From assembly GCA_964544585.1 (NCBI GenBank), contig CAZJBV010000003.1, positions 16,950 to 80,949 of the forward strand: a stretch of DNA of 64,000 nt. The letters are read 5' to 3'. Positions within the stretch are counted from its first letter, which is position 1, and each line of letters starts with the position of its first letter. The translations under genes were made by a program, and so were the position numbers. Positions 1-64,000 of this stretch are shown here, in pieces. A model generated the notes under the pieces. That model ran no database searches, had not been told where the DNA came from, and saw only the letters and a program-made list of their open reading frames with translations. The stretch is from an uncultured Gammaproteobacteria bacterium (GTDB lineage: Bacteria > Patescibacteriota > Microgenomatia > 2-02-FULL-39-11).

Positions 1-2154
1 ACTACTTGGACTTTAGCTGCTGTTGGAGCTACCTCAAATACCAAGGTAGGACAAACAACAAATGAAATTGTAGTTACGAAAGATGTAATTGTTCGTCCGA
101 TAACCCCCAACATTTTGAGAACTGGTGATGAAATAGTACTATCAGCCATTGTTCAAAACTTTACAGAACAAGACCAATCATTTGATATAGATCTTAAATT
201 TGACTCAGGAGAGGTTGATCAAGCTCTACAATCAAATGTTGCACTAAAGTCAAACGAAATGCAGCAATTTTATTGGAAAGTCAAACCCACCAAGGAAAAC
301 GATAAATCCAAGTTAGTCTTCGGTACAAGGGCAAAAAATGATAATATATTGGGTGATGTTGTCACGCAAGTAATTCCCGTTCGGCCATTTGGTTTTGAGG
401 AAAGAAGAGCTGAAGCTGGAGAAGACGCAAAAACATTCCAAGTTAAGTTGGCTCCGGATAGTCATAAAGAAAAATCTACAGTAACCCTTTCCCTGTCTCC
501 GGCAATAATTGGCACCCTTCCAACAGCAATGAAGTATCTTATTGATTATCCCTATGGTTGTGTAGAACAAACAACAAGCCGATTTGTTCCAGCAGTAATT
601 GCAAAAGTAAATCAAGATTTATTTACAGAAGCCCTAAAAGATAAAGATATAAATGATGTTATTGATAAAGGCATTTCGAGACTATCAACCCTACAACAAG
701 GAGACGGTGGATGGGCATGGTGGTTCTCTGGAAATTCTGACCCATACATAACGGCTTACGTCATTGAGTACGTTATTCAGGCAAAACAGGCAGGAATTAA
801 AGTAGATGATGATTTTCTGAAGCGAGCACAAAGTTATCTTGAAAAAGAAAGATACTATGATTCTAAATCTCAACAAGAAGTAAATTACCAAAGAGAAGAT
901 TTAATAGCAAAGAACTATGGATTAATCTTACTGGGTGCTAAAAATAAAGTTAAGAAAGTAAATGACTTAAGTAATCTAAGTCCTGATCTACTAGCTCTGG
1001 CTGTAATGACAAACTATCTTAACGGCGACAAAAATTCTCAAAGTAATGGTTTAAACCAGCTAGTATCTATTGCGCAGACTCAAGGTGATGCAGTATTTTG
1101 GGAAGGTGGTAATAAAGTGAATTTTGGTTCTAAGGATGCCTCAACTGCTTTGGCAATTCGTGCAATAGCGCTTGCAGGAGGAGATAGGGATTTAGCAGTC
1201 AAAGCAACAAGATACCTTACTCGAGTTCGCCAATCAGATTACTGGTCAAACACCTATGCAACTGCGCAGGTGATTCGCGCTCTTGTTGATCTTTCGAGGA
1301 CTGGTAATGAGCTTACACCAAATTATACATATTCAGTTACGTTAGATGGCAAACAAATTGCCCAAGGATCAGTATCAAACTCTAAGCAAGTAATAAAAGA
1401 TATTGAGATACCAGCTGCAAATCTAAAATCTGGTGGCTCCAGTATTTCATTAACTAAAAATGGGACTGGACAAATTTATTCCACTCTCGTAATCAACGAA
1501 TTCCATACAGACAGAGATACTCCAGCAGTAAACAATGGGTTATCTGTTAGAAGAGAATACGTTAATGAAAAAGGTGAACAACATACGTTAGCGGTGGGCG
1601 ATACAGCTATAGTTAAGATAACTGTAAGTGGACTCAAAGCTAATGAAAATTACGGTGTTATAAATGATGAATTACCCTCAGGCCTCGTCCCGATAAATCA
1701 GGCATTTAAGAACGAGCAATATGGATACGATCCAAATACTTACTATTCCTCTTATGGTGTAACTGACAGAGAGATTACTGAAAATGGGATGGTGCTGTCG
1801 CTTTATCAAATCGCTTCTGGAGAGCGTACTTATACTTACAAAGCACGTGTTGTAAACGAAGGCACATTTATTGTGCCCCCCGCCACCGCTTCCCTTATGT
1901 ATGCACCAGAGATATACGGTAGATCAGATGTGCAAACAGTCAAGATTACCAAAGAATCAGAGATAATACCTACAAAAGCTCCAAAAGAAGCAGTAGAAAA
2001 ATATACCAAACAGATTATCGCTGCAATAATACTCATAGTTTTGACAGCGATTGGAGTAATCATAAGAATGAAAAAACGAAACAGGCCGCCTACTCCTATA
2101 GAACCAACTCAACCAAGCAATACTACACCTGGTAATGACCAACATGGACAATGA
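1..2154 (+). CDS. alpha-2-macroglobulin family thioester-containing protein (5' partial, C-terminal membrane anchor)
   Basis: The reading frame stays open back to base 1, so the ORF track start at 115 is an internal TTG. The thioester motif GCVEQ sits inside YPYGCVEQTTSRF. There is a C-terminal hydrophobic segment followed by a Pro/Thr-rich tail. Confidence 0.7.
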   Translation, partial: TTWTLAAVGATSNTKVGQTTNEIVVTKDVIVRPITPNILRTGDEIVLSAIVQNFTEQDQSFDIDLKFDSGEVDQALQSNVALKSNEMQQFYWKVKPTKENDKSKLVFGTRAKNDNILGDVVTQVIPVRPFGFEERRAEAGEDAKTFQVKLAPDSHKEKSTVTLSLSPAIIGTLPTAMKYLIDYPYGCVEQTTSRFVPAVIAKVNQDLFTEALKDKDINDVIDKGISRLSTLQQGDGGWAWWFSGNSDPYITAYVIEYVIQAKQAGIKVDDDFLKRAQSYLEKERYYDSKSQQEVNYQREDLIAKNYGLILLGAKNKVKKVNDLSNLSPDLLALAVMTNYLNGDKNSQSNGLNQLVSIAQTQGDAVFWEGGNKVNFGSKDASTALAIRAIALAGGDRDLAVKATRYLTRVRQSDYWSNTYATAQVIRALVDLSRTGNELTPNYTYSVTLDGKQIAQGSVSNSKQVIKDIEIPAANLKSGGSSISLTKNGTGQIYSTLVINEFHTDRDTPAVNNGLSVRREYVNEKGEQHTLAVGDTAIVKITVSGLKANENYGVINDELPSGLVPINQAFKNEQYGYDPNTYYSSYGVTDREITENGMVLSLYQIASGERTYTYKARVVNEGTFIVPPATASLMYAPEIYGRSDVQTVKITKESEIIPTKAPKEAVEKYTKQIIAAIILIVLTAIGVIIRMKKRNRPPTPIEPTQPSNTTPGNDQHGQ

Positions 2155-3071
2155 TTTACAAAAAACTGTTTCTGTTGTTATTTATTTTGTTCCTGGTAGG
2201 ATTTCTTTGGACAGTTACAATTAGGCATAATCCTCTCGTTAAAATTGGACAAAAAAATTCTCTAGACGTATCAATCACGGATAATAATCGGCTAGCTCAT
2301 CCATTAGTTTTTTTTGACAAAGATGCCTTTTATAGAGGAGTTGAAGAAGCCAAAACTAAAAATAAAATATTTATAGACCACGCATTTGGAGGTATTGTCC
2401 CTCACCATCTTTTTCCAGGTTTTATTATCACCGACTTCTTTAATCGACTATCGAAACAAAATCCTAATACGATTATTCTAATAGGCCCAAATCACTATGA
2501 ACGAGGTGATTATCACGCGCTCGCAAGTCTTTATAAGTGGGAAACACCTTTTGGGACTGTTGATCCAAACGAACAAGTTATTCAAGAGTTAGTTAAAAAC
2601 AAAATGGTACAAATAGATGAAAATGTTTTGCCTGAAGATCATGCTGTAGCTGGAATGATGCCTTTTATAAAATATTACCTTCCAAATACTAAGGTTGTCC
2701 CAATCCTTCTAAGTGGTTTTATGACTGAGATAGACACCCAGATACTTTCTAACGAACTGAAAAATTATGTTGACTCAGACTCAGTAATTATCGCAGCTGT
2801 AGACTTCTCTCATAATCTAACAAATCAACAAGCACAAGAAAAGGATAGGACAACTTTAGAATTAATGAGGAGCTTTAATTACAAACAATTATTAAGTCTT
2901 AACAACGAATATCTTGATAGTCCCTCATCCATTACAGTCTTTTTGAAGATAATGCAAGCATTGGGTACTACTAAGATGGAGATATTCTATCATACAAATT
3001 CCGGAGAATTACAAAAAAATGATTATATAGAAACTACAAGTTATTTTTCAATTGCTTACTATAAATTATGA
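2151..3071 (+). CDS. MEMO1-family protein (AmmeMemoRadiSam system protein B-like)
   Basis: Conserved His-rich motifs (HAFGGIVPHH, GPNHY, EDHAVAG) match the Memo/extradiol dioxygenase-B-like fold. An N-terminal TM segment is present. The start overlaps the upstream stop (ATGA). Confidence 0.5.
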   Translation: MIYKKLFLLLFILFLVGFLWTVTIRHNPLVKIGQKNSLDVSITDNNRLAHPLVFFDKDAFYRGVEEAKTKNKIFIDHAFGGIVPHHLFPGFIITDFFNRLSKQNPNTIILIGPNHYERGDYHALASLYKWETPFGTVDPNEQVIQELVKNKMVQIDENVLPEDHAVAGMMPFIKYYLPNTKVVPILLSGFMTEIDTQILSNELKNYVDSDSVIIAAVDFSHNLTNQQAQEKDRTTLELMRSFNYKQLLSLNNEYLDSPSSITVFLKIMQALGTTKMEIFYHTNSGELQKNDYIETTSYFSIAYYKL

Positions 3072-3272
3072 TAGCATCGGCTCTACCCTGAAGTCTTATT
3101 GCGCTTCCAATATTCTATACATCAAACACTTCCTGTCCGGAAACATTTAATCTCCTCATTTTTTCAACCATATTAGGTGGGATAAATGGCTCTGCCATCA
3201 AAGTAAAAAGATTATACACTTAAAGCTTTGTGAAAATACTTGACTCTATGTAAATAAAATTATATCATTTGT

Positions 3273-3602
3273 ATGTATATGCAAATGAAGAAATTAAAAG
3301 CTCTAAGGAAGGAACTCCAGGATAACACAAAAATAGAGACATGTGCCATAAGGTTTGGAACTACAGGCGATCTAACCCGCATGAAGATCTGCTACCTTCT
3401 CTGTCACTATCCACAGCTTTCAGTTTCCCAGATTGCCCAGATTATCGACGCCCCAATCTCTACAGTATCTCACAGCTTAAAAAAGCTGAAAACTATCGAG
3501 CTTGTTGAGAATCGTCGTCAAGCCAAAGCGGTATTCTACTCATTAACGAACAATAAGTTTGCCGCAGTTATTAAAGAACAATTACTTTCAGCATATGAAT
3601 AA
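3273..3602 (+). CDS. ArsR/SmtB-family metalloregulator (HTH)
   Basis: The winged HTH signature ISTVSHSLKKLKTIELVENRRQAKAVFYSL is present. The gene is located at the head of the metal-resistance-like cluster. Confidence 0.7.
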   Translation: MYMQMKKLKALRKELQDNTKIETCAIRFGTTGDLTRMKICYLLCHYPQLSVSQIAQIIDAPISTVSHSLKKLKTIELVENRRQAKAVFYSLTNNKFAAVIKEQLLSAYE

Positions 3603-4188
3603 GAAAATATTATTATTGGGGCTTATTATCATCATAGGTGGCTACCTATATTACTCAAGTAACAAACCAATCTTCAATTTCTCTCAACAACCCACAACCA
3701 ATTCACAAATAAATGTAAGTGAAGCTGTCGCCTCAAAATTTGATTATCTTTCCCAGAATGGCAACTCTTCTTGCTCTCTTTCGTTTAAAGACTCTATTCC
3801 AAATATGGCAGATGAGGAAAGACTGCTTGGCTCTTGTTGTAGCCCGATGAGCCTACATCGGTATAGTGAACAGGTTGAAGGTATCAAAAAATATTCACAT
3901 ATCCCCGAGATCCCCCCAGATCCATATGATATTGAGGTAGGACTAGCTAAGAAACTGCTGCCTTATTATGACCAAAATCTAACTTCCTCTGAACAAAAGG
4001 CTTATGACTTTGCCATGCAAAACTCGGATGAAAAAGGACCCTGCTGTTGTAAATGTTGGCGATGGTATGTGTATGGCGGACTTGGTAAATACCTCATAAA
4101 AAATTACAAGTTCACAGGCGAACAACTTACCGAAGTCTGGAATTTCTCCGATGGTTGCGGCGGAGATAGCGAGCATCACCATGCATAA
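3595..4188 (+). CDS. Cys-rich secreted protein, hypothetical metal-binding
   Basis: The ATG at 3595 is in frame and overlaps the arsR stop. It has an N-terminal signal-like segment MNKKILLLGLIIIIGG. Cys clusters include SCCSP, GPCCCKC and DGCGGDSEHHH. Confidence 0.4.
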   Translation: MNKKILLLGLIIIIGGYLYYSSNKPIFNFSQQPTTNSQINVSEAVASKFDYLSQNGNSSCSLSFKDSIPNMADEERLLGSCCSPMSLHRYSEQVEGIKKYSHIPEIPPDPYDIEVGLAKKLLPYYDQNLTSSEQKAYDFAMQNSDEKGPCCCKCWRWYVYGGLGKYLIKNYKFTGEQLTEVWNFSDGCGGDSEHHHA

Positions 4189-5641
4189 ACCAGTCCTTAC
4201 TGCCTTGTTTTACGGGTTAATAGGTTTAGTTGCCTCTTTGGCCTTATTCTTAGTCTTCTATTGGAGCTTAAGCCTTAATGCTAGTATTTACAATCTAGTC
4301 ACAAACTTCTCCACCGATTTACCTTTGTATTTTTGGCCGTATATCATCTTGACAGTCGGGACCATCATTCTTTTTGGTATCAACGTACCACTTTTTATTT
4401 ATCGCGTTCGAAAATACGGTTTTCCAAAATTTAGAATTCAAGGATCAACCGGCCTTGGAAGTGTAATTGGAGTTTTAGCCTCGGCTTGCCCAGTTTGCGG
4501 CTCAACTCTTCTTTCGGCAATTGGAATTGCTGGCGGACTTACAGCTTTTCCTCTTGGTGGGCTCGAGTTAAAAGCCCTATCATTTGGTCTTATGGCACTG
4601 CCTATTGTCTTAACCGGCAGGGAACTTTCAAGATTTGCTAAGGGTGGAAAAGCTTGCCCTGTACCTCGTGATGCTTCATTCAAGACCAAAGACAAACCAT
4701 GGCTTTTAGTTTTGGTTGTGGCAGTTGCACTTTTGGGATATTGGGGATTTAAAATGCTATCCCAAGACCCAATCTTTTTTGGATTCGTGAGTAAAACTAA
4801 CATTATCAATCCTAATGACAATCAGCTTTATGATGCCAGTCAAACCCCTGCCGAGAATAACCCTCTTTATGACGAGGTTGTGGCAAAAGTCTTACCAGAA
4901 AGAGGTTTTCAAAGCAAAATCGTATTGACTGATAGTATAGTCAAATTAGTAAAAAATGGGGTTATAGACAAGCAAAAATTTGAAAATATTTATAAAGAAA
5001 GGGGCGGTTTACCGCCCGAACTAAAAAATGTTTTAACCATTAAAACAGACAAAAGAATTCTTTTAACCAGAGAAAATGCCAACTATTATGTAAATCTCCT
5101 CTGGCCTCTTGGGTTATCCAACTATATGTCTACCAATAATAAAAGTCCCATCCTTGGAGACTCGCTTTTTAATTTTGCCTCAACTGGAGGTTGGAAATTA
5201 GGCAAAGAAGAAAATGGAGGTGCGTATTTTAATAAGCTTAAGATTGTTAAATTAACCAGAGAACAAGAAGCTTTGGTAACAAAGATTGCGCAAAATACCT
5301 ATCGACCTTGTTGTGATAATTCTACCTTCTTCCAAGACTGTAATCACGGATCAGCTCTTCTCGGCCTTTTAGAACTCGGAGCCTCTCAAGGACTCACCGA
5401 AGAAGAGCTTTACAGGGAAGCCCTAGCTTTTAATTCATTTTGGTTCCCTCATAATTATATTCAAACCGCACTTTATTTTAAGGTAGCAAAGAATACAAAT
5501 TGGGAAGATGTAAATCCTGCCGAAGTAATGGGGTATGACTATTCAGCTGTTAGTAATTGGGCAAAAAATGTTCAGGTGGAAATCGCTAAAATTCCCAATC
5601 TTCTTCCACAAACAAGAAGTGGCGTAGGTTGTGGGGTATAA
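4181..5641 (+). CDS. polytopic membrane protein with CPVCG motif and Cys-containing C-terminal domain (hypothetical)
   Basis: The internal Met at 4181 overlaps the upstream stop. Four to five N-terminal TM helices carry ACPVCGSTLL. The soluble C-terminal domain contains RPCCDNSTFFQDCNHG. Confidence 0.4.
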   Translation: MHKPVLTALFYGLIGLVASLALFLVFYWSLSLNASIYNLVTNFSTDLPLYFWPYIILTVGTIILFGINVPLFIYRVRKYGFPKFRIQGSTGLGSVIGVLASACPVCGSTLLSAIGIAGGLTAFPLGGLELKALSFGLMALPIVLTGRELSRFAKGGKACPVPRDASFKTKDKPWLLVLVVAVALLGYWGFKMLSQDPIFFGFVSKTNIINPNDNQLYDASQTPAENNPLYDEVVAKVLPERGFQSKIVLTDSIVKLVKNGVIDKQKFENIYKERGGLPPELKNVLTIKTDKRILLTRENANYYVNLLWPLGLSNYMSTNNKSPILGDSLFNFASTGGWKLGKEENGGAYFNKLKIVKLTREQEALVTKIAQNTYRPCCDNSTFFQDCNHGSALLGLLELGASQGLTEEELYREALAFNSFWFPHNYIQTALYFKVAKNTNWEDVNPAEVMGYDYSAVSNWAKNVQVEIAKIPNLLPQTRSGVGCGV

Positions 5642-5701
5642 ATACTAAGGGGGTGAGAAATTATGGAGCCATGTTGTCCTTGTGGAGCCTAAATAAAGAT
5701 A

Positions 5702-7108
5702 ATGAATGAGTACGATTTAGTCATTATTGGTGCTGGTGCAGGAGCATTTGCCGCTGCAATTAAGGCAGATGAATTAAGCGCTAAAACCCTGATGGTAAAT
5801 AAAGGTTTGCCTATTGGCGGAACATGCGTCAACGTCGGCTGTGTACCATCCAAAACCCTCCTTTGGGCCGGCGAAATCATGCACCAAGCCAAACATCACG
5901 GCATCCCCGGAATTGATATTGAAGTTAAAAACTTTGATTTTTCAAGAGTTGTCCAGCATGAACTTGATCTGGTTGAAAAATTACGGGTTGAAAAGTATGA
6001 AAAGGTGCTCAAAGCCTTAGAACATGTAACTCACTTGGAAGGACAAACACGCTTTGTTTCTTCAAACGAAATAGAAGTTGATGGTCAAAAATATCAAGGG
6101 AAGAAATTTATTATTGCCGCTGGATCCACCGCGATTATCCCACCAATTGAGAACATACGAGAAGTTGGGTACCTCACGCATATTGAAGCTTTAAAACTCA
6201 AACAGCAACCGAAAGAACTTATAGTTGTAGGAGCAGGCCCACTCGGACTTGAGTTTGCCCAAATGTATGCACGATTTGGCACAAAAGTAACTATTCTTCA
6301 TAGAGGTCCATCGATTTTCCATGGAGAAGAAGAATTGATTACTAGGCTAGCAGAAATTCTGACTAAAGAAGGTATCACTATTAAAACAAACGTCCAAGTT
6401 CAAAAAGCATATAAAGATGGGGATAAAAAGGTTTTAGTTTACAAAGAAACAGACTCATCCGCCGAAACTTTAGTAAAGGCGGATGAAATTTTGCTTGCTA
6501 CGGGTAAAACACCTAATACACAAGAGTTAGAACTAGATAAAGTAGATGTGGAAGTTGACAAAAGTCAAGCTATAAAGGTAAATCAGCAGTTCCAAACCTC
6601 GCAGGAACATATCTATGCAGTTGGAGACGTCACAAATGCTCCTTTGCGCCTTGAACCAACTGCAGGCAGAGAAGGAACATTAGCCGCTGAAAATGCCTTA
6701 AAGAATACGCAAAATAGCATTGATTACAATACTGTCCCTTGGACTATCTTCACTGATCCACAACTAGCAGGAGTAGGATTTACTGAAGAAGAGCAAATGA
6801 AGAAATTTGGTACTTGTATGTGCAAAACTGTATCTTTCAAAGACGTACCGAAAGCCTTGATAATAAACAGAACCGAAGGACTTATCAAAATGGCAATTCA
6901 TCCTGAAACTAAACAGATTATGGGAGTGCACATCTTGGCTCCAAATGCTGGTGAGCTAATAGCAGAGGCAATGATGCTTATTAGAAATAAAAACTCTATT
7001 GATGATGTGGTAAATTTACTCCCAATGTTTCCTACACTTTCAGAATCGATAAAAATTGCTGCACTATCATTTACCAAAGACATTTCAAAATTAAGTTGCT
7101 GTGTCTAA
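5702..7108 (+). CDS. merA: mercuric reductase core (pyridine nucleotide-disulfide oxidoreductase, no NmerA domain)
   Basis: A FAD-binding GAGAGA motif is present. The redox-active site GGTCVNVGCVPSK is identical to the MerA/DLDH class I active site. The protein ends in ...KLSCCV, a C-terminal Cys-Cys pair characteristic of MerA. Confidence 0.65.
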   Translation: MNEYDLVIIGAGAGAFAAAIKADELSAKTLMVNKGLPIGGTCVNVGCVPSKTLLWAGEIMHQAKHHGIPGIDIEVKNFDFSRVVQHELDLVEKLRVEKYEKVLKALEHVTHLEGQTRFVSSNEIEVDGQKYQGKKFIIAAGSTAIIPPIENIREVGYLTHIEALKLKQQPKELIVVGAGPLGLEFAQMYARFGTKVTILHRGPSIFHGEEELITRLAEILTKEGITIKTNVQVQKAYKDGDKKVLVYKETDSSAETLVKADEILLATGKTPNTQELELDKVDVEVDKSQAIKVNQQFQTSQEHIYAVGDVTNAPLRLEPTAGREGTLAAENALKNTQNSIDYNTVPWTIFTDPQLAGVGFTEEEQMKKFGTCMCKTVSFKDVPKALIINRTEGLIKMAIHPETKQIMGVHILAPNAGELIAEAMMLIRNKNSIDDVVNLLPMFPTLSESIKIAALSFTKDISKLSCCV

Positions 7109-7546
7109 TACCTTTACTTCTAAACTAAACCTCTGTTTCTTAGGTGGTAGGCAAAGTGTAGCAGTGCATCCCTGATATGAAAGCATTCCTTCGATAGGAC
7201 GTTTGCCCGACTTTGCATTTTTATCTACTTCGGTCGGCATCATAATCTTGATTTTGCCCTCATAAACTAGAAGCTCGACTTTCATTTTGTCATCTTGACG
7301 GAAGACATAAATTTAGGTAAACTTTCGTTTACCTTTAAAATCCTCTAATTTGATTTGGTAAGAGTTTTTTAGAGTATAATTCCTTTCTTCTTTTCCCAGA
7401 TAATATCAAAGATTTCCAAAAGAATCTTGCCGAAATAGCAGGTTACCTAGGAAATTAATATAAAAAGCCCCGCCTGCCGGCAGGCAGGACGCCGGCGTGT
7501 TAAAAATCCTCTACTTTACATACATATCAAATTTGATATAATAAAT

Positions 7547-7903
7547 ATGGAATTTAACATACTATTTTACCAAGACGAAAAGGGAGATAGTCCCATTGAG
7601 GAATTTCTGCTTGAATTAGGTAAAATAAATAGAATTTTGGTAGCTAAAACTCAACAAGGTATTGAAAAGTTAAAAAACAAGGCATACCATAGAGAACCTT
7701 TGTCAAAATATCTTGAACCTGGACTTTGGGAACTAAGAATCAAAGCAGGAAATGATATTTTGAGGATTATCTATACATTTGCAAAAGGACAAATAATAAT
7801 TTTGTTACATATTTTTATAAAAAAGAAACAAAAAACACCTATGACTGATTTTAAGATGGCAAGAAAAAGATTAAAAGAAATCAAACTAATGGAGGTAAAT
7901 TAA
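7547..7903 (+). CDS. higB: type II toxin, HigB/RelE-ParE superfamily (Gp49-like)
   Basis: Sequence GLWELRIKAGNDILRIIYTFAKGQIIILLHIFIKKKQKTP is typical of the phage Gp49-like HigB family. It sits toxin-first, 1 nt before an XRE antitoxin. Confidence 0.75.
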   Translation: MEFNILFYQDEKGDSPIEEFLLELGKINRILVAKTQQGIEKLKNKAYHREPLSKYLEPGLWELRIKAGNDILRIIYTFAKGQIIILLHIFIKKKQKTPMTDFKMARKRLKEIKLMEVN

Positions 7904-7904
7904 C

Positions 7905-8225
7905 ATGAAAAGACGAAAAGATGATTTAGATAGATTAAAAGAGAAATTATTAAAACAAGATCCTTCTCTTAAAGAAGAATTTGAGAAAGCCGATCGAGCG
8001 TGGGATATTGCATTTCAAATTTACGACTTGAGGCAAAAAGCAGGACTAACCCAGACACAATTAGCTAAACTGGTAGGCACCAGGCAATCAAACATTGCCC
8101 GCATAGAATCAGCAGATTATACCGGGTATACTTTTAAAACGCTTGAAAAAGTAGCAAAAGCGCTACAGGCAAAATTACAAATCAAAATAGTCCCTGAGAC
8201 TAAGAACAGAATGGCTCAAATATAA
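7905..8225 (+). CDS. higA: HigA-like antitoxin, XRE-family HTH
   Basis: The HTH reads LTQTQLAKLVGTRQSNIARIE. The gene lies immediately downstream of the HigB-like gene. Confidence 0.7.
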   Translation: MKRRKDDLDRLKEKLLKQDPSLKEEFEKADRAWDIAFQIYDLRQKAGLTQTQLAKLVGTRQSNIARIESADYTGYTFKTLEKVAKALQAKLQIKIVPETKNRMAQI

Positions 8226-8232
8226 TTGACTC

Positions 8233-9216
8233 CTACATCACCATTACCGCTGAACCATTAATGTTGCCAATTCTGACATCAGATAAAGCCTGATTAATTT
8301 CACTAAATTTATAAAGATTTATATTAAGTTTTAAAGGAATTTTCTGGGCTAATTTTAAAAATTCCTCACCGTCTTTCCTAGTTAGATTTGCAATCGTTGT
8401 CAGCGTCTTTTCACTCCATAAAAGTTTATAATGAAACGTAGGAATATCACTCATATGTATTCCCGCGCACACAACTACACCTCCGGGTTCTAAAACTTTT
8501 AATGCTTGCGGAATCAACGCCCCAACAGGCGCAAAAATAATAACACCCTCAAGAGGGTGAGGAGGCATTTCCCCAGAACTCCCCACCCATACCGCTCCTA
8601 ATTTTCTTGCTAGTTCCTGTCCCTCGTCATCTCCGGGTCGTGTAAATACATACACCTTTTTTCCTTGAGCTTTGGCAATTTGTATCAGTATATGCGCACT
8701 CGATCCAAAACCATAAAATCCAATTCTCTCAAAATTCTCGACCATCCGATATGCTCTAAAACCTACCAACCCCGCGCACAATAATGGCGCAGCCTCCATA
8801 TCATCATACCGCTCAGGTATTTTAAAACAATAATTTTCATTAGCAACACAATATTGGGAAAATCCACCATTTACATCTTTTCCCGTAAATTTTGCTCGTT
8901 TACATAAATTCTCTTTTCCTTTTTGGCAAAATCGGCATCTACCACAAGTCCACGAAAGCCAACCCACTCCCACTCTCTCACCCAACGAAAATCGCGTCAC
9001 ACTTTTTCCAAGTTTTTCTACCTTGCCGACAATCTGATGTCCTGGCACAATTGGATAAGAAATGTCAGCCAACTCCTCATCCACAATATGCACATCAGTC
9101 CGGCAAACCCCACAAGCATTTATTTTAATAAGAACCTCCGAAATCCCGGGCTCCGGAATTGGCAAATCAACCATTTGTAGAGGTTGACCTTTATTAAAAA
9201 GTTGCATCGCTTTCAT
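8233..9216 (-). CDS. zinc-dependent alcohol dehydrogenase (MDR family)
   Basis: The catalytic Zn motif GVCRTDVH and the structural Zn cluster CGRCRFCQKGKENLC are both present. Confidence 0.8.
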   Translation of the reverse strand: MKAMQLFNKGQPLQMVDLPIPEPGISEVLIKINACGVCRTDVHIVDEELADISYPIVPGHQIVGKVEKLGKSVTRFSLGERVGVGWLSWTCGRCRFCQKGKENLCKRAKFTGKDVNGGFSQYCVANENYCFKIPERYDDMEAAPLLCAGLVGFRAYRMVENFERIGFYGFGSSAHILIQIAKAQGKKVYVFTRPGDDEGQELARKLGAVWVGSSGEMPPHPLEGVIIFAPVGALIPQALKVLEPGGVVVCAGIHMSDIPTFHYKLLWSEKTLTTIANLTRKDGEEFLKLAQKIPLKLNINLYKFSEINQALSDVRIGNINGSAVMVM

Positions 9217-9249
9217 AAGAAATTAGTTAACATATTATATAATCATCAC

Positions 9250-9834
9250 ATGACTCTCACTCCTTCAACGATGTTACCCTTGGGTACTCTGGTACCTTAT
9301 TTTAGATTGACCGACGTAGTCACTGGCAAAATAATATCACTTGATGACATCAAAGGGAAACAAGCGCTTCTTGTCATGTTTATTTGCCGACACTGTCCTT
9401 ATGTCAAGCACGTCGCGAAAGAAATAGCAAGAATAGGTAGAGACTACATTGACAAAAATATTAGCATTGTTGCCATAAGTTCCAATGATGCAGACTCTTA
9501 TCCGGAAGATAATCCAGAAAGTTTAAAGGAAATGGCAAAAGAGCTAGATTTAGTATTTCCCCTTCTTTATGATCCCACTCAAGAGGTAGCCAAAGCTTTC
9601 ACTGCCGCCTGCACTCCTGATTTCTTTATTTTTGATAAAGATGAAAAACTGGTTTATCGCGGCCAACTTGATGGGAGTCGCCCTGGCAATAATATTCCGG
9701 TTACTGGCAAAGATCTTCGAGGGGCTATAGATGATGTTTTCAACCATAAGTCAGTAACAAGTGAACAAAAGCCAAGCACAGGTTGCAATATCAAATGGAA
9801 ACTCGGCAACGAGCCTACTTATTTCAAGACATAG
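9250..9834 (+). CDS. thioredoxin-fold protein (redoxin/TlpA-like)
   Basis: The internal Met at 9250 avoids overlap with the convergent ADH. Trx-like topology is indicated by a CRHCPY motif. Confidence 0.45.
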   Translation: MTLTPSTMLPLGTLVPYFRLTDVVTGKIISLDDIKGKQALLVMFICRHCPYVKHVAKEIARIGRDYIDKNISIVAISSNDADSYPEDNPESLKEMAKELDLVFPLLYDPTQEVAKAFTAACTPDFFIFDKDEKLVYRGQLDGSRPGNNIPVTGKDLRGAIDDVFNHKSVTSEQKPSTGCNIKWKLGNEPTYFKT

Positions 9835-9878
9835 CCTCTAATAGTGTAAGCTGGATAAGAATCTTGTAAAATAGATTC

Positions 9879-10469
9879 GTGAAAATTGGACAAACATTGT
9901 ACATTACAGACAGAACCAAATGGCGCTCCTGGCTTTCTCAAAATTATAATAAAAAACCTGAGATATGGCTCATCTTTTATAGAAAAGATTCAGGCAGACC
10001 CCGTCTTTCCTACGACGGGGCCGTTTTAGAAGCTCTTTGCTTTGGCTGGATTGATAGTTTAGTCAAAAAAATTGACCATGAAAGTTTTGCCCAAAGATTT
10101 TCTCCTCGCAAGAAAACAAGTAGTCTATCCCAAATGAATCTGGAGCGTGTCAGAGAACTTATAAAACAGGGAAAGATGACAAAGGTAGGTCTTGACGCCA
10201 TATCACATGTCTACGATCCGAAAAAAGATAATAGCAAAAATTTCACCATCCCTCCTGATATTTTAAAGGCAATAAAAGAAAATAAAGCCGCCTGGAAAAA
10301 TTTTCAAAACTTCCCTCCGGAGTATCAGCGTATAAGGATTGCCTACATTCAAAGTAGAAAAAGACATGGCATTTCTATATACAAAAAAGCACTATCATAC
10401 TTTATTAAAATGACTGCCCAAAATAAACACATAGGTGCGGTAGCCGAAAGGAAAAATGAAAAGCACTAA
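9879..10469 (+). CDS. YdeI/OmpD-associated family protein
   Basis: Conserved pattern WRSWLSQNY...EIWLIFYRK...ALCFGWIDS is present. The gene is adjacent to a DUF1905 partner, which is the usual pairing. Confidence 0.6.
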   Translation: MKIGQTLYITDRTKWRSWLSQNYNKKPEIWLIFYRKDSGRPRLSYDGAVLEALCFGWIDSLVKKIDHESFAQRFSPRKKTSSLSQMNLERVRELIKQGKMTKVGLDAISHVYDPKKDNSKNFTIPPDILKAIKENKAAWKNFQNFPPEYQRIRIAYIQSRKRHGISIYKKALSYFIKMTAQNKHIGAVAERKNEKH

Positions 10470-10755
10470 ATATAAAGTTAGCGCCAAAGTCTGGCTTTAC
10501 CAGGATGATAGTCCCTGGCACTTTATAACTATCGAAAAAGAAGACGCTGAAGAAATAAAAAAAGAATACATCTGGCCGCGCCGGGGCTTCGGCGCCATAC
10601 CGGTAAATGTAAAAGTTGGCAATACATCCTGGAAAACTTCAATTTTTCCGGAGAAAAAAGGCACATATTTGCTGCCCTTAAAAAAAGAAGTCCGGGCAAA
10701 GGAAAATATAAAGATAGGGGATACAATAAAAGTATATATTGAAGTAATAATTTAA
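10456..10755 (+). CDS. DUF1905 domain protein
   Basis: Sequence FGAIPVNVKVGNTSWKTSIFP...KIGDTIKVYIE matches the DUF1905 fold. It overlaps the ydeI-like stop. Confidence 0.6.
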   Translation: MKSTKYKVSAKVWLYQDDSPWHFITIEKEDAEEIKKEYIWPRRGFGAIPVNVKVGNTSWKTSIFPEKKGTYLLPLKKEVRAKENIKIGDTIKVYIEVII

Positions 10756-10973
10756 ATACCCCCATGCCTAAATATGTAGCACTTCTTCGCGGAATTGATC
10801 CTAGAAATCCAAATATGAGAAACAACAAACTAAAAAGTGTTTTTTGAAATTTTAGGGTTTATAAACTTAAAAACAGTTATCTCAAGAGGCAATGGCCTCT
10901 TTGAAAGTCAATTTACAAATGTCAAAAATTTTTAAGAAACGATTGAATAAGCATTGCGGCTATTTCTTAAATC

Positions 10974-11675
10974 TTATTTAATTGTAAAATTAGTGATTGT
11001 TGGTAAGTTATCTATAGTAGTAGGTTGATTTGCTAGAATTAAAGGTTCATTACCATTCCATTCAATCTTCACCTCAAAATGCCCGGTCTGGCCATTTTGC
11101 TGGAAATATTTTAAAATGAGGAGCATCTTGCCAGCCCTAAGATCTCTTATATTTTTCAGACCCTCAAGATTAGGTGCTGCTAAAACAACAGGCTCTAGTT
11201 TTCTAAATTTTATCTCAAATAAATCTAAGAGTACAGTTTGATGTGGGAAAATATTTCTCGGTTTAGAATCGCGATGGGTCCATCTCAAAGGCGAAGGAAT
11301 AAAGTTTTTTCTAAAATTAGCACCATTATCATAAACTTCTTGAATGTATATCTCAACATTCTTAGCAATATAATTACTGTCATTTAACAATTCCAAACGA
11401 TAAATCCACTGAGCTGGAAGACTTCGATCTTCAGGTTCTTGATATACTCTCATATCCTCTGTTGGTTTTTCGACTGGTACAAGCCTGGATTTATGAAAAT
11501 ATCGATCGTAATTTTCTTTTATTATTAAAGTCAAAAGAGCAACCATAGCGCCTGTCGCAATAGGAATAAACTCTCCAATTACTTGAAATGCAGATATGGG
11601 CTGATCTAATGCCTCCAACGGCCTCAAGTTGTCCGCAATCTTCTGAAGCAATGCTGATGTTGTTGCATCAATCAT
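10974..11675 (-). CDS. hypothetical protein with one N-terminal TM segment
   Basis: Long ORF on the minus strand with no recognisable motif. Confidence 0.4.
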   Translation of the reverse strand: MIDATTSALLQKIADNLRPLEALDQPISAFQVIGEFIPIATGAMVALLTLIIKENYDRYFHKSRLVPVEKPTEDMRVYQEPEDRSLPAQWIYRLELLNDSNYIAKNVEIYIQEVYDNGANFRKNFIPSPLRWTHRDSKPRNIFPHQTVLLDLFEIKFRKLEPVVLAAPNLEGLKNIRDLRAGKMLLILKYFQQNGQTGHFEVKIEWNGNEPLILANQPTTIDNLPTITNFTIK

Positions 11676-11876
11676 TAAGAATCTATACTATCATATTTGA
11701 GGCTTACAAGTGAGCAAAATCGGAAATTTATTATTAACTATTTTAGAAATTAAGCTTCTAATGAAACAGCCAGAGAAACTATTTTTGAGTAAAACGGAGT
11801 TCGACTTTAAGATTTAAAGCATCTGCCAATTCATACTTGACAATACGGTATGCTATTGTATATACTGTAGACTACC

Positions 11877-12161
11877 ATGAATACCGCCGTAATTAGCACC
11901 AAAATTGAGCCTCAAATAAAAAGACAGGCCCAAAAAACAGCCAAAGAACTTGGCATCCCTTTATCTGTTGTCATTAAAGCTTTTTTGAAACACTTTATCA
12001 GGACAAAGTCTATAGAATTCAGCGCCAGAAATGAAGAACCAAGTGAATATCTTAAATCTGTAATAAGACAAGCAGAAGAAAATCTAAAGCAAGGTAAACA
12101 TTCCCCTATATTCAAAACAGGCAAAGAAGCAGTTACTTGGCTTGAAAAACAGGGCATATGA
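11877..12161 (+). CDS. dinJ: RelB/DinJ-family antitoxin
   Basis: The ribbon-helix-helix-like N-terminus reads IEPQIKRQAQKTAKELGIPLSVVIKAFL. It overlaps the downstream toxin gene by 4 nt. Confidence 0.7.
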   Translation: MNTAVISTKIEPQIKRQAQKTAKELGIPLSVVIKAFLKHFIRTKSIEFSARNEEPSEYLKSVIRQAEENLKQGKHSPIFKTGKEAVTWLEKQGI

Positions 12162-12433
12162 ACGTTGTCTATGACCCCGAATTTGTCAAAAAGCTTAAAA
12201 AGGTAAATGTAAAAATTAAAAAAAGTGCCAAAGAACGCATACTTCTTTTCTCCAAAGATCCCACTAATCCCCAACTAAACAATCATCCACTTAAAAGAGA
12301 ATGGGAAGGATATCGCAGCATTGATATTACAGCGGACTATCGGGCCATCTTTAAAGAGACACAAATAGTAGATGAGATTGTGGCATATTTTGTTGCCTTT
12401 GGAACTCATAAAGAACTTTATCAGAAACCATAA
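12158..12433 (+). CDS. yafQ: YafQ/RelE-family mRNA interferase toxin
   Basis: The 91-aa product contains PTNPQLNNHPLKREWEGYRSIDITADYRAIF and ends in FGTHKELY. Confidence 0.7.
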   Translation: MNVVYDPEFVKKLKKVNVKIKKSAKERILLFSKDPTNPQLNNHPLKREWEGYRSIDITADYRAIFKETQIVDEIVAYFVAFGTHKELYQKP

Positions 12434-12502
12434 ATAAAATTATGAAAATTCTTCTGACATCTCGCGGTATTACAAATGACGCTATAAAAAAGCAGTTGTA
12501 AT

Positions 12503-13042
12503 ATGAAACCGAGAATTATTTATATCCATGGCAATCAAACGACGCACTGGTCTTTCGGTTGGTCGCCTTGGCTTAAAAAAGAACTCGATAAGAAGGGCTA
12601 CAAAACATTTTTTGAAACTTTTCCTGATTCGATTATTGCCAGGGCAAAATATTGGCTCCCCTTTTTAAAATTACATGTAAAGGCAGGAGCTAATGACGTA
12701 ATTGTCGGCTGGTCATCTGGAGCCGTCGCCGCTCTTCGCTACGCCGAAACAAATAAAATCCGCGGATCTATACTCATTGCGCCAAGCCATACAGACTTGA
12801 ATGATGAGTTAGAGAGACAAAGCGGTTATTTTAAAAAGCCCTGGAATTGGCAGAAAATAAAAGCAAACCAAAGTCACATTGCTCTAGTTTATAGCGAAAA
12901 TGATCCTTATATTCCGCAAAAACAATTTCAGTTTATAGCTGAAAAGCTAAAACCCACGATTATTAAAGTTCCAAAGGCGAAACATTTTATAGAGAGAAAT
13001 ACTTTTCCCGAAGTCTTAGAATATATTTTACAAACATATTAA
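12503..13042 (+). CDS. alpha/beta hydrolase, YdeN/RBBP9-like serine hydrolase
   Basis: The N-terminus IIYIHGN and the nucleophile elbow GWSSGA are present. Length is about 180 aa. Confidence 0.6.
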   Translation: MKPRIIYIHGNQTTHWSFGWSPWLKKELDKKGYKTFFETFPDSIIARAKYWLPFLKLHVKAGANDVIVGWSSGAVAALRYAETNKIRGSILIAPSHTDLNDELERQSGYFKKPWNWQKIKANQSHIALVYSENDPYIPQKQFQFIAEKLKPTIIKVPKAKHFIERNTFPEVLEYILQTY

Positions 13043-13112
13043 TCTTATTCAAAAAATATCTGTTATAATGAGGCGATAAAAATATTACTAAATTAATTAA
13101 AAAGGAGATCTT

Positions 13113-13502
13113 ATGAAAATGAATCCGGTCGTTCACTTTGAAATGCCGGCAGCGGATAAGAAACGTGTCAAGAAGTTTTATGAAAATGTTTTTGGCTGGG
13201 AAATGAAGCAGCTTGGATCAGAAATGGGTGATTATATTTTGGCTACCACCACACCAGTTGATAAAAACGGAATGGCAAAAAACCCAGGTGCCATAAATGG
13301 AGGTTTTTTTCCAAGAGGTGACTACGGGAAAGTATCCCATCTCGTCGTCTCTGTTCCTGATGTCAAAAAACATATCGAAATAGTCAAAAAGGTAGGTGGA
13401 AAAATTTTGGGTGAAATTATGGATATCCCAGGGGTTGGAAAATTTGTCATGATTAAAGATACGGAGCAAAACCGCGTCGGCATGCTCGAGCCTACCCGAT
13501 AA
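13113..13502 (+). CDS. VOC/glyoxalase family protein
   Basis: The HFEMPAAD N-terminus and paired beta-alpha-beta-beta-beta modules are present. An SD-like AAAGGAGA lies upstream. Confidence 0.65.
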   Translation: MKMNPVVHFEMPAADKKRVKKFYENVFGWEMKQLGSEMGDYILATTTPVDKNGMAKNPGAINGGFFPRGDYGKVSHLVVSVPDVKKHIEIVKKVGGKILGEIMDIPGVGKFVMIKDTEQNRVGMLEPTR

Positions 13503-13820
13503 ACCTCACATAAATCTTACACTCTCCTTACATAATTAAGTCTCGATTAAGTCGCGATACATTTTGGAATCCTGAAGGAGAATTCTTTATGCCCAGCGAC
13601 GTACACAGACTCCGATACTTTCGAGCCAGATATTCCATGAGGACGTATCATGTCCTCATGAAAACACTCCAAACCGCACTCGTTACCCAATCCTGTTGAA
13701 AAAGGTATACGTTCCTTTATCATAGTTATTCAAATTACTACTATCCCCAAAAGGCGTAAAATTTAATGAAATTTTTTGTAAGCAAGTCTTTCTTGGAGCA
13801 ATTTTTGTTATAATTCAGAT

Positions 13821-14225
13821 ATGAATAATATAACCAATGATGCTTTAATCAAAAAAGCTTCTTCGGTCATTAACTCCAAAAAGATTCATGATTATACTGT
13901 TGGGGATGTTGGGTGTGCTTTGGTTACAGAACAAGGAAATGTCTATATTGGCGTAAGTATTGATGCACGGTCCGGGATGGGGTTTTGCGCCGAAGCCAGT
14001 GCAATTGCCGCTATGGTTACAGCTGGCGAAACTAAGATTAAAAAAATTGTATCTACCTGGAAAGATGGAGAAGAGACTTATATTATATCTCCTTGTGGTA
14101 GATGTAGAGAGTTTATCAGTTTCTTTGACAAAGATAACCTTAATACAGAAGTAATTCTAAGTAATAGTAAGTCAGTTAAATTATCTGATTTACTCCCCCA
14201 TCACCAGGAAGACAATAAAATATAA
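13821..14225 (+). CDS. cytidine/blasticidin-S deaminase family protein
   Basis: Zinc ligands C/H-AE (FCAEASAI) and PCGRCRE are present. Confidence 0.7.
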   Translation: MNNITNDALIKKASSVINSKKIHDYTVGDVGCALVTEQGNVYIGVSIDARSGMGFCAEASAIAAMVTAGETKIKKIVSTWKDGEETYIISPCGRCREFISFFDKDNLNTEVILSNSKSVKLSDLLPHHQEDNKI

Positions 14226-14232
14226 ACGCTTT

Positions 14233-14748
14233 ATGAAAATAAATGAAAAAATTCTTCTCCTCCTTGAAGAACTCTACGAAGATCTAGAATTTTGGTATCC
14301 CAAAATACGGCTTGAAGAGGAAGGAATAAAAGTAGTCGTCGCCGCCCCCGAAAAAAGGGTTTACCACGGAAAAAAAGGAATGCCGGCAGAACCCGATACA
14401 ACACTAGATAGTCTAACCGAAAAAGAGTTTACCGGTATAATTATCCCCGGCGGTTTTGCACCTGATAAACTTCGCCGCTATCCAAAAGTATTAGAACTAG
14501 TAAAATCTTTTGATAAAAAGAAAAAACTCATCGCCTTTATATGTCATGCAGGATGGGTACCAATATCTGCCAAAATCTTAAAAGGAAGAAAAGCAACCAG
14601 TGTTTCTGCAATCAAAGACGATATGGAAAACGCAGGAGTCATATGGAAAGATTCTCCAGTTGTCGTGGACAAAAACTTAGTCTCTTCTCGCACACCTAAA
14701 GACCTTGGCAATTTCTGCAAAGCAATTATTAAGTTTTTACAAAAATAA
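14233..14748 (+). CDS. DJ-1/PfpI family protein
   Basis: Sequence IIPGGFAPD...FICHAGW places the nucleophile Cys in the expected context. Confidence 0.7.
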   Translation: MKINEKILLLLEELYEDLEFWYPKIRLEEEGIKVVVAAPEKRVYHGKKGMPAEPDTTLDSLTEKEFTGIIIPGGFAPDKLRRYPKVLELVKSFDKKKKLIAFICHAGWVPISAKILKGRKATSVSAIKDDMENAGVIWKDSPVVVDKNLVSSRTPKDLGNFCKAIIKFLQK

Positions 14749-14974
14749 TTACTTCATCGCCGTTACCGGTTTTATATCAACCACACTTCTTATCATGCCA
14801 CTTGCAAAAAAATCCTGTATATCACCAAAATCACGAACTTCTAAAACAAAGTAGAGTACATGTGCTAGAGTACAAGCGTACATGTTTATTAGTTTGATCT
14901 TTTTGCTTTTTGTGTCCCACAAAGGTTTAGGTTTTGTATCATTGATGTAGTATAATAATTTGAACTAAATTCAC

Positions 14975-15922
14975 ATGAAAGCAGCCCAAATTAATTCATA
15001 TGGCGGCATCGATGTTTTGGAGATTAACGAAAATGCCCCAAAACCATCCCCAACTGAAAATCAAGTATTAGTTGAAATTTATACTACTTCGATCAATCCC
15101 ATAGATTATAAAATCCGTAAAGGTTACCTTAAACAATTTGCTCCACTTAATTTCCCTACAACCTTAGGCGGCGATTTTGCAGGTAGAGTAGTAGAAGTCG
15201 GAGAAGGAGTCACTAATTATAAAGTAGGCGACGAAGTGTACGGTACAACAATTGTCTTAAGTGGCGGCTCCGGCGCATTTGCCGAAATGGGAGTTGCAAA
15301 TACTAAAAATATAGCATTAAAGCCAAAATCGGCAAGTTATATAGAGGCGGCAGCCTTACCTCTTGCAGGAAGTAGTGCCCTCCAGGGGGTAGAAGGACAT
15401 ATAAAACTAAAAAAAGGACAAAGAATTTTAATCCACGGTGGAGCAGGAGGAATTGGCCACCTTGCCATCCAAATTGCCAAGGAAAAAGGCGCCTATGTAG
15501 CTACCACAGTCAGCGGTGATGATAAAGAATTTGTCAAAAATTTAGGTGCCGATCAGGCGATAGATTATAAAAATGAAAATTTTGCCGAAGTTTTAAAGAA
15601 ATTCGATGCTGTTTTTGATACCGTCGGAGGAGAAACTGATAATAAATCTTTTATTGTCCTAAAAACAGGTGGTATTTTGGTTTCTATGTTAGGCAGTCCT
15701 GATGAGACACTTGCCCAAAAATATTCTGTCACAGCCATCGGCCAAAATACGCATACCAACAAAGATCATCTAAATCGCCTTAGAGAACTTGTAGATAGTA
15801 ACACTTTCAAAGTACACGTTGATAAAGTATTTCCTCTTGACCAAATAAAAGAAGCATTTAAATATCAAGAAGAAGGTCATCCCCGCGGCAAAGTAGTCAT
15901 AAATATAAAAGATCAAATCTAA
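14975..15922 (+). CDS. NAD(P)H quinone oxidoreductase-like MDR family oxidoreductase
   Basis: It shows a GroES-like N-domain and a Rossmann motif HGGAGGIGH. Confidence 0.7.
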   Translation: MKAAQINSYGGIDVLEINENAPKPSPTENQVLVEIYTTSINPIDYKIRKGYLKQFAPLNFPTTLGGDFAGRVVEVGEGVTNYKVGDEVYGTTIVLSGGSGAFAEMGVANTKNIALKPKSASYIEAAALPLAGSSALQGVEGHIKLKKGQRILIHGGAGGIGHLAIQIAKEKGAYVATTVSGDDKEFVKNLGADQAIDYKNENFAEVLKKFDAVFDTVGGETDNKSFIVLKTGGILVSMLGSPDETLAQKYSVTAIGQNTHTNKDHLNRLRELVDSNTFKVHVDKVFPLDQIKEAFKYQEEGHPRGKVVINIKDQI

Positions 15923-16011
15923 CCCATTTTACCCGTTGACAAGCTATTTTTTATCATATATTCTTTCTAAGTCGTTAACAAATCTTCAAATAAAAGGGGG
16001 TGATTTAATTT

Positions 16012-16224
16012 ATGATGAATGTATCTGGTGCAATGGATCATCTTAAAACACATCTAAAATATCCAGCCACTAAAGCCGATCTAGTCGCAGCCTGCAACAA
16101 TCTTTCCGATTTTTCCGAAGAGGATAAAAAGGAGTTTATGGAAAAGCTCCCGGAAGGAACATACAATTCAGCCGACGATGTCATTAAAGCATTAGGCTGG
16201 CAACAAACACCACCTCAAGCTTAA
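16012..16224 (+). CDS. DUF2795 family small protein
   Basis: Sequence HLKTHLKYPATKADLVAACNN...LPEGTYNSADDVIKAL matches DUF2795. An SD-like AAAGGGGGTGA lies upstream. Confidence 0.55.
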   Translation: MMNVSGAMDHLKTHLKYPATKADLVAACNNLSDFSEEDKKEFMEKLPEGTYNSADDVIKALGWQQTPPQA

Positions 16225-16228
16225 TTGA

Positions 16229-17737
16229 CTAGCGAAAATGTAGCGTATCAATCAGATTTGGATCAGATGGTAGAGATAATTCCCTTATGTTTAAGTCGTA
16301 CCTTTCTATTCTATAAGGGTAGGAAAGATGAGTCACAGAATTAGGTTTCCGATCTATTTTTACCTGGGTTTTTTTCCACCATCTATAATCATGTGCCGAC
16401 GCAACAAATAGATACGTTACTGGCTTTTTTGTATTGGAATTCCCCTGATTTCTATAAAATTTTTCCGCATAATTTATTGCATATCTTCCCCTATACCCCA
16501 ACATATCATCTTCAAAAATATAATAACCAAAATCTTGACCACTTTCTTCATACATATTTTTTGCCCCATTTAAAAATAATACCCATGAGTAATGATCTTT
16601 TCCGCTGAATTCCTTTTGCACTCGAAAAAAAGTCTGGATTTGACCTTTCATCACCAATCCGAAACAAAGGACAAAAACGACAAAAAACATCCACTTATTT
16701 ATATATCTATAAAGTGAGGAAAATATTATCACCATTACAGGCGCAAACGCCCAGTGATACCAAATCCAAATTTGCCCCGTATAAAAATATGTGATTACCC
16801 AATATCCAATGTATAAATAAAGAAAAAGTAAATAAAAGTTTTTTTTGGAATTTTTCCTTTGACTAAATATTTTTTTATATCCAAATATAAAAAGCAAAAT
16901 CACAAAAATAGAAATTATTATCTCCCGTCCGGAAATTTGTCCAATACTATCCTTAAAAATAAGAGATACTCGGGAAAAAAATGTTTGCACCGATAAAAAA
17001 TTGAAAGTTTCCGCTTGACGTGAAGTTATATATGTTAAAAAAGATTGTGTTTGTAAAAACTGATGCCGAAGTTCAAAAAGAATAAATGTAGACAAAGGAA
17101 TAAAAAGAATAGGAAGAGCCATAAAATGCTTTAATAATTTTTTCCTCATCAAAAAGTACAATAGAAATCCAACTTGCAAAATAAGAATTGGTATACCAAA
17201 AGCCATTTGAAATTGAATAATTAACCCCACTAATAAGAACGACAAAATAAGATATCTGACTTTTAAAGTATTTATATACAAATTAAAAATATAAAAATAA
17301 AAAGGAAAAATAACTACAGCCCCAAATGTGTTATTAAAATTATGAAGTGGAGAAGCAAAAATAGACGAGTATAGAAGAGTACTTAAAAAAGCGGTCAATT
17401 TATCAAATAATTTCTTCGCCACATACCATAAAACCACAACCGATAAAGAAAAAAGCATTCCCCAAAAAACTCCAATCACAGCAGGATTTCCACCTCCTAA
17501 AATATAAACCGGTACATTTATATATAACCATAGGGGTCCATGGAATATACCTGATATCCCCAAAGTTCTTGGGCCAATAAGAGTAAACGGTTCTCTTTCA
17601 ATAATTTCCTCCAGAAGTAAAAAATCCCGAGCACTATCTTGGTTATAAAAAATATCTCCATTTATAGGAAGCCAAAAGGTAACAAATATGTTGAATATTA
17701 TTAAAAGAGAAAAGAGGAAATATAAAGCCCGTTTCAT
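16229..17737 (-). CDS. polytopic membrane protein, GT-C-type glycosyltransferase-like (PMT/ArnT-like)
   Basis: About 12 predicted TM helices are present. The call is from overall architecture only. Confidence 0.35.
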   Translation of the reverse strand: MKRALYFLFSLLIIFNIFVTFWLPINGDIFYNQDSARDFLLLEEIIEREPFTLIGPRTLGISGIFHGPLWLYINVPVYILGGGNPAVIGVFWGMLFSLSVVVLWYVAKKLFDKLTAFLSTLLYSSIFASPLHNFNNTFGAVVIFPFYFYIFNLYINTLKVRYLILSFLLVGLIIQFQMAFGIPILILQVGFLLYFLMRKKLLKHFMALPILFIPLSTFILFELRHQFLQTQSFLTYITSRQAETFNFLSVQTFFSRVSLIFKDSIGQISGREIIISIFVILLFIFGYKKIFSQRKNSKKNFYLLFLYLYIGYWVITYFYTGQIWIWYHWAFAPVMVIIFSSLYRYINKWMFFVVFVLCFGLVMKGQIQTFFRVQKEFSGKDHYSWVLFLNGAKNMYEESGQDFGYYIFEDDMLGYRGRYAINYAEKFYRNQGNSNTKKPVTYLFVASAHDYRWWKKTQVKIDRKPNSVTHLSYPYRIERYDLNIRELSLPSDPNLIDTLHFR

Positions 17738-18273
17738 TCTTTTAAATCTTTCCCAAAAAGTTCTCTTAGTTTCTCAAGTTTTGGATTTATGACAAATATA
17801 CAATAAGGACTCATTTTATTTTTCTCATAAAAATTTTTATGATATTCATCCGCTTCATAAAAAGATTTGAAAGGTACGATCTCTGTCACAATAGGATCTT
17901 TAAATATTCCGGCTTTTTCGAGCTCCCTTTTATATTTTTCCGCATTTTCTTTTTGCTTATCATTATGATAAAAAATAATGGACCTATACTGACTGCCGAC
18001 ATCAGCTCCCTGGCGATTTAAAGTCGTCGGATCATGTGTTTTGAAAAACACTTCCACAAGTTTTACATAAGGAATAATGGAGGGATCAAATTCTATTTGA
18101 ATGGACTCTGCATGCCCCGTAGATCCGGAATGAACCTGGTCAGTAGTCGGACTTTCTACATCTCCGCCACTATATCCAGGTTTGACAGAAATAACTCCTT
18201 TGAGTCTTTTAAATATCGCCTCCGTACACCAAAAACATCCTCCACCAAATGTAGCAATTTCTTTATCATTCAT
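17734..18273 (-). CDS. msrA: peptide methionine sulfoxide reductase MsrA
   Basis: The active site GGGCFWC, plus GHAE and the conserved YHQ/KNF-like C-terminus, are present. Confidence 0.9.
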   Translation of the reverse strand: MNDKEIATFGGGCFWCTEAIFKRLKGVISVKPGYSGGDVESPTTDQVHSGSTGHAESIQIEFDPSIIPYVKLVEVFFKTHDPTTLNRQGADVGSQYRSIIFYHNDKQKENAEKYKRELEKAGIFKDPIVTEIVPFKSFYEADEYHKNFYEKNKMSPYCIFVINPKLEKLRELFGKDLKE

Positions 18274-18315
18274 ATTAAAAAGTTAAATGCGTTGATTTCC
18301 ATTATAATACTATAT

Positions 18316-19266
18316 ATGAGCATATATAAAATAATTCTCATAATCATTGTAATTACATTTGTTTCATTTTTAGTTTTTAACAAATGGCAAAAAAACGATA
18401 CCTCCTCTTCTAAATTTCCAGAATTTAAAACAGACCTAAGTAAAACTTCAATTGATATCTCCAAACTAATAAGTGGAGGACCAGGCAAAGATGGAATCCC
18501 TGCTATCACCAATCCCAAATTTGTTTCCATAGGAGAAGAAGATGTAAACTCAAATAGTCTAGGAATCCTTTTATCTTTAAATGAAGAGGAAAGATTCTAT
18601 CCATATTATGTTTTAACTTGGCACGAAGTTGTCAATGACAAAATTGGTAATAAAAATTTTGCCGTCACCTTTTGTCCTCTTTGCGGTTCAGCAATTGTGT
18701 TTAATAGAGAGGTTGAGGGAAGAATATTGGAATTCAAAGTCAGTGGTTTACTGTTAGAATCTAATTTGGTCATGTACGATACTCAAACAGAATCTTTCTG
18801 GTCCCAGGTGAGAGGGGAAGCAATAGTTGGTGAATATACAGGCAAAAAACTCGAGATTTTACCATTACAAGTAATTAGTTTTGCAGAAGCTTCTAAAAAA
18901 TATCCCAATGCCAAAATCCTCAGTAAAGACACAGGATATGCTAGAGACTATTCTATTGACCCCTATAGTGGTTACGGAGACACAGAAGAAACTTATTTTC
19001 CTATCTCCATCAAAGATAAAAGATTTAAGACAAAAGAAATTATGTATGTCATTCCCTACGGTGAAAAATCAATAGCTTTTCCCCAAATTAAGTTGAAAAA
19101 TAATGACACAAAGAAATTTACACTTGATGGTAAAACTTTTACCATCCAAAGAAAGGGAGAAGAAATCATAGTTTTAGAAAACAACAAACAATTACCTGGC
19201 TATTTTGAAATGTGGTTTTCTTGGGCCACAAATCACCAGCATAACGGAATAGTTTGGGAATTATAA
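18316..19266 (+). CDS. DUF3179 domain protein
   Basis: The start was moved to the ATG at 18316, beyond the convergent msrA. Sequence FCPLCGSAIVFNR...VSGLLLESNLVMYDTQTESFWSQ matches DUF3179. Confidence 0.6.
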   Translation: MSIYKIILIIIVITFVSFLVFNKWQKNDTSSSKFPEFKTDLSKTSIDISKLISGGPGKDGIPAITNPKFVSIGEEDVNSNSLGILLSLNEEERFYPYYVLTWHEVVNDKIGNKNFAVTFCPLCGSAIVFNREVEGRILEFKVSGLLLESNLVMYDTQTESFWSQVRGEAIVGEYTGKKLEILPLQVISFAEASKKYPNAKILSKDTGYARDYSIDPYSGYGDTEETYFPISIKDKRFKTKEIMYVIPYGEKSIAFPQIKLKNNDTKKFTLDGKTFTIQRKGEEIIVLENNKQLPGYFEMWFSWATNHQHNGIVWEL

Positions 19267-20216
19267 TGTTCTTAATTCAAACTATTATTTATCTTTTGTC
19301 CTTTATCGCGATCTGGCTAGGTGCCGGACTCATTGTCCGCTCAGCCGATAGGTTCTCCCATAAACTTCGTCTTTCCTCGTTTGCAGTTTCATTTTTTATA
19401 TTAGGCATGCTTACCTCAACCCCTGAATTTGCCGTAGGCATAACTTCTGTTGCAGAAGGAAATCCAGAAGTTTTTGTCGGAAATCTCATCGGCGGTATTC
19501 CCGTAATTTTTCTCTTTATCATCCCCATTTTGGCAATTTTTGGCAACGGGGTGAAATTGACTCACCAGCTTAGTAAAAAAAATCTTCTCCTTACCCTAGG
19601 AGTAATTCTTGCCCCCTCTCTTGCCGTAGGTGATGAAAACGTCACCCTGGTAGAAGGCATCATTTTAATTCTTCTCTATATCATACTTTTTTACGTCATC
19701 GAAAGGGAAAAAGGGGTATTTGATACAAATCATTCCAATATACTCAACATTCATTCCTACTCTTATAAAGATATTCTCAAAGTCCTTTTAGGTGTAGCCA
19801 TTGTTTTTGTATCAAGCCAGTTTATTGTAGACAAAACTCTACTCTTTGCTGATATATTAAGAATATCTCCCTTTTATATAAGTTTGATTATCCTCTCTCT
19901 CGGAACAAATCTTCCGGAATTAAGTCTAGCCGTACGTTCAGTCATCTCAGGAAAAAAAGACGTTGCCTTTGGTGATTATTTGGGGTCTGCCGCAGCCAAT
20001 ACCTTTCTCTTCGGATTATTTACAGTGATGAGTGTCGGCGAAACATTTGCCGTCCAAAGTTTCTTCAAGACATTTATTATCCTTTTAGCAGGATTATCTC
20101 TCTTTTATTTCTTTTCCAGATCCAAAAATGACATTTCTCGAAAGGAAGGAATAATACTCCTTAGCGTTTATATAATCTTTGTCATTTTTGAAGTCTTTTT
20201 TGCCACTAACCTATAG
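19254..20216 (+). CDS. Ca2+/Na+ antiporter (CaCA family, YrbG-like)
   Basis: Two alpha-repeat signatures, GNLIGG and GTNLPELSLAV, are present with about 10 TM helices. Confidence 0.7.
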   Translation: MGIIMFLIQTIIYLLSFIAIWLGAGLIVRSADRFSHKLRLSSFAVSFFILGMLTSTPEFAVGITSVAEGNPEVFVGNLIGGIPVIFLFIIPILAIFGNGVKLTHQLSKKNLLLTLGVILAPSLAVGDENVTLVEGIILILLYIILFYVIEREKGVFDTNHSNILNIHSYSYKDILKVLLGVAIVFVSSQFIVDKTLLFADILRISPFYISLIILSLGTNLPELSLAVRSVISGKKDVAFGDYLGSAAANTFLFGLFTVMSVGETFAVQSFFKTFIILLAGLSLFYFFSRSKNDISRKEGIILLSVYIIFVIFEVFFATNL

Positions 20217-20221
20217 TACTA

Positions 20222-20250
20222 TTGACAAGCAGGGAAGAGTGTAGTATATT
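20222..20250 (+). promoter_or_regulatory. sigma70-like promoter TTGACA-N17-TATATT
   Basis: A consensus -35 TTGACA (20222-20227) lies 17 nt from TATATT (20245-20250). It sits directly downstream of the antiporter stop. Confidence 0.5.
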
Positions 20251-20259
20251 ATTTATAAT

Positions 20260-20594
20260 TAAATATACAAAGCGTTTAAGCGGAGTCACGATCCGCGAGC
20301 TGATGGCAAAAATGCCATACGGAAGCTGAACCGTAAAAATCCAACAGACGATGTCGCGGAATCAAAGCGCTTGCACTGAGCGCAGCGAAGTGGAGTCGCC
20401 ATAAAGAGCTAAAAGCATGCAAATGTTTTTAGAATAAAGGATGGGACCGCGAGAGGTCCTTTTTTGTTGCCTCTCGTTCCTTACTCACGATTTTTCGTGG
20501 GTAGGAAACGGGAGGTTTTATTTTACGGTGGAACGTAAAATTGCAAAGCAATTAACGTTCCTACCACGTTAATTTGCGAAGCAAATTTTTACGT
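20260..20594 (+). ncRNA. structured GC-rich leader or ncRNA with four consecutive hairpins (three followed by U-runs)
   Basis: The region is locally GC-rich against an AT-rich genome. Hairpins: GGACC-GCGAGA-GGTCC+T6 (20443-20466); a 20-bp G.U-containing stem at 20470-20515 followed by T4AT4; a stem at 20527-20567; AATTTGC-GAA-GCAAATT+T5 at 20571-20590. No His-rich leader peptide is present. Confidence 0.35.
20443..20466 (+). terminator. intrinsic terminator-like hairpin plus U-tract
   Basis: GGACC GCGAGA GGTCC is followed by TTTTTT. Confidence 0.5.
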
Positions 20595-20670
20595 GGTGGT
20601 ATTAGCTCAACGGTAGAGCACTAGTTTGTGGAACTAGATGTTGCCGGTTCGAATCCGGTATACCACCCCA
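20595..20670 (+). tRNA. tRNA-His (anticodon GUG) with encoded G-1 and 3' CCA
   Basis: The cloverleaf was folded by hand. Acceptor GTGGTAT/ATACCAC is perfect. G-1 (20595) pairs C73 (20667). D stem is GCTC/GAGC. The anticodon loop TTGTGGA gives GTG. T-loop is TTCGAAT. CCA occupies 20668-20670. Confidence 0.9.
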
Positions 20671-21536
20671 TGAATAACAGAAGTCTAAAATTAGCAGTCC
20701 AAAAAGAAGGGCGTCTGACAGAAGAGACGCTGCAGTTTTTGTGGAAATCAGGTCTTGAGTTTGATAGTTTTAGGCAAAGACTTTTTTCTTCGTGCAGAAA
20801 TTTTCCCCTAGAAATCCTCTACGTCCGAGACGATGACATCACCGACTACGTTTCCCAAGGTACAGTGGACCTGGGAATAGTGGGACAAAATATATTAAAT
20901 GAAGAAAGACCCAAAGTAAAAAAACTGCTTAACCTAAGATATGGATTTTGCTCTCTTATCATTGCCGTTCCAAAGGAATCAGAAATAAAAGAGATAAAAG
21001 GATTAAAAGGAAAAAAAATCGCCACCTCATACCCCGTATCAACTAAGAAATTCCTTAGGCAAAATAATATCGAAGCTCAAATAGTGTCTATTTCAGGATC
21101 AGTAGAAATTACCCCCGCATTAGGTATAGCCCAAGCAATAGTTGACCTGACTTCAACAGGTAGCACTCTTGCCCTAAACGATCTAAAAATACTGACAAAG
21201 ATTTATGATTCCGAAGCTATTTTGATCGCAAATAAGGCATCCCTCATCAACAAGAAAAAGAATCTGTTAGAAAAATTGATAACCCGTTTTAAAGGTGTTC
21301 TTTCAGCCAAAAACTACAAATATGTCATGATGAATGCCCCAAAAGATATACTTCCAAAACTAAAAAAAATTACTCCTGGATTAAAATCTCCGACAGTTTC
21401 ACCTCTTACCAAAGAAGGATGGGTGCAAGTAAAAACCGTCATCAAAGAAGATATATTTTGGGAAACAATAGAGCGCCTTAAAAAAACCGGTGCCTCTGGA
21501 ATAATTGTTCTTCCCATAGAAAAAATGATCATCTAA
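20670..21536 (+). CDS. hisG: ATP phosphoribosyltransferase (long form)
   Basis: The N-terminus MNNRSLKLAVQKEGRL aligns with the canonical HisG N-terminus. The ATG A is the terminal A of the tRNA-His CCA. A C-terminal regulatory domain is present. Confidence 0.85.
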   Translation: MNNRSLKLAVQKEGRLTEETLQFLWKSGLEFDSFRQRLFSSCRNFPLEILYVRDDDITDYVSQGTVDLGIVGQNILNEERPKVKKLLNLRYGFCSLIIAVPKESEIKEIKGLKGKKIATSYPVSTKKFLRQNNIEAQIVSISGSVEITPALGIAQAIVDLTSTGSTLALNDLKILTKIYDSEAILIANKASLINKKKNLLEKLITRFKGVLSAKNYKYVMMNAPKDILPKLKKITPGLKSPTVSPLTKEGWVQVKTVIKEDIFWETIERLKKTGASGIIVLPIEKMII

Positions 21537-21543
21537 AAACTAT

Positions 21544-22839
21544 ATGAAAGTCATAAATCTAAAAGACTTATCAATTAAAGATAGAAACAGAATCATTAAT
21601 CGCTCATTCGGCCTGAATGCGACGCTCTTCCCCATGGTAAAAAAAACAATGGAAAAGATAAAAGTCAATGGAGATAAGGCAATTTATGAAAAATATCAAA
21701 ATAGATATGGTAAAGATCAATACAAAAACATAAGAGTAAAAAAAGATGAAATAAAAAAAGCATATGAAAATATATCCAAAGATACTTTGAAAGCTTTAAA
21801 ACAGATGATAAAAAACATTAAAGTAGTTCACAAAGCGCAGTTGCCTTCAAAGAAAGATACAATTGTCTACCCTGAAAAAGGGATAAAAGTAGAAAGAAAT
21901 TGGCGTTCTATTGAAAAAGTAGGTCTATATATTCCTGGCGGAAAAGCAATCTATCCCTCCTCAGTCTTGATGTCAGCTATTCCCGCAATTATTTCCGGCT
22001 GCAAAGAAATCATCATCTGTACTCCACCCGGAGATGAAGGAAAAATTCCATCCGCGACATTAGTTGCTGCAGATTTAGTTGGGGTAAAGAAAATATTTAA
22101 AGTCGGCGGGGCTGAAGCAATTGCTGCCATGGTCTTTGGAACAAGAGAAATACCAAAAGTATACAAAATATTCGGAGCCGGAAACGCCATTGTCACAGCC
22201 GCTAAAATGATCGCCATGGAAACTATCGCCATCGACATGCCCGCAGGACCATCGGAAATATTTATCATTGCAGACAATACTGCAAATCCCAAATTTATCG
22301 CCGCAGATCTTCTTGCCGATGGAGAACACGGGCCAGATTCTGCTTGTGTACTTCTTACAACATCAAACATTATTGCCCAAAAAGCAGTTTCGGAAATTGA
22401 AAAACAGCTAAAAAATCTATCAACACGAGAAAGAGTAAGAGAATCTTTGAAACAATACGGTCTCATTGCAGTAGTTAACTCTCTCGACGAAGCTATAAAC
22501 TTTACCAATGAATATGCGCCAGAACATCTAGAGATCATGACTAAAAACGCAAGGGAAATTGTAAATAAAATCCAAAACGCAGGATCGGTATTCATTGGGA
22601 ATTGGACTACTAAATCTGCCGGAGATTATGCCACAGGCGCCAATCACATCCTTCCTACAGGAGGCACTGCCAAAATGTATCCACCTTTAGGAGTCGACAG
22701 TTTCGGTAAGTGGATGCAGGTACAGGAATGTACAAAAGAAGGCCTGCGTACCATACGAAAAACTATTGAAACAATGGGAGACGTAGAACAATTACCAGCA
22801 CACAAAAACGCAACATCAATAAGATTTAATAATAATTAA
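21544..22839 (+). CDS. hisD: histidinol dehydrogenase
   Basis: Length 431 aa with the conserved HisD core (GPSEIF, DLLADGEHGPDS). Confidence 0.85.
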   Translation: MKVINLKDLSIKDRNRIINRSFGLNATLFPMVKKTMEKIKVNGDKAIYEKYQNRYGKDQYKNIRVKKDEIKKAYENISKDTLKALKQMIKNIKVVHKAQLPSKKDTIVYPEKGIKVERNWRSIEKVGLYIPGGKAIYPSSVLMSAIPAIISGCKEIIICTPPGDEGKIPSATLVAADLVGVKKIFKVGGAEAIAAMVFGTREIPKVYKIFGAGNAIVTAAKMIAMETIAIDMPAGPSEIFIIADNTANPKFIAADLLADGEHGPDSACVLLTTSNIIAQKAVSEIEKQLKNLSTRERVRESLKQYGLIAVVNSLDEAINFTNEYAPEHLEIMTKNAREIVNKIQNAGSVFIGNWTTKSAGDYATGANHILPTGGTAKMYPPLGVDSFGKWMQVQECTKEGLRTIRKTIETMGDVEQLPAHKNATSIRFNNN

Positions 22840-23910
22840 ATGAAAAATATTCAAAACTATTTCTCGCGAGTTGCCCAAAAAATTGAGCCTTATCAATGGG
22901 AAGAGGTGCTATCGGCAAAATCCCTGCGTTTTGATACCAACACTCCTCCCTTGCCACCAGCAAGTCTTAACCGCTTTTTAAAATCTATGGCAAAAAATTG
23001 CCCGATCAACGAATATACCGATCCTGCATACACAAAGCTTCGAGAATTAATAGCAAAATACGAAAAAGTAGAAAGCGATATGGTGACAGTCATAAATAGC
23101 GGAGATGAAGCAATAGATGTCTTGGCAAAAACATTTTTAAACCAAGGCGATATGTTTATCATTACTCCGCCAACGTATGAAATGTTTACAATCCAATGTA
23201 GTATAAACCGCGGTATTCCTCTGGAGGTACCATTGAAAAAAGAAACATTTGCTGTAGATGCAGAAAAAATAATTACAGAAAGTAAAAAACCAACAGTAAA
23301 ACTTATATTTCTCGTAAATCCCAACAATCCTAGCGCAACAATCACTCCTTTAAATACAATCGAAAAAATTGTCAAAGAGGCAAACTCAATTGTTGTCGTT
23401 GACGAAGTTTACAGAGAATTCTATGGAAAAACCGCAGTTCCCCTTTTAAAAAGATACGAAAATTTAGTAATCCTAAGAAGTTTTTCCAAATTTGCCGCAA
23501 TTGCAGGCGCCCGAGTCGGATACCTTTTAGCAAACAGTACTCTCTCGCAAAAATTTGACGCCATCCGATTTCCCATGGGTGTAAGTTTCCTTTCATACAA
23601 ACTGGCAGAATATATTTTAGAAAATGACCAAGTCTGGATGAAAAAGCAAATACAAATGGTAAAAAGAGAAAGAACGAAACTTAGTACCGACTTGCAAAAG
23701 TTAGGCTTTAAAGTCATCCCTTCAAAAGCCAATTTCGTTCTCGTCAATATGGGCAAAAAAGCAAAACAAATTTCGCAAAAGTTAAAACAAAGAAATATCA
23801 TTATTAGAGATAGAAGTAATAAGCCATATTTAAAAGGATTCGTCCGTATAACCGTACGAAGCCCAGAAGAAAATAAAAGACTCATAACAACTTTAAAGGA
23901 GATATTATGA
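22840..23910 (+). CDS. hisC: histidinol-phosphate aminotransferase
   Basis: Class II aminotransferase with NPNNPSAT and the PLP-Lys motif SFSKFAAIAG. Confidence 0.85.
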   Translation: MKNIQNYFSRVAQKIEPYQWEEVLSAKSLRFDTNTPPLPPASLNRFLKSMAKNCPINEYTDPAYTKLRELIAKYEKVESDMVTVINSGDEAIDVLAKTFLNQGDMFIITPPTYEMFTIQCSINRGIPLEVPLKKETFAVDAEKIITESKKPTVKLIFLVNPNNPSATITPLNTIEKIVKEANSIVVVDEVYREFYGKTAVPLLKRYENLVILRSFSKFAAIAGARVGYLLANSTLSQKFDAIRFPMGVSFLSYKLAEYILENDQVWMKKQIQMVKRERTKLSTDLQKLGFKVIPSKANFVLVNMGKKAKQISQKLKQRNIIIRDRSNKPYLKGFVRITVRSPEENKRLITTLKEIL

Positions 23911-24740
23911 AAAAAATATTCTTGTTTGATTATCATGTCCAAGCTCTAGCCCACGAAAGAGGAAGTAAGTTAAGAATAGAAGAAACAATAGAATCTGCCA
24001 TCGAAAAAGGATTATCTGCAATCTGTCTTACAGATCACTTTCCCCTGCCGTCAGATTTTACTGATCTGACAAAAGATGTCAGAGTCAAATATCCAGGGTA
24101 CGTCGATAAAGTTATCAGCGCTAAAGAAAAATATAAGAATGATATCGAAGTTTTATTAGGCGCAGAGTTTGACTGGCTTTCCAGTTATGAGGAATGGATA
24201 GAAAACGCAGAGAAGCAATATCCATTCGATTATGTAATCGGTTCAGTACATTTTTTAGATAATATTCCTATCGATTATACAAAAGAATATTTTGTCAAGG
24301 CGATAAAAACATATGGTGGTATCAAAAGTCTAATCACAAAATATTATGAGAATGTTCGCAAAGTTTCTATCTCGAACTTATTTGATAGTATCGGCCACTT
24401 AGACAGAATTAAAGTATTCAACGACGGAAATTTCTTTTCCGAAAAAGTGGATTGGTACCGAATGGAAGTTTTAAAAACTTTAGATGTCATCGCAAAATAT
24501 ACAAAAACTATCGAAGTAAACACTGCGGGACTTAATAGGGTATGCCAATCAACATATCCAAGTCTTTGGATTTTAAAAGAGGCAAAGAAAAGAGGGATAA
24601 ATCTGACCCTCGGCTCGGATGCGCACTTTCCCCAAAAAGTCGGCAGAAATTTAGATATTGCGGTAAGTTTAGCCAAACAAGCAGGATTCACGTCTTTAGT
24701 AAGATTCAAAAATAGAACAAAAATCGAGGTAAAAATATGA
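23907..24740 (+). CDS. hisK: histidinol-phosphatase, PHP family
   Basis: PHP metal-binding motifs TDHFP, GSVHF and GSDAHFP are present. It sits between hisC and hisB. Confidence 0.75.
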   Translation: MKKIFLFDYHVQALAHERGSKLRIEETIESAIEKGLSAICLTDHFPLPSDFTDLTKDVRVKYPGYVDKVISAKEKYKNDIEVLLGAEFDWLSSYEEWIENAEKQYPFDYVIGSVHFLDNIPIDYTKEYFVKAIKTYGGIKSLITKYYENVRKVSISNLFDSIGHLDRIKVFNDGNFFSEKVDWYRMEVLKTLDVIAKYTKTIEVNTAGLNRVCQSTYPSLWILKEAKKRGINLTLGSDAHFPQKVGRNLDIAVSLAKQAGFTSLVRFKNRTKIEVKI

Positions 24741-25327
24741 AAAGAACAGCAAAAGTGGAAAGAAAAACAAAAGAAACAGACATAAAAATAAAACTAAATA
24801 TCGATGGCGAAGGAAATTATTCCATAGATACTCCTATTGGATTTTTAAACCACATGCTCGAGCTTTTTGTCAAACACGGTTTATTTGATCTCGAGATAGT
24901 TACAAAAGGAGATATCAAAGTCGACGAACACCACACCGTCGAAGATATCGGCATTATCTTGGGAAAAGTATTTGCAAAAGCCCTAAATGACAAAAAGGGT
25001 ATTAATCGTTATGGATTTTTTATCCTTCCCATGGATGAATCGCTCATCACAGCTGCATGTGATTTATCTGGAAGAATTTATTTTCGTTTAGATTGCGAAT
25101 TTAAAAGAGAAAAAGTAGGAGATCTTCCTACAGAACTTGTCTATGATTTTTGGGACGCTTTTGCCAAAAATGCAAATATCAGTTTGCAAATAAAGGAAGA
25201 ATTCGGCCGAAACGATCACCACAAAATCGAAGGAATTTTCAAGTCCGTCGCCCGAGCTCTTCACATAGCCTGTGATTTTGATGAAAGAATAAAGGGTCAA
25301 ATTCCCTCAACGAAAGGAGTCCTATGA
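24737..25327 (+). CDS. hisB: imidazoleglycerol-phosphate dehydratase
   Basis: Motifs IDTPIGFLNHML and VDEHHTVEDIGI are present. Confidence 0.9.
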   Translation: MKRTAKVERKTKETDIKIKLNIDGEGNYSIDTPIGFLNHMLELFVKHGLFDLEIVTKGDIKVDEHHTVEDIGIILGKVFAKALNDKKGINRYGFFILPMDESLITAACDLSGRIYFRLDCEFKREKVGDLPTELVYDFWDAFAKNANISLQIKEEFGRNDHHKIEGIFKSVARALHIACDFDERIKGQIPSTKGVL

Positions 25328-25947
25328 TTGGAATTTTGGATTACAAAATCGGAAATGTTGGGAGCGTTGCAAATGCCTTAACAAAGCTAAATATTCCCTT
25401 TGTTTTAACAAGCGATAAAACTGTTCTAGAAAAAACTACCGCTCTCATCCTTCCTGGCGTCGGATCAGCAAACCAAGGAATGGAAAATCTTATAAAGCTG
25501 GAATTAAAGAATTTTCTCATAGACCAAATAAAGTCAGGAAAGCCATTTTTGGGAATTTGTCTTGGCATGCAACTTCTATTTGATAATAGCGAGGAAGGAA
25601 ATACAAAATGCCTCGGGGTTCTTAGAGGCAAAGTAAAAAAATTTAGAAAAGAGGAAAAAATCCCACAAATCGGCTGGAATAAAGTAGAACCAATGGATAA
25701 ATATTTTTATTTCGTCAATAGTTATTATTGCGAACCAGAAGACAAATCAATCATCGCTGGTAAGACAAAATATGGCGAAGAATTTGCCAGCATCATTAAA
25801 TATAAAAATATTTTTGCCACCCAGTTTCACCCTGAAAAAAGCGGAAAAGATGGCTTTCAACTATTAAAAGATTGGACAAGACACCTCCGAGGTGACCCAA
25901 AGGGACTCCTCGGATGGTGGAGGAATCAGGAAAAAGTAATATGTTAA
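25324..25947 (+). CDS. hisH: imidazole glycerol phosphate synthase, glutamine amidotransferase subunit
   Basis: The class I GATase Cys sits in GICLGMQLL, followed by the His-Glu pair FHPEKS. Confidence 0.85.
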
Positions 25948-26699
25948 CAAAACGAATTATTCCTTGCCTTGATATGACTCAAGGAAAAGTAGTTAAGGGC
26001 ATACAATTTGTCTCATTTCGCGATGCCGGCGACCCAGTAAAACTTGCAAAAATATATGACCAACAGGATGCAGACGAGCTTGTGTTTTTAGACATAACGG
26101 CAACAGTAGAAAACCGACCCATACTTCTTGATGTCGTGAGACGCACAGCAAAGGAAGTCACAATTCCTTTCTCGGTTGGCGGAGGAATAAGAACAGTCGA
26201 AGATATGCGCATGATTCTTCGCGCTGGTGCTGATAAAGTTTCGGTCAATACTGGAGCACTCAAAAATCCAAAACTTATTTCTGATTGCGCCAAAGAATTT
26301 GGCAGCCAGTGTGTTGTTCTTTCCATGGATGTAAAAAAAATAAGTGCTAGCCGCTGGAATGTATTTATAAATGGAGGAAGAACCGATACTGGGATGGATG
26401 CAGTTTCCTGGGCAAAAAGTGCAACTCGCTTAGGTGCCGGAGAAATACTTCTTACGTCAATTGATAGCGATGGCACCAAAAATGGATTCGACGTCGAATT
26501 GACAAAACGTGTATCAAACGCCGTGACCGTTCCAGTCATTGCCTCCGGAGGAGCAGGAAAACTTGAAGATTTTTATTCCGTGCTAACAAAAGGGAAAGCA
26601 GATGCGGCTCTTGCCGCATCTCTTTTTCACTTTAAAGAGTTAACCATCCAAAAAGTAAAAGATTATTTAAAAGTTAAAAACATTTCAATTAGAAATTAA
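25941..26699 (+). CDS. hisF: imidazole glycerol phosphate synthase cyclase subunit
   Basis: The N-terminus [11 protein letters not shown] is the HisF type. GGGIR and IASGGAG are present. The ATG at 25941 overlaps the hisH stop. Confidence 0.85.
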
Positions 26700-26700
26700 T

Positions 26701-26991
26701 ATGAAATTAATTCCAACAATCATTCAAGAGGAAAAATCAGGAGAAGTGCTTATGCTTGGATATATGAATGATAAGTCTTTGAAGCTTACAAAAGGCACAG
26801 GTTATGTATATTTTTGGAGCAGAAAAAGAAAAAAACTCTGGAAAAAAGGAGAATCATCTGGAAATACGTTAAAAGTAAAAAGTCTATCAAGCGACTGTGA
26901 TAATGACACTTTACTTATAAAAGTAGACTCACAGGACAAAAATATTTGTCACAAAGGGACACGATCATGTTTTAATTATGAAATTAAATAA
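26701..26991 (+). CDS. hisI: phosphoribosyl-AMP cyclohydrolase
   Basis: Sequence GYMNDKSL...YFWSRKRKKLWKKGESSGN plus a Cys/His zinc site is present. Confidence 0.85.
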   Translation: MKLIPTIIQEEKSGEVLMLGYMNDKSLKLTKGTGYVYFWSRKRKKLWKKGESSGNTLKVKSLSSDCDNDTLLIKVDSQDKNICHKGTRSCFNYEIK

Positions 26992-27259
26992 ACTATATTC
27001 AATCATCGAGAAGCGCAAAAAAGGGTTGCCAAAAAACTCATATACTGCAAACATTTTTCGAGCTGGAAAAGACAAAATCATCCAAAAAGTAGGCGAGGAG
27101 GCAGTAGAGGTCATTATTGCTGCCAAAAATAGTGATAAAAAGGCACTGATTTCCGAACTCGCCGATTTGCAATATCATCTATTAGTCTTACTATCCCAAT
27201 GTAGTATCACTCCAGAAGATATAGAAGAGGAATTAGAGAAAAGAATGAAAAAACTATGA
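26978..27259 (+). CDS. hisE: phosphoribosyl-ATP pyrophosphatase
   Basis: The MazG-like motif EEAVEVIIAAKN...ELADLQYHLLVLL is present. Confidence 0.8.
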   Translation: MKLNKLYSIIEKRKKGLPKNSYTANIFRAGKDKIIQKVGEEAVEVIIAAKNSDKKALISELADLQYHLLVLLSQCSITPEDIEEELEKRMKKL

Positions 27260-27437
27260 AATTTTGGCCCTCAAGAAAAAAAGAATGAGCAAGTTTACCC
27301 AGTAAGCCTTGGTTTAATTACTATTTGACACAATCAGACACTTAATAAAGCTAACTTGACAACCTACCGACCTGTACACCACAATTATACATAGCAGTAT
27401 TGAAATTCAAAAGAAAGTTAACTATAATTCTCTCCCT

Positions 27438-27638
27438 ATGCCAATCAATTGGACAAAAATATATAATTCATATAAAGGTCAATGGGTCGCCCTGAAAGAA
27501 GACGAAAAGACTATTATTACTTCCGGCAAGACAGTTAAGGAAGTAATGGTAAAATCCAAAAAAAAGGGCTTTAACTTGCCGATATTATTTCATGTACCTG
27601 CAAAATCTACAGCTTACATCGGCTTATTTCAAGAATGA
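27438..27638 (+). CDS. DUF5678-like small protein (partner of retropepsin-like protease)
   Basis: The 66-aa product contains YKGQWVALKEDEKTIITSGKTVKEVMVKSKKKGF...FHVP. It overlaps the downstream protease gene (ATGA). Confidence 0.5.
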   Translation: MPINWTKIYNSYKGQWVALKEDEKTIITSGKTVKEVMVKSKKKGFNLPILFHVPAKSTAYIGLFQE

Positions 27639-28075
27639 AGTTTGCTTATAAGAAAATACCTATCTTTCCCCATTCATCTTATCTAGGTATTTCTGTTCTA
27701 AGACCAATTATTCCTGCAATAATATCTTACGGAGGTAATTCTCTAAAGTATGATGTCCTTATAGATTCTGGTGCTGATTTCTGTATTTTGCCAGCAGAGA
27801 TAGGTGAATATTTAGGGATCGATATTAAAAGTAGAACGAAGCAAGAATTTGGTGGTATACAAGAACAAGGTAAGACTCGCGCCGTGGCTTATATGCATGA
27901 AGTAATTTTAAACATCGGAGGATATGACTATAAAACAACGGTTGGTTTTTCTTATGATATTGCTAAAATGGGGTACGGTATCTTGGGCCAAAAAGGATTT
28001 TTTAACCTTTTTAAGATACAATTTGATTATCGCAAGGGAGAAGTTGAATTAAAAGAAAAGCCTGAAGTTAATTAA
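27635..28075 (+). CDS. retropepsin-like aspartic peptidase
   Basis: The D-S-G-A catalytic motif appears as VLIDSGADFCILP. Length is about 146 aa. Confidence 0.7.
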   Translation: MKFAYKKIPIFPHSSYLGISVLRPIIPAIISYGGNSLKYDVLIDSGADFCILPAEIGEYLGIDIKSRTKQEFGGIQEQGKTRAVAYMHEVILNIGGYDYKTTVGFSYDIAKMGYGILGQKGFFNLFKIQFDYRKGEVELKEKPEVN

Positions 28076-28196
28076 ATCAATTTTGGCAAAACTTGACAAA
28101 TAACAAAAAACTTTAGTATATATAATCTGTGGCACGGTTTTTTTCGTAAGGGATATTAAATTTCGAGGAGTGATCCCATCCTCAAAATTAAAAAAT

Positions 28197-28226
28197 AAAC
28201 GACCTATTATGCTGGTCGTTTTTTAG
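28197..28226 (+). terminator. hairpin plus U-tract immediately upstream of the FTR1 gene (terminator or attenuator)
   Basis: AAACGACC-tattatgct-GGTCGTTT is followed by TTTAG. It lies 11 nt before the ATG at 28237. An alternative pairing GAGGA...TCCTC is possible upstream. Confidence 0.4.
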
Positions 28227-28236
28227 TCTCAGAAAA

Positions 28237-29070
28237 ATGATACCTTCATTTCTTATCACTTTTAGAGAAGTCATCGAAGCATCCCTTATCGTGGCCACAA
28301 TTTTAGGTATACTCGTTAAACTCAATCAAAAAAAGAGTATCAAAACAGTTTGGATAGCAGCAGGCGCAGCAACATTTATAAGCATAACTCTTCTTGGCTT
28401 AGGAAGTCTCTTTGGATTGAAAGTGCAGGAGCTGTATTCAGGAAAAACAGAAGAATTCATAGAAGGTATTTTGATGGTCACATCAGCGGTATTTATCACT
28501 TGGGCAGTCTTTTTCCTTCATAAATACTTTGCCCAGTACAAAACTAGGCTCCTTCAAAAAATAAAAGCAACAGTCGAAAAAGAGGAACAAAAAGGACTAT
28601 TTCTACTTGTATTTACCGCAGTATTCCGGGAAGGATTTGAAATAGTTCTTTTCCTTTCCACAGTCTACTTCTCTTCTAACCCTCAGAGTATATTTACAGG
28701 ATTTGCGCTCGGAACAATCGGCGGACTACTCATTTCCTTGGGATTATTTACCGCAACTCTACGGCTTCCAGTTTTCTATGCATTTCGAGTTACAAGCATA
28801 CTTCTTATCCTTTTTGCCGCAGGCCTTCTTGCTCGCGGAATTCATGAATTCGCAGAAGTAGGAATTATTCCAGAAATTGGAAAAATGACATTCGCCTTTA
28901 TTCCTGCTAAAGCCACGTTTACAGGCGACATGCTAAAAGCAATCTTTGGCATTACCCAAAAAATGGATCTTATACAATTATCCCTCTATTCTGCCTATGT
29001 TGCCCTCATGTCCTGGTGGGTATTTTTTCGAAATGCCAACCCTAATGTGCCTCGGAAAGAAGAGAAATAG
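28237..29070 (+). CDS. FTR1/EfeU-family high-affinity iron permease
   Basis: Two RExxE motifs are present in TM helices: REVIEAS and REGFEIV. Confidence 0.75.
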   Translation: MIPSFLITFREVIEASLIVATILGILVKLNQKKSIKTVWIAAGAATFISITLLGLGSLFGLKVQELYSGKTEEFIEGILMVTSAVFITWAVFFLHKYFAQYKTRLLQKIKATVEKEEQKGLFLLVFTAVFREGFEIVLFLSTVYFSSNPQSIFTGFALGTIGGLLISLGLFTATLRLPVFYAFRVTSILLILFAAGLLARGIHEFAEVGIIPEIGKMTFAFIPAKATFTGDMLKAIFGITQKMDLIQLSLYSAYVALMSWWVFFRNANPNVPRKEEK

Positions 29071-29797
29071 TCACATATAAAACAACAATCCCCAGAATAA
29101 ATGGAACAGTCTGAAACCATCCTCTATTTTTTCTAAATTCTCGATGAAGTTCGGGAATAAGATCGGAGCAGGCAATATAAATAAACATTCCTCCCGTAAA
29201 AGATAAAAAGTATGGCACTAATCCTTCGATATTTTCCAAAAAGAAGTATCCCAAAATTGCCCCTACCATCGCAGTCAAGGCCGAAAGGAAATTAAAAAAT
29301 AATGCCCTTGTCCTTTTCATTCCTCCATGAAGAAGAATACTCAAATCCGCTATTTCTTGGGGTATTTCATGTGCAGCAATTGCGAGAGTCGCAGTGATTC
29401 CTACGCCCGGGTTTGTCAAGAAGGCAGCTGCAATAGCAATACCATCAATAAAGTTGTGGAAAGCATCACCTAAAAGAATGAGTACAGACGATGGCCTGGC
29501 GCCATGAAGATCATGATGATGATGAAACCATAAAACGTACCGCTCTAAAAAGAAGAAAAATATAACACCCAAAAATGCCGGAAGTAACACGTTCTCATGT
29601 ACACCAAGTTCTTCAAATCCTTCAAGTGCTTCCGGAAGTAAATCCAAAAAGGCAGCAGTGATCATCACCCCCGCCGCAAAACTAACAAGATATGTCAAGA
29701 AGCGCTCATTAAGAATTCGTTTCTGAAAAAGAAATACTCCGCCCGAAAAAGATATTATACTTACAATAAAACTCGCTAATACAATGTATATAAACAT
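29042..29797 (-). CDS. ZIP family divalent metal transporter
   Basis: A His-rich loop HHHHDLHG and the signature motif HEIPQEIADLSILL are present. Confidence 0.8.
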   Translation of the reverse strand: MFIYIVLASFIVSIISFSGGVFLFQKRILNERFLTYLVSFAAGVMITAAFLDLLPEALEGFEELGVHENVLLPAFLGVIFFFFLERYVLWFHHHHDLHGARPSSVLILLGDAFHNFIDGIAIAAAFLTNPGVGITATLAIAAHEIPQEIADLSILLHGGMKRTRALFFNFLSALTAMVGAILGYFFLENIEGLVPYFLSFTGGMFIYIACSDLIPELHREFRKNRGWFQTVPFILGIVVLYVTISLLSEAH

Positions 29798-29821
29798 ATA
29801 TTATTGCCAATTCTTACATAT

Positions 29822-30622
29822 TTATTCCCATTTGAAAAGGTACATCCAAAAAGCAATAGCCAAGACAATCCTATAAACTCCGAAAGGAATAAAAGTATGA
29901 TGAGCAATATACCTTAAAAAATATTTCATCGTTAAATAGGCTGTCATAAATGAACCAAAAAATCCGATAGCCAAAAGAGTAAATTCATTCATACTAAAAT
30001 AAAACCCACTTTTAAATAAATCATAACCAGTTGCCGCCATCATAGTCGGTACCGCCAAAAGAAAGGAGAATAAAACGGCCTCTTTTCGTGAAAGTCCGAT
30101 AAAAATTCCTCCGAATATGGTTGCCGCAGCTCTGGAAACGCCAGGAACGACCGAAAAAGATTGGACAACTCCAATCAGAAATGATTGTTGCGCGGAAAGA
30201 GTTGAAAGATTTATTCTTACTTTGTGAGAGGCTAGATATTTATACTCAATAAAAATAAGAAGGACACCCCCTAAAAAAAGCATAAGCGTAGTCAAAAAAC
30301 TATTTCCAATTAAAAACCCTTTAATTACCGGATAAAATAAAAATCCCACCACCAACGTAGGCAAAAAAGCAATAAAAAGAGTACGCCATATATTCTTTTG
30401 AGTAAAAAGAGTCTTCCAATAAAGTGAAAAAACTGCCAAAATCGCTCCAAGTTGGATAAAAATTTCAAAAGATTTGACAAAAGGAGTTTGAGGAATATTT
30501 AAAAGATTTGAAGCTAAAACCAAATGTCCCGTCGAAGAAATAGGCAAAAATTCTGTAACACCTTCAACAATAGAAAGTATAATAGCTTGTATAATATTCA
30601 CAATTCTTTGAAAGTATAACAT
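29822..30622 (-). CDS. uppP: undecaprenyl-diphosphate phosphatase
   Basis: The BacA motif VEGVTEFLPISSTGHL is present, along with TM helices. Confidence 0.85.
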   Translation of the reverse strand: MLYFQRIVNIIQAIILSIVEGVTEFLPISSTGHLVLASNLLNIPQTPFVKSFEIFIQLGAILAVFSLYWKTLFTQKNIWRTLFIAFLPTLVVGFLFYPVIKGFLIGNSFLTTLMLFLGGVLLIFIEYKYLASHKVRINLSTLSAQQSFLIGVVQSFSVVPGVSRAAATIFGGIFIGLSRKEAVLFSFLLAVPTMMAATGYDLFKSGFYFSMNEFTLLAIGFFGSFMTAYLTMKYFLRYIAHHTFIPFGVYRIVLAIAFWMYLFKWE

Positions 30623-30672
30623 GAAATATATATGCGTTTGCTAAAAATATTTGTATTTGATAGGATAGATTC

Positions 30673-30897
30673 ATGAAAAGACCAGTGAACTTCACAGCAA
30701 TTTCAAAAAAATACGGCCCAGGATACATTGCCAGAATTGAGGGGAAAACAAAAGTTTTAGCAGCTGGAAAAAAAGTGGATATTCTTATGAAAAAAATAAA
30801 AAACATAAAAGAATTTAAAGAAAATAAAGTAGTCATTAGTTGGGTACCCAAGTATGGCCAAAAATACGCTTTTAGAATATCCGTTCGAATTCATTAA
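30673..30897 (+). CDS. small protein, second DUF5678-like partner
   Basis: The 74-aa product is K-rich and ends ...VVISWVP, analogous to the 27438 protein. It overlaps the downstream protease gene. Confidence 0.4.
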   Translation: MKRPVNFTAISKKYGPGYIARIEGKTKVLAAGKKVDILMKKIKNIKEFKENKVVISWVPKYGQKYAFRISVRIH

Positions 30898-31270
30898 AGT
30901 TGATAAGTTAGGAATACTATTTTATCCTGTTGTTAGCATTGAATTGCTAACCATCTATGGTTTCAAGAAATTTGATTTTTTAGTAGACACAGGTGCAGAT
31001 GTAACCACCATTCCATCATCCGTAGCTTCACTTTTACATGTCAATCTTAACAAGTTACCCAAAAGCATCACGGTAGGTATAGGAGGAGTAGAAGTAGCTG
31101 TAAAAGAAACTTTCTTACCGATTCGCATAGATAAATTTAACCTTAAAATACGAGTAAATATTACCGAAGGCGGATCAGCATTCCTTTTAGGTAAAAAAGA
31201 TGTTTTTGAAAATATGTTTAGCTTAAGATTAGATTCAGTGAAAAAATTGACGATTCTGGAAAAGAATTAA
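30854..31270 (+). CDS. retropepsin-like aspartic peptidase (second copy)
   Basis: The catalytic motif appears as FLVDTGADVTTIP. Confidence 0.65.
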   Translation: MAKNTLLEYPFEFIKVDKLGILFYPVVSIELLTIYGFKKFDFLVDTGADVTTIPSSVASLLHVNLNKLPKSITVGIGGVEVAVKETFLPIRIDKFNLKIRVNITEGGSAFLLGKKDVFENMFSLRLDSVKKLTILEKN

Positions 31271-31274
31271 AATA

Positions 31275-32033
31275 ATGAAAATTATTTCTTTAAATATATG
31301 GGGCGGTATATTAAGAACCTCTCTTTGTAAATTTCTTAAAAAATATTCACCACAAGTTGATTTTTTCTGTCTTCAAGAAGTTTATTCCTCACCTATCCCC
31401 GAGACTAACCAGAAAGGAATGCATTTTGATATTTACACACAAATAGAAAAAATTCTTCCCAACCATCTAGGTTATTTTTCTCCTTCTTATCAAGTTGATA
31501 CCATCGGTAAGTCGGATCTAAAAATTTTAACGGGATTAGCAATTTTTGTAAAAAAATCTATTCCTATTAAAGAACATGACGAAATCTTTATTTATAGAAA
31601 CAAATCTTTTAAACCAATCAATAATTTTCAAACTGCACCAAGAAATCTACAATTTGTAACTTTTGTTAATAAAAACATTGATTATATTCTTTGCCATTTC
31701 CATGGCATTTGGCATCCAAAAACTAAAGTTGACACAACGGAAAGAATAGAGCAAGCAAATATTATCAAGCAATTTCTGAATCGTTATAAAGACAGAGTAA
31801 TTTTATGTGGTGATTTTAATTTACTTCCTGATACTAAGAGTATTTCAATTTTAGAAAAGGGTATGAGAAATTTAATCAAAGAATATAACATCAAAACAAC
31901 ACGTAATCAGCATTATAAACGAGAAGAAAAATTTACGGATTATATTATTTTATCTCCAGAAATTCCTATCCGGTCATTCCAAGTTATTCAAGATACAGTG
32001 TCAGATCATTTACCTTTACTGCTCGAAATATAA
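31275..32033 (+). CDS. endonuclease/exonuclease/phosphatase (EEP) family protein
   Basis: Motifs FCLQEV, LCGDFN and SDHLPLLLEI are present. Confidence 0.75.
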   Translation: MKIISLNIWGGILRTSLCKFLKKYSPQVDFFCLQEVYSSPIPETNQKGMHFDIYTQIEKILPNHLGYFSPSYQVDTIGKSDLKILTGLAIFVKKSIPIKEHDEIFIYRNKSFKPINNFQTAPRNLQFVTFVNKNIDYILCHFHGIWHPKTKVDTTERIEQANIIKQFLNRYKDRVILCGDFNLLPDTKSISILEKGMRNLIKEYNIKTTRNQHYKREEKFTDYIILSPEIPIRSFQVIQDTVSDHLPLLLEI

Positions 32034-32046
32034 AATAACAATAAGC

Positions 32047-32628
32047 CTAGTGATATTTTCTTGTTATGGAAACGACAATCCCGAAAATAGACAAATGCTC
32101 CTGTGGATAAAGGACAGGGTATTTTTTATTGGCAGGAACTAAACGTATCTTTCCATTTTCTTTAAAAAAATATTTGAGAGTCCACGCTTCATCAATAAAG
32201 GCTGCCACAACATCTCCATTCTTTGGATCATGGTTTTCTTCGATCACCACCATATCTCCATCATAAATACCCGCGTCAATCATAGAATCACCATTTACTT
32301 TCAGAATATAAGAGTGTTCTGGTCTATTTATAAGGTAAGAATCAAACGATAGAGTTTGATAAAGTTGTTCTTCCGAAGGTGTCGGATATCCTGCCTGTAT
32401 CGCGCCTAAAAAGGGAAGAGGATGAAAAAGATTTTTTGGTACAAGCTTACCCGATGAATCTTTCTCCAATATATTAAGTTCAATCAGTTTCTTGGCAATA
32501 TCAAAACTTGCCTTTTTAGAAGCAAATCCCAAAAGTTCTGCCATTTCTTTGTAAGAGGGAAGTCTGCGGTGACTCCGAAAAAAAAGACGCAATTTCTTTG
32601 TGGCAGTTTCGAGATTCATAAAAACCAC
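32047..32628 (-). CDS. lexA: LexA repressor (S24 peptidase)
   Basis: It has an N-terminal wHTH, an Ala-Gly cleavage site (IQAG), and the catalytic Ser and Lys in GDSM...K. Confidence 0.85.
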   Translation of the reverse strand: MVFMNLETATKKLRLFFRSHRRLPSYKEMAELLGFASKKASFDIAKKLIELNILEKDSSGKLVPKNLFHPLPFLGAIQAGYPTPSEEQLYQTLSFDSYLINRPEHSYILKVNGDSMIDAGIYDGDMVVIEENHDPKNGDVVAAFIDEAWTLKYFFKENGKIRLVPANKKYPVLYPQEHLSIFGIVVSITRKYH

Positions 32629-32666
32629 TCTCTAATCGTAGCCCTATCCATATCTCTATCATAGTA

Positions 32667-32680
32667 AACGATCGTTCACT
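32667..32680. promoter_or_regulatory. SOS-box-like palindrome upstream of lexA (GAAC-N4-GTT[T/C] type)
   Basis: AAACGATCGTTCAC lies about 40 nt upstream of the lexA start. AACGATCGTT is a perfect 10-bp palindrome resembling the Gram-positive Cheo box GAAC-N4-GTTC. Confidence 0.45.
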
Positions 32681-32702
32681 TGTCAAGAGGGCAATCTGCA
32701 AA

Positions 32703-34484
32703 TCAAGGGGTAGCCGATAAAAGGCTTCTAATATCAGATCCATTTGTAGTAAAAGTTCGCTTTTCCATAAGCTTATTGGCAAGATACAACCAACTCAAAG
32801 CGTTATGAACTGTATCTACATCCCTGCGGTAATGCTTTTTTGCTTGTCGGCAAAAAGATCTATACAATTTTTTATCAGCAAAAAGGCGCCATAGACTCCG
32901 TACGACACCGTCAATATTTCCCACCGGCTCAACCAAAAACCCATCCAACCCGGAAACGAGTTGAAGCTGAATACCGCCAGTTTTATAAGCAATTACTGGT
33001 TTGCCCTTCATTAAAGCTTCAGTCACTTTCACTTCAAAACCATCCTGATGCGACAGCTGTAAAACAGCATAACTTTCACGCACAAGCGTATTTAGAATTT
33101 GGTCTATATGGGGTAGAAGTGCAATTTTAATATCGTGAGTCAAGTCCGAAAATCTAGCAGACCTAATAGTTTCCAAAGTCAAATGAAAAAGAGGATCTCC
33201 ATCAGGATCATCTATAGATCCATTTCCAGCAATCACCAGCTGGGGACGAATCTGCGAGTGAGAATGTCTTAACATTCTATAACTTTCCAACACATCCGGA
33301 ATACCCTTTGCCGGATCAAAACGGGCAATTTGCACTAAATATGGTCGTGACCTATCAATGGGAGTCTGTCCTGTTTCCAGAAGGTATTTATCAAAAAGCT
33401 TTAAATAGTAGTTTCTTTGGCTTGGCAAAAGAGGTTTATTCAGCCCGTCAAATACATCACTTGTTGCTGGCATAAACACAACTTTTTCAAATGATACATG
33501 AGGAGGCACAAACGAGACAACCGGATGACTTACAAAAAGATCGGCATCTTTTATAGACTGCCACAGAAACTCCCACGTCGCGGCCGAGGGAGAATTGCGA
33601 TCAAACATATGCTCCGTATCCATGTGGATATGAGAGCGATATATACAAAAAGCATTTGGATTTATTTTTTTGATATAAGGTATAAGACCAGCCGGTTGTG
33701 GATCATCTATCACAATCACATCGGACTTTGCAAAAGCCGATTGAAATAAAATGGCATTTTCCTGTATCCAAGCCTTGTAAACTTCAATATCGGAATGTGT
33801 TAGAGATGCTTTTGATTCATGCTGCAAGACATTATGAAATTTCTCTTTGGTAATCTCGAATGCTTCCTTTCGAGGTTCCAACACATACCAATGACTGTCA
33901 ACTCCCAGAAGAGAAAAAAGCCTCAAGAGGGCATGGCGCATAATCGCCACCCCCCCACCGCGAGGTGTGGCGCTTATAAAAGAGATCCTTTTACCGGAGA
34001 ACTTCTTGGATAGTGCTTTTAGCTTCTGAAATGATTCAGGATCTGAATATCTCGCATACTCGTCGAGATCAACGAGGGGTTGAGGAATTACTTCGTTTTG
34101 GGCCGTCAATCTAACTTTAAAAATATTCCCCTCAAAGTGATGCGAAGTAAAAGAGGCAAGTTGGGTCGGAGAAAAATGAAGCTGATGGCCTAAAATAGGA
34201 ACGATATCGAATCTCTTCCAAAGTTTCGAGAAAAGATCATTATAGTTTAGATGGTCGGCCAAAGTTGCGGCCACATATTTAACATTTCTTTTTTCTCCAT
34301 GCTTATTGATAAACCGTAAAATAGAAGATGATAATTTGGAATAAACGGCAACAGGCTGATGTATATACACATTCTCTCCACCAACCTCTGCAATTGTAAA
34401 AGTTTTATTTTTAATAAGAATCCCTAAGTATGCAGGAAGGGGAATACCTAAATGTTCTATCGCAATTTGACTTGTCTTGGGCAT
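32703..34484 (-). CDS. glycosyltransferase family 4 (trehalose-synthase-like GT-B) with about 170-aa N-terminal extension
   Basis: The Gly-rich motif TPRGGGVAIM starts the GT4 core. The C-terminal E-x7-E-like region is GFEVKVTEALMKGKPVI. Confidence 0.55.
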   Translation of the reverse strand: MPKTSQIAIEHLGIPLPAYLGILIKNKTFTIAEVGGENVYIHQPVAVYSKLSSSILRFINKHGEKRNVKYVAATLADHLNYNDLFSKLWKRFDIVPILGHQLHFSPTQLASFTSHHFEGNIFKVRLTAQNEVIPQPLVDLDEYARYSDPESFQKLKALSKKFSGKRISFISATPRGGGVAIMRHALLRLFSLLGVDSHWYVLEPRKEAFEITKEKFHNVLQHESKASLTHSDIEVYKAWIQENAILFQSAFAKSDVIVIDDPQPAGLIPYIKKINPNAFCIYRSHIHMDTEHMFDRNSPSAATWEFLWQSIKDADLFVSHPVVSFVPPHVSFEKVVFMPATSDVFDGLNKPLLPSQRNYYLKLFDKYLLETGQTPIDRSRPYLVQIARFDPAKGIPDVLESYRMLRHSHSQIRPQLVIAGNGSIDDPDGDPLFHLTLETIRSARFSDLTHDIKIALLPHIDQILNTLVRESYAVLQLSHQDGFEVKVTEALMKGKPVIAYKTGGIQLQLVSGLDGFLVEPVGNIDGVVRSLWRLFADKKLYRSFCRQAKKHYRRDVDTVHNALSWLYLANKLMEKRTFTTNGSDIRSLLSATP

Positions 34485-34517
34485 CTGTTAGTTTATAATA
34501 AGGGGAATATATAAAAT

Positions 34518-34994
34518 TTGTCAAAGAGGCAAATGGCAAAAAAAGTATTAATTATTTATGCAACAAACTCTGGGGGCACCCAAATTTCCAGTAATATCAT
34601 CGAAACTATATTCAAACAAAAAGGTCAAGACGTAATATTAAAGAAAGTAAGTAATATTAATCCTGAAGAATTTTCTTCCTTCGATCTAATAATTTTTGGT
34701 TCTCCCAGTTGGGACTATCAGGGAAAAGAAGGCCAATTACACCAAGATTATCTGCCATTTTTAGAAAAGGCAAAAGGCAAAACTTTTCCCGATAAAAAAT
34801 TTGCCGTCTTTGGATTAGGAGATTCATCTTATACCTATTTCTGCGGCTCGGCAACTCATCTAGAAAATCTTGTCAAAAATCTAAATGGCCAAAAAATCGG
34901 AGACACACTACGTATCGACGGCTTCTATTTTAACCAAGATGAAAACTCCAAAAAAGTAGAAGAATGGGCTACCAATCTGGCAAACCAACTATGA
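34518..34994 (+). CDS. flavodoxin
   Basis: The FMN-binding loop is ATNSGGT. A conserved W/Y stacking loop GSPSWDY is also present. Confidence 0.75.
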   Translation: MSKRQMAKKVLIIYATNSGGTQISSNIIETIFKQKGQDVILKKVSNINPEEFSSFDLIIFGSPSWDYQGKEGQLHQDYLPFLEKAKGKTFPDKKFAVFGLGDSSYTYFCGSATHLENLVKNLNGQKIGDTLRIDGFYFNQDENSKKVEEWATNLANQL

Positions 34995-36019
34995 AGACTA
35001 CTCCCTTTTATGACCCTCTTAAGACTTACGAAGAAAATTATCAAGACGGACCATTTGGTGCATTTACCGAAAAAAGAGTTGCCCGACCGCCTTTTATTCC
35101 TTTTGGCATTCCCGCAGGCCCACTCTTAAATGGAAAATTTATAAATAGCGCCCTCAACCATGGTTTTGATATACCTATCCACAAAACAGTCCGCACCAGA
35201 AAATATAAGTGCCACCCTTGGCCAAATGTTTTGGCTGTTCACATAAAGGGAGACCTGACAATAGAAAAAGCATCAAATCAGCTCGTCGCTGACACCAATT
35301 ATTCTTGGCCTTTATCAATCACCAATTCATTCGGCAATCCCTCACGAGATCCCGATATTTGGCAAAAAGACATAAAAAAAAGTGTCAAACACGCAAAAAA
35401 AGGCCAAATGGTCTGGGGCAGTTTTGAAGGAACTCACTGGGACGGATCATCCGCCAAGGATTATATAAATGATTGGGTATTAGGCGCAAAACTTTTGAAA
35501 GAGGCAAACGCCCAGGCCGTCGAGGCAAATTTCTCCTGTCCAAACGAAGGGACGGCCAACCTTCTCTGTTTTGACGTTGCAAAAGTTCAAATTATTTGTA
35601 ATGCGATTAAAAACGAAATTGGCAATACGTCACTATATATAAAGACCGCTTATTATCAAGATCAAAAACTTTTAGAAAAATTGGTCGAGAATGTCGGAAA
35701 AATAGTCGACGGCTTTTCTTCCATAAACACCATCCAGGCAGAAGTCGTCGGCAGAAATGGAAAACAGGCATTGCCGGGCGAGGGAAGAAAAAGAAGCGGA
35801 ATTTGTGGGGAATCAATTAGATGGGCTGGCCTAAATATGGTTGCCCGCTTAAAAAAACTAAGAGAAAAACTCGGATTTTCTTACAAAATAGTAGGTGTAG
35901 GAGGCGTCATGACGGCAAGAGATTATTTTGAATATAGAAAAAATGGAGCAGATATCGTCATGAGCGCCACCGGCGCCATGTGGAATCCACTCCTAGCTCA
36001 AGATATAAAAAAAAGGTAA
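34991..36019 (+). CDS. dihydroorotate dehydrogenase-family TIM-barrel flavoprotein (PyrD-like)
   Basis: It has the NFSCPN motif and the C-terminal FMN-binding GVGGV...SATG. The ATG at 34991 overlaps the flavodoxin stop. Confidence 0.6.
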   Translation: MKTTPFYDPLKTYEENYQDGPFGAFTEKRVARPPFIPFGIPAGPLLNGKFINSALNHGFDIPIHKTVRTRKYKCHPWPNVLAVHIKGDLTIEKASNQLVADTNYSWPLSITNSFGNPSRDPDIWQKDIKKSVKHAKKGQMVWGSFEGTHWDGSSAKDYINDWVLGAKLLKEANAQAVEANFSCPNEGTANLLCFDVAKVQIICNAIKNEIGNTSLYIKTAYYQDQKLLEKLVENVGKIVDGFSSINTIQAEVVGRNGKQALPGEGRKRSGICGESIRWAGLNMVARLKKLREKLGFSYKIVGVGGVMTARDYFEYRKNGADIVMSATGAMWNPLLAQDIKKR

Positions 36020-36021
36020 TT

Positions 36022-36675
36022 ATGGAAGAGGAAATAAAAGAAAAAATTGTCGAATTTTCTCAAAAATACCCCCCCGAGCAACTAACAAAAGGACAAATCA
36101 TAGTCCGGGCAGGTGATATGCCAAAAGGAATTCACTTTTTAGAAAAAGGTTTTATCCGCCAATATGTCCTAAGCAATGATGGCGAGGAAATGACTCTAAA
36201 TATCTTCCGTCCTGTGGCCTTTTTTCCTATTCCCTATGCACTCGATATCTACACACCCAATTATTTTTTTGAAGCCATGGAAGAGTCGCAAGTTCGAATT
36301 GCACCTAAAGAAGATACTCTATTATTTTTAAAAAATAATCCCGATGTGTTATTAGATTTACTGAAACGAGTATTTGTCGGCCTTGAAGGAATACTAGTCC
36401 GGATGGAACACCTCATGTCCGGAGAAGCACACCACAAACTCATTGCAATTCTTATTCTTTCGGCAAAGCGCTTTGGTCAAGAATCTCCAAATGGAATTGC
36501 AATCGATGTAAAACTGACACACAAAGATCTCGCCAGTCAAGCCGGATTAAGTCGCGAAACAGTAAGTAGAGAAATGGCCCGCCTTAAAGGAAAAGGCATA
36601 GTCGACTATACCTCCTCTTCCATTTTGATAAAAAATCTCGAAGATCTGGAAAGAATAATCCGAAAATCGCTGTGA
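36022..36675 (+). CDS. Crp/Fnr family transcriptional regulator
   Basis: It has a cNMP-binding-like N-domain and a C-terminal HTH, THKDLASQAGLSRETVSREMARLK. Confidence 0.7.
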   Translation: MEEEIKEKIVEFSQKYPPEQLTKGQIIVRAGDMPKGIHFLEKGFIRQYVLSNDGEEMTLNIFRPVAFFPIPYALDIYTPNYFFEAMEESQVRIAPKEDTLLFLKNNPDVLLDLLKRVFVGLEGILVRMEHLMSGEAHHKLIAILILSAKRFGQESPNGIAIDVKLTHKDLASQAGLSRETVSREMARLKGKGIVDYTSSSILIKNLEDLERIIRKSL

Positions 36676-36721
36676 CAACTATCACAGCATGCAAATAAAG
36701 ACAAACTATATGCTGATATAA

Positions 36722-37375
36722 ATGCAAAAAGAAAATTTAAATCGCTGGTTCAAAAGTATTGTCATTTCCCTCATCATATTCTTTTTATTTTCAATCTACC
36801 TCTTACTTCGTCGTGGCTATTTCAATCTTTATATCGCCAATAAAGTTTTTGGTTCTAGTGCCGTAATAATCGCCGGACTCACACTTCTCATTGGACCTGT
36901 TAGTAAAAAAATTCAAAACCTAGCAAAATTTATGACTATCCGCCGTCACCTAGGTCTAATTGCTCTCCTTTTTGCGATTATTCATACACTTGTCTCATTT
37001 TTTTTCTTACCGGAAAAATTTCCCCTTTCTTGGTATGGAAAAGAAATAGTCCCAGTTTTTTTTGGATTATTAGCTTTAGGCCTTTGGCTCTATCTAGCTT
37101 ACCTATCCGAAAATGAGAGAATACTAAAAATGGGCTCCGATCTATGGAAAAAACATCTAAGTTTAGGTGGAAAAATAGCTTTTCTTTTTGTCTTTTTCCA
37201 TTTGGTCGTAATGAAGTACCCAGGGTGGTTAAGATGGTTTCAAGGACAAACAAAGCAAACTCCAGAACTTTTAAATCCCGAGTATCCACCCGCAAGTCTC
37301 TTTGTATTTATTGCTATGTTAGGAATAATAGTTTATCGTATTCTTAACGATTATTTTTTACCTCAAAAAAAATAA
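36722..37375 (+). CDS. ferric-reductase-like / MsrQ-like heme-binding membrane protein
   Basis: Six TM helices are predicted. IRRHLGLIALLFAIIHTL and a second conserved His (FFHLVV) are present. Confidence 0.45.
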   Translation: MQKENLNRWFKSIVISLIIFFLFSIYLLLRRGYFNLYIANKVFGSSAVIIAGLTLLIGPVSKKIQNLAKFMTIRRHLGLIALLFAIIHTLVSFFFLPEKFPLSWYGKEIVPVFFGLLALGLWLYLAYLSENERILKMGSDLWKKHLSLGGKIAFLFVFFHLVVMKYPGWLRWFQGQTKQTPELLNPEYPPASLFVFIAMLGIIVYRILNDYFLPQKK

Positions 37376-38137
37376 ATGTTTAATCTTACAGGAAAGGTAG
37401 CCCTCGTTACTGGTGCCTCAAGTGGAATTGGTTACTCGGCAAGCATGGCTCTCGCCAGGGAAGGCGCAAAAGTAGCTGCCGCAGCTCGACGAATCGACCG
37501 CCTGGAAGAACTTGTTTCCAAAATAAAATCTCAAGGAAAAGAAGCTATCGCAGTCAAAATGGACGTCACCAAAAAAGACGAAATTGTTGCTGGAGTTGCT
37601 AAAGCCATTGAGACATTCGGCAGATTAGATATATTGGTAAACAACGCCGGAGTTGCAGATTTTACCCCCTTTTTAGAAATGACCGAAGAACAATGGGATA
37701 AAGTAATCGATACAAATCTAAAAGGATATTTTTTAGTTGCCCAGTCAGCAGCAAAGGAAATGGCCAAAAATAAATGGGGTAGAATTATTAATATTTCCTC
37801 TATCGCCATGGGCGGACAAGGTATCGGTTTTCCGGCAATAGCCCACTATTGCGCCTCAAAAGGTGGAGTAGTCGCATTCACAGAGGCCCTGGCCGACGAA
37901 CTTGCCCCAATGGGAATCTTAGTAAACTGTATTGCTCCGGGTCTTATTGAAACAGAAATGACCCAAAGTATAAAAAGTAATCCCGAGGGATACAATGCAA
38001 TTTTGGCCAAAAATCCCTTAAAACGCGCCGGAAGACCCGAGGAAATCGCAGCAGGAATAGTCTTTTTATCTTCAAATGAAGCTAGCTATACAACCGGCGC
38101 CACCCTCGTCATCGACGGCGGCTGGTTATCTCAATAA
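37376..38137 (+). CDS. SDR family oxidoreductase (FabG-like)
   Basis: Motifs TGASSGIG, NNAG, and the catalytic YxxxK in YCASK are present. Confidence 0.8.
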   Translation: MFNLTGKVALVTGASSGIGYSASMALAREGAKVAAAARRIDRLEELVSKIKSQGKEAIAVKMDVTKKDEIVAGVAKAIETFGRLDILVNNAGVADFTPFLEMTEEQWDKVIDTNLKGYFLVAQSAAKEMAKNKWGRIINISSIAMGGQGIGFPAIAHYCASKGGVVAFTEALADELAPMGILVNCIAPGLIETEMTQSIKSNPEGYNAILAKNPLKRAGRPEEIAAGIVFLSSNEASYTTGATLVIDGGWLSQ

Positions 38138-38425
38138 TTTCTCCGACCAAAAAAAACTGCAACCTTCTTTTCCAACCATAGCACTGTGTTTCACATTTCC
38201 AGTAATAATGAGTTTATCTCCCTTTTGACAAACAAAACTTTCATCACCTACCTTTACATTCATACTTCCCTCTAAAAAGGCTAGAAGCTTGGTTTCCGGA
38301 TGGGTATGAGGAGTATACACAAATCCCGGATTATCAGAAAATTTCATCGGAGTAAAACCCTCATCACGTATTTTGTCTTCTATCTCTTCCTCAGTTAGCC
38401 CAGAATAAAAATCCTTGTAATACAT
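38126..38425 (-). CDS. cupin domain protein
   Basis: Small beta-barrel motifs HTHPETKLLAFLEG...H are present. Confidence 0.55.
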   Translation of the reverse strand: MYYKDFYSGLTEEEIEDKIRDEGFTPMKFSDNPGFVYTPHTHPETKLLAFLEGSMNVKVGDESFVCQKGDKLIITGNVKHSAMVGKEGCSFFWSEKLLR

Positions 38426-38506
38426 AAATTAAGTATATCATTCAAATTCAAATGTAAAGTCTACTTGACATTTGATGTGATGGTGATTACACTAATTTAT
38501 GTATGT

Positions 38507-38707
38507 ATGGAAGAAAAAGTCAAAAATAACGTCCAAATGCTTCGTACTAATTACAACATCACTCAAGAAAAGTTAGCCCAAATACTTAGCGTCTCCAGAC
38601 AAACAATTATTGCTATCGAAAAAGGAAACTATACACCATCAGTTTTGCTGGCATTAAAGATTGCGGACTATTTTAAACTTCCATTGGAAAAAGTTTTTTA
38701 TTTATGA
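38507..38707 (+). CDS. XRE-family HTH transcriptional regulator
   Basis: The internal Met at 38507 gives a product containing ITQEKLAQILSVSRQTIIAIEKG. Confidence 0.65.
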   Translation: MEEKVKNNVQMLRTNYNITQEKLAQILSVSRQTIIAIEKGNYTPSVLLALKIADYFKLPLEKVFYL

Positions 38708-39066
38708 AAGATTTTATAAAAGAGTTTGGCGTAGCATTAGTTTTGTTAATACTTTCAATGCTCCTTTTAAATCCGGGCAATACCTGGATGCCGGGGGAAA
38801 CATCAATGATGATACTGGCAGGTCTCGTCATCACTTTTGTATTCTTTGCGAGTTTCATATACAAAGAAAAAGTATCAGATGAAAGAGAAGCGTATCATCG
38901 ATTTCTTGCCTCTCGCTATGCCTATTTACTAGGCACTTCAGTCCTCGTCCTAGGCGTTACCATACAGACTTTTCAGCATACACTTGACCCTTGGCTCGTT
39001 TTAACCCTAATTACTATGATTCTTGGAAAAATAGCCGGCCAAATTTATGGAAAGATTAAACATTAA
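38704..39066 (+). CDS. small membrane protein (DUF2178-like partner of XRE regulator)
   Basis: Three to four TM segments are predicted. It overlaps the regulator stop. Confidence 0.4.
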   Translation: MKDFIKEFGVALVLLILSMLLLNPGNTWMPGETSMMILAGLVITFVFFASFIYKEKVSDEREAYHRFLASRYAYLLGTSVLVLGVTIQTFQHTLDPWLVLTLITMILGKIAGQIYGKIKH

Positions 39067-39093
39067 TCCGCCAACTGGCGGAAAGGAGAGTCT

Positions 39094-39609
39094 ATGAATA
39101 AAAATTTTGTTTTTGGCGCAATTACTGTCTTAGTCTTATTAGGAGGATCAGTATGGTTTTTTGTCTCAAATAAACCAGCCGAAGAAAAGATGATGGAGAA
39201 AACTGATACTACCCTAGACACAAACATGAAGGCAGAAGGATATCAAGGAAATGTAATAGCCGGCAAAACATCTCCCTATCTCGAGTTTAATAAAAATGAT
39301 TATGATAAAGCTATCAACGAAGGAAAGTTTATAGTCCTCAATTTCTATGCCAACTGGTGTCCCATTTGTCGGCCAGAACAAAAAGAATGGCAAAGCGCAT
39401 TTAACGAGATTACGGATCTAAATGTGATAGGTTTTCGAGTAAATTATAACGATTCAGACACCGACGAAGATGAAAAAAAATTAGCTAAAGAATTTGACAT
39501 CACCTATCAGCACACAAAAGTCATTCTCAAAAATGGAAAAGAAATCTTCAAGGTGACTGAGCAATGGGATAAAGATCAAATTCTCTCTCAAGTAGACAAA
39601 TATAAATAA
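39094..39609 (+). CDS. thioredoxin-like protein (WCPIC active site), N-terminal signal anchor
   Basis: Active-site context is FYANWCPICR. A TM or signal segment is present. Confidence 0.65.
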   Translation: MNKNFVFGAITVLVLLGGSVWFFVSNKPAEEKMMEKTDTTLDTNMKAEGYQGNVIAGKTSPYLEFNKNDYDKAINEGKFIVLNFYANWCPICRPEQKEWQSAFNEITDLNVIGFRVNYNDSDTDEDEKKLAKEFDITYQHTKVILKNGKEIFKVTEQWDKDQILSQVDKYK

Positions 39610-39611
39610 AT

Positions 39612-41405
39612 ATGATCATTTTGCTCATTTTTGCCTTCCTGTCAGGGTTAGTTACAATTCTTGCTCCCTGCATTTGGCCGCTTTTACCAATAATTCTTTC
39701 TTCATCTGCAACCGGAGGAAGGGAAAAATCATTTGGCATTACCCTCGGTATCATGATCAGCTTTGCCATTTTTACTCTGACCATTTCCTATTTGGTTTCG
39801 CTTTTTAATATCGATCCAGATTTTCTTCGCCTTTTTGCCGTCATCGTCATCGGTTTTTTAGGACTCTCATTAGTAATTCCCCGACTTTCGGGAGTTTTAG
39901 AAGTCTGGGTCAGTAAAATTAGTAGCAAAATTAATCCAACCTCGTCCCAACCAAGAAGCGGTTTCTGGGGAGGACTTATTACCGGAGTTTCTCTTGGCAT
40001 TGTCTGGACTCCCTGCGCCGGACCTATTCTCGCAACTATCGCCACTTTATCAGCCACCCAGGCCGTAAACCTTTCCCTTGTTTTAGTAACTATTGTCTAC
40101 GTCACAGGAATTGGAATTCCACTCTTTTTCTTCTCCTACGGAGGTTCACTCCTTATTACAAAATCAAGAATACTTTCTCCCTATCTTGGTCGCATCCAGC
40201 AAATATTTGGCATCATCATGATTGCCACCGCCCTCGCCATTTTTACCAACTACGACAAAGTCCTTCAGGCAAAACTCCTAGATAGCGTCCCGGCCTATGC
40301 AGATTTTCTGGTGAAACTCGAAAGTAATCAAGAAGTTAAAAAACAACTCGACGTTTTAAAAGGCAAAAAGGAAACAGACGATATGACCGGAAAAGCCTTA
40401 AATCCAATTTCCGAAATGGGGCAAAATTTGTTACCCAAATATGGTCAGGCTCCAGAATTTGTTGGAATTGTTAAATGGTTAAATTTACCAGAAGGAAACC
40501 TGCCTGCCGGCAGGCAGGAAGAATCATTGACTATGTCACAACTCAAAGGCAAAGTAGTTCTTATCGATTTCTGGACTTATACCTGCATAAATTGTATTAG
40601 AACCCTTCCATATGTCACTTCCTGGTACGAAAAATATAAAGACGATGGTCTAATCGTCGTCGGCGTCCATACACCCGAATTTGAATTTGAGAAGAAGACA
40701 GAAAATGTAGAAAACGCTATTAGACAATATAAAATCACTTACCCAGTAGCCCAAGATAACGATTATAAAACTTGGGATGCTTATTCCAATAGGTATTGGC
40801 CGGCCAAATATTTAATCGATAAAGATGGAATTCTCCGCTACTACCACTTCGGCGAAGGAAAATATGAAGAAACAGAAGAAGCAATTAGAACCTTATTAAA
40901 AGATTTAGGGAAAGATATAGAAAAACCAATGCTTGACTTAACAGACGAAACGCCCAAAACGCGAAACACTCCCGAATCATATTTAGGCTCAAAAAGAATG
41001 GAATTCTATTATCCGGGAAGATTTCTTAACAATGGAAAACACAATCTAACACTCCCGGAAAACTTACCCGAAAACACATTTAGTTTCGGTGGAGATTGGA
41101 CCATCAAAGACGAGTACGCTTATGCGGGAAAAAATGCAGTCCTTGAGTTAAACTTCAATGCCAATAAAGTATTTTTAGTAATTCGTCCATCAGAATCACA
41201 AAAAAATTCAACCATGAAAGTTTTATTCGATGGAAAAGTTGTCGATAAAAATAATGCCGGAGTCGATGTCAAAGTTGGAATCGTAACTATAGATTCCGAT
41301 CGGTTATACAATTTAGTTGATTTAAAAGGAAGCCCAAGTCGTCACATTTTACGCCTCGAATTTCAAACAGAAGGAATATCCATCTATGCTTTTACCTTTG
41401 GCTAA
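39612..41405 (+). CDS. CcdA/DsbD-like thiol-disulfide transporter fused to TlpA/ResA-like thioredoxin domain plus extra C-terminal domain
   Basis: CcdA Cys residues sit in LAPCIWPL and WTPCAGP across 6-8 TM helices. These are followed by the redoxin motif FWTYTCINCIRTLP and an uncharacterised domain of about 170 aa. Confidence 0.7.
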   Translation: MIILLIFAFLSGLVTILAPCIWPLLPIILSSSATGGREKSFGITLGIMISFAIFTLTISYLVSLFNIDPDFLRLFAVIVIGFLGLSLVIPRLSGVLEVWVSKISSKINPTSSQPRSGFWGGLITGVSLGIVWTPCAGPILATIATLSATQAVNLSLVLVTIVYVTGIGIPLFFFSYGGSLLITKSRILSPYLGRIQQIFGIIMIATALAIFTNYDKVLQAKLLDSVPAYADFLVKLESNQEVKKQLDVLKGKKETDDMTGKALNPISEMGQNLLPKYGQAPEFVGIVKWLNLPEGNLPAGRQEESLTMSQLKGKVVLIDFWTYTCINCIRTLPYVTSWYEKYKDDGLIVVGVHTPEFEFEKKTENVENAIRQYKITYPVAQDNDYKTWDAYSNRYWPAKYLIDKDGILRYYHFGEGKYEETEEAIRTLLKDLGKDIEKPMLDLTDETPKTRNTPESYLGSKRMEFYYPGRFLNNGKHNLTLPENLPENTFSFGGDWTIKDEYAYAGKNAVLELNFNANKVFLVIRPSESQKNSTMKVLFDGKVVDKNNAGVDVKVGIVTIDSDRLYNLVDLKGSPSRHILRLEFQTEGISIYAFTFG

Positions 41406-41410
41406 ATAAT

Positions 41411-41656
41411 TTAGTGGGCAATATTTTTTACTTTTTTAATCCTCTTAATTGTTTTAGCCCGTTCTATAGATTTATGTTGTAAAGCAATTAACTTATCTTT
41501 TCTCACCTGCAATTCCACATCCACAATCTTTTGACACTCACGATCTGGACAGACAGTCTCTGTATGAGTAATAAAAGAAATACCAGTATTCTCATTCCAA
41601 CTTTTAACCACAATCCGCATTTTCCCGCAACGAATGCATGGGGTAATATAAGACAC
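41411..41656 (-). CDS. small zinc-ribbon protein (CxxC...CxxxxC), hypothetical
   Basis: CIRCGK and CPDREC are present. It overlaps the upstream RRM gene stop by 1 nt. Confidence 0.4.
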   Translation of the reverse strand: MSYITPCIRCGKMRIVVKSWNENTGISFITHTETVCPDRECQKIVDVELQVRKDKLIALQHKSIERAKTIKRIKKVKNIAH

Positions 41657-41997
41657 TAAAATCTCCTCCCTCCACCGCCACCTCGTCTGTCTCCACCACC
41701 AAATCTTCCTCCACCTCCTGGACCTCCTCCTCTCCCACCGGTATAAGTCGGTTTCGGCAGCGCCTCTTTCACTACGATAGTCCGACCCTCAAGATTGTAT
41801 CCATTAAGTGCTGCAATTGCTTTTTGCGCTTCTTCCTCTGTACCCATCTCGACAAAACCAAAACCTCTACTTTGTCCTGTATATTTATCTTTGATAACTG
41901 CCACAGATACTATTTGTCCGTGTTGAGAAAAAAGTTGCCCCAATGCGTCTTCTGTCACAGAATAGGGAAGACTTCCTACAAAAAGATTCTTTGCCAT
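41656..41997 (-). CDS. RRM-domain RNA-binding protein with Gly/Arg-rich tail
   Basis: RNP2 is LFVGSL and RNP1 is RGFGFVEM. The C-terminus is GGRGGGPGGGGRFGGGDRRGGGGGRRF. Confidence 0.8.
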   Translation of the reverse strand: MAKNLFVGSLPYSVTEDALGQLFSQHGQIVSVAVIKDKYTGQSRGFGFVEMGTEEEAQKAIAALNGYNLEGRTIVVKEALPKPTYTGGRGGGPGGGGRFGGGDRRGGGGGRRF

Positions 41998-42358
41998 TTA
42001 ATAACTCCTTCTAGAAACACTTGACGAATATATAAGTCTAGTGTTTCTTGAACCCGCCTAAGATCGCTCTTCGAGCCGCGCTACGAATAGTAGGTAAGGC
42101 GAGAAGTAAGATCAGGCGGATAAAAACATTTAATAAAAATTAAATAAATAAAACTGCCTAAATGAGAAATTATTTGAAGAAGTTGAAAAGATATTCAAAG
42201 AAAATTTAGGAAATCTTTACTTACTAAAAACGAAAATCAAATTTAAACAGATTTACATATTCAAAATCTGTAAAACATATTATACCACATCCAACTCCCA
42301 AAGACAATGCAGTGATACTGCACGATTAATACGGTCCAAAAGGTTTATAATATAGATA

Positions 42359-43282
42359 ATGAAAAAACATAAAATTGTATTTTTGGATAAGCTGGCCATA
42401 CCTGAAAATCTTTTAAAAAAACTTGAAGATCGGGCTACTGTAATTCTCCCCAAACAATCATGGCCAAATGAAGAAGAAGTTATAAAATCAGCAAAAGATG
42501 CCACCATCCTCGTCAGCAAATGGGTCCATATTGGAGAAAAGATTTTGAGAAATGCTCCAAATCTTTCCTATGTCGTCATGGCTATGACTGGCTATCAAGA
42601 TTGGGTGGATATCAAAAAAGCGAGAGTTTACAACATAAAAGTCTCCAATGTGCCTGATTTTTCCACCGAGGCAGTGGCCGAACACGCAATTTTATTAATA
42701 CTTTCTGTCCTTCGCAGATTAAACTCTGCCCAAAGTACGCTAAAAAGGGGAGAGTTCGACCCTAAATTCTTCAAAGGAGTAGAACTTAAGGGAAAAACCC
42801 TGGGTATCATCGGTTTTGGCCATATCGGAAAAAGGATTGCAGAAATCGCCAAGGGTTTTGGCATGAAAATTGTCTACATCACTTCAAAGTCTTCGAGAAA
42901 TGACATGGAAAATTTATTAAAGAAATCCCAAATTCTTTCCATAAGTGTTCCCCTGACTCCCAAAACCCACCATCTAATTTCCGAAAAAGAACTATCCCTT
43001 CTTCCCAAAGGTGCGATAGTCATAAATACCGCCAGAGGCAAAGTCATCGATGAAAAAGCACTGATAAAATATTTAAAAAGCGGACATCTAGCTGGAGCTG
43101 GACTCGATGTTTTTGATAAAGAGCCGCCCGATAAATATAATCCCTTATTTTCATTACCAAACGTCGTCGTCACCCCTCATATTGCCTGGAATACAAAAGA
43201 ATCCCAGGAAAGACTAGCAGAAGGAATAGTCAAAAACATAGAATCATATCTCAAAGGCAATCCCATAAACATCGTTACCTGA
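42359..43282 (+). CDS. D-isomer-specific 2-hydroxyacid dehydrogenase
   Basis: The NAD motif GIIGFGHIGKRIA and the catalytic R/E/H pattern (TARG, HIAW) are present. Confidence 0.75.
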   Translation: MKKHKIVFLDKLAIPENLLKKLEDRATVILPKQSWPNEEEVIKSAKDATILVSKWVHIGEKILRNAPNLSYVVMAMTGYQDWVDIKKARVYNIKVSNVPDFSTEAVAEHAILLILSVLRRLNSAQSTLKRGEFDPKFFKGVELKGKTLGIIGFGHIGKRIAEIAKGFGMKIVYITSKSSRNDMENLLKKSQILSISVPLTPKTHHLISEKELSLLPKGAIVINTARGKVIDEKALIKYLKSGHLAGAGLDVFDKEPPDKYNPLFSLPNVVVTPHIAWNTKESQERLAEGIVKNIESYLKGNPINIVT

Positions 43283-43420
43283 AAATTAGTATATGTCTAA
43301 ATTCACCCTATTGGGGGACTGCTTGTACTGAGCTTGCCGAAGTAAAAGAAATTAGAATTTTATTTATCTAGTAATATTATCTTATTAGAGTAATAATAGT
43401 ATTAACTCGGATTAAGTAGT

Positions 43421-44386
43421 TTGCTTTGTATGTCAGACTTATTTTCAGAACAAAAACTAGCGGATGTCAATTTCCAAGCAAAAGTAAAAAATAGTTTGAC
43501 GACAAGATTACATTTAGGAAGAGCCTTAAACGATCAAGACAAAGCAAATTTTTTAGATGAAGCAGTAGGTGAAGCCAGAAGAACAATCATAGATCCTCCA
43601 CAACGCAAAATGGAAACATCCGATGCAGAATTCTTTAATGCGGTATTAAAAGAGACAAGGGATAAACTTGGAGAAATCGGCATAGATAGTCCTGATCAGT
43701 TACTACCAAGTCCCGACCAAATCATCGTATGGGATAAAAATATTGAGGATGGAACAGATACCCATGGAGATGTGAGTGCTTATGGAGGATATGTCAACTT
43801 AAAGATAGTAAAAGATTTACCAGTGAACTCTCCGGATGCGAAAAGAGTTCTGATCCATGAGCTTTCGCACTATATAACCCAGAGTACAGTTGTGAAAGAC
43901 GCTTATGGTGATATTAAAGTGAACCGAAGAGGATTTAATAGAATAGAGAACGACCATAAAAAATATGGAGTGATTGAAGAGTCAACAGCAGAATTATTTA
44001 CACTATTTTGCACCGACGGTATAAATCCAACGTCATATTCAAAACAAGTACCTTTTATGATGGCTTTAATAAATAAGTATGCGGGGGATAGACAAATGAG
44101 CGAATTAGAATTTTTCAAGAAATTATTCAAGGCAAAAGTATTTCAAGACGAAAGAGAGCTTTTACAACTTCTTGATCCTAAAATAGTAAAACAAATAAAT
44201 AATATAAGAGTGAAAGAAGCCGGATGGGGTATATCTGATCCTTCGCAATTAACACAAATCGCACAGGAAAATGGGTTTGGAGAAAAATATCTATCTCTTC
44301 AAAATGCAATAGATACTGGAGAAGTTATACATTTCCCTGGTCTTAATGGTGGAATAAAAAAAGGACCTGTCCAAAGTGATAAATGA
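43421..44386 (+). CDS. hypothetical protein with HExxH zinc-metallopeptidase-like motif
   Basis: LIHELSHYIT is followed about 40 aa later by EESTAE. Confidence 0.35.
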   Translation: MLCMSDLFSEQKLADVNFQAKVKNSLTTRLHLGRALNDQDKANFLDEAVGEARRTIIDPPQRKMETSDAEFFNAVLKETRDKLGEIGIDSPDQLLPSPDQIIVWDKNIEDGTDTHGDVSAYGGYVNLKIVKDLPVNSPDAKRVLIHELSHYITQSTVVKDAYGDIKVNRRGFNRIENDHKKYGVIEESTAELFTLFCTDGINPTSYSKQVPFMMALINKYAGDRQMSELEFFKKLFKAKVFQDERELLQLLDPKIVKQINNIRVKEAGWGISDPSQLTQIAQENGFGEKYLSLQNAIDTGEVIHFPGLNGGIKKGPVQSDK

Positions 44387-44431
44387 GTCTCTTGAAGTAA
44401 AAAATAGCGCCTTGTGAAGGTCTATATAGAC

Positions 44432-44463
44432 CTATGTTGCGGGCACTGAAACAAATCAGAACC
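44432..44463. repeat. 32-nt motif copy 1 (TATGTTGCGGGCACTGAAACAAATCAGAACCT)
   Basis: It matches 44830-44861 at 30/32 positions. Each copy is preceded by a perfect hairpin. Confidence 0.7.
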
Positions 44464-44509
44464 TTTTTTGGATACTCTCACGCTAATTTATGAGGTATGA
44501 AGAAATGGT

Positions 44510-44725
44510 TTATCGAGAAAAAACAAAAAGAATTATACTTATAAGAATAGTGATTACGCCAATTGCAAAGAATTTTTTACCCTCTTTTACAGCGGCTTCT
44601 CCTGTGATTAATTTATTGCGATTTAACGGTAGAAATTTAACTCGTTTTTCTTGTATCGTTTTGTAGCCAGCAAAAACAAGATATAAACCACAAATCAATA
44701 TCGCAATAGGAAGGAGGTTGTTCAT
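44510..44725 (-). CDS. small two-TM membrane protein
   Basis: The 71-aa product is hydrophobic at both ends. It is bracketed by two copies of a 32-nt direct repeat. Confidence 0.35.
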   Translation of the reverse strand: MNNLLPIAILICGLYLVFAGYKTIQEKRVKFLPLNRNKLITGEAAVKEGKKFFAIGVITILISIILFVFSR

Positions 44726-44802
44726 ATTAAAAGTATTATATCAGATAGTGAATTTAATTAAGGACGAAAAATAACAGAATTAAGTTTCTCAAAATAAAAA
44801 AA

Positions 44803-44830
44803 CAGAGCCTTAGAAGGCTCTGTTTATCGT
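44803..44830 (-). terminator. bidirectional hairpin; strong intrinsic terminator on the minus strand
   Basis: On the plus strand the hairpin CAGAGCC-TTAGAA-GGCTCTG is followed by TTTAT. On the minus strand its complement is followed by TTTTTTTATTTT. Confidence 0.5.
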
Positions 44831-44861
44831 ATGTTGCGGGGACTGAAAGAAATCAGAACCT
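44830..44861. repeat. 32-nt motif copy 2 (TATGTTGCGGGGACTGAAAGAAATCAGAACCT)
   Basis: Direct repeat of 44432-44463. It contains an internal CTGA-N6-TCAG mini-hairpin. Confidence 0.7.
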
Positions 44862-44879
44862 GTTAGCTTGAGTTCCAAG

Positions 44880-45175
44880 GAAAAAATTAGTATAATATAA
44901 AGAGTAAAATTATACCGCGGGGTAGTGTACAGCCGCACAGGAGGCTCAATTTTTGGGCTCCCCGATGAAAATCGGGGTTAACTTAGCTATATCGGTAGAT
45001 TCCTAATACGGGAGAATACCGAGGCAACCTTTTTTAAAGGAAGTCCGTAGAGACTATACGCTAAGTTACAAGCAGTTCCCATGCTTGTAAAAGATATAGT
45101 CCGACACTCCAAGTAATTGGAGAGTACAGATCGCATAATCTCCTAGACCAGGTGCGACTCCTGGCTCCGCAACAA
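44880..45175. ncRNA. candidate structured RNA region (identity and strand unknown)
   Basis: No ORF longer than 13 aa is present. Hairpins include CCCCGAU-GAAA-AUCGGGG and UUACAAGCAG-UUCCC-AUGCUUGUAA. GTTGCGGGG (44832) can pair with CTCCGCAAC (45161). Confidence 0.3.
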
Positions 45176-45199
45176 AGTTCCTTAGAAGAGAGGCTAATT

Positions 45200-45427
45200 A
45201 TGACTAAAAATCTGTCTTATCTTATCGATTTAACTTATGATAAAGACTACAAAGGCTATGTTGCAGATGTAGTAAATCTTTATGGCTGTATGAGTCAGGG
45301 AAAAACTAAGAAAGAGGCATTAGCAAATGCAAAAAATGCAATTAAAGCTTATATGGAAGCAATTGAAAAGAAGAAATCACTTGAACAAGAAGTAGTAAAT
45401 GTCCCCATTCAATTTGCCTCTGCATAA
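45200..45427 (+). CDS. HicB-like (UPF0150) antitoxin-family protein, apparently orphan
   Basis: The internal ATG at 45200 gives a product containing YKGYVADVVNLYGCMSQGKTKKEALANAKNAIKAYMEAIEKK. No hicA-sized ORF is adjacent. Confidence 0.55.
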   Translation: MTKNLSYLIDLTYDKDYKGYVADVVNLYGCMSQGKTKKEALANAKNAIKAYMEAIEKKKSLEQEVVNVPIQFASA

Positions 45428-45490
45428 CTTCTTCGAAAGTAATTACATCATTGTTATCCTTTGATTTATCTATGCTATGCTTAAAATCGT

Positions 45491-46309
45491 ATGAATTATC
45501 GAAAGATTGATAATTGGCGAGAATATAAAGAACTTTCTGGTTTAAAAGATTTGCCAGATGCTCCAAAAGAAATCTACTATTTAGGAAATTGGAATCCAAA
45601 AATTTTTACAAACTGTGTCGCCATCGTCGGTAGTCGCAGAATGACAGAATATGGCCGGCGCGTAATTGAAAAAATAGTTCCCCAATTGGTTTTTGAGAAA
45701 AAGACAATTATCTCCGGATTTATGTATGGAGTGGATCAATATGCTCATCAAGTTTGTATAGAAAATAATGGCAAAACAATTGCCGTACTGGGATGGGGAA
45801 TTAATATTAAGCTTGAGGGAAATGATCGAAAACTCGCCGAAAAAATTATTAACTCCGGTGGACTCCTTCTATCTGAATGGGAAGATCAAAAAGGTAATCT
45901 TTGGACATTTCCCAAAAGAAATAGAATCATTGCCGCCCTTAGTCATGAAGTAATTATTATCGAAGCCGCGGTAAAAAGCGGCTCCCTCATTACCGCCAAT
46001 CTTGCCGGCAAACTAAAACGCACCCTTTGGGCAGTTCCCGGACCAATAACCAGTCCTACCTCTTTTGGCACAAATTCCCTTATTGCCCAAAATCAGGCCA
46101 TGATGTGGCTTGGGGGAAACCCGTCCAAACCAGCTCTTTCAAAAGATCCCCTATTAAATATGCTTCAAAGTGAGTCACTGACAACAAATGAAATTGCCAG
46201 AAAACTAAACCAATCTGTCGTCCAAACAGGCGCCCAACTATCGCTCCTTACCCTGTCCGGCCAAATAGTTGAAAAAGGAGGGAAGTATTATTTAAATTAT
46301 GTTGACTAA
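45491..46309 (+). CDS. dprA: DNA-processing protein DprA (Smf)
   Basis: The Rossmann-like DprA core contains IVGSRRMTEYG and SGSLITA. Confidence 0.8.
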   Translation: MNYRKIDNWREYKELSGLKDLPDAPKEIYYLGNWNPKIFTNCVAIVGSRRMTEYGRRVIEKIVPQLVFEKKTIISGFMYGVDQYAHQVCIENNGKTIAVLGWGINIKLEGNDRKLAEKIINSGGLLLSEWEDQKGNLWTFPKRNRIIAALSHEVIIIEAAVKSGSLITANLAGKLKRTLWAVPGPITSPTSFGTNSLIAQNQAMMWLGGNPSKPALSKDPLLNMLQSESLTTNEIARKLNQSVVQTGAQLSLLTLSGQIVEKGGKYYLNYVD

Positions 46310-47840
46310 AGTAAGTTCCGTTGCCAATATTGGACTTGAGACAATACCCATAGATGTTGAAGTTGATGTAGCCCAGGCCGGATTTCCTGGGTTTACCATC
46401 GTAGGACTTGCAAGTAAAGCAGTCGAGGAAGCCAGAGAGCGGGTAAAAACCGCCATCATCAATTCCGGTTTTGATTTTCCTCCCAAAAAAATAACCGTTA
46501 ATCTTGCCCCTGCTGATATCCCTAAAGATGGAGCAGCCTACGATCTGCCTATTGCCATAGGCATACTCCTCTCCAGCGGTCAGCTAACAATGGATGATTC
46601 AATTAATTTGGGAAAATCACTATTCTACGGCGAACTTTCACTGGACGGCACATTAAGACCTACTCGCGGAATTCTTCTTCTTGCCCTTTTTGCCAAAGAA
46701 AAATCATTTTCCACCATCTTCGTTCCAGAGATTTCGGCAGGTGAAGCCAGAGTCGTACCAGGTATAAATATAATGCCCTTAAAAACTTTGACCCAATTGG
46801 TAAACCACTTATCTGGAAAAACCACAGTTATTTCATTGGAGCATACCTCAATCAAAGATTCAATCGATGAAGTTTTGGCAGAATTTGATCTAAAAGATAT
46901 TGCCGGACAAGAACAAGCAAAAAGAGCTCTCATTATTGCTGCTGCCGGAGGGCACAATGTCCTCATGTGGGGACCGCCCGGAACAGGAAAAACCATGCTC
47001 GCCCGCTCACTCCCAGGTATACTTCCGCCGTTAACTCCAGAAGAGGCTCTCGAGGTGACCCGAATTTATTCTATCGCCGGACTTCTTTCCTCTGGAGAAT
47101 CTCTCATGAAAAAGCGTCCTTTTCGATCGCCACACCATGGTGTCTCTGCCGCAGGACTAATCGGAGGAGGAAGTAATCCCCTTCCTGGTGAAGTAAGTCT
47201 CTCCCACTTAGGCGTTTTATTCCTCGACGAAATGCCCGAATTTCAAAGGGGAGTTCTTGAAAGTCTCAGGCAACCCATGGAAGATGGTTTTATAGAAATT
47301 GTCCGAGTGTCAGGACACGTTCGCTATCCGGCAAGTTTTACATTAATCTCAGCAGTCAATCCCTGTCCCTGCGGCTATTTAGGTCATCCCAAAAAAGAAT
47401 GTAAATGTACTGAAAAACAAATTGCCAAATACAATCACAGGATCTCCGGACCTATTCTCGATAGGATAGATTTATATGTTTTAGTTTCCGTCATTGAAGC
47501 CGAAAAACTCTCCATCAATAGACCGAAAAGTAAAGATAACATCACCTCAAAACAAGCAAAAGACCTAGTATTAAAAACACGAAGAATCCAATACAAACGT
47601 TTTATGGGAATTTCAATATATACCAATTCTCAAATGAGAAATAAGGAAGTTAAAGAGTATTGTGAATTAACCCCTGAAGCAGAAAATCTTCTTAAATTGG
47701 CCTCAGATAAATATAATTTTTCCGCCAGAAGCTACTATCGCCTTATTAAAGTCTCCCGGACAATAGCAGACCTCGAAGGATCTAAAAAAATCTTTCCAAT
47801 CCACATGGCCGAAGCTCTTCAATACAAACAGCATATATGA
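46299..47840 (+). CDS. comM: YifB/ComM family Mg-chelatase-like AAA+ ATPase
   Basis: It has a Lon-like N-domain, a Walker A GPPGTGKT, and a Cys4 zinc motif CPCGYLGHPKKECKC. Confidence 0.8.
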   Translation: MLTKVSSVANIGLETIPIDVEVDVAQAGFPGFTIVGLASKAVEEARERVKTAIINSGFDFPPKKITVNLAPADIPKDGAAYDLPIAIGILLSSGQLTMDDSINLGKSLFYGELSLDGTLRPTRGILLLALFAKEKSFSTIFVPEISAGEARVVPGINIMPLKTLTQLVNHLSGKTTVISLEHTSIKDSIDEVLAEFDLKDIAGQEQAKRALIIAAAGGHNVLMWGPPGTGKTMLARSLPGILPPLTPEEALEVTRIYSIAGLLSSGESLMKKRPFRSPHHGVSAAGLIGGGSNPLPGEVSLSHLGVLFLDEMPEFQRGVLESLRQPMEDGFIEIVRVSGHVRYPASFTLISAVNPCPCGYLGHPKKECKCTEKQIAKYNHRISGPILDRIDLYVLVSVIEAEKLSINRPKSKDNITSKQAKDLVLKTRRIQYKRFMGISIYTNSQMRNKEVKEYCELTPEAENLLKLASDKYNFSARSYYRLIKVSRTIADLEGSKKIFPIHMAEALQYKQHI

Positions 47841-48190
47841 AAAAGTTCAATAGACAAACAGGACTTCTTGCAGAAAAATTTGCTGCCGACGCATTAAAGG
47901 AAAAAGGATATCAAATTCTTGCTCAAAATTTTTCCAATAGATACGGAGAAATAGATATCATCGCTAAAGATAAAAATGTTTTAGTCTTTGTCGAAGTCAA
48001 AGCAAAAATTGGTACCGACTTCGGCATTCCAGAAGAAATGATAAACCCCAGCAAATTACAGCGCATCCGCAATATGGGCTTGATCTATATGAAAGATAAA
48101 TCTCTTCCTTGTAGGATTGACGTTGTTGCGGTAATTCTCAGTGAGTCAAATACACTCATTCGCCTGACTCATTATGAAAATGTCTACTAA
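47837..48190 (+). CDS. yraN: YraN-family (UPF0102) endonuclease
   Basis: PD-(D/E)xK-like motifs EIDII and VEVKAK are present. It follows comM, as in many genomes. Confidence 0.7.
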   Translation: MKKFNRQTGLLAEKFAADALKEKGYQILAQNFSNRYGEIDIIAKDKNVLVFVEVKAKIGTDFGIPEEMINPSKLQRIRNMGLIYMKDKSLPCRIDVVAVILSESNTLIRLTHYENVY

Positions 48191-49496
48191 AATAATTATT
48201 CTCCTTATACTAATCCAATCCTTTCTTCTTTATTCCACTAAAACCATCCTCTTTCCCGAAATGTATTTTTTACCCTGGCTCGTTTCAAAAGGCTTAATCC
48301 CTTATAGAGACTTTTTCGATCATCATGGATTTCTTACTTATTATCTGCTTGGCCCTTTTGCTTCCACAGGAAATTTTGAAGCACTCAAATTAGTTTATAT
48401 AACAGTTCTTGCCATTAATTTAACTTTATTCCTTCTCATTCTCAAAAAGACTGCCTCAAAATGGGGACTTATCACTGGAGGAATTCTTTATGTCTTAATC
48501 AATTTTTACGTCGGAGAAAATATTTTATGGTACGAATCTTTTATCACAACATTATTTCTTCTGGGTTATTATTTTATTCTGAATAATCATAAAATTTATC
48601 TCTATCTCACTGGAGCAAGTATTGCCCTGGCTACACTCATAAAACCCACAGCGGGAATAACAATTCTTCCTCTTCTCTTTAATAAAATGAAAAAAGAAAT
48701 ATTCTTTGGCTGGATAATTATTTTAATTGGCGCATTTCTATTTCTCTTAAATAGTAATAGTTTTAGTCAATTTGTAATAGGCGTCATAAATTACAATACT
48801 TTTTTATCCTCATATTTCCATCCTTCATTTCTAATCCCCTGGAAATTCTATTTTCTTTCGGCCGGAATAATTATTGGAAGTATCGCAATTTTATACAAAG
48901 AAAAAAAGCATAAATATATTTATCTATCATTAATTTTTCTCACAGGCGCAGTATTCTCCTTAAAAACTGGCTTAGGTGGAGACAAACTAATTCTTCCAGC
49001 AACATTTTTTACAATTCTCATCGGACAGGCTGTTTCAGATAAAAAAAATGCTCTCAGCAAAATTTTTATTGTTATAGTATTTTTCTACATATCGATTCTT
49101 ACTATAAAGAGCATAGGAAAATATGATGAATTTAAAAATACCCGCATTCCCTGGCAAGAAGAGCTTCCCATAAAACAAACCGAAAAAGAAATAGTAGAAA
49201 AAATAAAACCAGGAGAAAATTTATACGTTTTCAGCAATCACGCAGAATTGTATATGAAACTAAATACTCTCCCCAAAACTTATTTCCCGCTTTTTTTCCC
49301 CGGTTTTAAACACTATTTTCCAGATCTGGAAAAAAAAATAATAGAGGAGCTGAAACAAAATAAGATTAAATATATAATAATCCCAAAGCAGTCAGACAAA
49401 GAGCAGCTCCAGATGAAAAAAGTTCTTCAGTTTGTAGAAAAGGAGTATAGAATAGAAACAGAAACTGATACCTATAAACTCTTGAAAAGAATATAA
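48174..49496 (+). CDS. polytopic membrane protein, putative GT-C glycosyltransferase
   Basis: At least 10 TM helices are predicted. The call is from architecture only. Confidence 0.3.
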   Translation: MKMSTKIIILLILIQSFLLYSTKTILFPEMYFLPWLVSKGLIPYRDFFDHHGFLTYYLLGPFASTGNFEALKLVYITVLAINLTLFLLILKKTASKWGLITGGILYVLINFYVGENILWYESFITTLFLLGYYFILNNHKIYLYLTGASIALATLIKPTAGITILPLLFNKMKKEIFFGWIIILIGAFLFLLNSNSFSQFVIGVINYNTFLSSYFHPSFLIPWKFYFLSAGIIIGSIAILYKEKKHKYIYLSLIFLTGAVFSLKTGLGGDKLILPATFFTILIGQAVSDKKNALSKIFIVIVFFYISILTIKSIGKYDEFKNTRIPWQEELPIKQTEKEIVEKIKPGENLYVFSNHAELYMKLNTLPKTYFPLFFPGFKHYFPDLEKKIIEELKQNKIKYIIIPKQSDKEQLQMKKVLQFVEKEYRIETETDTYKLLKRI

Positions 49497-49505
49497 TGAA
49501 TTAGT

Positions 49506-50444
49506 ATGAAAGCCGTCGTTTTTAAGGGATCGGGTGGCACGGAAGTAATTTCGATTGTCCAAAGACCAAAACCCATTCCTAAAAAAGATGAAGTGCTCGT
49601 AAACGTCCATGCAGCAGGGCTAAACCGGGCAGAAATCCTTCAAAGAAAAGGACTCTATAAAGCACCGAGTGACGCACCAGCAGATATCCCCGGCTTGGAA
49701 TTTGCAGGGGAAATAGAGGAGACAGGAGAAAAAGTAATGGGCATAACAGGTGGAGGAAGCCAGGCAGAATACCTATCTGTATCCAAAGATTTATTGATTC
49801 CGATTCCCGCTAATTTAGATTTTGTAACTGCAGCTGCAATCCCGGAAGCGTATATTACAGCCAGCGATGCCATTTACACTCAACTTCAAATTAAGTCCAA
49901 AGATTCAGTCCTCATCCACGCCATTGGAAGCTCTGTCGGAATTGCACTTCTGCAAATATTAAAAACAATAGGTTGCCAAGTAATTGGAACATCTCGAACC
50001 CAAGAGAAATTGGACAAAGCAAAAAAATTAGGATTAGATTTAGGAATTAATTCACAAAATCAAGACTTTCAAAAAGAAATAAAGTCAGTTGATGCAATTA
50101 TTGATTTTGTCGGTGGACCATTTTTAGATAAAAATATTGCTGTTATAAAAGAGGGAAGAAAAATTCTTATTTTAGGATTGATCGGTGGAGTAGAAGCAAA
50201 AATAAATTTAAACCATCTCTTACCCCGAAGGATAAAAATCCTCACAGCCAATATGCGTACAAGACCATTATCTGAAAAAATTGCGGCGACCAATGTATTT
50301 AAAAATAAAATCCTCCCGTTCATAGCCAGTGAAAAAATTAAACCGGTAATCGATCGGGTATTTAAATTAGAAGAATTACCCAAAGCCCATCAGTACATGG
50401 AAGAAAATAAAAACTTTGGCAAAATAATCATTAAGATTCAATAA
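49506..50444 (+). CDS. MDR-family NAD(P)H:quinone oxidoreductase-like protein
   Basis: It has a GroES-like N-domain and is a second Qor-like paralog in the window. Confidence 0.65.
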   Translation: MKAVVFKGSGGTEVISIVQRPKPIPKKDEVLVNVHAAGLNRAEILQRKGLYKAPSDAPADIPGLEFAGEIEETGEKVMGITGGGSQAEYLSVSKDLLIPIPANLDFVTAAAIPEAYITASDAIYTQLQIKSKDSVLIHAIGSSVGIALLQILKTIGCQVIGTSRTQEKLDKAKKLGLDLGINSQNQDFQKEIKSVDAIIDFVGGPFLDKNIAVIKEGRKILILGLIGGVEAKINLNHLLPRRIKILTANMRTRPLSEKIAATNVFKNKILPFIASEKIKPVIDRVFKLEELPKAHQYMEENKNFGKIIIKIQ

Positions 50445-50545
50445 AAATTCCTTTTTTTAAAGAAAATTTCTCCTGATTGAAAAAGCTAAGGTTTTATAGT
50501 AAATATTTGTTGTGACGTATATCACTTCGAAAGGGGGTGAAATAC

Positions 50546-51079
50546 ATGGAGCAAAATAAATGGATGTGGCTAGGAGGTGCACTACTTGCTGGTTTAGTAA
50601 TTGGTTATATAGCTAGAGGTGTAACAACATTGAGTCCGACGACACAAAATCCAGAACCTACTCCCATGACCCAGGCAGAAAACTTACCTCACTCGGGTTT
50701 TACTCTGCATATCGATGCCGAGAAACACTTTCCAGCCGATGAGAAAAAGATAGCTCATCACTGGTGTAAACAAGTAAAAGGCGGTATGTTTGAGTGTCAG
50801 CTGTATGACTCAGACGATAAAGATGCAAGACTCGTAGGAGTCGAAACAGTGGTAGACACCAAAACTTGGCAAGCCTTTGACGCGGACGAACAGGGATTAT
50901 GGCATTATCATAAAGAAGAAATTCCCAAGATTAACGCCAAACTTCCTGATCTATCAGAAGAGGAAGCAGCCAAAGTAGTTCAAATGTTAAATGAGACCTA
51001 CGGCAAGGTTTATCTACTTTGGGATCCAGCTCAATCTGATCTTCCCATCGGCCAGCCAAGTATTACTATTTTAGAGTAA
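50546..51079 (+). CDS. secreted or membrane-anchored hypothetical protein (possibly DUF1264/OBAP-like)
   Basis: The ATG at 50546 has an SD-like AAGGGGGTGA 8 nt upstream; the ORF track start is a GTG. Motifs HHWCKQ and HYHKEE are present. Confidence 0.3.
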   Translation: MEQNKWMWLGGALLAGLVIGYIARGVTTLSPTTQNPEPTPMTQAENLPHSGFTLHIDAEKHFPADEKKIAHHWCKQVKGGMFECQLYDSDDKDARLVGVETVVDTKTWQAFDADEQGLWHYHKEEIPKINAKLPDLSEEEAAKVVQMLNETYGKVYLLWDPAQSDLPIGQPSITILE

Positions 51080-51101
51080 AAGAAGACGGGGATTGCTATC
51101 G

Positions 51102-51500
51102 TCAGATAAATTCATAAGATAGTTGTCTTCGATATGCAATAGTACCTAGTGGAATAACTTCTGTTGATGAATCCACTTGAAAAGTTTGTTCGTCAATAAG
51201 CACGCCTCTATGATTATCTTTAATTAACTCTAAATTAAGCTCACCTTGAGCAAAGTCCAACCAATAAATATAAAAGGAATAAATATTAAACAGTACTATA
51301 GTTCTATTCACCGAGTCAAACTGAATTTTCTGTCTTTCATCGGGAGTAAATTTTGCAAGTTGAGTAGGTACAAAACGATATAATTTACGTTCTTTAACCA
51401 TCGCACGCAATTTATTACTGCCTGCAACCATAAAAGTTAAAGCTCTCTTTTCATGGTTTGGCCTAGAAATCCCCCATAGAGTTTCATCCAGTGGACTCAT
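51102..51500 (-). CDS. hypothetical protein (start uncertain)
   Basis: The ORF track extends to 51605 but that stretch overlaps the tRNA-Tyr gene. An internal Met near 51500 is more plausible. Confidence 0.3.
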   Translation of the reverse strand: MSPLDETLWGISRPNHEKRALTFMVAGSNKLRAMVKERKLYRFVPTQLAKFTPDERQKIQFDSVNRTIVLFNIYSFYIYWLDFAQGELNLELIKDNHRGVLIDEQTFQVDSSTEVIPLGTIAYRRQLSYEFI

Positions 51501-51563
51501 TGAGGAAGTATTATAGTGCAGCGGAGGTCGTAGACAAAATAATATTCCAACAATCCTCTTCAG

Positions 51564-51646
51564 TGCCGGGACCAGGATTCGAACCTGGGAAGGCGTGAGC
51601 CACATGATTTACAGTCATGCCCTGTTGGCCGCTTAGGTATCCCGGC
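51564..51646 (-). tRNA. tRNA-Tyr (anticodon GUA), type II long variable arm, CCA not encoded
   Basis: The cloverleaf was folded by hand from the reverse complement. Acceptor GCCGGGA/TCCCGGC is perfect. The anticodon stem CATGA/TCATG closes loop CTGTAAA. The variable arm is 14 nt (GGC-tcac-GCC). T-arm is CCAGG-TTCGAAT-CCTGG. The discriminator is A. Confidence 0.9.
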
Positions 51647-51647
51647 T

Positions 51648-51856
51648 TGGAGCCATTATATCAAATAGCTCGCACCTATTTTATCAAAAATTTTTGAAAC
51701 TTGATACTTTATTAAACTGTAGCAAGAAAAAGGGGTTTAAGGGGAAAATGAATTGCTACAGTTTCGCCAATCATTAAGCCTCGCTTCGCTCGGCTTTCTT
51801 TTTGCTTAGCCCTCCTTTCGGTCGGGTCTTCGCCTTCTCTCTTTGGGAAATTTTCG
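51648..51856. repeat. 209-bp inverted repeat, left copy (IR-L)
   Basis: It is 100% identical to the reverse complement of 62772-62980 by base-by-base comparison. It begins 2 nt from the tRNA-Tyr 5' end. It contains an internal 12-bp inverted repeat AAACTGTAGCAA...TTGCTACAGTTT. Confidence 0.9.
51655..51663 (-). promoter_or_regulatory. extended -10 promoter (TGATATAAT) for tRNA-Tyr inside IR-L
   Basis: TGnTATAAT ends 9 nt upstream of tRNA-Tyr +1. Confidence 0.5.
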
Positions 51857-52490
51857 TTATAAGGAAGGGGAAATTATTTTATAGAGTATTAGGTTTTTCT
51901 GATTCCGTCACAGCCCACCCACCCAATTTTTAGATGTAGGCGACTTCCCCCGCTTTGGGCGAGAGAGCTCCCTATGGGGAGCTTCGCTGGAAGTCATCTT
52001 GTTTTATCATCTCTTTACAGTCTCTTACTCGCTTCGGGAAGAATCGTTATCCATCCATACAGTCTTCGTCCCTCCGCTCACCTTGAGTTTGATTTAGTAT
52101 CGCCTGCCGTCGCGGGGGATATCCGCTTCCCCCTTTCGCTCATCCCGACTTTTCATCGGGATTCGCTATGTTCCCCCTTCCTGTGCTGGCTGGTCATCCC
52201 GCCATTGACATCGGCGGGATTCCGCCAGCACTAGGTGGGGGAGCCCCCGCCGCCTGATTTCTATCCCTTCCAGTGTCCGGTCGGCTCGTATCCCGCCTTT
52301 AGTCGGGATACTTCGCGCCTAGTTCGGACCGCTCACCCCGCGTTATCTTTATATAATGTATATCTCGCGGGGTTCGCCTTTGTCGGGAGCACTCTTACTT
52401 TATCTATTTGCCTTGATAGTCTTTCTGTCGTGCTCCCTCCTTTTAGGAAGCTACTATCCGATGGGGGCGGGGTCGGCGGATGTCGCCAAC
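51857..52490. ncRNA. GC-rich, hairpin-rich non-coding region (candidate large structured RNA)
   Basis: Local GC content is far above the genome background. Overlapping low-complexity ORFs fall on both strands with no protein-like sequence. There are several perfect 7-8-bp hairpins (AGCTCCC-TATG-GGGAGCT, ATCCCGCC-N9-GGCGGGAT, GTATCCCG-N8-CGGGATAC). Pyrimidine tracts and a TATAAT occur near 52352. Confidence 0.3.
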
Positions 52491-52850
52491 TTGGCCAATT
52501 ACTTTTTCCACTTGGCCATTTTCCACCATTTTGGCCAAGTTTCTTTTTCTGTTGGCCAATTAACTTGGCCAATTGGTGCATGGGCTTGTCCTGAGGCAAG
52601 TCGGAGGATATACTGGATTTATGAGTGACGATATTGGCCAATCAACAGATACATCTTCGGCTCCTCCGGTTTCCGATGTTCCATTGGCCAATACGCCAGA
52701 TTCCACTTGGCCAATTTCCACCAAAATGGCCAATGACCAACTACAAGAAGCATCACCATCTGGCCAATCAGCTAAAACTCCATTGGCCAATAACGATTCT
52801 GCATCGTCTCCGGACTTGGCCAATCAGGATGCAACCAGTTCTGGCCAAGT
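52491..52850. repeat. array of the palindrome TTGGCCAA(T), at least 13 copies, frequently about 21-bp spaced
   Basis: Exact or near-exact copies start at 52491, 52512, 52531, 52552, 52565, 52634, 52685, 52706, 52726, 52760, 52783, 52816 and 52840. Outliers are near 53100 and 53146. Copies occur in all three frames of the overlapping CDS, translated as LAN, WPI or GQS. Confidence 0.85.
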
Positions 52851-53685
52851 TACGACTTCACTAGACGCTTCTTCATCTCCCAATTTACCTAATCAGTCAT
52901 TACCGGCCGATTCCACTTCTTCCATATCTCCCCAACCTGCCTCGCCGGTAGACGGGTCACCCTCATCACTCCAATCTCCCACAGATAATTTACCCTCGCC
53001 TATTTCTGTTCCTTCACCATCAGTTGAACCATCCCAAATGCAATCCAGACCGTCAGATAGTCCTTCTCAAGATACTACAACTTCTACTCCTCCCGACTTG
53101 GCCACTATCAAGCCGGTGTCTCCACAAAGCCCCCAAAACACCTCATTGGCCAATGACAATTCTCAAAAAACAGAAGAAATTAAGCCCACATCTCCTCCCA
53201 AAAGTTCTTTTGGCGATATCCTAGCTAAAGAAAATCCGCCATCTTCATCTAATCCTTCTCCTCCTTCTACTTCTTCTAATCCTCCTAAACCGTCATCTTT
53301 CGGAAATATCCTACGAGGATACAGTTCTTCATCCCAATTAGACCAATCTTTGCATGATGAACCCAAAATTAATATAGAACCCGTCGTCCCACCAAAGCCA
53401 TCTCCGGCTGTTACTCCCCAGATCCCCCAACCACCCCAATTTCCCTTATCTCCCAATACAAGTGGCCTCCGCCAAAAAGCCAATCAAAAGCGACTCGACA
53501 AAAAACAAAAGAATCTCGACAGAATTATGCTCCTTATTAAAGAAACGGGAACTATCACAAACACAGATGTTCAAAGACTTTGTAGAGTTTCTCAAAGTAC
53601 GGCCACCAACTATCTTACTGAGCTGGAAAAGAAAGGTATGCTCAAACAAAAGGGTATTCGCGGTGGAGCAAAATATACTTTATGA
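52621..53685 (+). CDS. S/P/T-rich low-complexity protein with C-terminal winged-helix DNA-binding domain
   Basis: The Met at 52621 has a GGAGG SD 13 nt upstream. About 300 aa of disordered Ser/Pro-rich sequence carries a duplicated PxSSFG(D/N)IL motif. The C-terminus MLLIKETGTITNTDVQRLCRVSQSTATNYLTELEKKGMLKQKG is wHTH-like. Confidence 0.5.
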   Translation: MSDDIGQSTDTSSAPPVSDVPLANTPDSTWPISTKMANDQLQEASPSGQSAKTPLANNDSASSPDLANQDATSSGQVTTSLDASSSPNLPNQSLPADSTSSISPQPASPVDGSPSSLQSPTDNLPSPISVPSPSVEPSQMQSRPSDSPSQDTTTSTPPDLATIKPVSPQSPQNTSLANDNSQKTEEIKPTSPPKSSFGDILAKENPPSSSNPSPPSTSSNPPKPSSFGNILRGYSSSSQLDQSLHDEPKINIEPVVPPKPSPAVTPQIPQPPQFPLSPNTSGLRQKANQKRLDKKQKNLDRIMLLIKETGTITNTDVQRLCRVSQSTATNYLTELEKKGMLKQKGIRGGAKYTL

Positions 53686-54242
53686 AATCTAAACCCAGTG
53701 CACAAAACAAAAAGTCAGGGAAAAACAAATATGTCCTTGTTCCTCTTGCGCTTCTTTTATCTCTTTCCTCCTTTTTCGCAGGAACAAAGTATGAGAGCGA
53801 GATTAAAGATGCGATTGAAAACCAACCGGTTATAAATCAACAGCAGATCATAGAGTTTCCCACGGAAGCCAAAATTAAAAGAGTTATAGATGGAGATACT
53901 CTCGAGTTACAAAATGGACAAATCGTGCGACTTGTCGGAGTTAATACACCGGATCATGGACAACCATATGATGAAGAATCCACAGAGTTTACCAAAAAAC
54001 TCGTTGAAGAGAAAAAAGTAAATATTGAATATGATGAGTATAAATCAGACAGATTCGGAAGAATTCTTGCATACGTAGTAATAAACAACAAAAACCTCTC
54101 CATTGAATTAGCCAAACGAGGATTAGCCAAAGTTACTATCTACGAAAAAAGAAAACCACTTATTTATCAAGAGCAATTATTAAATGCCGAAAAAGAAGCA
54201 AAATTAAAAAAATTAGGTATTTGGAAAGCAGGTGATAAATAA
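53682..54242 (+). CDS. staphylococcal (micrococcal) nuclease homologue, secreted or anchored
   Basis: It has an N-terminal signal/TM segment. SNase motifs DGDT, RLVGVNTPD and DRFGRILAYV are present. Confidence 0.75.
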   Translation: MKSKPSAQNKKSGKNKYVLVPLALLLSLSSFFAGTKYESEIKDAIENQPVINQQQIIEFPTEAKIKRVIDGDTLELQNGQIVRLVGVNTPDHGQPYDEESTEFTKKLVEEKKVNIEYDEYKSDRFGRILAYVVINNKNLSIELAKRGLAKVTIYEKRKPLIYQEQLLNAEKEAKLKKLGIWKAGDK

Positions 54243-54523
54243 TGGATTTTCAAATAGCAGCTTTACAATTTTTATCAGGTGGCATGGGAGGATTAGTCAG
54301 AGCAGTTGTTGGTATCACTAAAGCCAAAGAATTCGATCCCGAAAAATTCAAATTTCAGTGGAAATATTTCGCAATCACTATTATTGTGTCTATAATCACC
54401 GGTCAAATGGCTGGACTTATTGCAAATGCCGACTGGCGTATGTCCTTATTAGCTGGCTACGCAGGGAGTGATTTTTTGGAGAGCCTATACAAATTAAGAT
54501 TTGCACAATTTTTTAAGTCATGA
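54242..54523 (+). CDS. small hypothetical membrane protein
   Basis: The 93-aa product has two hydrophobic segments. It is translationally coupled to both neighbours. Confidence 0.35.
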   Translation: MDFQIAALQFLSGGMGGLVRAVVGITKAKEFDPEKFKFQWKYFAITIIVSIITGQMAGLIANADWRMSLLAGYAGSDFLESLYKLRFAQFFKS

Positions 54524-54577
54524 AGATATAGACTTAGAAATTTAAAATAAATATATTATTTTATCTTTAGATTTATA

Positions 54578-55939
54578 ATGGCTATTAAAATTAGTAAGAG
54601 CCCACAATTAATTTTTTCTGCACGAGCTTTAATTTTTATTGCAGTTTCCTTCTTGTTTTATCTACTTATAAATTATTTTTATCTTAAGTATACCGCGATA
54701 AATGAAATCCAAGATTACTTAAAGAATGCCAATAATAGGATAGTCTCTGACTTAGCTTATAAAAATGATAAGTGGGACACGACAGCGTATATAAATGATA
54801 GTCAAACAATTCAGGATAATCCTTTATATATATTAACAATAGATGGATTTGTTATCGACAGAATTAAACCAATAAATGGCTTTCTTGATACGTCCGATTT
54901 TATGTTTGGTTCTTCTTTTACAACTCCCAAAACTGTTTCAATCTTAGAAAGTGAAACATGGAGGTTGTATTCAAAAAAAATAATTAGAGAAAATAATATA
55001 TTTGGTACTATACTAGTGGGAGATTTCCAACCGGAAACCACAGAATTAAAAAATATAGATGATGAACTAATTAAGACAGCAGATATGATATTATCTCAGA
55101 TTAAGATCAGTAATAGTGAAATTGATATCTCAGAACTGGATTTAAAAAGAATTAATGTCAGACATTACGTAGAAATAATTGATAGATTTAATCGCTCAAT
55201 AGAAAGCGTTGGTAGTGGAATACCAGCTTATATTGATAGAAGTTATGTTGCAAATGAATTAAACGAAAATTATAAGACAGTTTATGATACGAAGAGTAAA
55301 GAGCCTTTCCTAGTATACTCAAAACCTATTTTCGATATGTCAAATGATCCAATTGGTATAGTTATAAGTGGCTATTCGCTAAAACAAATCTTCATGAATC
55401 TTAGAAACCAGCTTATCTTTTTAACCATAAGTGGTTTGTCAGTAATTATATTTATATTCATATTTCTGATTCTTATATTTCAAAGAAATTTAGCATTTTT
55501 AATCAAGAATCCAAGAGCTGCGCTATTTGGCTTTTCTGGGAAACACGATGAGGCAAATTCAAAAATGGTCCTTGAGGTGGACCAAAATATAGACGGTACA
55601 GTCGTAATAAACTTCCAGGGTAAATTATATAAAATTAGTAAGCCGGAATTTGATAGTGAATCAGATCAACTAATTGAAAGATTAATGGATTTGGTTCAAC
55701 CAGATACTAAAGAGATTGAATATGATGGTTTAAAAGATGAGCAATTAAAATTAAGTACCCCTCTGAGCAGACTTGTAACAAGGCTTGGATTTGTTGGATT
55801 AAAAAGAGACTTATTTTTTCCTCGTACATCTAAACAGAGAGTTTATTTTCGAAGATATCTGACACACAATGACTTAGTAGTTATGAATATAACTACTGAG
55901 CAAATTCTTACTGATCTATTTGTATCTTCGCAAACTTAG
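54578..55939 (+). CDS. two-TM membrane protein with large extracytoplasmic domain and about 140-aa cytoplasmic tail (sensor-like, no recognisable output domain)
   Basis: TM1 spans about aa 17-37 and TM2 about aa 285-310. No catalytic motif was recognised. Confidence 0.35.
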   Translation: MAIKISKSPQLIFSARALIFIAVSFLFYLLINYFYLKYTAINEIQDYLKNANNRIVSDLAYKNDKWDTTAYINDSQTIQDNPLYILTIDGFVIDRIKPINGFLDTSDFMFGSSFTTPKTVSILESETWRLYSKKIIRENNIFGTILVGDFQPETTELKNIDDELIKTADMILSQIKISNSEIDISELDLKRINVRHYVEIIDRFNRSIESVGSGIPAYIDRSYVANELNENYKTVYDTKSKEPFLVYSKPIFDMSNDPIGIVISGYSLKQIFMNLRNQLIFLTISGLSVIIFIFIFLILIFQRNLAFLIKNPRAALFGFSGKHDEANSKMVLEVDQNIDGTVVINFQGKLYKISKPEFDSESDQLIERLMDLVQPDTKEIEYDGLKDEQLKLSTPLSRLVTRLGFVGLKRDLFFPRTSKQRVYFRRYLTHNDLVVMNITTEQILTDLFVSSQT

Positions 55940-56154
55940 CAAACTAAAACTAGGTCTACACAGGTCGGCATAAGTCTTTTTATATCTCACAAGCCTCATT
56001 TAATTACATATCTTTTAAGATGAGATTATCAGCAAAACAAATTATAAATTTATGAATTATTAACTGAAAAAAATGTTTCATCCTTATATATCGGCAATAA
56101 TCTTTATTTTAATTTGGCTACTAATTATAGTGTTATTATTTAAGACTTTATAAT

Positions 56155-56919
56155 ATGTTAAAAATTTCTGGAAAAAATTTAGCAGAATTAGCTTTACCAA
56201 ATACTTGTTCTACTTGCTTTAGAATTAAGGTAAATTTGGACGCACAAATGAGTATCGAGCGTAAGAAAATTCCCTATCAAATGCCTATGCCAGGAATTTT
56301 CGCTAATTTAGATTCGCATATAAAACAAGTTGTAAAACATTATTTTGAAATGCATGGTAGAGTGCCTTCATGGTTTCCAAATATTGGAAGCCAAATAGTT
56401 AGCATTGAATCTCCACCAGGCTGGCAAAAATTCAACGCTTTTATTTCTGAATATAACATCTTTTTGACTGGCGCTCTTGATGTCGTTTTTAAATTAAATG
56501 ATGGTTCATTTGCGTTTGGTGATTATAAAACAGCAAGATTCTCTGAAATGCACGATAGTTTAATACCCTTATACAAAGCTCAATTACATAATTATCTAGA
56601 AATTGCAAAAAGAAAAGGAATTTTTACTCCTGTTTCTAAGTTATTTTTAATTTATGCAGAACCCCTGGACTATAAACCTTACGATGGAATATATCAACTC
56701 ACAGATTTCGAGAAGCTTTTTAAATTGCATTTCAGAGTCATACCAAAACTATTAGAAATCGATACTTATTTGACAGAAAACTTATTAAAGAAGGCTCGCT
56801 CAATTATGAGTAAGCATAATCCTGAAGCATTACCTAATTGTCCAAATTGCGCTTTGAGGACGAGGCTATATAATGAAGAATGTTTGCTAAGATCATCTAA
56901 TAAAGAACAAATAGTATGA
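56155..56919 (+). CDS. putative PD-(D/E)xK-fold nuclease with CxxC...CxxC
   Basis: The core reads GALDVVF...FAFGDYK (D...D-x-K). It has an N-terminal CSTC and a C-terminal CPNC. Confidence 0.4.
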   Translation: MLKISGKNLAELALPNTCSTCFRIKVNLDAQMSIERKKIPYQMPMPGIFANLDSHIKQVVKHYFEMHGRVPSWFPNIGSQIVSIESPPGWQKFNAFISEYNIFLTGALDVVFKLNDGSFAFGDYKTARFSEMHDSLIPLYKAQLHNYLEIAKRKGIFTPVSKLFLIYAEPLDYKPYDGIYQLTDFEKLFKLHFRVIPKLLEIDTYLTENLLKKARSIMSKHNPEALPNCPNCALRTRLYNEECLLRSSNKEQIV

Positions 56920-59900
56920 ATAACTCTATATTAAATTTTATAAGATATTGCCTTAGTTACGTAAAATTAACCAGAAACCGAACTATACTAGATCAGCAGA
57001 AATACTCTGTTGATCTTCCGATGGATTATTTTGGGTTACTTGGTTTATTAAACGGAGATACGGATGAAAAGAATGGTGAGTTAATAAACCTAAAAACTTT
57101 CTATTCCTACGATCCCAAAAATGTTCCAGATGATGAGTTAAGTATTTATGAGAAAGAAAAAGAATTAGCAAACAAGATCGAGGAAATTTATAACAAATAT
57201 CGTAACGACCAATATACAAAGCAAGTAATTTTAAGTTTTGGATATTTCGAAATTGAAATTCCTATCGAAGAGAATGGCGACGTTGTTACACAAGCGGAAC
57301 AAGAGTCAGACGAAAAGCTAACTAAAACCAAAGTTGATCGCTATCCGCTTTTTTCATTACCGGTGAGAATAGAGAAAGAAATTCGCCAAATTGGAGTTGG
57401 AGAATATCTAGTTTACTTCGTTGATCCTGAAGTTCAAGTAAATATCGGAATACTAGAACCATTACTAGGGGAAGATCTATATTTTCAACTTTTGGAAGAA
57501 ATTGGGAAATACGAAATTGAAGGAAGACTAACATTACCAATATTAGATTTAGAAATATTTAAAGAGATTTGGCACAAAATAAAGGCACAATTGCGCTTAA
57601 AAAATGCCAAATTTAATGAACAATCTTTTTCATTAGAAGAAGTAAAAATAGCCCTTGGCCCCAAAGCAAATTACTTCCTCGCAGAGGATCTAGCTAAATT
57701 GAGTCAATTAACAGAGGAAGAGCTTTCTAAAACTGCCCTTACATGTTGGACAGAAGATGAAGGATTAAATGTTGAAAGTGATATTCCACAAGAAAAAGAT
57801 TTATATTTTCCCTTTTTATATGATAAATATCAGCTCTCCTCTCTATCAATACTTGGAAACGTCGCCTCAATTGTTCAGGGACCACCTGGAACAGGAAAAT
57901 CGGAAACGATTTCAAATATACTTTGCCACCTAGCTGCCACTGGAAAAAAAGTTTTATTCGTTAGTCAAAAAGCACAGGCTCTTAAGGTTGTTAAAGATAA
58001 ACTAAAAAAGCTAGAAATAAGGTATTTATTTGGATATTTGCCTAACCCAAATTCTGCTCAAATCGGAGAAGAGGATGAAGCTGACGGTATTGCGCCTCAA
58101 CTGAGCGCTATTGGTTCACATATAGAAAAGATGAGTTTTACACAATATTCAAGTTCTAAATTCGCTCGCTATGTAGATAAAAGTGAAGTAGCTAGCTTGA
58201 TTCATTCTGCTGTTGAAGAAAAAACTGTTAAACGAACTTCATTGAATAGCGTAATTAATGCTCAGAGAAAATATTATCAACTAAACCAAGAACTTTTAAA
58301 TCTTAAAGAATATGACATTGACATTACTGATTTTAGTTATTTCACTCAAACATTCTCATCATTTGAGTGGCAGGAAATCAAGAAAGCAAAAGCGGAAATA
58401 GAAAATCTTAGTGAAATAATAAAAAAATATGAACTAAGTAATGAAAAAAAGGAATATGATAGTCTTTTTCCTTCACTCAATAGAAACCTTGGAGAAATCG
58501 CTGACCAGATTGGAACTATCAGAGATGATGTTGATAAAACAGGTTTTGACCGTCATTCAAAATTTTTGAGAAAAATAAATAACATGAGCCGCGATTTCCG
58601 TCTTAGTAATATTCGTGGAAAGCTCCCACGAGAGATTATCGATCATGTAGATAATATTTTACAAGCTGATAAATCAAGAAGCGAGCAAATAAAATTACTC
58701 GATAATCTCTATAATCATTGTTCCTATTTCAAAAACATTCGGATGCTTAATGGATTTGAAGAAGCCTTAAATCAAAGATTAAATATATGTGGTGTTTCAG
58801 ATAAAGAATTTAAAATTATAGATGAAAAAATTAACAAATCTGCTTCTGCATCTTTAGACGATATCAAAGCTAAAATCCTACGAGTTCAGGAAATAAAATA
58901 TGAACTAGAAATGCTCAAAAAGACTGAAAGCCCAAATAAGATATCTTTAGCAGTGAAGCGTTTCGAACAAAACAGAGTAAAACGTGTGGGGCAATATATT
59001 CAAAATATTATTAATCAAGGAATACTTGAAAAATGGAGGTCAGGTGTAACAATTAAGCAAATTGTAAGAAAACTAGCTAGTGCTTTTGGAAAATCAAAAA
59101 AGGCATTCAAGACCTTTGATAATCTACGTAAAGACATAAACAATTTTAATGCAATTCTTGATTTGATTCCTATTTGGATCATGGAACTCGATGATGCAAG
59201 TCGCATTATTCCACTTGAGGTTGGCATTTTCGATTATGTAATTTTAGATGAAGCATCGCAATGTAATGTAGCATATACCTTGCCAGTCATGTACAGGGCG
59301 AAGAAAATATTATTTGTGGGAGATAGTGAACAAATGCGAGATAGTACTATAATGTTTAAGTCTAATAGGGTTTTTGATGAACTTGCTCGCAGATATCAAA
59401 TTCCTGAGGAAAGACAAATAAAAGCGACTGGAACTTCAGTGCAATCTGTCTTGGATATTGGTTATAAACGAGGTTTCATGGATCGTCCACTTAGATATCA
59501 TTATCGGTCGCCTGCAGAATTAATTGGCTTTAGTAATAAATACTTCTACAAACCAAAAGGTAAAGAATTAATACCAGTTAATAACAATTACCTATCTTAT
59601 AAAGATACGAACCGTATAATGTTTGTACATGAGGTTAAATCTAATTGGAAGGAAGAATTCTCTGATAACATAAACGTTGCAGAGGCAAACAGAATACTTA
59701 AGCTTTTTAAAGAATTGCGAAGTGATATTCGTTATCGAGATAAATCTATTGGTATTTTAACTTTCTTTAATGCACAAGCTGCTTTTATCCGAGATCTTTT
59801 TGAAAAAGAAGGTTATAAAGAAGAAGAGGATAATTACAAAATTAGCATTATTGAAGGTATACAAGGAGACGAAAAAGATATTGTTTTTTACTCATTTGTT

Positions 59901-60479
59901 ATTAGATCCATTGAACAGAAAAATAAGTACGTACCTCTAACTGGTGAAGGAGGAGATCTCCGATCAGATATAAATAAGGGTCGAGTGAATGTTGCTTTTT
60001 CGCGAGCAAAACTACAAGTGCATTGTTTTGTTAGTCTTCCACCTAATGAAATGCCAGAAAGAATTTGGCTAAAGAAATACCTTGAGTATATACATGACAA
60101 TGGTGCAGTTGAATTTTATTCAGATGATCTTAAAACTTTTGATTCCTATTTTGAAGAAGAATTTTATGCGTTATTGCGAAAAAACTTAAAGCGTGGTCAT
60201 AAGATCCAAAATCAGGTAAGAAGTTGTGGATTTAAAATTGATTTTGTTGTTAGCAATTTAAATTCTGGAAAACGTTTAGCGATCGAGTGCGACGGTCCAT
60301 GCCATTTTAAAGATGAATTAGATGAGTCATATGGCATCTATGTGGGAAGCGATGAAGAAAGACAAGCTGTACTAGAAGCTGCTGGATGGAAGTTTTGCCG
60401 GATCAAATATTCAGATTGGATTGACGAAAAATTTGATCGCAATATTGTTACTCAATCAATAATGAATTTACTAAAATAA
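56916..60479 (+). CDS. Upf1-like SF1B helicase with N-terminal unknown region and C-terminal DUF559 (Vsr/restriction-endonuclease-like) domain
   Basis: Walker A is GPPGTGKS, motif II is VILDEASQ, motif V is GIQGDEKDIVFYS, and motif VI is GRVNVAFSRAK. The C-terminal domain reads KRLAIECDGPCHF...AAGWKFCRIKYSDW. Total length is 1187 aa. Confidence 0.75.
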   Translation: MNNSILNFIRYCLSYVKLTRNRTILDQQKYSVDLPMDYFGLLGLLNGDTDEKNGELINLKTFYSYDPKNVPDDELSIYEKEKELANKIEEIYNKYRNDQYTKQVILSFGYFEIEIPIEENGDVVTQAEQESDEKLTKTKVDRYPLFSLPVRIEKEIRQIGVGEYLVYFVDPEVQVNIGILEPLLGEDLYFQLLEEIGKYEIEGRLTLPILDLEIFKEIWHKIKAQLRLKNAKFNEQSFSLEEVKIALGPKANYFLAEDLAKLSQLTEEELSKTALTCWTEDEGLNVESDIPQEKDLYFPFLYDKYQLSSLSILGNVASIVQGPPGTGKSETISNILCHLAATGKKVLFVSQKAQALKVVKDKLKKLEIRYLFGYLPNPNSAQIGEEDEADGIAPQLSAIGSHIEKMSFTQYSSSKFARYVDKSEVASLIHSAVEEKTVKRTSLNSVINAQRKYYQLNQELLNLKEYDIDITDFSYFTQTFSSFEWQEIKKAKAEIENLSEIIKKYELSNEKKEYDSLFPSLNRNLGEIADQIGTIRDDVDKTGFDRHSKFLRKINNMSRDFRLSNIRGKLPREIIDHVDNILQADKSRSEQIKLLDNLYNHCSYFKNIRMLNGFEEALNQRLNICGVSDKEFKIIDEKINKSASASLDDIKAKILRVQEIKYELEMLKKTESPNKISLAVKRFEQNRVKRVGQYIQNIINQGILEKWRSGVTIKQIVRKLASAFGKSKKAFKTFDNLRKDINNFNAILDLIPIWIMELDDASRIIPLEVGIFDYVILDEASQCNVAYTLPVMYRAKKILFVGDSEQMRDSTIMFKSNRVFDELARRYQIPEERQIKATGTSVQSVLDIGYKRGFMDRPLRYHYRSPAELIGFSNKYFYKPKGKELIPVNNNYLSYKDTNRIMFVHEVKSNWKEEFSDNINVAEANRILKLFKELRSDIRYRDKSIGILTFFNAQAAFIRDLFEKEGYKEEEDNYKISIIEGIQGDEKDIVFYSFVIRSIEQKNKYVPLTGEGGDLRSDINKGRVNVAFSRAKLQVHCFVSLPPNEMPERIWLKKYLEYIHDNGAVEFYSDDLKTFDSYFEEEFYALLRKNLKRGHKIQNQVRSCGFKIDFVVSNLNSGKRLAIECDGPCHFKDELDESYGIYVGSDEERQAVLEAAGWKFCRIKYSDWIDEKFDRNIVTQSIMNLLK

Positions 60480-60565
60480 TTATATTCAATTTATGTTTGA
60501 ATTTAAAAAGGTAAACAAAAGTAAAGTGGAAGAAAATTTGATATAGAACTAAATGGAGTAAATTA

Positions 60566-61399
60566 ATGAAAGATAAATATTCAGCAATTTGGGTCTCACA
60601 CTCATCAATAAGTGATTATCTCAAGTGTCCCCGAGCTTATTATCTCAAAAACGTATATAAGGATCCCAAAAATAATCACAAAATAAATATCATGTCTCCT
60701 TCATTAGCTTTAGGCCAAACAGTACATAAAGTCATTGAGTCTATATCTACTCTTCCGGTAGAAAGAAGATTTGAAAAGTCCCTTCTCGATCTTTACGAGA
60801 TATATTGGCAAAAGATATCGGGCGAAAAAGGAGGATTTAGTCATAAAGATGAGGAAGAAAACATCAAACAACAAGGAAAGGAAATGATACAGAGAGTAAT
60901 TAATAATCCGGGTCCTTTAAAAAGAAAAGCTATAAAAATTAGAGAGGACTTACCTTATTTTTGGTTATCAGAAGTTGACAATATTATTCTTTGCGGGAAG
61001 ATAGATTGGTTGGAATATATAGTCGAAAGCGATAGTGTGAAAATTATAGATTTTAAAACTGGTAAGTATGATGAAGACCCAAATTCACTTCAATTGCCTA
61101 TTTATCATTTATTGGTCAAAAATAGCCAGTCAAAAAACATTGTAGGTGTAGCTTACTGGTACTTGGATAGAGATAATGAACCCATAGATGCTTCTTTACC
61201 ATCCTATCAAGAAGCAAGTCAGAGAGTATTGGAAATTGCTAAACACATTGTGTTGGCGCGAAAATTAGAACGGTTTGTATGTGGAAGAAGAGACGGATGT
61301 ATGTTTTGCCATCCATTTGAGACAATTCTTGTGGGAAAAGCTAAATTTGTTGGTGAAGATGATTTTCGTCATGATTTATACGTTATTTCACATAGATGA
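60566..61399 (+). CDS. Cas4/RecB-like PD-(D/E)xK nuclease with four-Cys cluster
   Basis: An N-terminal Cys sits in YLKCPRAYYL. The nuclease core is GKIDWL...IIDFKTGK with a QLPIYHLL QxxxY motif. The C-terminus carries CGRRDGCMFC (C-x5-C-x2-C). Confidence 0.6.
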   Translation: MKDKYSAIWVSHSSISDYLKCPRAYYLKNVYKDPKNNHKINIMSPSLALGQTVHKVIESISTLPVERRFEKSLLDLYEIYWQKISGEKGGFSHKDEEENIKQQGKEMIQRVINNPGPLKRKAIKIREDLPYFWLSEVDNIILCGKIDWLEYIVESDSVKIIDFKTGKYDEDPNSLQLPIYHLLVKNSQSKNIVGVAYWYLDRDNEPIDASLPSYQEASQRVLEIAKHIVLARKLERFVCGRRDGCMFCHPFETILVGKAKFVGEDDFRHDLYVISHR

Positions 61400-61662
61400 T
61401 TATCAAAATAGTATTAAAAATTGATATAGTGTCTTTTCTTGAAAATAGAGTGGCTTTATTTGGTGTTTGGTACTTATCTTTCCGTAAACAGAAGCATAAG
61501 GCGAAAGATATTTTGGATAAGATTGCTATTTTCACTCTCCATTTTCTTGGTATCTTTTCACTTTTTTATCTTAAATCAATAGCCTTTATTTTATGTCTTA
61601 TCTATCGTTTATCTTCTGGGATTACTAAAGATAAGTTAGATCACTGGCTGAATAAAAAATGA
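61396..61662 (+). CDS. small hypothetical membrane protein
   Basis: The 88-aa product is hydrophobic. It overlaps both neighbouring genes (ATGA junctions). Confidence 0.35.
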   Translation: MIIKIVLKIDIVSFLENRVALFGVWYLSFRKQKHKAKDILDKIAIFTLHFLGIFSLFYLKSIAFILCLIYRLSSGITKDKLDHWLNKK

Positions 61663-62756
61663 ATCTTAAGAAAATATTTAATTTTAAATTTAATTTTTTA
61701 GTATTAGTTGTTATTTCTTTTTACTTTTTCTCAATCCAAATGAATTTCATAAATAAAAGACTTGATAAAATAGAAAATAAATTAGGCGGTACCAAAAAAA
61801 TTACCTGCAATGAAAAGGATACTATAGAAAGAGTCCGGCAGTCGGTGGTAAGGATAATTGGCGGGGAATCAGAAGGATCAGGCTTTGCCATCAAAGAAAA
61901 CGGATTAATACTGACTAATTTTCATGTCATCCAGTTTGAACCGAGCCCAAAAGTGGTTTTGCCGGATAATACTTTTCAAACTGCGGAAATTATCATGGCG
62001 GATAAGAATTCCGACCTTGCAATAATAAAAATAAAAAGAGATTTACCCGTTATATCCTGGGGTGAGCCATCAGAACTTGATCCTGCTGAGGAACTTCTGG
62101 CTATAGGGTTTCCTCTGGGCGGCATACTTAAAGGTGAAGCATCCGTCAATAAAGGATCATTATCAGGCAGAAGAAGATCAAAAGATGTGGGAGTTGAGTA
62201 TTTACAGACAGATACTACGCTTACTCAAGGAGTAAGCGGAGGGCCGATGACCAATATCTGCGGTGAGGTTGTAGCTATCAATACAGCCGGATTATCCGGA
62301 TTGGGTTTGGGAATATCAGCCGATTCCATCAAACAGAAATGGCTCGAGATGGCCACCGCCAAAGACTCGCTTAAGGATGTACATAAAATTACTTTTGAAC
62401 CTGATAAAAGTCCGCTGGAAGCAGTACGTGCCTTTTATAATTATCTTAAAGCAAGAAAGCTGGAAAAAGCTTTTGAACTTTTATCCGATAATTTCAAGAA
62501 GGGCTACAGTTTTGATAACTGGAAAAAAGGATATGAACCTCTTTTGGATACTACAGTTATCAAAATAGACGATGACAAAGAGAATGAAAACAGGGTAAAT
62601 ATTAAACTTTCCACAAAAGATATGGTAAGTGATGAAATAGTTTATAAATATTTTGAAGGTTACTGGGATGTGAAAAGTGCGGATGGAAAATGGCTGTTAT
62701 GGGATCCGGAAATTAAAGAAGTTATAAAACCGGATTTCTTTTGGTTTTACGAATAA
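61659..62756 (+). CDS. trypsin-like (S1 family) serine protease with N-terminal signal anchor and about 150-aa C-terminal extension
   Basis: The catalytic triad context is TNFHV (His), DLAII (Asp) and GVSGGP (Ser). The stop lies 15 bp before IR-R. Confidence 0.65.
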   Translation: MNLKKIFNFKFNFLVLVVISFYFFSIQMNFINKRLDKIENKLGGTKKITCNEKDTIERVRQSVVRIIGGESEGSGFAIKENGLILTNFHVIQFEPSPKVVLPDNTFQTAEIIMADKNSDLAIIKIKRDLPVISWGEPSELDPAEELLAIGFPLGGILKGEASVNKGSLSGRRRSKDVGVEYLQTDTTLTQGVSGGPMTNICGEVVAINTAGLSGLGLGISADSIKQKWLEMATAKDSLKDVHKITFEPDKSPLEAVRAFYNYLKARKLEKAFELLSDNFKKGYSFDNWKKGYEPLLDTTVIKIDDDKENENRVNIKLSTKDMVSDEIVYKYFEGYWDVKSADGKWLLWDPEIKEVIKPDFFWFYE

Positions 62757-62771
62757 GAGTCATAAAAATTT

Positions 62772-62980
62772 CGAAAATTTCCCAAAGAGAGAAGGCGAAG
62801 ACCCGACCGAAAGGAGGGCTAAGCAAAAAGAAAGCCGAGCGAAGCGAGGCTTAATGATTGGCGAAACTGTAGCAATTCATTTTCCCCTTAAACCCCTTTT
62901 TCTTGCTACAGTTTAATAAAGTATCAAGTTTCAAAAATTTTTGATAAAATAGGTGCGAGCTATTTGATATAATGGCTCCA
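62772..62980. repeat. 209-bp inverted repeat, right copy (IR-R)
   Basis: Its reverse complement equals 51648-51856 exactly. Confidence 0.9.
62965..62973 (+). promoter_or_regulatory. extended -10 promoter (TGATATAAT) inside IR-R, reading outward
   Basis: This is the mirror copy of the tRNA-Tyr promoter. Confidence 0.45.
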
Positions 62981-63046
62981 TCTCCCGACTTGTCGGGGCC
63001 GCCCGAAGGGCGGCCCAGGGAGGAAGCGCGTTCCCACCTGCTTTTG
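62981..63046 (+). ncRNA. candidate small GC-rich RNA made of three consecutive hairpins
   Basis: The hairpins are CCCGA-CUUG-UCGGG, GGCCGCCC-GAA-GGGCGGCC and CAGGGA-N10-UCCCaCCUG, followed by CTTTTG. It starts where the tRNA starts in the mirror copy. Confidence 0.3.
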
Positions 63047-63293
63047 TATCTTTTAAGAAAATTAGCGTAAAGATTCAATGATACTCGAAAAATTCTACTA
63101 AAACATAGAGTTTTTCGTTATTAACTCTCCCTTGCGATGTTTTATTCCTCCGATTATCACCGGAGGAAACTTTGCCTTTACACTGAAAAATGCATCAGCA
63201 TTTTTTACGTGCAAAAAAATAAAAAGAATTTTTGCTCCGGTTTGATTTATTTAATCATATTGTAAAATCTTTCATCTCATATATATTTATGAT

Positions 63294-63361
63294 GCACACA
63301 AAATATTCCTGTTGAGATTTTTAGTGGCCGTCCTGGTACAGATCTCAACAGATTTGTGTGC
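63294..63361. promoter_or_regulatory. imperfect 68-bp palindrome upstream of the serine recombinase gene (candidate recombination site or operator)
   Basis: GCACACAAA..CTGTTGAGAT - 22-nt centre - GATCTCAACAG ATTTGTGTGC. It ends 25 bp before the recombinase ATG. A NotI-like GCGGCCGC lies just downstream. Confidence 0.4.
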
Positions 63362-63385
63362 AACCGGGGCGGCCGCTTGAAATTT

Positions 63386-64000
63386 ATGAATATATCACCT
63401 GTCAATCATTCAATAATTAAATCTCATAGAAATTATTTGAAGCTAGGGTTACCTATTCAGCAAAAATTCTTTTTATATGCGCGCAAGTCAACAGATGTAG
63501 AAGATAAGCAGATACAATCAATAGAAGCACAATTAGTCGAACTTCGTGAATTTGCAAAACGGGAGGGTTTTCAAATTGTAGAGGAGCTCATTGAAAAACA
63601 ATCAGCCAAGATACCGGGTCGGCCAGTTTTCAATTCGATGATAGAGCGAATTGAAAAGGGTGAAGCCTCCGGTATCTTGGCCTGGCATCCGGATAGACTT
63701 GCGCGAAATTCTATTGACGGAGGAAAAATTATATATCTTATCGATACGGGTAAAATCAAATTCTTAAAATTTCCACAATTTTGGTTTGAGTCTACCCCGC
63801 AAGGTAAATTTATGCTTTCAATTTCGTTTGGGCAAAGTAAATACTTTGTGGATTCCCTCTCAGAAAATACCAAGCGTGGTCTTCGCCAAAAAGTGAGAAA
63901 GGGAGAATTTCCCAGTCTTGCACCCGTAGGATATCTCAATGACACGAGAACCAAAACGATTGTACTTGATCGAAAAAAAGCTTCTGTTATTAAAAAGCTC
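63386..64000 (+). CDS. large serine recombinase (3' partial, runs off window)
   Basis: I translated it by hand; it is missing from the ORF track because no stop falls in the window. The product begins MNISPVNH. It carries YARKSTDVEDKQIQSIEAQ (catalytic Ser context) and AWHPDRLARN. The recombinase-domain GY is in APVGYLND. Confidence 0.7.
   Translation, partial: MNISPVNHSIIKSHRNYLKLGLPIQQKFFLYARKSTDVEDKQIQSIEAQLVELREFAKREGFQIVEELIEKQSAKIPGRPVFNSMIERIEKGEASGILAWHPDRLARNSIDGGKIIYLIDTGKIKFLKFPQFWFESTPQGKFMLSISFGQSKYFVDSLSENTKRGLRQKVRKGEFPSLAPVGYLNDTRTKTIVLDRKKASVIKKL

Follow-up and report, generated by a model that had tools for sequence, protein, structure and literature searches.

The 5' region of a gene for a winged-helix-turn-helix (wHTH) protein in Candidatus Gottesmanbacteria carries a dense array of TGGCCA palindromes, which we read, at a probability of about 0.5, as a cis-acting double-stranded-DNA platform, namely a multi-site operator whose sequence-specific binder would be a two-fold symmetric protein (a dimer). 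The analyzed stretch of 64 kb (the window) belongs to a 245-kb chromosomal contig with housekeeping genes on both sides of the array, the nearby genes including the his operon and redox genes. The coordinates of the features are summarized in Table 1.

Table 1. Features of the array locus (window coordinates; core positions are those of the first letter of TGGCCA)
Feature	Position	Strand	Description
Structured element	51902..52489	+ or -	Candidate large ncRNA; ends 2 nt before the first palindrome
Five upstream palindromes	52491..52573	.	Between structured element and promoter; cores 52492, 52513, 52532, 52553, 52566
Ancestral core unit	52511..52539	.	TTGGCCA-N13(TTTTCCACCATTT)-TGGCCAA; hexamers 19 bp apart
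Promoter-like site	52586..52614	+	TTGTCC-17-TATACT, from a consensus scan; -10 box ends 6 nt before the ATG
wHTH gene	52621..53685	+	354-aa protein: Ser/Pro/Thr-rich low-complexity N-terminal part, two SFGDIL motifs, basic helix, C-terminal winged helix
Eight intragenic palindromes	52634..52848	.	First 230 nt of the CDS; cores 52635, 52685, 52708, 52727, 52761, 52784, 52817, 52842
Intragenic duplicate of the core unit	52701..52733	.	TTCCACTTGGCCAATTTCCACCAAAATGGCCAA; encodes TWPISTKMAN; 88% identical to 52506-52538
Lone CGGCCG-type copy	52900..52913	.	ACCGGCCGATTC; read as PAD; same word used throughout the L009 array
Distal site pair	53098..53154	.	Cores 53099, 53147, 48 bp apart; in the conserved protein segment DLAxIKPEP...APLAN
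Downstream companion genes	53682..54523	+	Membrane-anchored staphylococcal-nuclease homologue and 93-aa holin-like membrane protein

Copies and conservation of the palindrome

In total, 13 TGGCCA cores were identified within 356 bp, where 0.067 would be expected. The density of 36.5 TGGCCA/kb in the array, against 0.19/kb across the remainder of the window, amounts to a ~190-fold enrichment (Poisson P ~1e-25), and the observed total was reached by none of 100 dinucleotide shuffles of the window. Outside the array the hexamer occurs at chance level (12 observed, ~12 expected), and neither a second cluster nor a further hexamer pair 19 bp apart was found in the 64-kb window. The original prediction of at least 13 palindromes at 52480-52860 is thereby borne out for the 13 cores, but the exact 8-mer TTGGCCAA is present in only nine of them, the variant copies being TTGGCCAT at 52512, ATGGCCAA at 52726 and CTGGCCAA at 52760 and 52841; three of the copy positions first listed were off by one and should read 52684, 52707 and 52841. 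The ~21-bp phasing assigned to the array holds only locally: 19-24 bp is the modal nearest-neighbour spacing, but no coherent 10-11-bp periodicity was found, and long-range helical phasing is not significant (mean cosine of 0.14 at 10.5 bp, matched by 844 of 5000 random placements). Two extra TGGCCA sites lie 250-300 bp downstream of the 13-copy array; of the 14 array loci scanned, 12 keep their spacing, and L014 and L009 lack the pair.

In full, the site extends to the 12-mer AATYGGCCRATT, which is almost symmetric: its logo is reverse-complement symmetric to +/-6, and the flanks around the hexamer are conserved (T 68% at -1, A 75% at +1, T 72% at +2, and A 53% at -3). Such symmetry is what would be expected for a putative dimeric binder, as had been proposed. 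In orthologues and paralogues sharing 30-60% protein identity, including a paralogue in the same genome, the sites occur at the same offsets; the upstream five copies in L002, L006, and L007 are thus found at -106/-85/-66/-45/-33 or -128/-107/-88/-67/-55 from the ATG. Comparison of homologous loci, which had been suggested as a check, showed the intragenic sites as islands of identity between diverged flanks. The codon choice was biased accordingly, Trp-Pro being encoded by TGGCCA in 10 of 10 cases, Leu-Ala by TTGGCC in 31 of 44, Gly-Gln by GGCCAA in 18 of 20, and Ala-Asn by GCCAAT in 36 of 41, each of these fractions greatly exceeding that from the codon usage of the gene itself. The codon test and the retention of sites between diverging flanks both show that selection acts on the nucleotide word and not on the protein, as originally argued; the array-bearing proteins owe every one of their tryptophans to the need for the word TGGCCA at that place. 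All three reading frames are indeed used (LAN/MAN, WPI, and GQS/GQV), although unevenly, 74% of the coding sites in the 14 array-bearing loci being read in the xTG-GCC-Rxx frame.

The array is restricted to some lineages, most family members having two hexamers or none, and no alternative palindromes were found in the hexamer-less relatives. Some lineages use CGGCCG instead of TGGCCA, L009 having 11 copies of the former and none of the latter. YGGCCR is the specificity of EaeI/CfrI, TGGCCA that of MscI, and CGGCCG that of EagI. The array could therefore be read as a cluster of methylation targets for a YGGCCR-, TGGCCA- or GGCC-specific methyltransferase, serving as an epigenetic switch or in SeqA-like sequestration, and the match of the variable hexamer to a known specificity and the lineage-specific presence of sites are both consistent with this. 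The conserved 12-mer exceeds the site of any such enzyme, however, TGGCCA is neither avoided nor in excess elsewhere in the window, and no methyltransferase or restriction enzyme gene was found in the 64 kb. We regard this reading as highly improbable, and the restriction-modification role first entertained is not supported by these observations on the window. The array resembles the GATC clusters of oriC, the dnaA promoter and pap (Dam/SeqA/Lrp) in placing a methyltransferase-type palindrome densely in a regulatory region, but differs from them in its flanks conserved to 12 bp and in the absence of a genome-wide signal.

Core unit, promoter-like site and upstream structured element

Both hexamers of the core unit are invariant in a six-locus alignment, and in 14 more distant loci they form the only hexamer pair. 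Judged from these sequences, the array is derived from an ancestral hexamer pair 19 bp apart. Every array-bearing locus retains the intragenic duplicate of the unit as WPxSTxxAN. Although conserved, the 13-bp spacer is exactly reverse-complemented in place between unchanged flanks in L061, L075, and L069. Because of this inversion, the unit, which is orientation-independent, points to an element acting as double-stranded DNA. Two other assignments of the core unit were rejected: a DnaA box, since the spacer TTTTCCACC fits a relaxed box at eight of nine positions while the TTCGCCCA variant of other lineages does not, and an intrinsic terminator, the loop of the hexamer pair being 13 nt and a U-tract present in some lineages only.

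In 45 of 47 loci a TAnnnT box is located 6-9 nt before the ATG, preceded by an upstream TG in 39 of them, and no SD-like word was found between -15 and -5 in a scan of the 47 loci. Since the -10 box ends so close to the ATG, the wHTH mRNA is suggested to be leaderless or near-leaderless, with a candidate extended -10 promoter, both the promoter and the leaderless start being consensus predictions only. Of nine loci that carry one pair only, eight have 18-19 nt between the end of the proximal hexamer and the -10-like box (33 nt in the exception, L067). The promoter-proximal copy of the core pair occupies the -35 position of the predicted promoter. With sites from about -130 to +230 in the window, the array overlaps the gene's own predicted promoter, as had been claimed.

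The array could also be a self-propagating palindromic micro-repeat, in which only the ancestral promoter pair would be functional and the other copies tolerated in a low-complexity coding region, having spread by local replication slippage, template switching or segmental duplication of a hairpin-prone unit. Compatible with this are the copying of the whole 33-bp unit into the CDS, the renewed duplication of three-site blocks in P0011/L010 and L014, a copy number ranging from 8 to 17 among lineages, and the spacer inversions, which are a product of template switching at short inverted repeats. We nevertheless consider it unlikely. Among loci with 30-60% protein identity, intragenic copies keep their offsets although the intervening sequence has diverged, and whole arrays have switched together from TGGCCA to CGGCCG; both observations indicate purifying or concerted selection on every copy. 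Nor is there REP/MITE-like dispersal: TGGCCA occurs at 5.8/kb in the 14 array loci against 0.16/kb in the 91 kb around them, and the cluster is the only one in the window.

Directly upstream of the array is a structured element of 450-610 nt, which nhmmer located immediately before the wHTH ORF in at least 55 non-redundant loci. Its nucleotide identity is 70-80% among loci whose proteins are 30-55% identical. Compensatory changes were observed in 41 of 90 pairs, a number reached by none of 500 shuffles, and 90.5% of the cells are paired, against 44-51% when the partners are slid. The element may represent a new class of large ncRNA. Searches of the window against Rfam 15 gave, besides tRNAs, no family at its gathering score; on the element itself, all matches remained below threshold, with 13-18 bits at E about 1-10 against gathering scores of 59-96, and six related loci had no non-tRNA match at E <= 1. 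The strand of the element is given in Table 1 as either, since symmetric tests gave no decision: the alifold energies were -199 and -207, the G-U versus A-C counts in shared helices were 13 and 14, and single-sequence MFE favoured the plus strand in 8 of 28 cases. Evidence for the plus strand comes from two G-U pairs conserved at the ends of helices, and evidence for the minus strand from tRNAs that lie downstream on it in six loci; a plus-strand assignment from G-U pairs in a fold of that strand alone was rejected as biased. In being large, G+C-rich in an A+T-rich genome and supported by multi-helix covariation, the element is similar to GOLLD, ROOL, OLE, and HEARO, which are often found near tRNAs, as the element is in six loci with adjacent tRNA genes. 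It differs from them in having no Rfam match and in being always tied to one protein family.

The proximity of this element raises the question of whether the self-complementary UUGGCCAA words act in transcripts, as hairpins (for example 52512/52531) or kissing duplexes, carried by a transcript reading through from the neighbouring large RNA, by one antisense to it, or by the wHTH mRNA, where they could define the end of the RNA, regulate translation or join RNAs into multimers. The closing helices of the covarying 590-nt structure lie 2 nt ahead of the array, RNAalifold gives a 7-bp hairpin from the conserved pair, and the palindrome is identical whichever strand is transcribed. In addition, pairs 19-20 nt apart are always complementary (TGGCCA/TGGCCA, CGGCCG/CGGCCG, and CGGCCA/TGGCCG), but this represents only about three independent events and is equally predicted by a symmetric protein complex. 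The reverse-complemented spacer of three loci alters an RNA loop and not a duplex, the flanks show no covariation extending the hairpin, at least eight strong self-pairing words in the CDS would hamper translation, and the upstream copies would be outside the mRNA if the -10-like box is the promoter. An RNA-level function appears rather unlikely.

The encoded protein and its genomic neighbourhood

The 354-aa protein is identical to a deposited Gottesmanbacteria protein, which, together with the MSDD/MADD N-terminus conserved in homologues, confirms the start at 52621. Its long N-terminal part is presumably disordered. The winged helix predicted at the C-terminus is supported by a Pfam MarR/HTH_24 match at residues 301-342, by an AlphaFold2 model (pLDDT 83) with H-S-H-H-wing topology, and by the nearest solved folds, which are the CadC, ROK, and MarR repressors; in the alignment, a conserved basic helix precedes this repressor-type domain. 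All family members share the same recognition helix, VSQSTATNYL, which accompanies TGGCCA, CGGCCG, and mixed-site lineages alike; the wing is either of the RGGAKY-type or of the GK[A/G]KAT-type, and both types are found with and without hexamers. The 28 members with hexamers and the 33 without them are not told apart by any column of a 75-residue C-terminal alignment. The overlapped protein, which had been called an obvious candidate binder, may still be a candidate, but no residue tracks the sites. It is inferred to be the default candidate binder, which would mean autoregulation. The protein is similar to the MarR/ROK/ArsR autorepressors in its C-terminal fold and in sites that overlap the -35 of its own predicted promoter; it differs in lacking the MarR dimerisation helices, in the ~270-residue Ser/Pro-rich region and basic helix preceding the wHTH, and in a recognition helix that is constant whatever the presence or sequence of the sites.

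A further reading is an undescribed Microgenomates RNA-protein-DNA module, in which a new 450-610-nt class of structured RNA would be universally coupled to one wHTH family, the invariant helix would bind the RNA or its gene, and the array would be a lineage-specific platform for tethering or insulating the RNA-protein pair on the chromosome, or a self-complementary tract for RNA multimerisation, and no conventional operator. We regard this arrangement as conceivable, though doubtful.

The order of the wHTH, nuclease, and holin-like genes is the same in L002, L006, L007, L010, and L014 and is swapped in L013, and the cassette sometimes includes an M23 peptidase fusion. Pfam gave a match to SNase and a weak match to holin. 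Neither PADLOC nor PHROGs assigned the three genes to a known defence or phage system; genes farther downstream that are specific to the window were the only ones to look defence-like. Genomes carry the module at least twice, and a single contig can hold two copies. A literature search on TTGGCCAA, on structured RNAs of the CPR, and on a LexA motif of Patescibacteria returned nothing relevant.

A perfect inverted repeat of 209 nt (51648-51856 and 62772-62980) has its copies before a tRNA-Tyr and before a small G+C-rich RNA-like sequence. It was rejected as the terminal inverted repeats of a mobile element, being a duplicated promoter region that is not conserved in other loci.

The suggestion that the array represents iterons or the partition centromere of a replicon or integrated element, with the wHTH protein as initiator or centromere-binding protein, draws on several repeats ~20 bp apart beside a winged-helix gene, on the first three or four units, which can be read as 19-21-bp direct repeats (TTTTCCAC..TTGGCCAA), and on the GC skew, which changes sign near 52-54 kb with a minimum near 54 kb. 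The 19-21-bp unit is common to these first copies only, however, Tandem Repeats Finder called no tandem unit within the array, and the conserved core is palindromic. Genes for Rep, ParA, ParM, TubZ, DnaA or DnaN were found neither in the window nor in the homologous loci (13 loci with gene tables), the contig is an ordinary chromosomal one, gene orientation is constant across the skew change, and the module is multi-copy, in a family where the array is the exception. This part of the original prediction was not upheld, and we consider it very unlikely. The skew minimum is attributable to a low-GC island and to the C-rich stretch that codes for Ser and Pro. A replication origin at this position was likewise rejected, based on the missing dnaA/dnaN, the lack of a gene-orientation switch, and the several modules per genome.

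Like the plasmid iterons of RepA/RepE/Pi and their inverted-repeat operators, the array has ~20-bp repeats beside a winged-helix gene and palindromic copies over the promoter, but it has no Rep protein, replicon or AT-rich unwinding element (the region has 51% G+C), and its core, palindromic and not directional, is part of a multi-copy chromosomal module. With the tubC/TubR and parC/ParR centromeres it shares many close short sites, possible cooperative coating and, for parC, promoter overlap, but it is without a partner NTPase and is not located on a plasmid.

The proposed operator and its significance

In the multi-site operator that we favour, the unit would be the 12-bp palindrome, in its ancestral form one pair of sites. 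The proximal pair would be situated at the -35 of an extended -10 promoter driving a leaderless operon of the wHTH protein, the nuclease, and the membrane protein, directly after the gene of a large structured RNA. In the Gottesmanbacteria lineage the site would have been multiplied to 13-17 copies, including the whole 33-bp unit copied into the coding region, with copies spread over about -130 to +230 and a further pair near +480/+530. The recipient coding stretch, being low-complexity and Ser/Pro-rich, would tolerate the imposed Trp-Pro, Leu-Ala-Asn, and Gly-Gln. Once bound, the protein would cover the -35 region and either block the first few hundred bp or draw them into a loop, and the outcome would be cooperative, switch-like control. 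What the sequences show directly are the sites and their conservation, selection at the nucleotide level, the placement of the sites with respect to the promoter-like box, and a core unit independent of orientation; protein binding, repression, and the identity of the binder are inferred. Against an operator are the recognition helix, identical in the 33 hexamer-less relatives, and the absence of long-range helical phasing; selection for RNA-RNA pairing would give the same 12-nt self-complementary word, and the CGGCCA...TGGCCG pairs in L013, L029, and L031 are also predicted by a hairpin.

The array is comparable to lac O1/O2/O3, gal OE/OI, and deo, where palindromes are located over the promoter and inside the coding region and the CDS accommodates the operator word. 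It differs from these in having 13-17 copies instead of two or three, irregular 12-70-bp spacing, the use of all three frames, a low-complexity segment as host and a binder that is putative.

In this array a regulatory DNA word takes precedence over protein sequence with unusual clarity, and the case illustrates that low-complexity coding regions can provide space for cis-elements. To our knowledge, almost no transcription-factor sites are known from the Candidate Phyla Radiation, for which the palindrome is a concrete candidate regulatory site. The widespread multi-copy cassette of structured RNA, wHTH protein, secreted nuclease, and holin-like protein may bear on DNA handling or host attack by these ultra-small bacteria.

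The palindrome array and its conservation

The dense palindrome cluster named in the original prediction is real: of 27 TGGCCA copies in the window, 13 fall within 356 bp (0.067 expected; P about 1e-25), and 12 lie outside the array, where shuffling predicts about 12. Identity of all 13 to TTGGCCAA was overstated, as nine are exact and four differ at one flanking base. Nearest-neighbor spacings of 19–24 bp do dominate, but a coherent helical periodicity is absent. A logo of 197 sites gave the nearly reverse-complement-symmetric AATYGGCCRATT.

By tracing homologues at 30–60% identity to their contigs, we found that every close relative keeps the array sites at unchanged offsets, as does a paralogue that the window's own MAG carries on a different contig: five copies upstream, about eight in the first 300 nt, and, deeper in the gene, two copies separated by 48 bp. 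In a DNA alignment, the sites form islands of identity amid diverged sequence. The word is also, as proposed, read in different frames within the CDS (LAN/MAN, WPI, and GQS/GQV). When eight array-bearing genes were pooled, Trp-Pro was encoded as TGGCCA in 10/10 cases, Gly-Gln as GGCCAA in 18/20, Leu-Ala as TTGGCC in 31/44, and Ala-Asn as GCCAAT in 36/41; CCA accounts for 39% of the Pro codons and TTG for 26% of the Leu codons of these genes. Every Trp in the proteins of these eight genes falls within a site. Codon usage and site identity amid diverged flanks both support the suggested selection on the nucleotide word. The lineage of locus L009 has 11 CGGCCG and zero TGGCCA, and that of L013, L029, L039, L043, and L065 has a mixture of TGGCCG, CGGCCA, and CGGCCG, which makes the core YGGCCR.

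The array is genuine, conserved, and under selection as a nucleotide sequence; its best explanation is an expanded palindromic operator spanning the promoter and 5′ coding region of an apparently leaderless gene. Other functions suggested earlier find no support. Against iterons and a centromere, the window has no Rep, Par, or DnaA gene, Tandem Repeats Finder calls no tandem unit in the array, and the module is present at least twice per genome. Against a restriction-modification role, the window contains no DNA methyltransferase gene, and within it the word is at chance level outside the array.

Coordinates of features in the window and at homologous loci
Feature	Locus	Position	Remarks
tRNA-Tyr gene	window	51563-51646	minus strand
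tRNA genes near the element	L065	334-406	minus strand
	L079	912-1133	minus strand
	L083	1224-1296	minus strand
	L093	1954-2027	minus strand
209-nt inverted repeat, arms	window	51648-51856; 62772-62980	perfect; about 11 kb between
Structured element	window	51902-52489	450-610 nt across loci; G+C-rich; strong covariation
Long-range helices of element	window	51935-52487	close the element domain
Homologous elements	L007	4281-4867	
	L014	105-715	
	L017	461-933	
TGGCCA cluster	window	52492-52847	13 copies; two more at 53099 and 53147
Core pair	window	52512/52531	
Promoter-like site	window	52586-52614	TTGTCC-17-TATACT; window version of family -10-type box
GGAGGA	window	52604-52609	
Copy of ancestral unit	window	52701-52733	33 bp, inside CDS; encodes TWPISTKMAN
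Basic helix	window	53440-53530	29 residues (about 274-300)
DprA and ComM-like genes	window	45491-47840	
Low-GC island	window	54500-62760	30-33% G+C

Family classes and the core unit

Genome and metagenome scans yielded about 95 non-redundant family loci, of which 62 had enough upstream sequence to be classified. Fourteen bear arrays of 8–17 sites, 14 have exactly one TGGCCA-N13-TGGCCA pair, and 33 lack hexamers and have an A-rich tract in place of the pair, many of them with an M23 peptidase domain; one locus (L084) falls outside all three classes. At single-pair loci, the proximal hexamer ends 18–19 nt before the -10-like box in 8/9, which is the -35 position. The core pair in the window is the ancestral unit. 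The RNA-wHTH module copies within a genome are diverged; same-MAG pairs are L008 with L010 and the window with L002, and L046 and L080 share one contig (Ga0209542_10008396). In one case two copies lie about 10 kb apart in opposite orientation.

Two conserved forms of the 13-bp spacer, ATTTCCACCATTT and ATTTCGCCCATTT, occur in the core unit. The palindromic 12-mer and the invariable complementarity of the hexamer pairs (CGGCCA...TGGCCG in three lineages) would suit an RNA hairpin, but are equally compatible with a symmetric protein complex. At L061, L075, and L069, where the unit lies just upstream of the ATG, the spacer is exactly reverse-complemented with unaltered flanks, and both variants (CCACC and CGCCC) were found in both orientations; inversion at the 7-bp inverted repeats thus seems recurrent. 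Because such inversion spares a duplex element but would change an RNA loop, we favor a core unit acting as double-stranded DNA.

The upstream structured element and genomic context

The window comes from contig JACPKX010000017.1 (245 kb) of the Candidatus Gottesmanbacteria MAG GCA_016186845.1 and is ordinary chromosome; upstream lie a his operon and genes for redox enzymes and for LexA-like and Crp-like regulators. Between tRNA-Tyr and the array lies a gene-free stretch of 51% G+C containing the structured element. With nhmmer, this element was located in about 55 loci representing all three classes, immediately preceding the wHTH ORF in constant relative orientation. It is 70–80% identical between loci whose proteins are far more diverged. 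In a 28-sequence alignment, 41/90 predicted pairs show compensatory changes (0/500 shuffles as high), and 90.5% of cells are paired versus 44–51% with partners slid. Rfam 15 contains no family matching at gathering score, and sub-threshold matches were weak (13–18 bits). The element is a candidate for a new large ncRNA class in Microgenomates. Various tRNA genes lie a few hundred nt upstream of it in 5 of about 40 loci checked.

Both arms of the 209-nt repeat have a TTGATA...TGATATAAT promoter, one facing tRNA-Tyr and the other a small G+C-rich, hairpin-rich sequence from 62981 with no Rfam match; the repeat arose either when a promoter region was recently duplicated or gene-converted, or as an artefact of assembly. 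The downstream low-GC island, specific to the window locus, is probably a defence island and encodes a 1187-aa SF1 helicase with a REase_MTES_1575 nuclease domain (PADLOC PDC-S37-like), two Cas4-like PD-(D/E)XK nucleases, and a trypsin-like protease. A replication origin, considered from the GC skew (strongly negative at 52000–54000, changing sign near 54 kb), was rejected because this pattern stems from C-rich Ser/Pro coding sequence and the island that follows it. The DprA and ComM-like competence genes lie 5 kb 5′ of the membrane-anchored nuclease operon, a proximity that may hint at a connection to DNA uptake or be coincidental.

The wHTH protein and its gene start

The ORF from 52621 exactly matches a deposited protein of 354 aa annotated as ‘winged helix-turn-helix transcriptional regulator’. 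Its product has a long N-terminal part rich in Ser, Pro, and Thr, two SFGDIL motifs, a basic helix, and a C-terminal wHTH. The predicted winged-helix ending was borne out, the closest solved structures being CadC, ROK, and MarR repressors. The basic helix, present in all classes, leads directly into the wHTH; its invariant R, A, N, and R at i, i+3, i+4, and i+7 (R-xx-AN-xx-R) lie on one helix face and recall a bZIP-type basic region. Many hexamer-less members (L011/L016, L050–L060, L100, and others) have the M23 domain within a low-complexity region ahead of the common basic helix and wHTH. M23 peptidases normally degrade cell walls, and it is odd to see one combined with a DNA-binding-type domain in a protein that lacks any annotated signal-peptide or transmembrane domain.

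This protein is the natural candidate binder of the hexamers. Its earlier designation as an obvious candidate is weakened, however, as no residue in the wHTH alignment across classes tracks the presence of the sites. The recognition helix VSQSTATNYL is invariant throughout all three classes and common to TGGCCA-type and CGGCCG-type arrays; the wing has two forms (RGGAKY-type and GK[A/G]KAT-type), each occurring with and without hexamers. With an invariant helix and no site-tracking residue, the protein probably recognizes something common to the whole family. Autoregulation by the encoded protein is plausible.

A TAnnnT box lies 6–9 nt ahead of the conserved MADD/MSDD start codon in 45/47 loci, with TG two bases 5′ of it in 39 of those 45 (TGnTAnAnT). 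In the window, box and start codon fall within 52604–52621. Shine-Dalgarno-like words were found in 0/47 loci in the scanned -15 to -5 interval, the GGAGGA of the window lying just 5′ of it. Box position, upstream TG, and the lack of such a word in this interval suggest an extended -10 promoter and leaderless mRNA. Judged from these sequences, leaderless genes appear to be the rule throughout the wHTH family, a trait uncommon enough to merit checking in CPR bacteria.

Follow-up and report, generated by a model that had tools for sequence, protein, structure and literature searches.

Few large, intricately folded RNAs without an assigned function have been described in bacteria (OLE, GOLLD, ROOL, HEARO and raiA), and to our knowledge every one studied so far has revealed unexpected biology. 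The non-coding RNA content of the Candidate Phyla Radiation (CPR) has been little explored, and a search of the full-text literature found no published large structured RNA from the CPR of the kind described here. A precedent of another sort is ColE1 RNA II, a primer precursor with a folded stretch of ~550 nt followed by a G-rich run able to hold an RNA-DNA hybrid. GOLLD and ROOL are large ornate RNAs of prophages and mobile regions that form RNA-only cages (PMC12286853), and OLE RNA has a membrane protein partner, OapA (PMC3413148).

The element considered here lies in a 64,000-nt stretch of DNA, analysed at its full length and referred to as the window. Like GOLLD and ROOL, it is a non-coding RNA candidate of 0.6-0.85 kb in which numerous helices covary and expansions come and go, carried on a mobile element and, here, beside a tRNA gene. 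Unlike them, it is hosted by CPR Microgenomates and tied to a wHTH-SNase-p93 operon and an inverted-repeat serine-recombinase cassette; neither Rfam model matches it in sequence or structure at E<=10, its tRNA adjacency is not conserved, and it is absent from the viral contigs searched. It also recalls OLE, as a ~600-nt structured RNA candidate whose neighbor encodes a small membrane protein of very high conservation (here p93), but the Rfam OLE model gives no match, no relation between p93 and OapA was detected, and the element is mobile and multi-copy whereas OLE is a chromosomal housekeeping locus.

A conserved GC-rich element in Microgenomates

Positions 51648-52490 are the top GC-rich ORF-free stretch of this Candidatus Gottesmanbacteria contig, and constitute a conserved, non-coding, highly base-paired element of ~0.6-0.85 kb. 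The 1-kb bin at 52001-53000 has the highest GC content in the window (0.512, against 0.30-0.44 in the other bins), with 200-nt values of 0.63 at 52100-52299 and 0.585 at 52200-52399, and the plus strand is pyrimidine-rich (AT skew to -0.46, GC skew to -0.26), all of which agrees with the GC and pyrimidine bias described in a first-pass annotation of this DNA. That annotation had the element extending from 51857 to 52620. It does occupy much of this interval but reaches further left, to 51648, while 52491-52620 is a separate operator and promoter region. Its placement at the interior end of a cassette was correct, the cassette boundary being a 209-bp perfect inverted repeat. Within the window the element has two parts, Part A (52490 to 51914) and Part B (51856 to 51648), the latter abutting the 5' end of tRNA-Tyr:

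51914 to 52490, minus strand: Part A, a P1-closed structured domain of ~577 nt, with nhmmer homology at more than 20 loci, covariation in alignments A5 and A6, and no Rfam match
51648 to 51856, minus strand: Part B, the left arm of the inverted repeat, with small hairpins, a long one whose C-rich loop is conserved, and a promoter-like box facing outward
51563 to 51646, minus strand: tRNA-Tyr(GUA), a cassette flank outside the element family

ARAGORN called only tRNA-His and tRNA-Tyr. A tRNA adjoins the element at some loci only, and adjacency to tRNAs, which had been offered as typical of such RNAs, is not a family trait. The NCBI record of the same contig lacks window positions 51789-51849 (61 nt) and 62914-62989 (76 nt).

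More than 15 lineages, including Gottesman-, Beckwith-, Woese- and other Microgenomates, carry homologous regions upstream of a gene trio coding for a wHTH protein, an SNase and a 93-aa protein, with nhmmer E-values from 1e-254 to 1e-9 and with block order kept across class-level lineages. Searches of phage, plasmid and viral collections (IMG/VR, INPHARED and PLSDB) returned zero DNA matches for the element and zero for p93, and no phage structural genes were seen.

The ORFs called over the GC-rich region are short and overlapping on both strands, and had been regarded from the outset as artefacts. From one lineage to another, the longest frame free of stops changes both strand and register, and in five sequence pairs the indels divisible by three numbered 2/10, 2/10, 2/10, 0/6 and 3/11. 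Because no frame is conserved and indels are mostly not multiples of three, the region does not behave as protein-coding sequence; homologues show no conserved amino-acid frame of the kind that a real low-complexity protein would leave.

All 4227 Rfam 15 families were searched with cmscan, at gathering thresholds on the window and seven homologous loci and permissively (E<=10 or 5) on 51300-53000 and five homologous loci, and both scans returned only tRNAs and chance miRNA or sRNA matches. The earlier suggestion of a large ornate RNA in a mobile context holds as the best reading, but the named families do not: GOLLD, ROOL and HEARO, as well as OLE, had no covariance-model match (E<=10) in the window or homologous loci. 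A group II intron and a riboswitch leader likewise found no covariance-model match at E<=10, while for RNase P RNA and tmRNA the core motifs are absent and there is no covariance-model or ARAGORN match.

Covarying structure

Relative to dinucleotide shuffles, the 844-nt stretch folds with z-scores of -8.1 on the minus strand and -4.3 on the plus strand. In an alignment of the 5' domain (A5, 16 sequences), 97.7% of cells are paired, compared with 39-50% when partners are slid, and two-sided changes occur in 13/30 pairs compared with 2-5 when slid; the observed value was reached by none of 500 shuffles. In a second alignment covering P1 and the 3' domain (A6), 92.2% of cells are paired (29-55% slid), with two-sided changes in 8 of 16 pairs. 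Helices in both alignments are kept by compensatory changes far above slid and shuffled controls, and the hairpin-dense structure described in the first-pass annotation is conserved across homologues, with covariation at several hairpins and at the long-range helix P1. The features of the fold are, in the window:

52482 to 52490, minus strand: P1 5' strand, GUUGGCGAC, paired with 51936-51944
51936 to 51944, minus strand: P1 3' strand, GUCGCCUAC, paired with 52482-52490
52385 to 52437, minus strand: hairpin GGGAGCAC...GUGCUCCC, helix 3 of A5, two-sided changes in 6/9 pairs
52336 to 52372, minus strand: hairpin CCCCGCG...CGCGGGG with a variable AT-rich loop containing 'TATAAT', two-sided changes in 7/9 pairs
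52116 to 52243, minus strand: lineage-specific expansion of ~110-130 nt (approximate limits) inside a GCGGGGG...CCCCCGC helix
51966 to 51983, minus strand: hairpin AGCUCCC-CAUA-GGGAGCU, two-sided changes in 5/7 pairs, 16 sequences
51914 to 51924, minus strand: G-tract GGGUGGGUGGG (plus strand CCCACCCACCC), 11 nt past the P1 3' strand, at the end of Part A
51714 to 51764, minus strand: 12-bp hairpin with conserved loop UUCAUUUUCCCCUUAAACCCCUUUUUC, then UUUAAU on the minus strand (terminator-like)
51655 to 51663, minus strand: outward extended -10 box TGATATAAT, 8 nt before tRNA-Tyr, a putative promoter

P1 closes the domain over a span of ~550 nt. It was predicted by RNAalifold on its own and forms duplexes in 14 lineages, with compensatory states that include UA/AU, GC/AU, GGUGG/CCACC and GGCGCU/AGCGCC. 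RNAalifold on A5 also proposed a local 5' hairpin, GGCGG/CCGCC, with zero double changes and with pairing broken by an A in the window; P1 is preferred because the long-range helix explains this A. The hairpin at 52385-52437 passes through states such as AGCAC/GUGCU, AACGC/GCGUU and CUG/CAG. A TATAAT at about 52352, previously taken as the end of the element, sits in the variable AT-rich loop of the covarying hairpin at 52336-52372. The three stem-loops quoted in the first-pass annotation and the CCCACCCACCC tract are present as stated.

The expansion at 52116-52243, which carries the hairpins AUCCCGCC/GGCGGGAU and AUCCCGA/UCGGGAU, occurs in the window and in L010, L012, L014, L035 and L042, and is missing from L003, L009, L016, L019, L023 and others. 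Conservation is not confined to helices: the G runs of the terminal G-tract are invariant in 16 sequences while spacer letters vary between U, C and A, and in the Part B hairpin the stems are wholly different between lineages but the loop is kept (AAACUGUAGCAA, AUGUUGCGAUGA, GGCGGCGGCAA, CAUUCGCGUCAA). The outer box of Part B (TATAAT, TATAAG or TATAAA after GTNCGA) is kept in all lineages.

These observations largely refute a rival explanation, in which the region is no more than a set of unconnected hairpins serving as terminators or insulators, or else a low-complexity gene in decay, lacking a global fold or product. Part B does have the character of a boundary module that combines a terminator with a promoter, and short ORFs are called in the region. 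The covariation of the long-range P1 and the shared block order are nonetheless difficult to reconcile with this explanation, as are the frame-breaking indels with no conserved peptide and the invariance of single-stranded motifs, and we consider it very improbable.

RNA or DNA, and which strand

We interpret 51648-52490 as a previously undescribed large structured non-coding RNA made from the minus strand, its strand and transcript ends being predicted from sequence, and regard this as somewhat probable. The minus strand is favored only because of its A-rich unpaired bases and the gene context. Unpaired positions in this orientation are 38-45% A and 18-23% U, an A-richness seen also in known structured RNAs, and the hairpin and U-run that close Part B occur on the minus strand only. 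At locus L016, moreover, the element points the same way as the ORFs that flank it. No strong match to the sigma-70 consensus was found upstream of P1.

The fold by itself does not point to a strand. Helices predicted on both strands contain 22 G-U cells versus 18 A-C cells among 1337 paired cells (p=0.64), Part A folding z-scores from seven homologues favor neither strand, and RNAalifold energies have no consistent strand bias; the z-score difference in the window (-8.1 versus -4.3) does not generalize to homologues. Rare G-U pairs and strand-equal folding are unusual for an RNA made from one strand, and are compatible with a fold in single-stranded DNA or with a product of the opposite strand.

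If the fold acts as DNA, it might be a single-stranded initiation or origin signal for replication or transfer of the element (an origin region was one of the readings offered in the first-pass annotation), or an architectural accessory region for the serine recombinase, and would represent an unusually elaborate cis element. Near-purely Watson-Crick helices (G-U and A-C at roughly 1.5% each) and equal folding of both strands in the seven homologues are consistent with this, as is the frequency of mini-hairpins capped by C-GAA-G, a cap that is exceptionally stable in DNA. The region is moreover tied to a recombinase and inverted repeats, it is adjoined by an iteron-like array with DnaA-box-like TTTCCACC, whose five sites are about two helical turns apart, and the cumulative GC skew of the window reaches its minimum near 53-54 kb. 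A 550-nt closing helix with nested domains and variable expansions is, however, typical of RNA, and the strong A bias of unpaired positions is found on one strand. There is no Rep, relaxase, primase or HUH gene in the conserved core, the element is also found away from the recombinase and wHTH gene (L016, L042), and serine recombinases act on duplex sites. On balance a DNA function seems unlikely. A chromosomal oriC was rejected separately, the GC-skew minimum being confounded by the C-rich wHTH gene and the module being multi-copy and repeat-flanked.

The adjacent operator array and operon

Immediately to the right of P1 in the window is an array of short sites, followed by the conserved gene trio:

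52491 to 52572, no strand assigned: five TGGCCA sites spaced by 21/19/21/13 nt
52621 to 53685, plus strand: wHTH gene, with a Ser/Pro-rich N-terminal part and a MarR/HTH_24-like C-terminus
53682 to 54242, plus strand: SNase-type nuclease gene, a conserved wHTH partner
54242 to 54523, plus strand: p93, a 93-aa membrane protein gene, a conserved wHTH partner

A 27-bp motif in the array, TTGGCCATTTTCCACCATTTTGGCCAA at 52512-52538, recurs within an ORF at 52707-52733, and TTGGCCAA occurs 12 times against 1.8 expected, with 10 of the 12 falling within 52491-53153. The spacing (21/19/21/12-13) is kept in L002, L009, L010, L011, L012 and L013. Conserved -35 and -10 boxes (TTGTCC-17-TATACT) precede the wHTH gene, the second of them ending 6-9 nt short of the ATG and falling at 52609-52614 in the window. 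Because of this short distance, the conserved TATACT suggests that the wHTH mRNA is leaderless; the GGAGG proposed earlier as its Shine-Dalgarno sequence is not conserved in homologues. The p93 protein is 92-94% identical where its neighbors are 56-60% identical, and has only weak similarities, to holin and CrcB models.

This arrangement bears on whether the element could be a plus-strand RNA, either a long structured leader, as the first-pass annotation had allowed, or an RNA made upstream of the wHTH operon and in its direction. In favor of this, the wHTH gene is usually the element's immediate downstream neighbor, most homologues fold equally well on either strand, and reading the plus strand would turn two A-C mismatches of the Part B hairpin (L010, L034) into G-U. 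Yet the gene has its own -35/-10 pair near the ATG, with the TGGCCA array between it and the fold, and at Beckwith-type loci the operator and promoter are on the opposite side of Part A. Gene and element also occur separately: L016 has the element without the gene, and L024, L039 and L044 have the gene without the element. On the plus strand the unpaired bases would be ~44% U and ~20% A, a composition that structured RNAs seldom have, and the terminator and promoter logic does not fit that strand. We find a plus-strand product rather doubtful, and the leader form of it at odds with these loci.

A minus-strand RNA could alternatively be the precursor of a cassette replication primer, similar to ColE1 RNA II or the mitochondrial CSB II transcript, in which the G-run after ~550 nt of folded RNA would hold it to the template as a lasting hybrid or a G-quadruplex, with the wHTH protein and its iteron-like sites serving as an initiator module. 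The size and closed fold of Part A are suited to this, its ~550-nt fold being followed by a G-rich run as in RNA II, with the invariant GGGNGGGUGGG and its variable spacers directly past the fold and the 21/19/21/12-13 array in front of the wHTH gene. The element has neither homology to RNA II nor a known replicon or RNA I-like antisense partner, however, and is part of an integrated, recombinase-flanked cassette; it was not found in the viral contigs, phages or plasmids searched, and we know of no episomal form. The wHTH domain resembles MarR-type repressors and not Rep, and the G-run may belong to a promoter instead (GGGTTGATA...TATGAT in L012). A primer role is accordingly improbable.

The flanking inverted repeats and serine recombinase

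At its far end the cassette has a second, inverted copy of Part B:

62772 to 62980, plus strand: right arm of the inverted repeat, a second Part B copy of 209 nt, 100% complementary to 51648-51856
63380 to 64000, plus strand: large serine recombinase gene, CcrB/XisF-like, of which the N-terminal part is present before it runs off the window

The arms are separated by 10,915 nt holding defence-like cargo, and the right-arm copy of the -10 box faces the recombinase gene, which begins 400 bp outside that arm and has CcrB and XisF as its most similar models. Repeat arms are also present in L003, L031, L032 and L038, with a recombinase beside the cassette in the same four; L042 has a second inverted copy of the Part B hairpin, and no recombinase within the fetched L042 sequence. 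In L010 and L013 the recombinase is found at the Part A end, and in the window, L003, L031, L032 and L038 at the far end. The segment thus has the inverted-repeat ends and adjoining recombinase of an invertible segment, and the context is clearly mobile (inverted repeats, serine recombinase and multiple copies). The cassette is probably also invertible, although we infer inversion only from opposite orientations across different lineages.

As a cassette, but not in the element itself, the locus resembles the Gin/Cin segments of Mu and P1 and SCC-type Ccr cassettes: an inverted-repeat segment with a serine recombinase just outside one repeat, and cargo that varies between copies, here with a CcrB/XisF-like enzyme and with long repeats as in the P1 C segment. 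It differs from Gin/Cin in having a large serine recombinase and not a small invertase, and in repeats of 75-209 bp that each comprise a structured hairpin and promoter-like box. The idea of a guide resembling bridge RNA was discarded, since Part A and the cassette junctions share only chance complementary 8-9-mers.

A proposed role in the cassette

We propose that transcription of the minus-strand RNA would begin within or beside the TGGCCA array, divergent from the putatively leaderless wHTH-SNase-p93 operon. Part A would be made first, as a multi-helix, P1-closed domain of ~577 nt with lineage-specific hairpin expansions and GGGUGGGUGGG at its end, after which transcription would enter Part B, with its small hairpins, long C-rich-loop hairpin and U-run, the last two of which we take as the likely 3' end. 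Because Part B recurs, inverted, at the far end, near the CcrB-like recombinase, the RNA gene appears to be a constant part of a mobile, probably invertible cassette, placed at its inner left end. The mechanism we favor is that of a stable RNA acting in trans, of the OLE/GOLLD/ROOL type, which would share its regulation with the divergent operon by way of the common TGGCCA sites, serving, as RNA or as an RNA-protein particle, the life of the cassette instead of acting as a cis leader.

It is tempting to go further and suggest a new class of large functional RNA that is a working part of a CPR serine-recombinase cassette, whether as a cofactor or regulator of inversion or integration, or as a self-assembling RNA or RNP particle with the p93 and wHTH proteins inherited along with it, in a slot that accepts alternative, non-homologous P1-closed domains. 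This is a speculative extension to which we attach little likelihood. Should the RNA work with the recombinase or with proteins of the cassette, large structured RNAs would be connected with DNA rearrangement or defence islands. The candidate has a testable neighborhood (an operator array and the wHTH protein, together with a nuclease of secreted type and a small membrane protein that is very conserved) and a fixed place in a defence-gene cassette beside a large serine recombinase, and its architecture is modular with a swappable core domain: in L002, another locus of this MAG, the same slot is filled by a different domain that is likewise GC-rich and closed by a P1.

Extent and surroundings of the element

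The window belongs to contig JACPKX010000017.1 from a Candidatus Gottesmanbacteria MAG (Microgenomates, CPR), and its GC content lies at 0.30-0.44 per 1-kb bin with a single outlier, 52001-53000 (0.512), within which GC rises to 0.63 in 200-nt windows and the plus strand carries a strong pyrimidine excess. Only short, overlapping ORFs occur over this stretch, on both strands, and the stem-loops and C-tract quoted in the first-pass annotation are found in the window sequence; the GC- and pyrimidine-biased stretch that it described in AT-rich DNA is therefore real. Its limits (51857-52620) need correction, since the element actually spans 51648-52490; the sequence at 52491-52620 differs in kind. 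We consider this element most likely to be a minus-strand gene that encodes a new large structured RNA. It comprises Part A (52490 to 51914), a domain closed by helix P1, and Part B (51856 to 51648). Features of the region are as follows.

51563-51646, minus: tRNA-Tyr gene
51648-52490, probably read on the minus strand: the element, candidate RNA gene
52621-53685, plus: wHTH gene
53682-54242: SNase-type nuclease gene
54242-54523: gene for p93, a 93-aa membrane protein
56916-60479: PDC-S37/Hhe-like helicase-nuclease (cargo)
62772-62980: inverted copy of Part B
63380 onwards, just outside the right repeat: large serine recombinase gene, most similar to CcrB/XisF models and a distant relative of phage serine integrases

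Homologous loci

All loci reached through homologues of the downstream wHTH protein have a GC-rich, ORF-free gap of 0.7-1.3 kb upstream of the wHTH-SNase-p93 trio, with flanks that vary between loci; one of them (locus L002) lies on a different contig of this MAG. Scanning a single genome for each species added 21 loci from Gottesman-, Beckwith-, Woese- and Amesbacteria and unnamed Patescibacteria, the Beckwithbacteria locus among them coming from a complete genome, while six metagenome contigs were matched by an RNA-derived pattern and loci L042 and L043 were added through p93 homologue look-ups. A profile of Gottesman-type sequences matches more than 20 loci with the same block order (E-values 1e-254 to ~1e-9). 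Only 0-3 of 6-11 indels between close relatives are multiples of three, and the longest stop-free frame differs in strand and frame by lineage; as judged from these alignments the element is non-coding, and the earlier view of its overlapping ORFs as junk is borne out.

Conserved fold

Compensatory change, proposed in the first-pass annotation as a check on a structured RNA, is evident among aligned homologues. In 16 aligned sequences of the 5' domain of Part A, paired cells make up 97.7%, a share that drops to 39-50% once partners are slid by 1-3 columns, and both sides have changed in 13 of 30 pairs, compared with 2-5 after sliding; none of 500 shuffles equalled the observed values. The hairpin at 52385-52437 passes from AGCAC/GUGCU to AACGC/GCGUU to CUG/CAG across lineages, and that at 52336-52372 from CCCCGCG/CGCGGGG to forms such as CCCGCCG/CGGCGGG. 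In another alignment, built from the 5' end and the last 160 nt together, RNAalifold unaided pairs 52482-52490 with 51936-51944 (P1), enclosing ~550 nt, with UA/AU and GC/AU exchanges; by eye, P1 reads GGUGG/CCACC in locus L026 and GGCGCU/AGCGCC in L034 and L037, and in the window an unusual A, at 52483, faces a U on the partner strand. Both-side changes also affect 5 of 7 pairs in the hairpin at 51966-51983, and GGGNGGGUGGG, which comes after P1, combines invariant G runs with variable spacers. Hairpin loops carry lineage-specific expansions, ~110 extra nt occupy roughly 52116-52243 in the window and in L010, L012, L014, L035 and L042, and in Woese-type loci the 5' domain is missing altogether, with P1 retained. 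On this comparative evidence we take the element to be a fold.

Strand, and RNA or DNA

Evidence on the strand, and on RNA versus DNA, is weaker than first thought: the folding z-score is better for the minus strand in the window and about equal for both strands in seven homologues, and the helices shared by the predictions for the two strands have 1337 paired cells, among which G-U (22) is not commoner than A-C (18). The minus strand is favoured because its unpaired positions are A-rich (38-45% A against 18-23% U), because the end hairpin and U-run of Part B can be read as a terminator on that strand only, and because the element is co-oriented with the flanking ORFs in locus L016. A single-stranded-DNA fold in place of an RNA stays alive as a rival, since wobble pairs are almost absent and C-GAA-G caps numerous. 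If the element is a minus-strand RNA gene, its transcript would be expressed divergently from the wHTH operon, would end in Part B, and may be a stable trans-acting RNA or an RNA-protein component of the cassette. A search for complementarity between the element and the cassette junctions, as for a guide-like RNA, was negative.

The element is alike in kind to GOLLD, ROOL and OLE, but the covariance-model check gave no support to the earlier suggestion of a GOLLD-, ROOL- or HEARO-type RNA: no Rfam 15 family matches it at gathering thresholds (whole window and seven homologous loci) or at E<=10 or 5 (region itself and five homologous loci). No tmRNA was found by ARAGORN, phage and plasmid collections gave no blastn match, and two conserved patterns of the element had zero matches in IMG/VR viral contigs.

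The element and the wHTH gene are found apart in some loci. L016, a locus without wHTH, SNase and p93 genes, carries between Parts A and B a 206-aa ORF (3968-4588) that matches no Pfam family and has TATACT-N9-ATG in front of it. In L002 (contig JACPKX010000015.1) a P1-closed, GC-rich domain without homology to Part A (5440-5895) fills the slot that separates the TGGCCA array from Part B; it has its own 10-bp closing helix, UCGCCAGUGG/CCACUGGCGA, and no relatives among the fetched loci. What is conserved therefore seems to be the slot and not any one sequence.

Control region and the wHTH gene

Five TGGCCA sites lie at 52491-52572, upstream of the wHTH gene, at spacings (21/19/21/13 nt) maintained in other loci. 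The window is strongly enriched in the palindrome TTGGCCAA (12 copies, 10 of them within 52491-53153), and further TGGCCA sites lie inside the 5' coding part of the wHTH gene. A 27-bp motif, TTGGCCA(A/T)TTTCCACCA(W4)GGCCAA, at 52512-52538 recurs within the wHTH ORF (52707-52733), where it encodes the conserved peptide TWPISTKMAN; elsewhere it sits between Parts A and B (Beckwith-type loci) or just upstream of P1 (Woese-type loci). Motifs placed like this within an ORF point to DNA-level selection. The wHTH protein resembles MarR-type repressors, and the TGGCCA array is probably a shared operator, likely of this protein. A conserved TTGTCC-17-TATACT ends six nucleotides before the wHTH ATG, so the gene needs no fold as leader and the idea of a long 5' leader is not supported; the GGAGG proposed as its SD is not conserved in homologues.

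In some lineages the wHTH protein has a Peptidase_M23 domain in its middle (L031, 5194-6345; proteins P0012 and P0014; L042, 8941-9942), an unusual companion to its MarR-like DNA-binding C-terminus. p93 (54242-54523) is conserved far more strongly than the proteins encoded beside it, with 92-94% identity in comparisons that give 56-60% for the wHTH protein; it has 174 clusters in a 5.8-billion protein set, all about 90-95 aa, with weak similarity to holin and CrcB models only.

Inverted repeats, recombinase and cargo

Part B, the last 209 nt of the element, has a perfect inverted copy 10,915 nt away. Besides small hairpins it contains a 12-bp hairpin with a conserved 27-nt C-rich loop on a stem that has a new sequence in each lineage; this is followed in minus orientation by a U-run and a box, GTNCGA...TGATATAAT, which faces outward, to tRNA-Tyr on the left and to the recombinase gene on the right. 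The NCBI record of this contig (L001), as fetched, is 100% identical to the window over 20 kb save two gaps, at 51789-51849 (61 nt, left copy) and 62914-62989 (76 nt, right copy), so that its repeat is only 74 bp; either assembly trouble in repeats or real heterogeneity of the two copies would account for this. We regard the window version as fuller because it agrees with homologues L002 and L010, and the perfect 209-bp identity as provisional pending reads. Just beyond the Part B end, a gene for a small RNA-binding protein (RRM_1) lies convergent with the element in two different lineages (L031, 3932-4216; L014, 3440-3760).

The 10.9 kb between the arms carries the trio and cargo that looks defence-related and varies among copies: besides the helicase-nuclease, Cas4-like nucleases and a trypsin-like protease in the window, and a type ISP restriction enzyme and an OLD-family nuclease in L042. 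Inverted Part B copies enclose 5.9-7.4 kb in L003, L031, L032 and L038, and a further pair lies ~12.4 kb apart in L042; the layout recurring in these five loci resembles an invertible or mobile cassette. Recombinase orthologues (53-75% identity) adjoin the module in L003, L010, L013, L031, L032 and L038. In L010 and L013 the gene is on the Part A side in opposite relative orientation, an arrangement that inversion between the repeats would produce, as seen purely in comparison between lineages.

A few kb upstream of the cassette lie dprA and comM-like genes (DNA uptake/processing; 45491-47840). The cumulative GC skew of the window has its minimum at ~53000-54000 and goes positive across the cassette; both the C-richness of the wHTH gene and the cassette's probably foreign origin confound this signal.

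The recombinase gene itself lies between inverted repeats of 89-108 bp (L003, 11329-11436/12900-13007; L010, 2145-2233/3907-3995), and in these loci a hairpin-rich region upstream of it, with its window counterpart at 62981-63070, is the reverse complement of the 3' end of the recombinase ORF. Directly before the start codon is a hairpin element (63318-63378; GGCCGUCC...GGGGCGGCC), conserved in L010 (within 3640-4000, minus strand), which may be a translational control element; its inner stem covaries between the window and L010.

Follow-up and report, generated by a model that had tools for sequence, protein, structure and literature searches.

Three open reading frames lie side by side on the plus strand at positions 56155 to 61399 of the 64-kb stretch of DNA that we analyzed (the window), and together span exactly the interval that the original prediction had given. 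Gene A (56155–56919; 254 aa) is predicted to encode a Cas4/RecB-type PD-(D/E)xK nuclease, gene B (56916–60479; 1187 aa) a Upf1-like SF1B helicase with a C-terminal Vsr-type endonuclease, and gene C (60566–61399; 277 aa) a canonical Cas4/AddB-type nuclease with a 1+3 arrangement of cysteines. All three had been described as translationally coupled. This holds for A and B, whose ORFs overlap by 4 nt (ATGA) on inspection of the sequence, but not for B and C, which are separated by 86 nt (60480–60565, plus strand) with a GGAG Shine-Dalgarno sequence ahead of C; it is to the next two genes, the first an 88-aa ORF, that C is joined by 4-nt overlaps. As context, a 453-aa membrane protein is encoded on the plus strand at 54578–55939; its counterpart on another contig, L043, is 61% identical and syntenic with A there. 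A secreted SNase homologue is encoded 2.7 kb upstream in the window.

The genes had also been placed in a cassette bounded by inverted repeats. The repeat is real: its two 209-nt arms (51648–51856 and 62772–62980) are 100% complementary. The mobile-element sense of "cassette" is unsupported, because none of the genes enclosed by the arms resembles an integrase, a transposase or a replication gene. We likewise rejected the repeat as a pair of transposon ends, since it encloses neither a transposase nor an integrase and one of its arms is the 5' flank of tRNA-Tyr. Rfam returned no match for a GC-rich stretch or for the sequence past the right arm.

Every motif quoted for the large protein was present in B. 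The chain opens with an alpha/beta domain, delimited by secondary structure (residues 1–315; 56916–57860), which is conserved and contains many residues that are invariant in 40 homologues, although residues 1–316 had no Pfam match even at E≤5; the invariance of these N-terminal residues supports the start at 56916. The Walker A motif GPPGTGKS (residues 322–329; 57879–57902) is invariant or nearly so. In the interval between Walker A and Walker B lies a long all-helical insertion (residues ∼429–750; 58200–59165), recognized from secondary structure and consensus gaps and the least conserved part of B among the 40 homologues. Walker B, DEASQ (residues 778–782; 59247–59261), was assigned from motif and conservation, and it is followed by helicase domain 2A (AAA_12, residues 859–1035; 59490–60020), which includes motif V (GIQGDEKD, from residue 981) and motif VI (VNVAFSRAK, from residue 1024). 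The Vsr-type restriction-endonuclease-fold domain of the MTES_1575/DUF559 kind (residues 1079–1172; 60150–60431, all on the plus strand), defined by Pfam and by invariant residues, contains AIECDGPCHF (from 1122) and GWKFCRI (from 1157), and the chain ends 15 residues past it. All helicase motifs (Walker A and B and motifs III, V and VI) and nuclease motifs were invariant in the 40 homologues, including nuclease-domain residues E1124, D1126, G1127, H1130, D1146, R1149, G1157, W1158, R1162 and K1164.

Pfam profile searches showed that the domain calls originally made for B were right. B scored 57.1 bits against AAA_11 and 78.3 bits against AAA_12 (cut-off 27 for each), 58 bits against the MTES_1575 restriction endonuclease (PF18741; cut-off 38.2), and a marginal 22 bits against DUF559 (cut-off 20.6). 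A structural model, of moderate quality only (pLDDT 71.6), matched SETX, Aquarius, IGHMBP2, UPF1, Sen1 and Dna2 in Foldseek with a probability of 1.00, and the sequence profile matches agree with this fold search in making Upf1, Sen1/SETX, IGHMBP2 and Dna2 the closest solved relatives. By profile and predicted fold, B thus belongs among the Upf1-like SF1B helicases, and its C terminus is a predicted Vsr-type nuclease of the MTES_1575/DUF559 family.

A and C both fit the Cas4/RecB-type PD-(D/E)xK superfamily in motifs, predicted fold and their four cysteines, and we regard them as predicted nucleases. For A, which had been called a PD-(D/E)xK nuclease, fold search and conserved residues agree with that assignment. 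Its predicted catalytic residues (D109, D123-x-K125, Q143xxxY147) and its cysteines, arranged as CxxC (C18, C21) ... CxxC (C229, C232), are conserved in 141 family members, and its model (pLDDT 80.7) matched AdnAB nuclease domains as well as Cas4, ACE1, lambda exonuclease and Exo5 in Foldseek, the AdnA/AdnB domains being the best matches. A had no Pfam match of its own at E≤0.01, hence none to the Dna2 domain, and no NCBIfam match; PADLOC gave a weak match to Cas4b. At 50% identity, its family falls into 572 clusters; searches of plasmids and phages gave no match.

C matched PDDEXK_1 (6.9e-20) and contains the predicted single N-terminal cysteine and C-x5-C-x2-C (C21; C239-x5-C245-x2-C248) together with D147, D162-x-K164 and Q176xxxY180, each at least 97% conserved in 120 homologues. 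It thereby shares with Cas4/AddB the canonical 1+3 cysteines and the D...DxK...QxxxY signature; these catalytic motifs and the fold are common to A as well. Its score against the Cas4 profile TIGR00372 is 31.4 bits, below the cut-off of 65, and, unlike CRISPR-associated Cas4, C is a stand-alone, lineage-wide gene (in Gottesmanbacteria/Microgenomates) that occurs without any helicase, and the 64-kb window contains no CRISPR-like spaced direct repeats. Its orthologues, 62–75% identical, are found in other contexts, two of them in a conserved order of F420-ligase, C and prolyl-isomerase, and on the closest of the contigs that carry C, a pair of restriction-modification genes stands where B would be. 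We conclude that C is a resident gene in its own operon, next to B by circumstance and not part of a unit with it.

The original prediction treated A, B and C as one module whose members should occur together. Neighborhood comparison showed no such conservation: the order A-B-C was found in none of 35 loci with B homologues, and C and A mostly occur without a helicase. For A, B and C alike, DNA similarity extends no further than the gene's own ORF. There is support for a weaker, two-gene association of A with a helicase-Vsr gene. On L043, where A (80% identical) is kept along with the membrane protein, there is again a 4-nt overlap between A and a helicase-Vsr gene, whose product shares only 29% identity with B; in locus L023, a member of the A family (E=5e-22) follows a B homologue at a distance of 55 nt. 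Same-strand nucleases of the Cas4 superfamily (DUF2779 or Cas4-like) flank B in L005/L032, L009, L011, L019 and L023, loci that are scattered across the B tree, and L019 has an apparent operon of B, a DUF2779 nuclease and a Cas4-like nuclease. An A-family gene is absent from 33 of the 35 B loci. A is the rarer gene, and most of its homologues have no helicase neighbor, among them those in six other contexts (L044–L047, L049/L050). A is therefore not obligatorily linked to the helicase and is probably a facultative partner of B.

The B family is large and uncharacterized, with more than 880 homologues found. The best 120 homologues listed are 56–76% identical to B and come from CPR classes and from Pacearchaeota and Promethearchaeota; the family as a whole is 48–76% identical across CPR, DPANN and Asgard archaea, Nitrospiraceae, Ignavibacteriae and others, the Nitrospiraceae and Ignavibacteriae homologues residing on contigs of 160–660 kb. 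Many of the hosts are symbionts, parasites or predators. DNA similarity of these loci to the window is limited to 56902–60515, which is to say approximately the ends of the ORF. Sequence comparison thus identifies B itself as the apparent unit of horizontal transfer, in most loci a bare ORF without flanking repeats or carrier genes. Its neighbors vary from locus to locus: adjoining genes include restriction-modification genes with RhuM, an OLD-type ATPase-nuclease, AAA_21, Fic and Macro, and others nearby are serine recombinases or housekeeping genes. Large serine recombinases lie within ∼4 kb of the B homologue in seven loci, and a shared set of genes travels with B in two lineages (L005/L032 and L023). 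At several loci (among them L003/L026, L021, L036 and L039), the neighbors are purely housekeeping genes; among the loci in housekeeping contexts, one is near recA/recX and one beside dprA. A plasmid relative (29% identical) adjoins BREX genes.

Several other associations were rejected. A viral origin of B found no favor, since IMG/VR yielded no relatives, whether searched with the single sequence or with alignment-derived patterns, and GenBank phages gave weak partial matches only; BFVD returned generic SF1 helicase matches, and one PHROG of unknown function was matched. SNases are not recurrent partners, their count near B being close to chance, and neither are trypsin-like proteases: those at other loci differ in architecture (TPR, FGE-sulfatase, PDZ) and are unrelated in this respect, and housekeeping genes stand between them and B.

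The suggestion that B is a helicase-nuclease of the anti-phage kind agrees with its best PADLOC and NCBIfam matches, which are helicases of PDC-S37/ProA, Hhe and Mokosh. In PADLOC, PDC-S37 came first (6.6e-72), followed by Hhe and MkoA/MkoC; in NCBIfam, ProA (5.9e-70) was followed by Hhe. The ProA match (NF058533, "anti-phage protein ProA"; 236 bits, below the cut-off of 1500) covers profile positions 970–1692 of 1903, and the PDC-S37 match (PADLOC PDLC05009) covers positions 629–1327 of 1550. Both run from the helical insertion through helicase domain 2A to the Vsr nuclease, but the alignments take in no more than the C-terminal ∼60% of B and the central part of the profiles. Because helicase-Vsr proteins unrelated to B (the L043 helicase and an Acinetobacter p3ABAYE protein) score the same, the relationship is at superfamily level only. 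The names PDC-S37 and ProA are those of the HMM libraries.

Hhe (HheA; NF042953, PADLOC PDLC02194), an anti-phage system of one gene, resembles B in that a single polypeptide carries a Upf1-like SF1 helicase and, after it, a Vsr endonuclease of the MTES_1575 type, and both appear to be single-gene. The PADLOC and NCBIfam profiles align to B residues ∼737–1171, the NCBIfam match (152.5 bits, below the cut-off of 2000) to residues 745–1171. The Hhe-type architecture as given for MTES_1575 consists of HEPN, SF1 helicase, Vsr REase and wHTH/DUF3320 (PMC3710099), whereas B is ∼700 residues shorter, with no DUF4011 or HEPN detectable at its N terminus and no DUF3320/wHTH after the nuclease; residues 1–315 lie where Hhe-like proteins have DUF4011. 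The L043 helicase scored just below threshold for DUF4011 (21 versus 22.2 bits). Mokosh (MkoA/MkoB or MkoC) was rejected, because only its helicase core matched (∼83 bits) and there is no PLD domain in B or its neighbors.

Our preferred interpretation, held with middling confidence, is that B would be a self-contained mobile helicase-nuclease, a solo Hhe-like conflict or defense gene from a sister family of Hhe and ProA/PDC-S37, with A as a facultative partner. Its domain content, its kinship with named anti-phage proteins (with the plasmid relative beside BREX genes), its spread as a solo gene, and its variable neighbors of a conflict type, including the restriction-modification pair in B's place beside a C gene, speak for this reading. 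At this locus, in a Gottesmanbacteria genome, B would then be flanked by two resident genes for Cas4/RecB-type nucleases, both of which have histories of their own. A and B, which are translationally coupled, together resemble a split nuclease-plus-helicase pair in the style of Dna2 or Hachiman. The comparison of orthologous loci, in which the upstream nuclease is kept beside a helicase only 29% identical to B, makes a nuclease-helicase partnership a concrete, testable hypothesis. The helicase may load on foreign nucleic acid that is single-stranded or damaged and translocate 5'→3' using ATP, which would bring the Vsr-type nuclease, and the exonuclease A where present, to cut the target; phages or other invading elements would thereby be restricted. 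This defense reading is weakened because the match to ProA and Hhe covers only the C-terminal half of the helicase and the nuclease, far below the cut-offs. The very high sequence conservation of B, unusual for fast-evolving immune genes, and the purely housekeeping neighbors at several loci also count against it. Few defense systems are recognized in CPR and DPANN organisms, and B, compact and 56–76% identical across CPR/DPANN and beyond, would make a good candidate for an unrecognized interdomain mobile immune gene, one that would add a minimal architecture to the Hhe/ProA superfamily.

A more specific proposal, which we consider unlikely, is that A-type CxxC...CxxC nucleases and Upf1-like helicase-Vsr nucleases form an undescribed two-component immune system, a split Dna2-like nuclease-helicase with a second nuclease, in which one helicase module can replace another beside a constant nuclease and the helicase moves between bacteria and archaea as a gene on its own, chiefly in small-celled, host-dependent lineages.

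The likeness of A and B to known nuclease-helicases has limits. As in Dna2 (eukaryotic/archaeal) and Nhi-type proteins, a Cas4/RecB-type nuclease with a cysteine cluster lies N-terminal to or upstream of an SF1B Upf1-like helicase, and A followed by B reproduces this order in two coupled genes. Here, however, the pair is divided between two proteins, B has a second, Vsr-type nuclease that is absent from Dna2, and the cysteines of A are arranged 2+2 and not 1+3. Hachiman pairs the nuclease HamA with the helicase HamB, the helicase being the proposed sensor and the nuclease the executor (PMC12278908). The likeness of A and B to this two-gene system is by analogy only, since HamB is an SF2 helicase, HamA belongs to another nuclease family, and the PADLOC scan gave no homology.

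We find it unlikely, too, that B has a housekeeping role in repairing or recombining DNA (end resection in the manner of Dna2, AddAB or AdnAB, for instance) or in the processing, by symbionts with reduced genomes, of nucleic acid scavenged from the host. The predicted fold of A is closest to nuclease domains of AdnA/AdnB, B matches Dna2 among the Upf1-like helicases, and the invariance of all B motifs points to strong purifying selection; the loci near recA/recX and dprA, the many symbiotic, parasitic or predatory hosts, and the secreted SNase homologue in the window fit this explanation as well. However, a patchy spread at 56–76% identity across phyla and domains with no conserved synteny argues against a vertically inherited core function, the SNase and trypsin neighbors elsewhere are of unrelated architecture with housekeeping genes between them and B, and the closest named relatives are defense proteins.

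Still less probable is that B is chiefly selfish, its endonuclease domain driving its own spread or retention in a homing- or addiction-like manner with no benefit to the host. The transfer of B as a bare ORF, its precise insertion between unrelated genes in many lineages, and its very high nucleotide and protein conservation across distant hosts speak for it, but we saw no target-site or homing signature, a 3.6-kb helicase with all motifs conserved far exceeds what a homing nuclease needs, IMG/VR viral contigs yielded no relatives, and the nearby serine recombinases in seven loci and the gene sets shared within L005/L032 and L023 suggest that B is cargo of integrative elements there.

We give almost no credence to A, B and C as one dedicated nuclease-helicase system, either a defense module or the machinery of an inverted-repeat element: their adjacency on one strand, the A/B overlap and the recurrence of Cas4-like nucleases beside B (as in the L019 operon) speak for it, but these are outweighed by the lack of the triad in all 35 B loci, the helicase-free C orthologues, the B–C gap with C coupled to its own downstream genes, the separate limits of DNA similarity, and the gene content between the repeat arms. 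The three-nuclease "system" is an accident of gene order and not an entry for defense catalogues as such.

The three adjacent genes, all on the + strand, are an upstream nuclease (A; 56155-56919, a 254-aa ORF), a helicase-Vsr nuclease (B; 56916-60479, a 1187-aa ORF), and a downstream nuclease (C; 60566-61399, a 277-aa ORF), and their positions in the original prediction agreed exactly with our ORF calls. For B, every motif that had been quoted was found in the sequence, and the proposed pairing of a helicase with a DUF559-like domain was borne out by Pfam matches above cut-offs to AAA_11, AAA_12, and MTES_1575, with DUF559 itself marginal. For the start of B, an alignment of 40 homologs that is conserved from residue 5 onward supports 56916 over the shorter publicly annotated start; in the same alignment, the catalytic residues of both the helicase and the nuclease were all invariant. 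Translational coupling had been proposed for all three genes and was found for A and B alone, which share a 4-nt ATGA overlap. C lies 86 nt from B and is preceded by its own Shine-Dalgarno sequence, and its own 4-nt overlap is with a downstream 88-aa ORF, followed by a trypsin-like gene that again overlaps by 4 nt.

The window belongs to a Candidatus Gottesmanbacteria (CPR) genome, the 100% match being on a 245-kb contig. B has more than 880 homologs, the best 120 of which share 56-76% identity over their full length and come from many CPR classes, Pacearchaeota, and Promethearchaeota. A scan of species-representative genomes extended the hosts to Saccharibacteria, Omnitrophota, Chlamydiia, Babeliales, Bdellovibrionales, and Firestonebacteria and also recovered B from long contigs in Nitrospiraceae (662 kb) and in Ignavibacteriae (162 kb). 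Hosts at loci L007-L040 (contigs carrying B homologs) were mostly symbionts, parasites, and predators with small genomes (CPR, DPANN, Chlamydiia, Babeliales, Bdellovibrionales, and Omnitrophota); B was likewise present on the long Nitrospiraceae and Ignavibacteriae contigs. A common habitat, low GC content, or misbinning of short contigs could account in part for this pattern. In both sequence and fold, the nearest solved structures to B were Upf1, Sen1/SETX, IGHMBP2, Aquarius, ZNFX1, and Dna2. Our AlphaFold model, which was of moderate quality (pLDDT 71.6), consists of an N-terminal alpha/beta domain (residues 1 to ~270) with no Pfam match, an all-helical insertion of ~320 residues that separates Walker A from Walker B, and, toward the C terminus, helicase domain 2A and the REase domain.

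The best PADLOC matches of B were to PDC-S37 (6.6e-72), Hhe, MkoA, and MkoC, and against NCBIfam it scored 236 bits for ProA (cut-off 1500) and 152 bits for Hhe (cut-off 2000). These named-family matches were confined to the helical insertion, helicase domain 2A, and the Vsr nuclease. Because unrelated helicase-Vsr proteins scored the same as B against PDC-S37, we take this match to reflect superfamily-level kinship and not membership; our literature search returned no paper describing ProA or PDC-S37. The MTES_1575 REase was first defined within a HEPN/helicase/Vsr/wHTH architecture (PMC3710099), and Hhe is counted among the helicase-containing defense systems (PMC12278908). In contrast to this Hhe-like architecture, B contains neither the HEPN/DUF4011 N terminus nor the DUF3320/wHTH C terminus. 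B is a new, compact variant in the Hhe/ProA-like helicase-Vsr superfamily, and its family is without any characterized member.

In a set of 35 loci of B homologs with their flanks, DNA similarity to the window did not extend beyond 56902-60515, an interval that matches the B ORF to within a few tens of bases, and B has been transferred as a solo gene. Conflict-type genes adjoining the homologs included restriction-modification genes with RhuM, an OLD-type ATPase-TOPRIM nuclease, AAA_21, Fic, Macro, and DUF2130, and BREX genes neighbor a distant 1576-aa relative, 29% identical, on the Acinetobacter plasmid p3ABAYE. We infer a role for B in genetic conflict or defense, in which it would translocate along foreign or damaged nucleic acid and its Vsr domain would cut that nucleic acid; A, where present, would act as an accessory exonuclease. 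Some B loci were plainly housekeeping, with enolase, FKBP, dprA, and pyruvate kinase as neighbors, and a function in repair or salvage is a rival to the conflict role. A second rival is that B is a purely selfish gene. Large serine recombinases lay at most about 4 kb from B at seven loci, and two loci from distant lineages, L005/L032 (2401-12850) and L023 (3460-12884), have in common a large serine recombinase, an uncharacterized protein of 378-413 aa, B, and a DUF2779 nuclease/RNase-H-like gene, which suggests that B is able to ride serine-recombinase integrative elements.

A DUF2779-type nuclease/RNase-H-like gene (~490-515 aa) or a Cas4-like gene was directly downstream of B at L005/L032, L009, L011, and L019, and at L023, B sits between an upstream DUF2779 gene and a downstream Cas4-like gene. 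Loci with a Cas4-superfamily nuclease beside B were dispersed across the B tree, and the adjacency of helicase-Vsr genes to these nucleases, A included, is non-random yet facultative. Dna2, in which a cysteine-cluster RecB nuclease precedes an SF1B helicase, and Hachiman, which combines the HamA nuclease with the HamB helicase, are functional analogies to the A and B pair and not homologous families.

The original model of A, B, and C as one three-gene module is essentially excluded, since the A-B-C arrangement occurred at none of the 35 B loci, where tblastn found no A-like genes and C-like genes numbered two (one 6.6 kb from B, the other a distant Cas4-like third gene), and both A and C also occur elsewhere without a helicase. 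A failure of the three genes to co-occur beyond this genome had been named with the original prediction as an outcome that would refute it. The three genes have independent histories.

C matched PDDEXK_1 (6.9e-20), and the Cas4/AddB-like cysteine assignment made for it was correct, the canonical 1+3 cysteine pattern and the catalytic motifs both being present and at least 97% conserved in 120 homologs. The C family is abundant (6429 matches, ~275 aa); the best 120 of these matches are 60-75% identical to C, and those with a named source come from Gottesmanbacteria, Microgenomates, or Patescibacteria. At the four orthologous loci that we looked up there was no helicase near C, and two of the four had a conserved F420-ligase/C/prolyl-isomerase context. 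DNA similarity at C likewise stops at the ends of its own ORF. Directly upstream of the closest C homolog (75% identity; contig L060), an N6-adenine methyltransferase fragment and half a restriction-modification S-subunit (2-1372) take the position that B has in the window.

A had no Pfam match and only a weak PADLOC match to Cas4b, and we therefore modeled it from nine homologs (pLDDT 80.7). The model matched the folds of AdnAB nuclease domains, Cas4 proteins, the Argonaute-associated Cas4-like ACE1, lambda exonuclease, Exo5, and MGME1, and conserved residues among 141 family members were D109, D123-x-K125, Q143xxxY147, and the cysteines C18-x2-C21 and C229-x2-C232. The domain identities of A, B, and C are established, their catalytic residues are intact, and purifying selection is acting. 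The A family is much smaller than that of C (nine close homologs; 572 clusters at 50% identity in a profile search), and six other A contexts had no helicase neighbor, the genes downstream of A being rpoB and small or membrane proteins among others. L043 is the orthologous locus in a relative: it retains the 453-aa membrane protein upstream (61% identity) and A (80% identity), and A again shares a 4-nt overlap with the next gene. That gene encodes a helicase (3022-6261; 1079 aa, AAA_11/AAA_12/MTES_1575) with an N-terminal zinc ribbon and a sub-threshold DUF4011 match, and it is only 29% identical to B (window 56916-60479). Because DNA similarity between the window and L043 ends at 56880, 36 nt ahead of the A stop codon, we conclude that the helicase was swapped while A was kept in place. 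With a broader A-family profile, we also detected a 318-aa A-family member (E=5e-22) on the unrelated 1.7-Mb chromosome of L023, 55 nt downstream of a 48%-identical B homolog; this member retains the invariant residues of the A family, including D109, K125, Q143, and three of the four cysteines. What makes B of interest is that so highly conserved a solo gene has spread between domains and that the helicase was exchanged behind a Cas4-like partner that stayed conserved; a three-nuclease cassette is not the reason.

Of the proposed cassette bounded by inverted repeats, the repeat itself is real: two arms of 209 nt (51648-51856 and 62772-62980), 100% complementary, enclose 10.9 kb. Between them there was no integrase, transposase, recombinase, or replication gene. 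Either homologous recombination could flip this segment, or the orientation seen here could reflect a choice made during assembly. The sequence immediately 5' of a tRNA-Tyr (51563-51646, - strand) makes up the left arm. Just past the right arm, the + strand has GC-rich hairpins and a T-run (62981-63045), for which Rfam gave no match. Between the left arm and the HTH ORF, ~580 nt (51900-52480) have a GC content of 0.51, versus ~0.37 for the window, and hold only junk-like ORFs. As RNA, they are predicted to fold much more stably than shuffled sequence does (z = -5.9 for the + strand and -6.95 for the - strand), and Rfam gave no match at a threshold as loose as E<=1; this segment is a candidate for an undescribed structured RNA. 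The palindrome TTGGCCAA(T) recurs many times at 52490-53170, upstream of and inside the S/P-rich, low-complexity N-terminal part of a protein of 370 aa (52573-53685) that has a MarR-like winged helix as its C terminus. Next come a staphylococcal-nuclease homolog with a hydrophobic N-terminal segment (53682-54242) and, overlapping it by 1 nt, a 93-aa holin-like membrane protein (54242-54523) with sub-threshold Pfam and PHROG holin matches.
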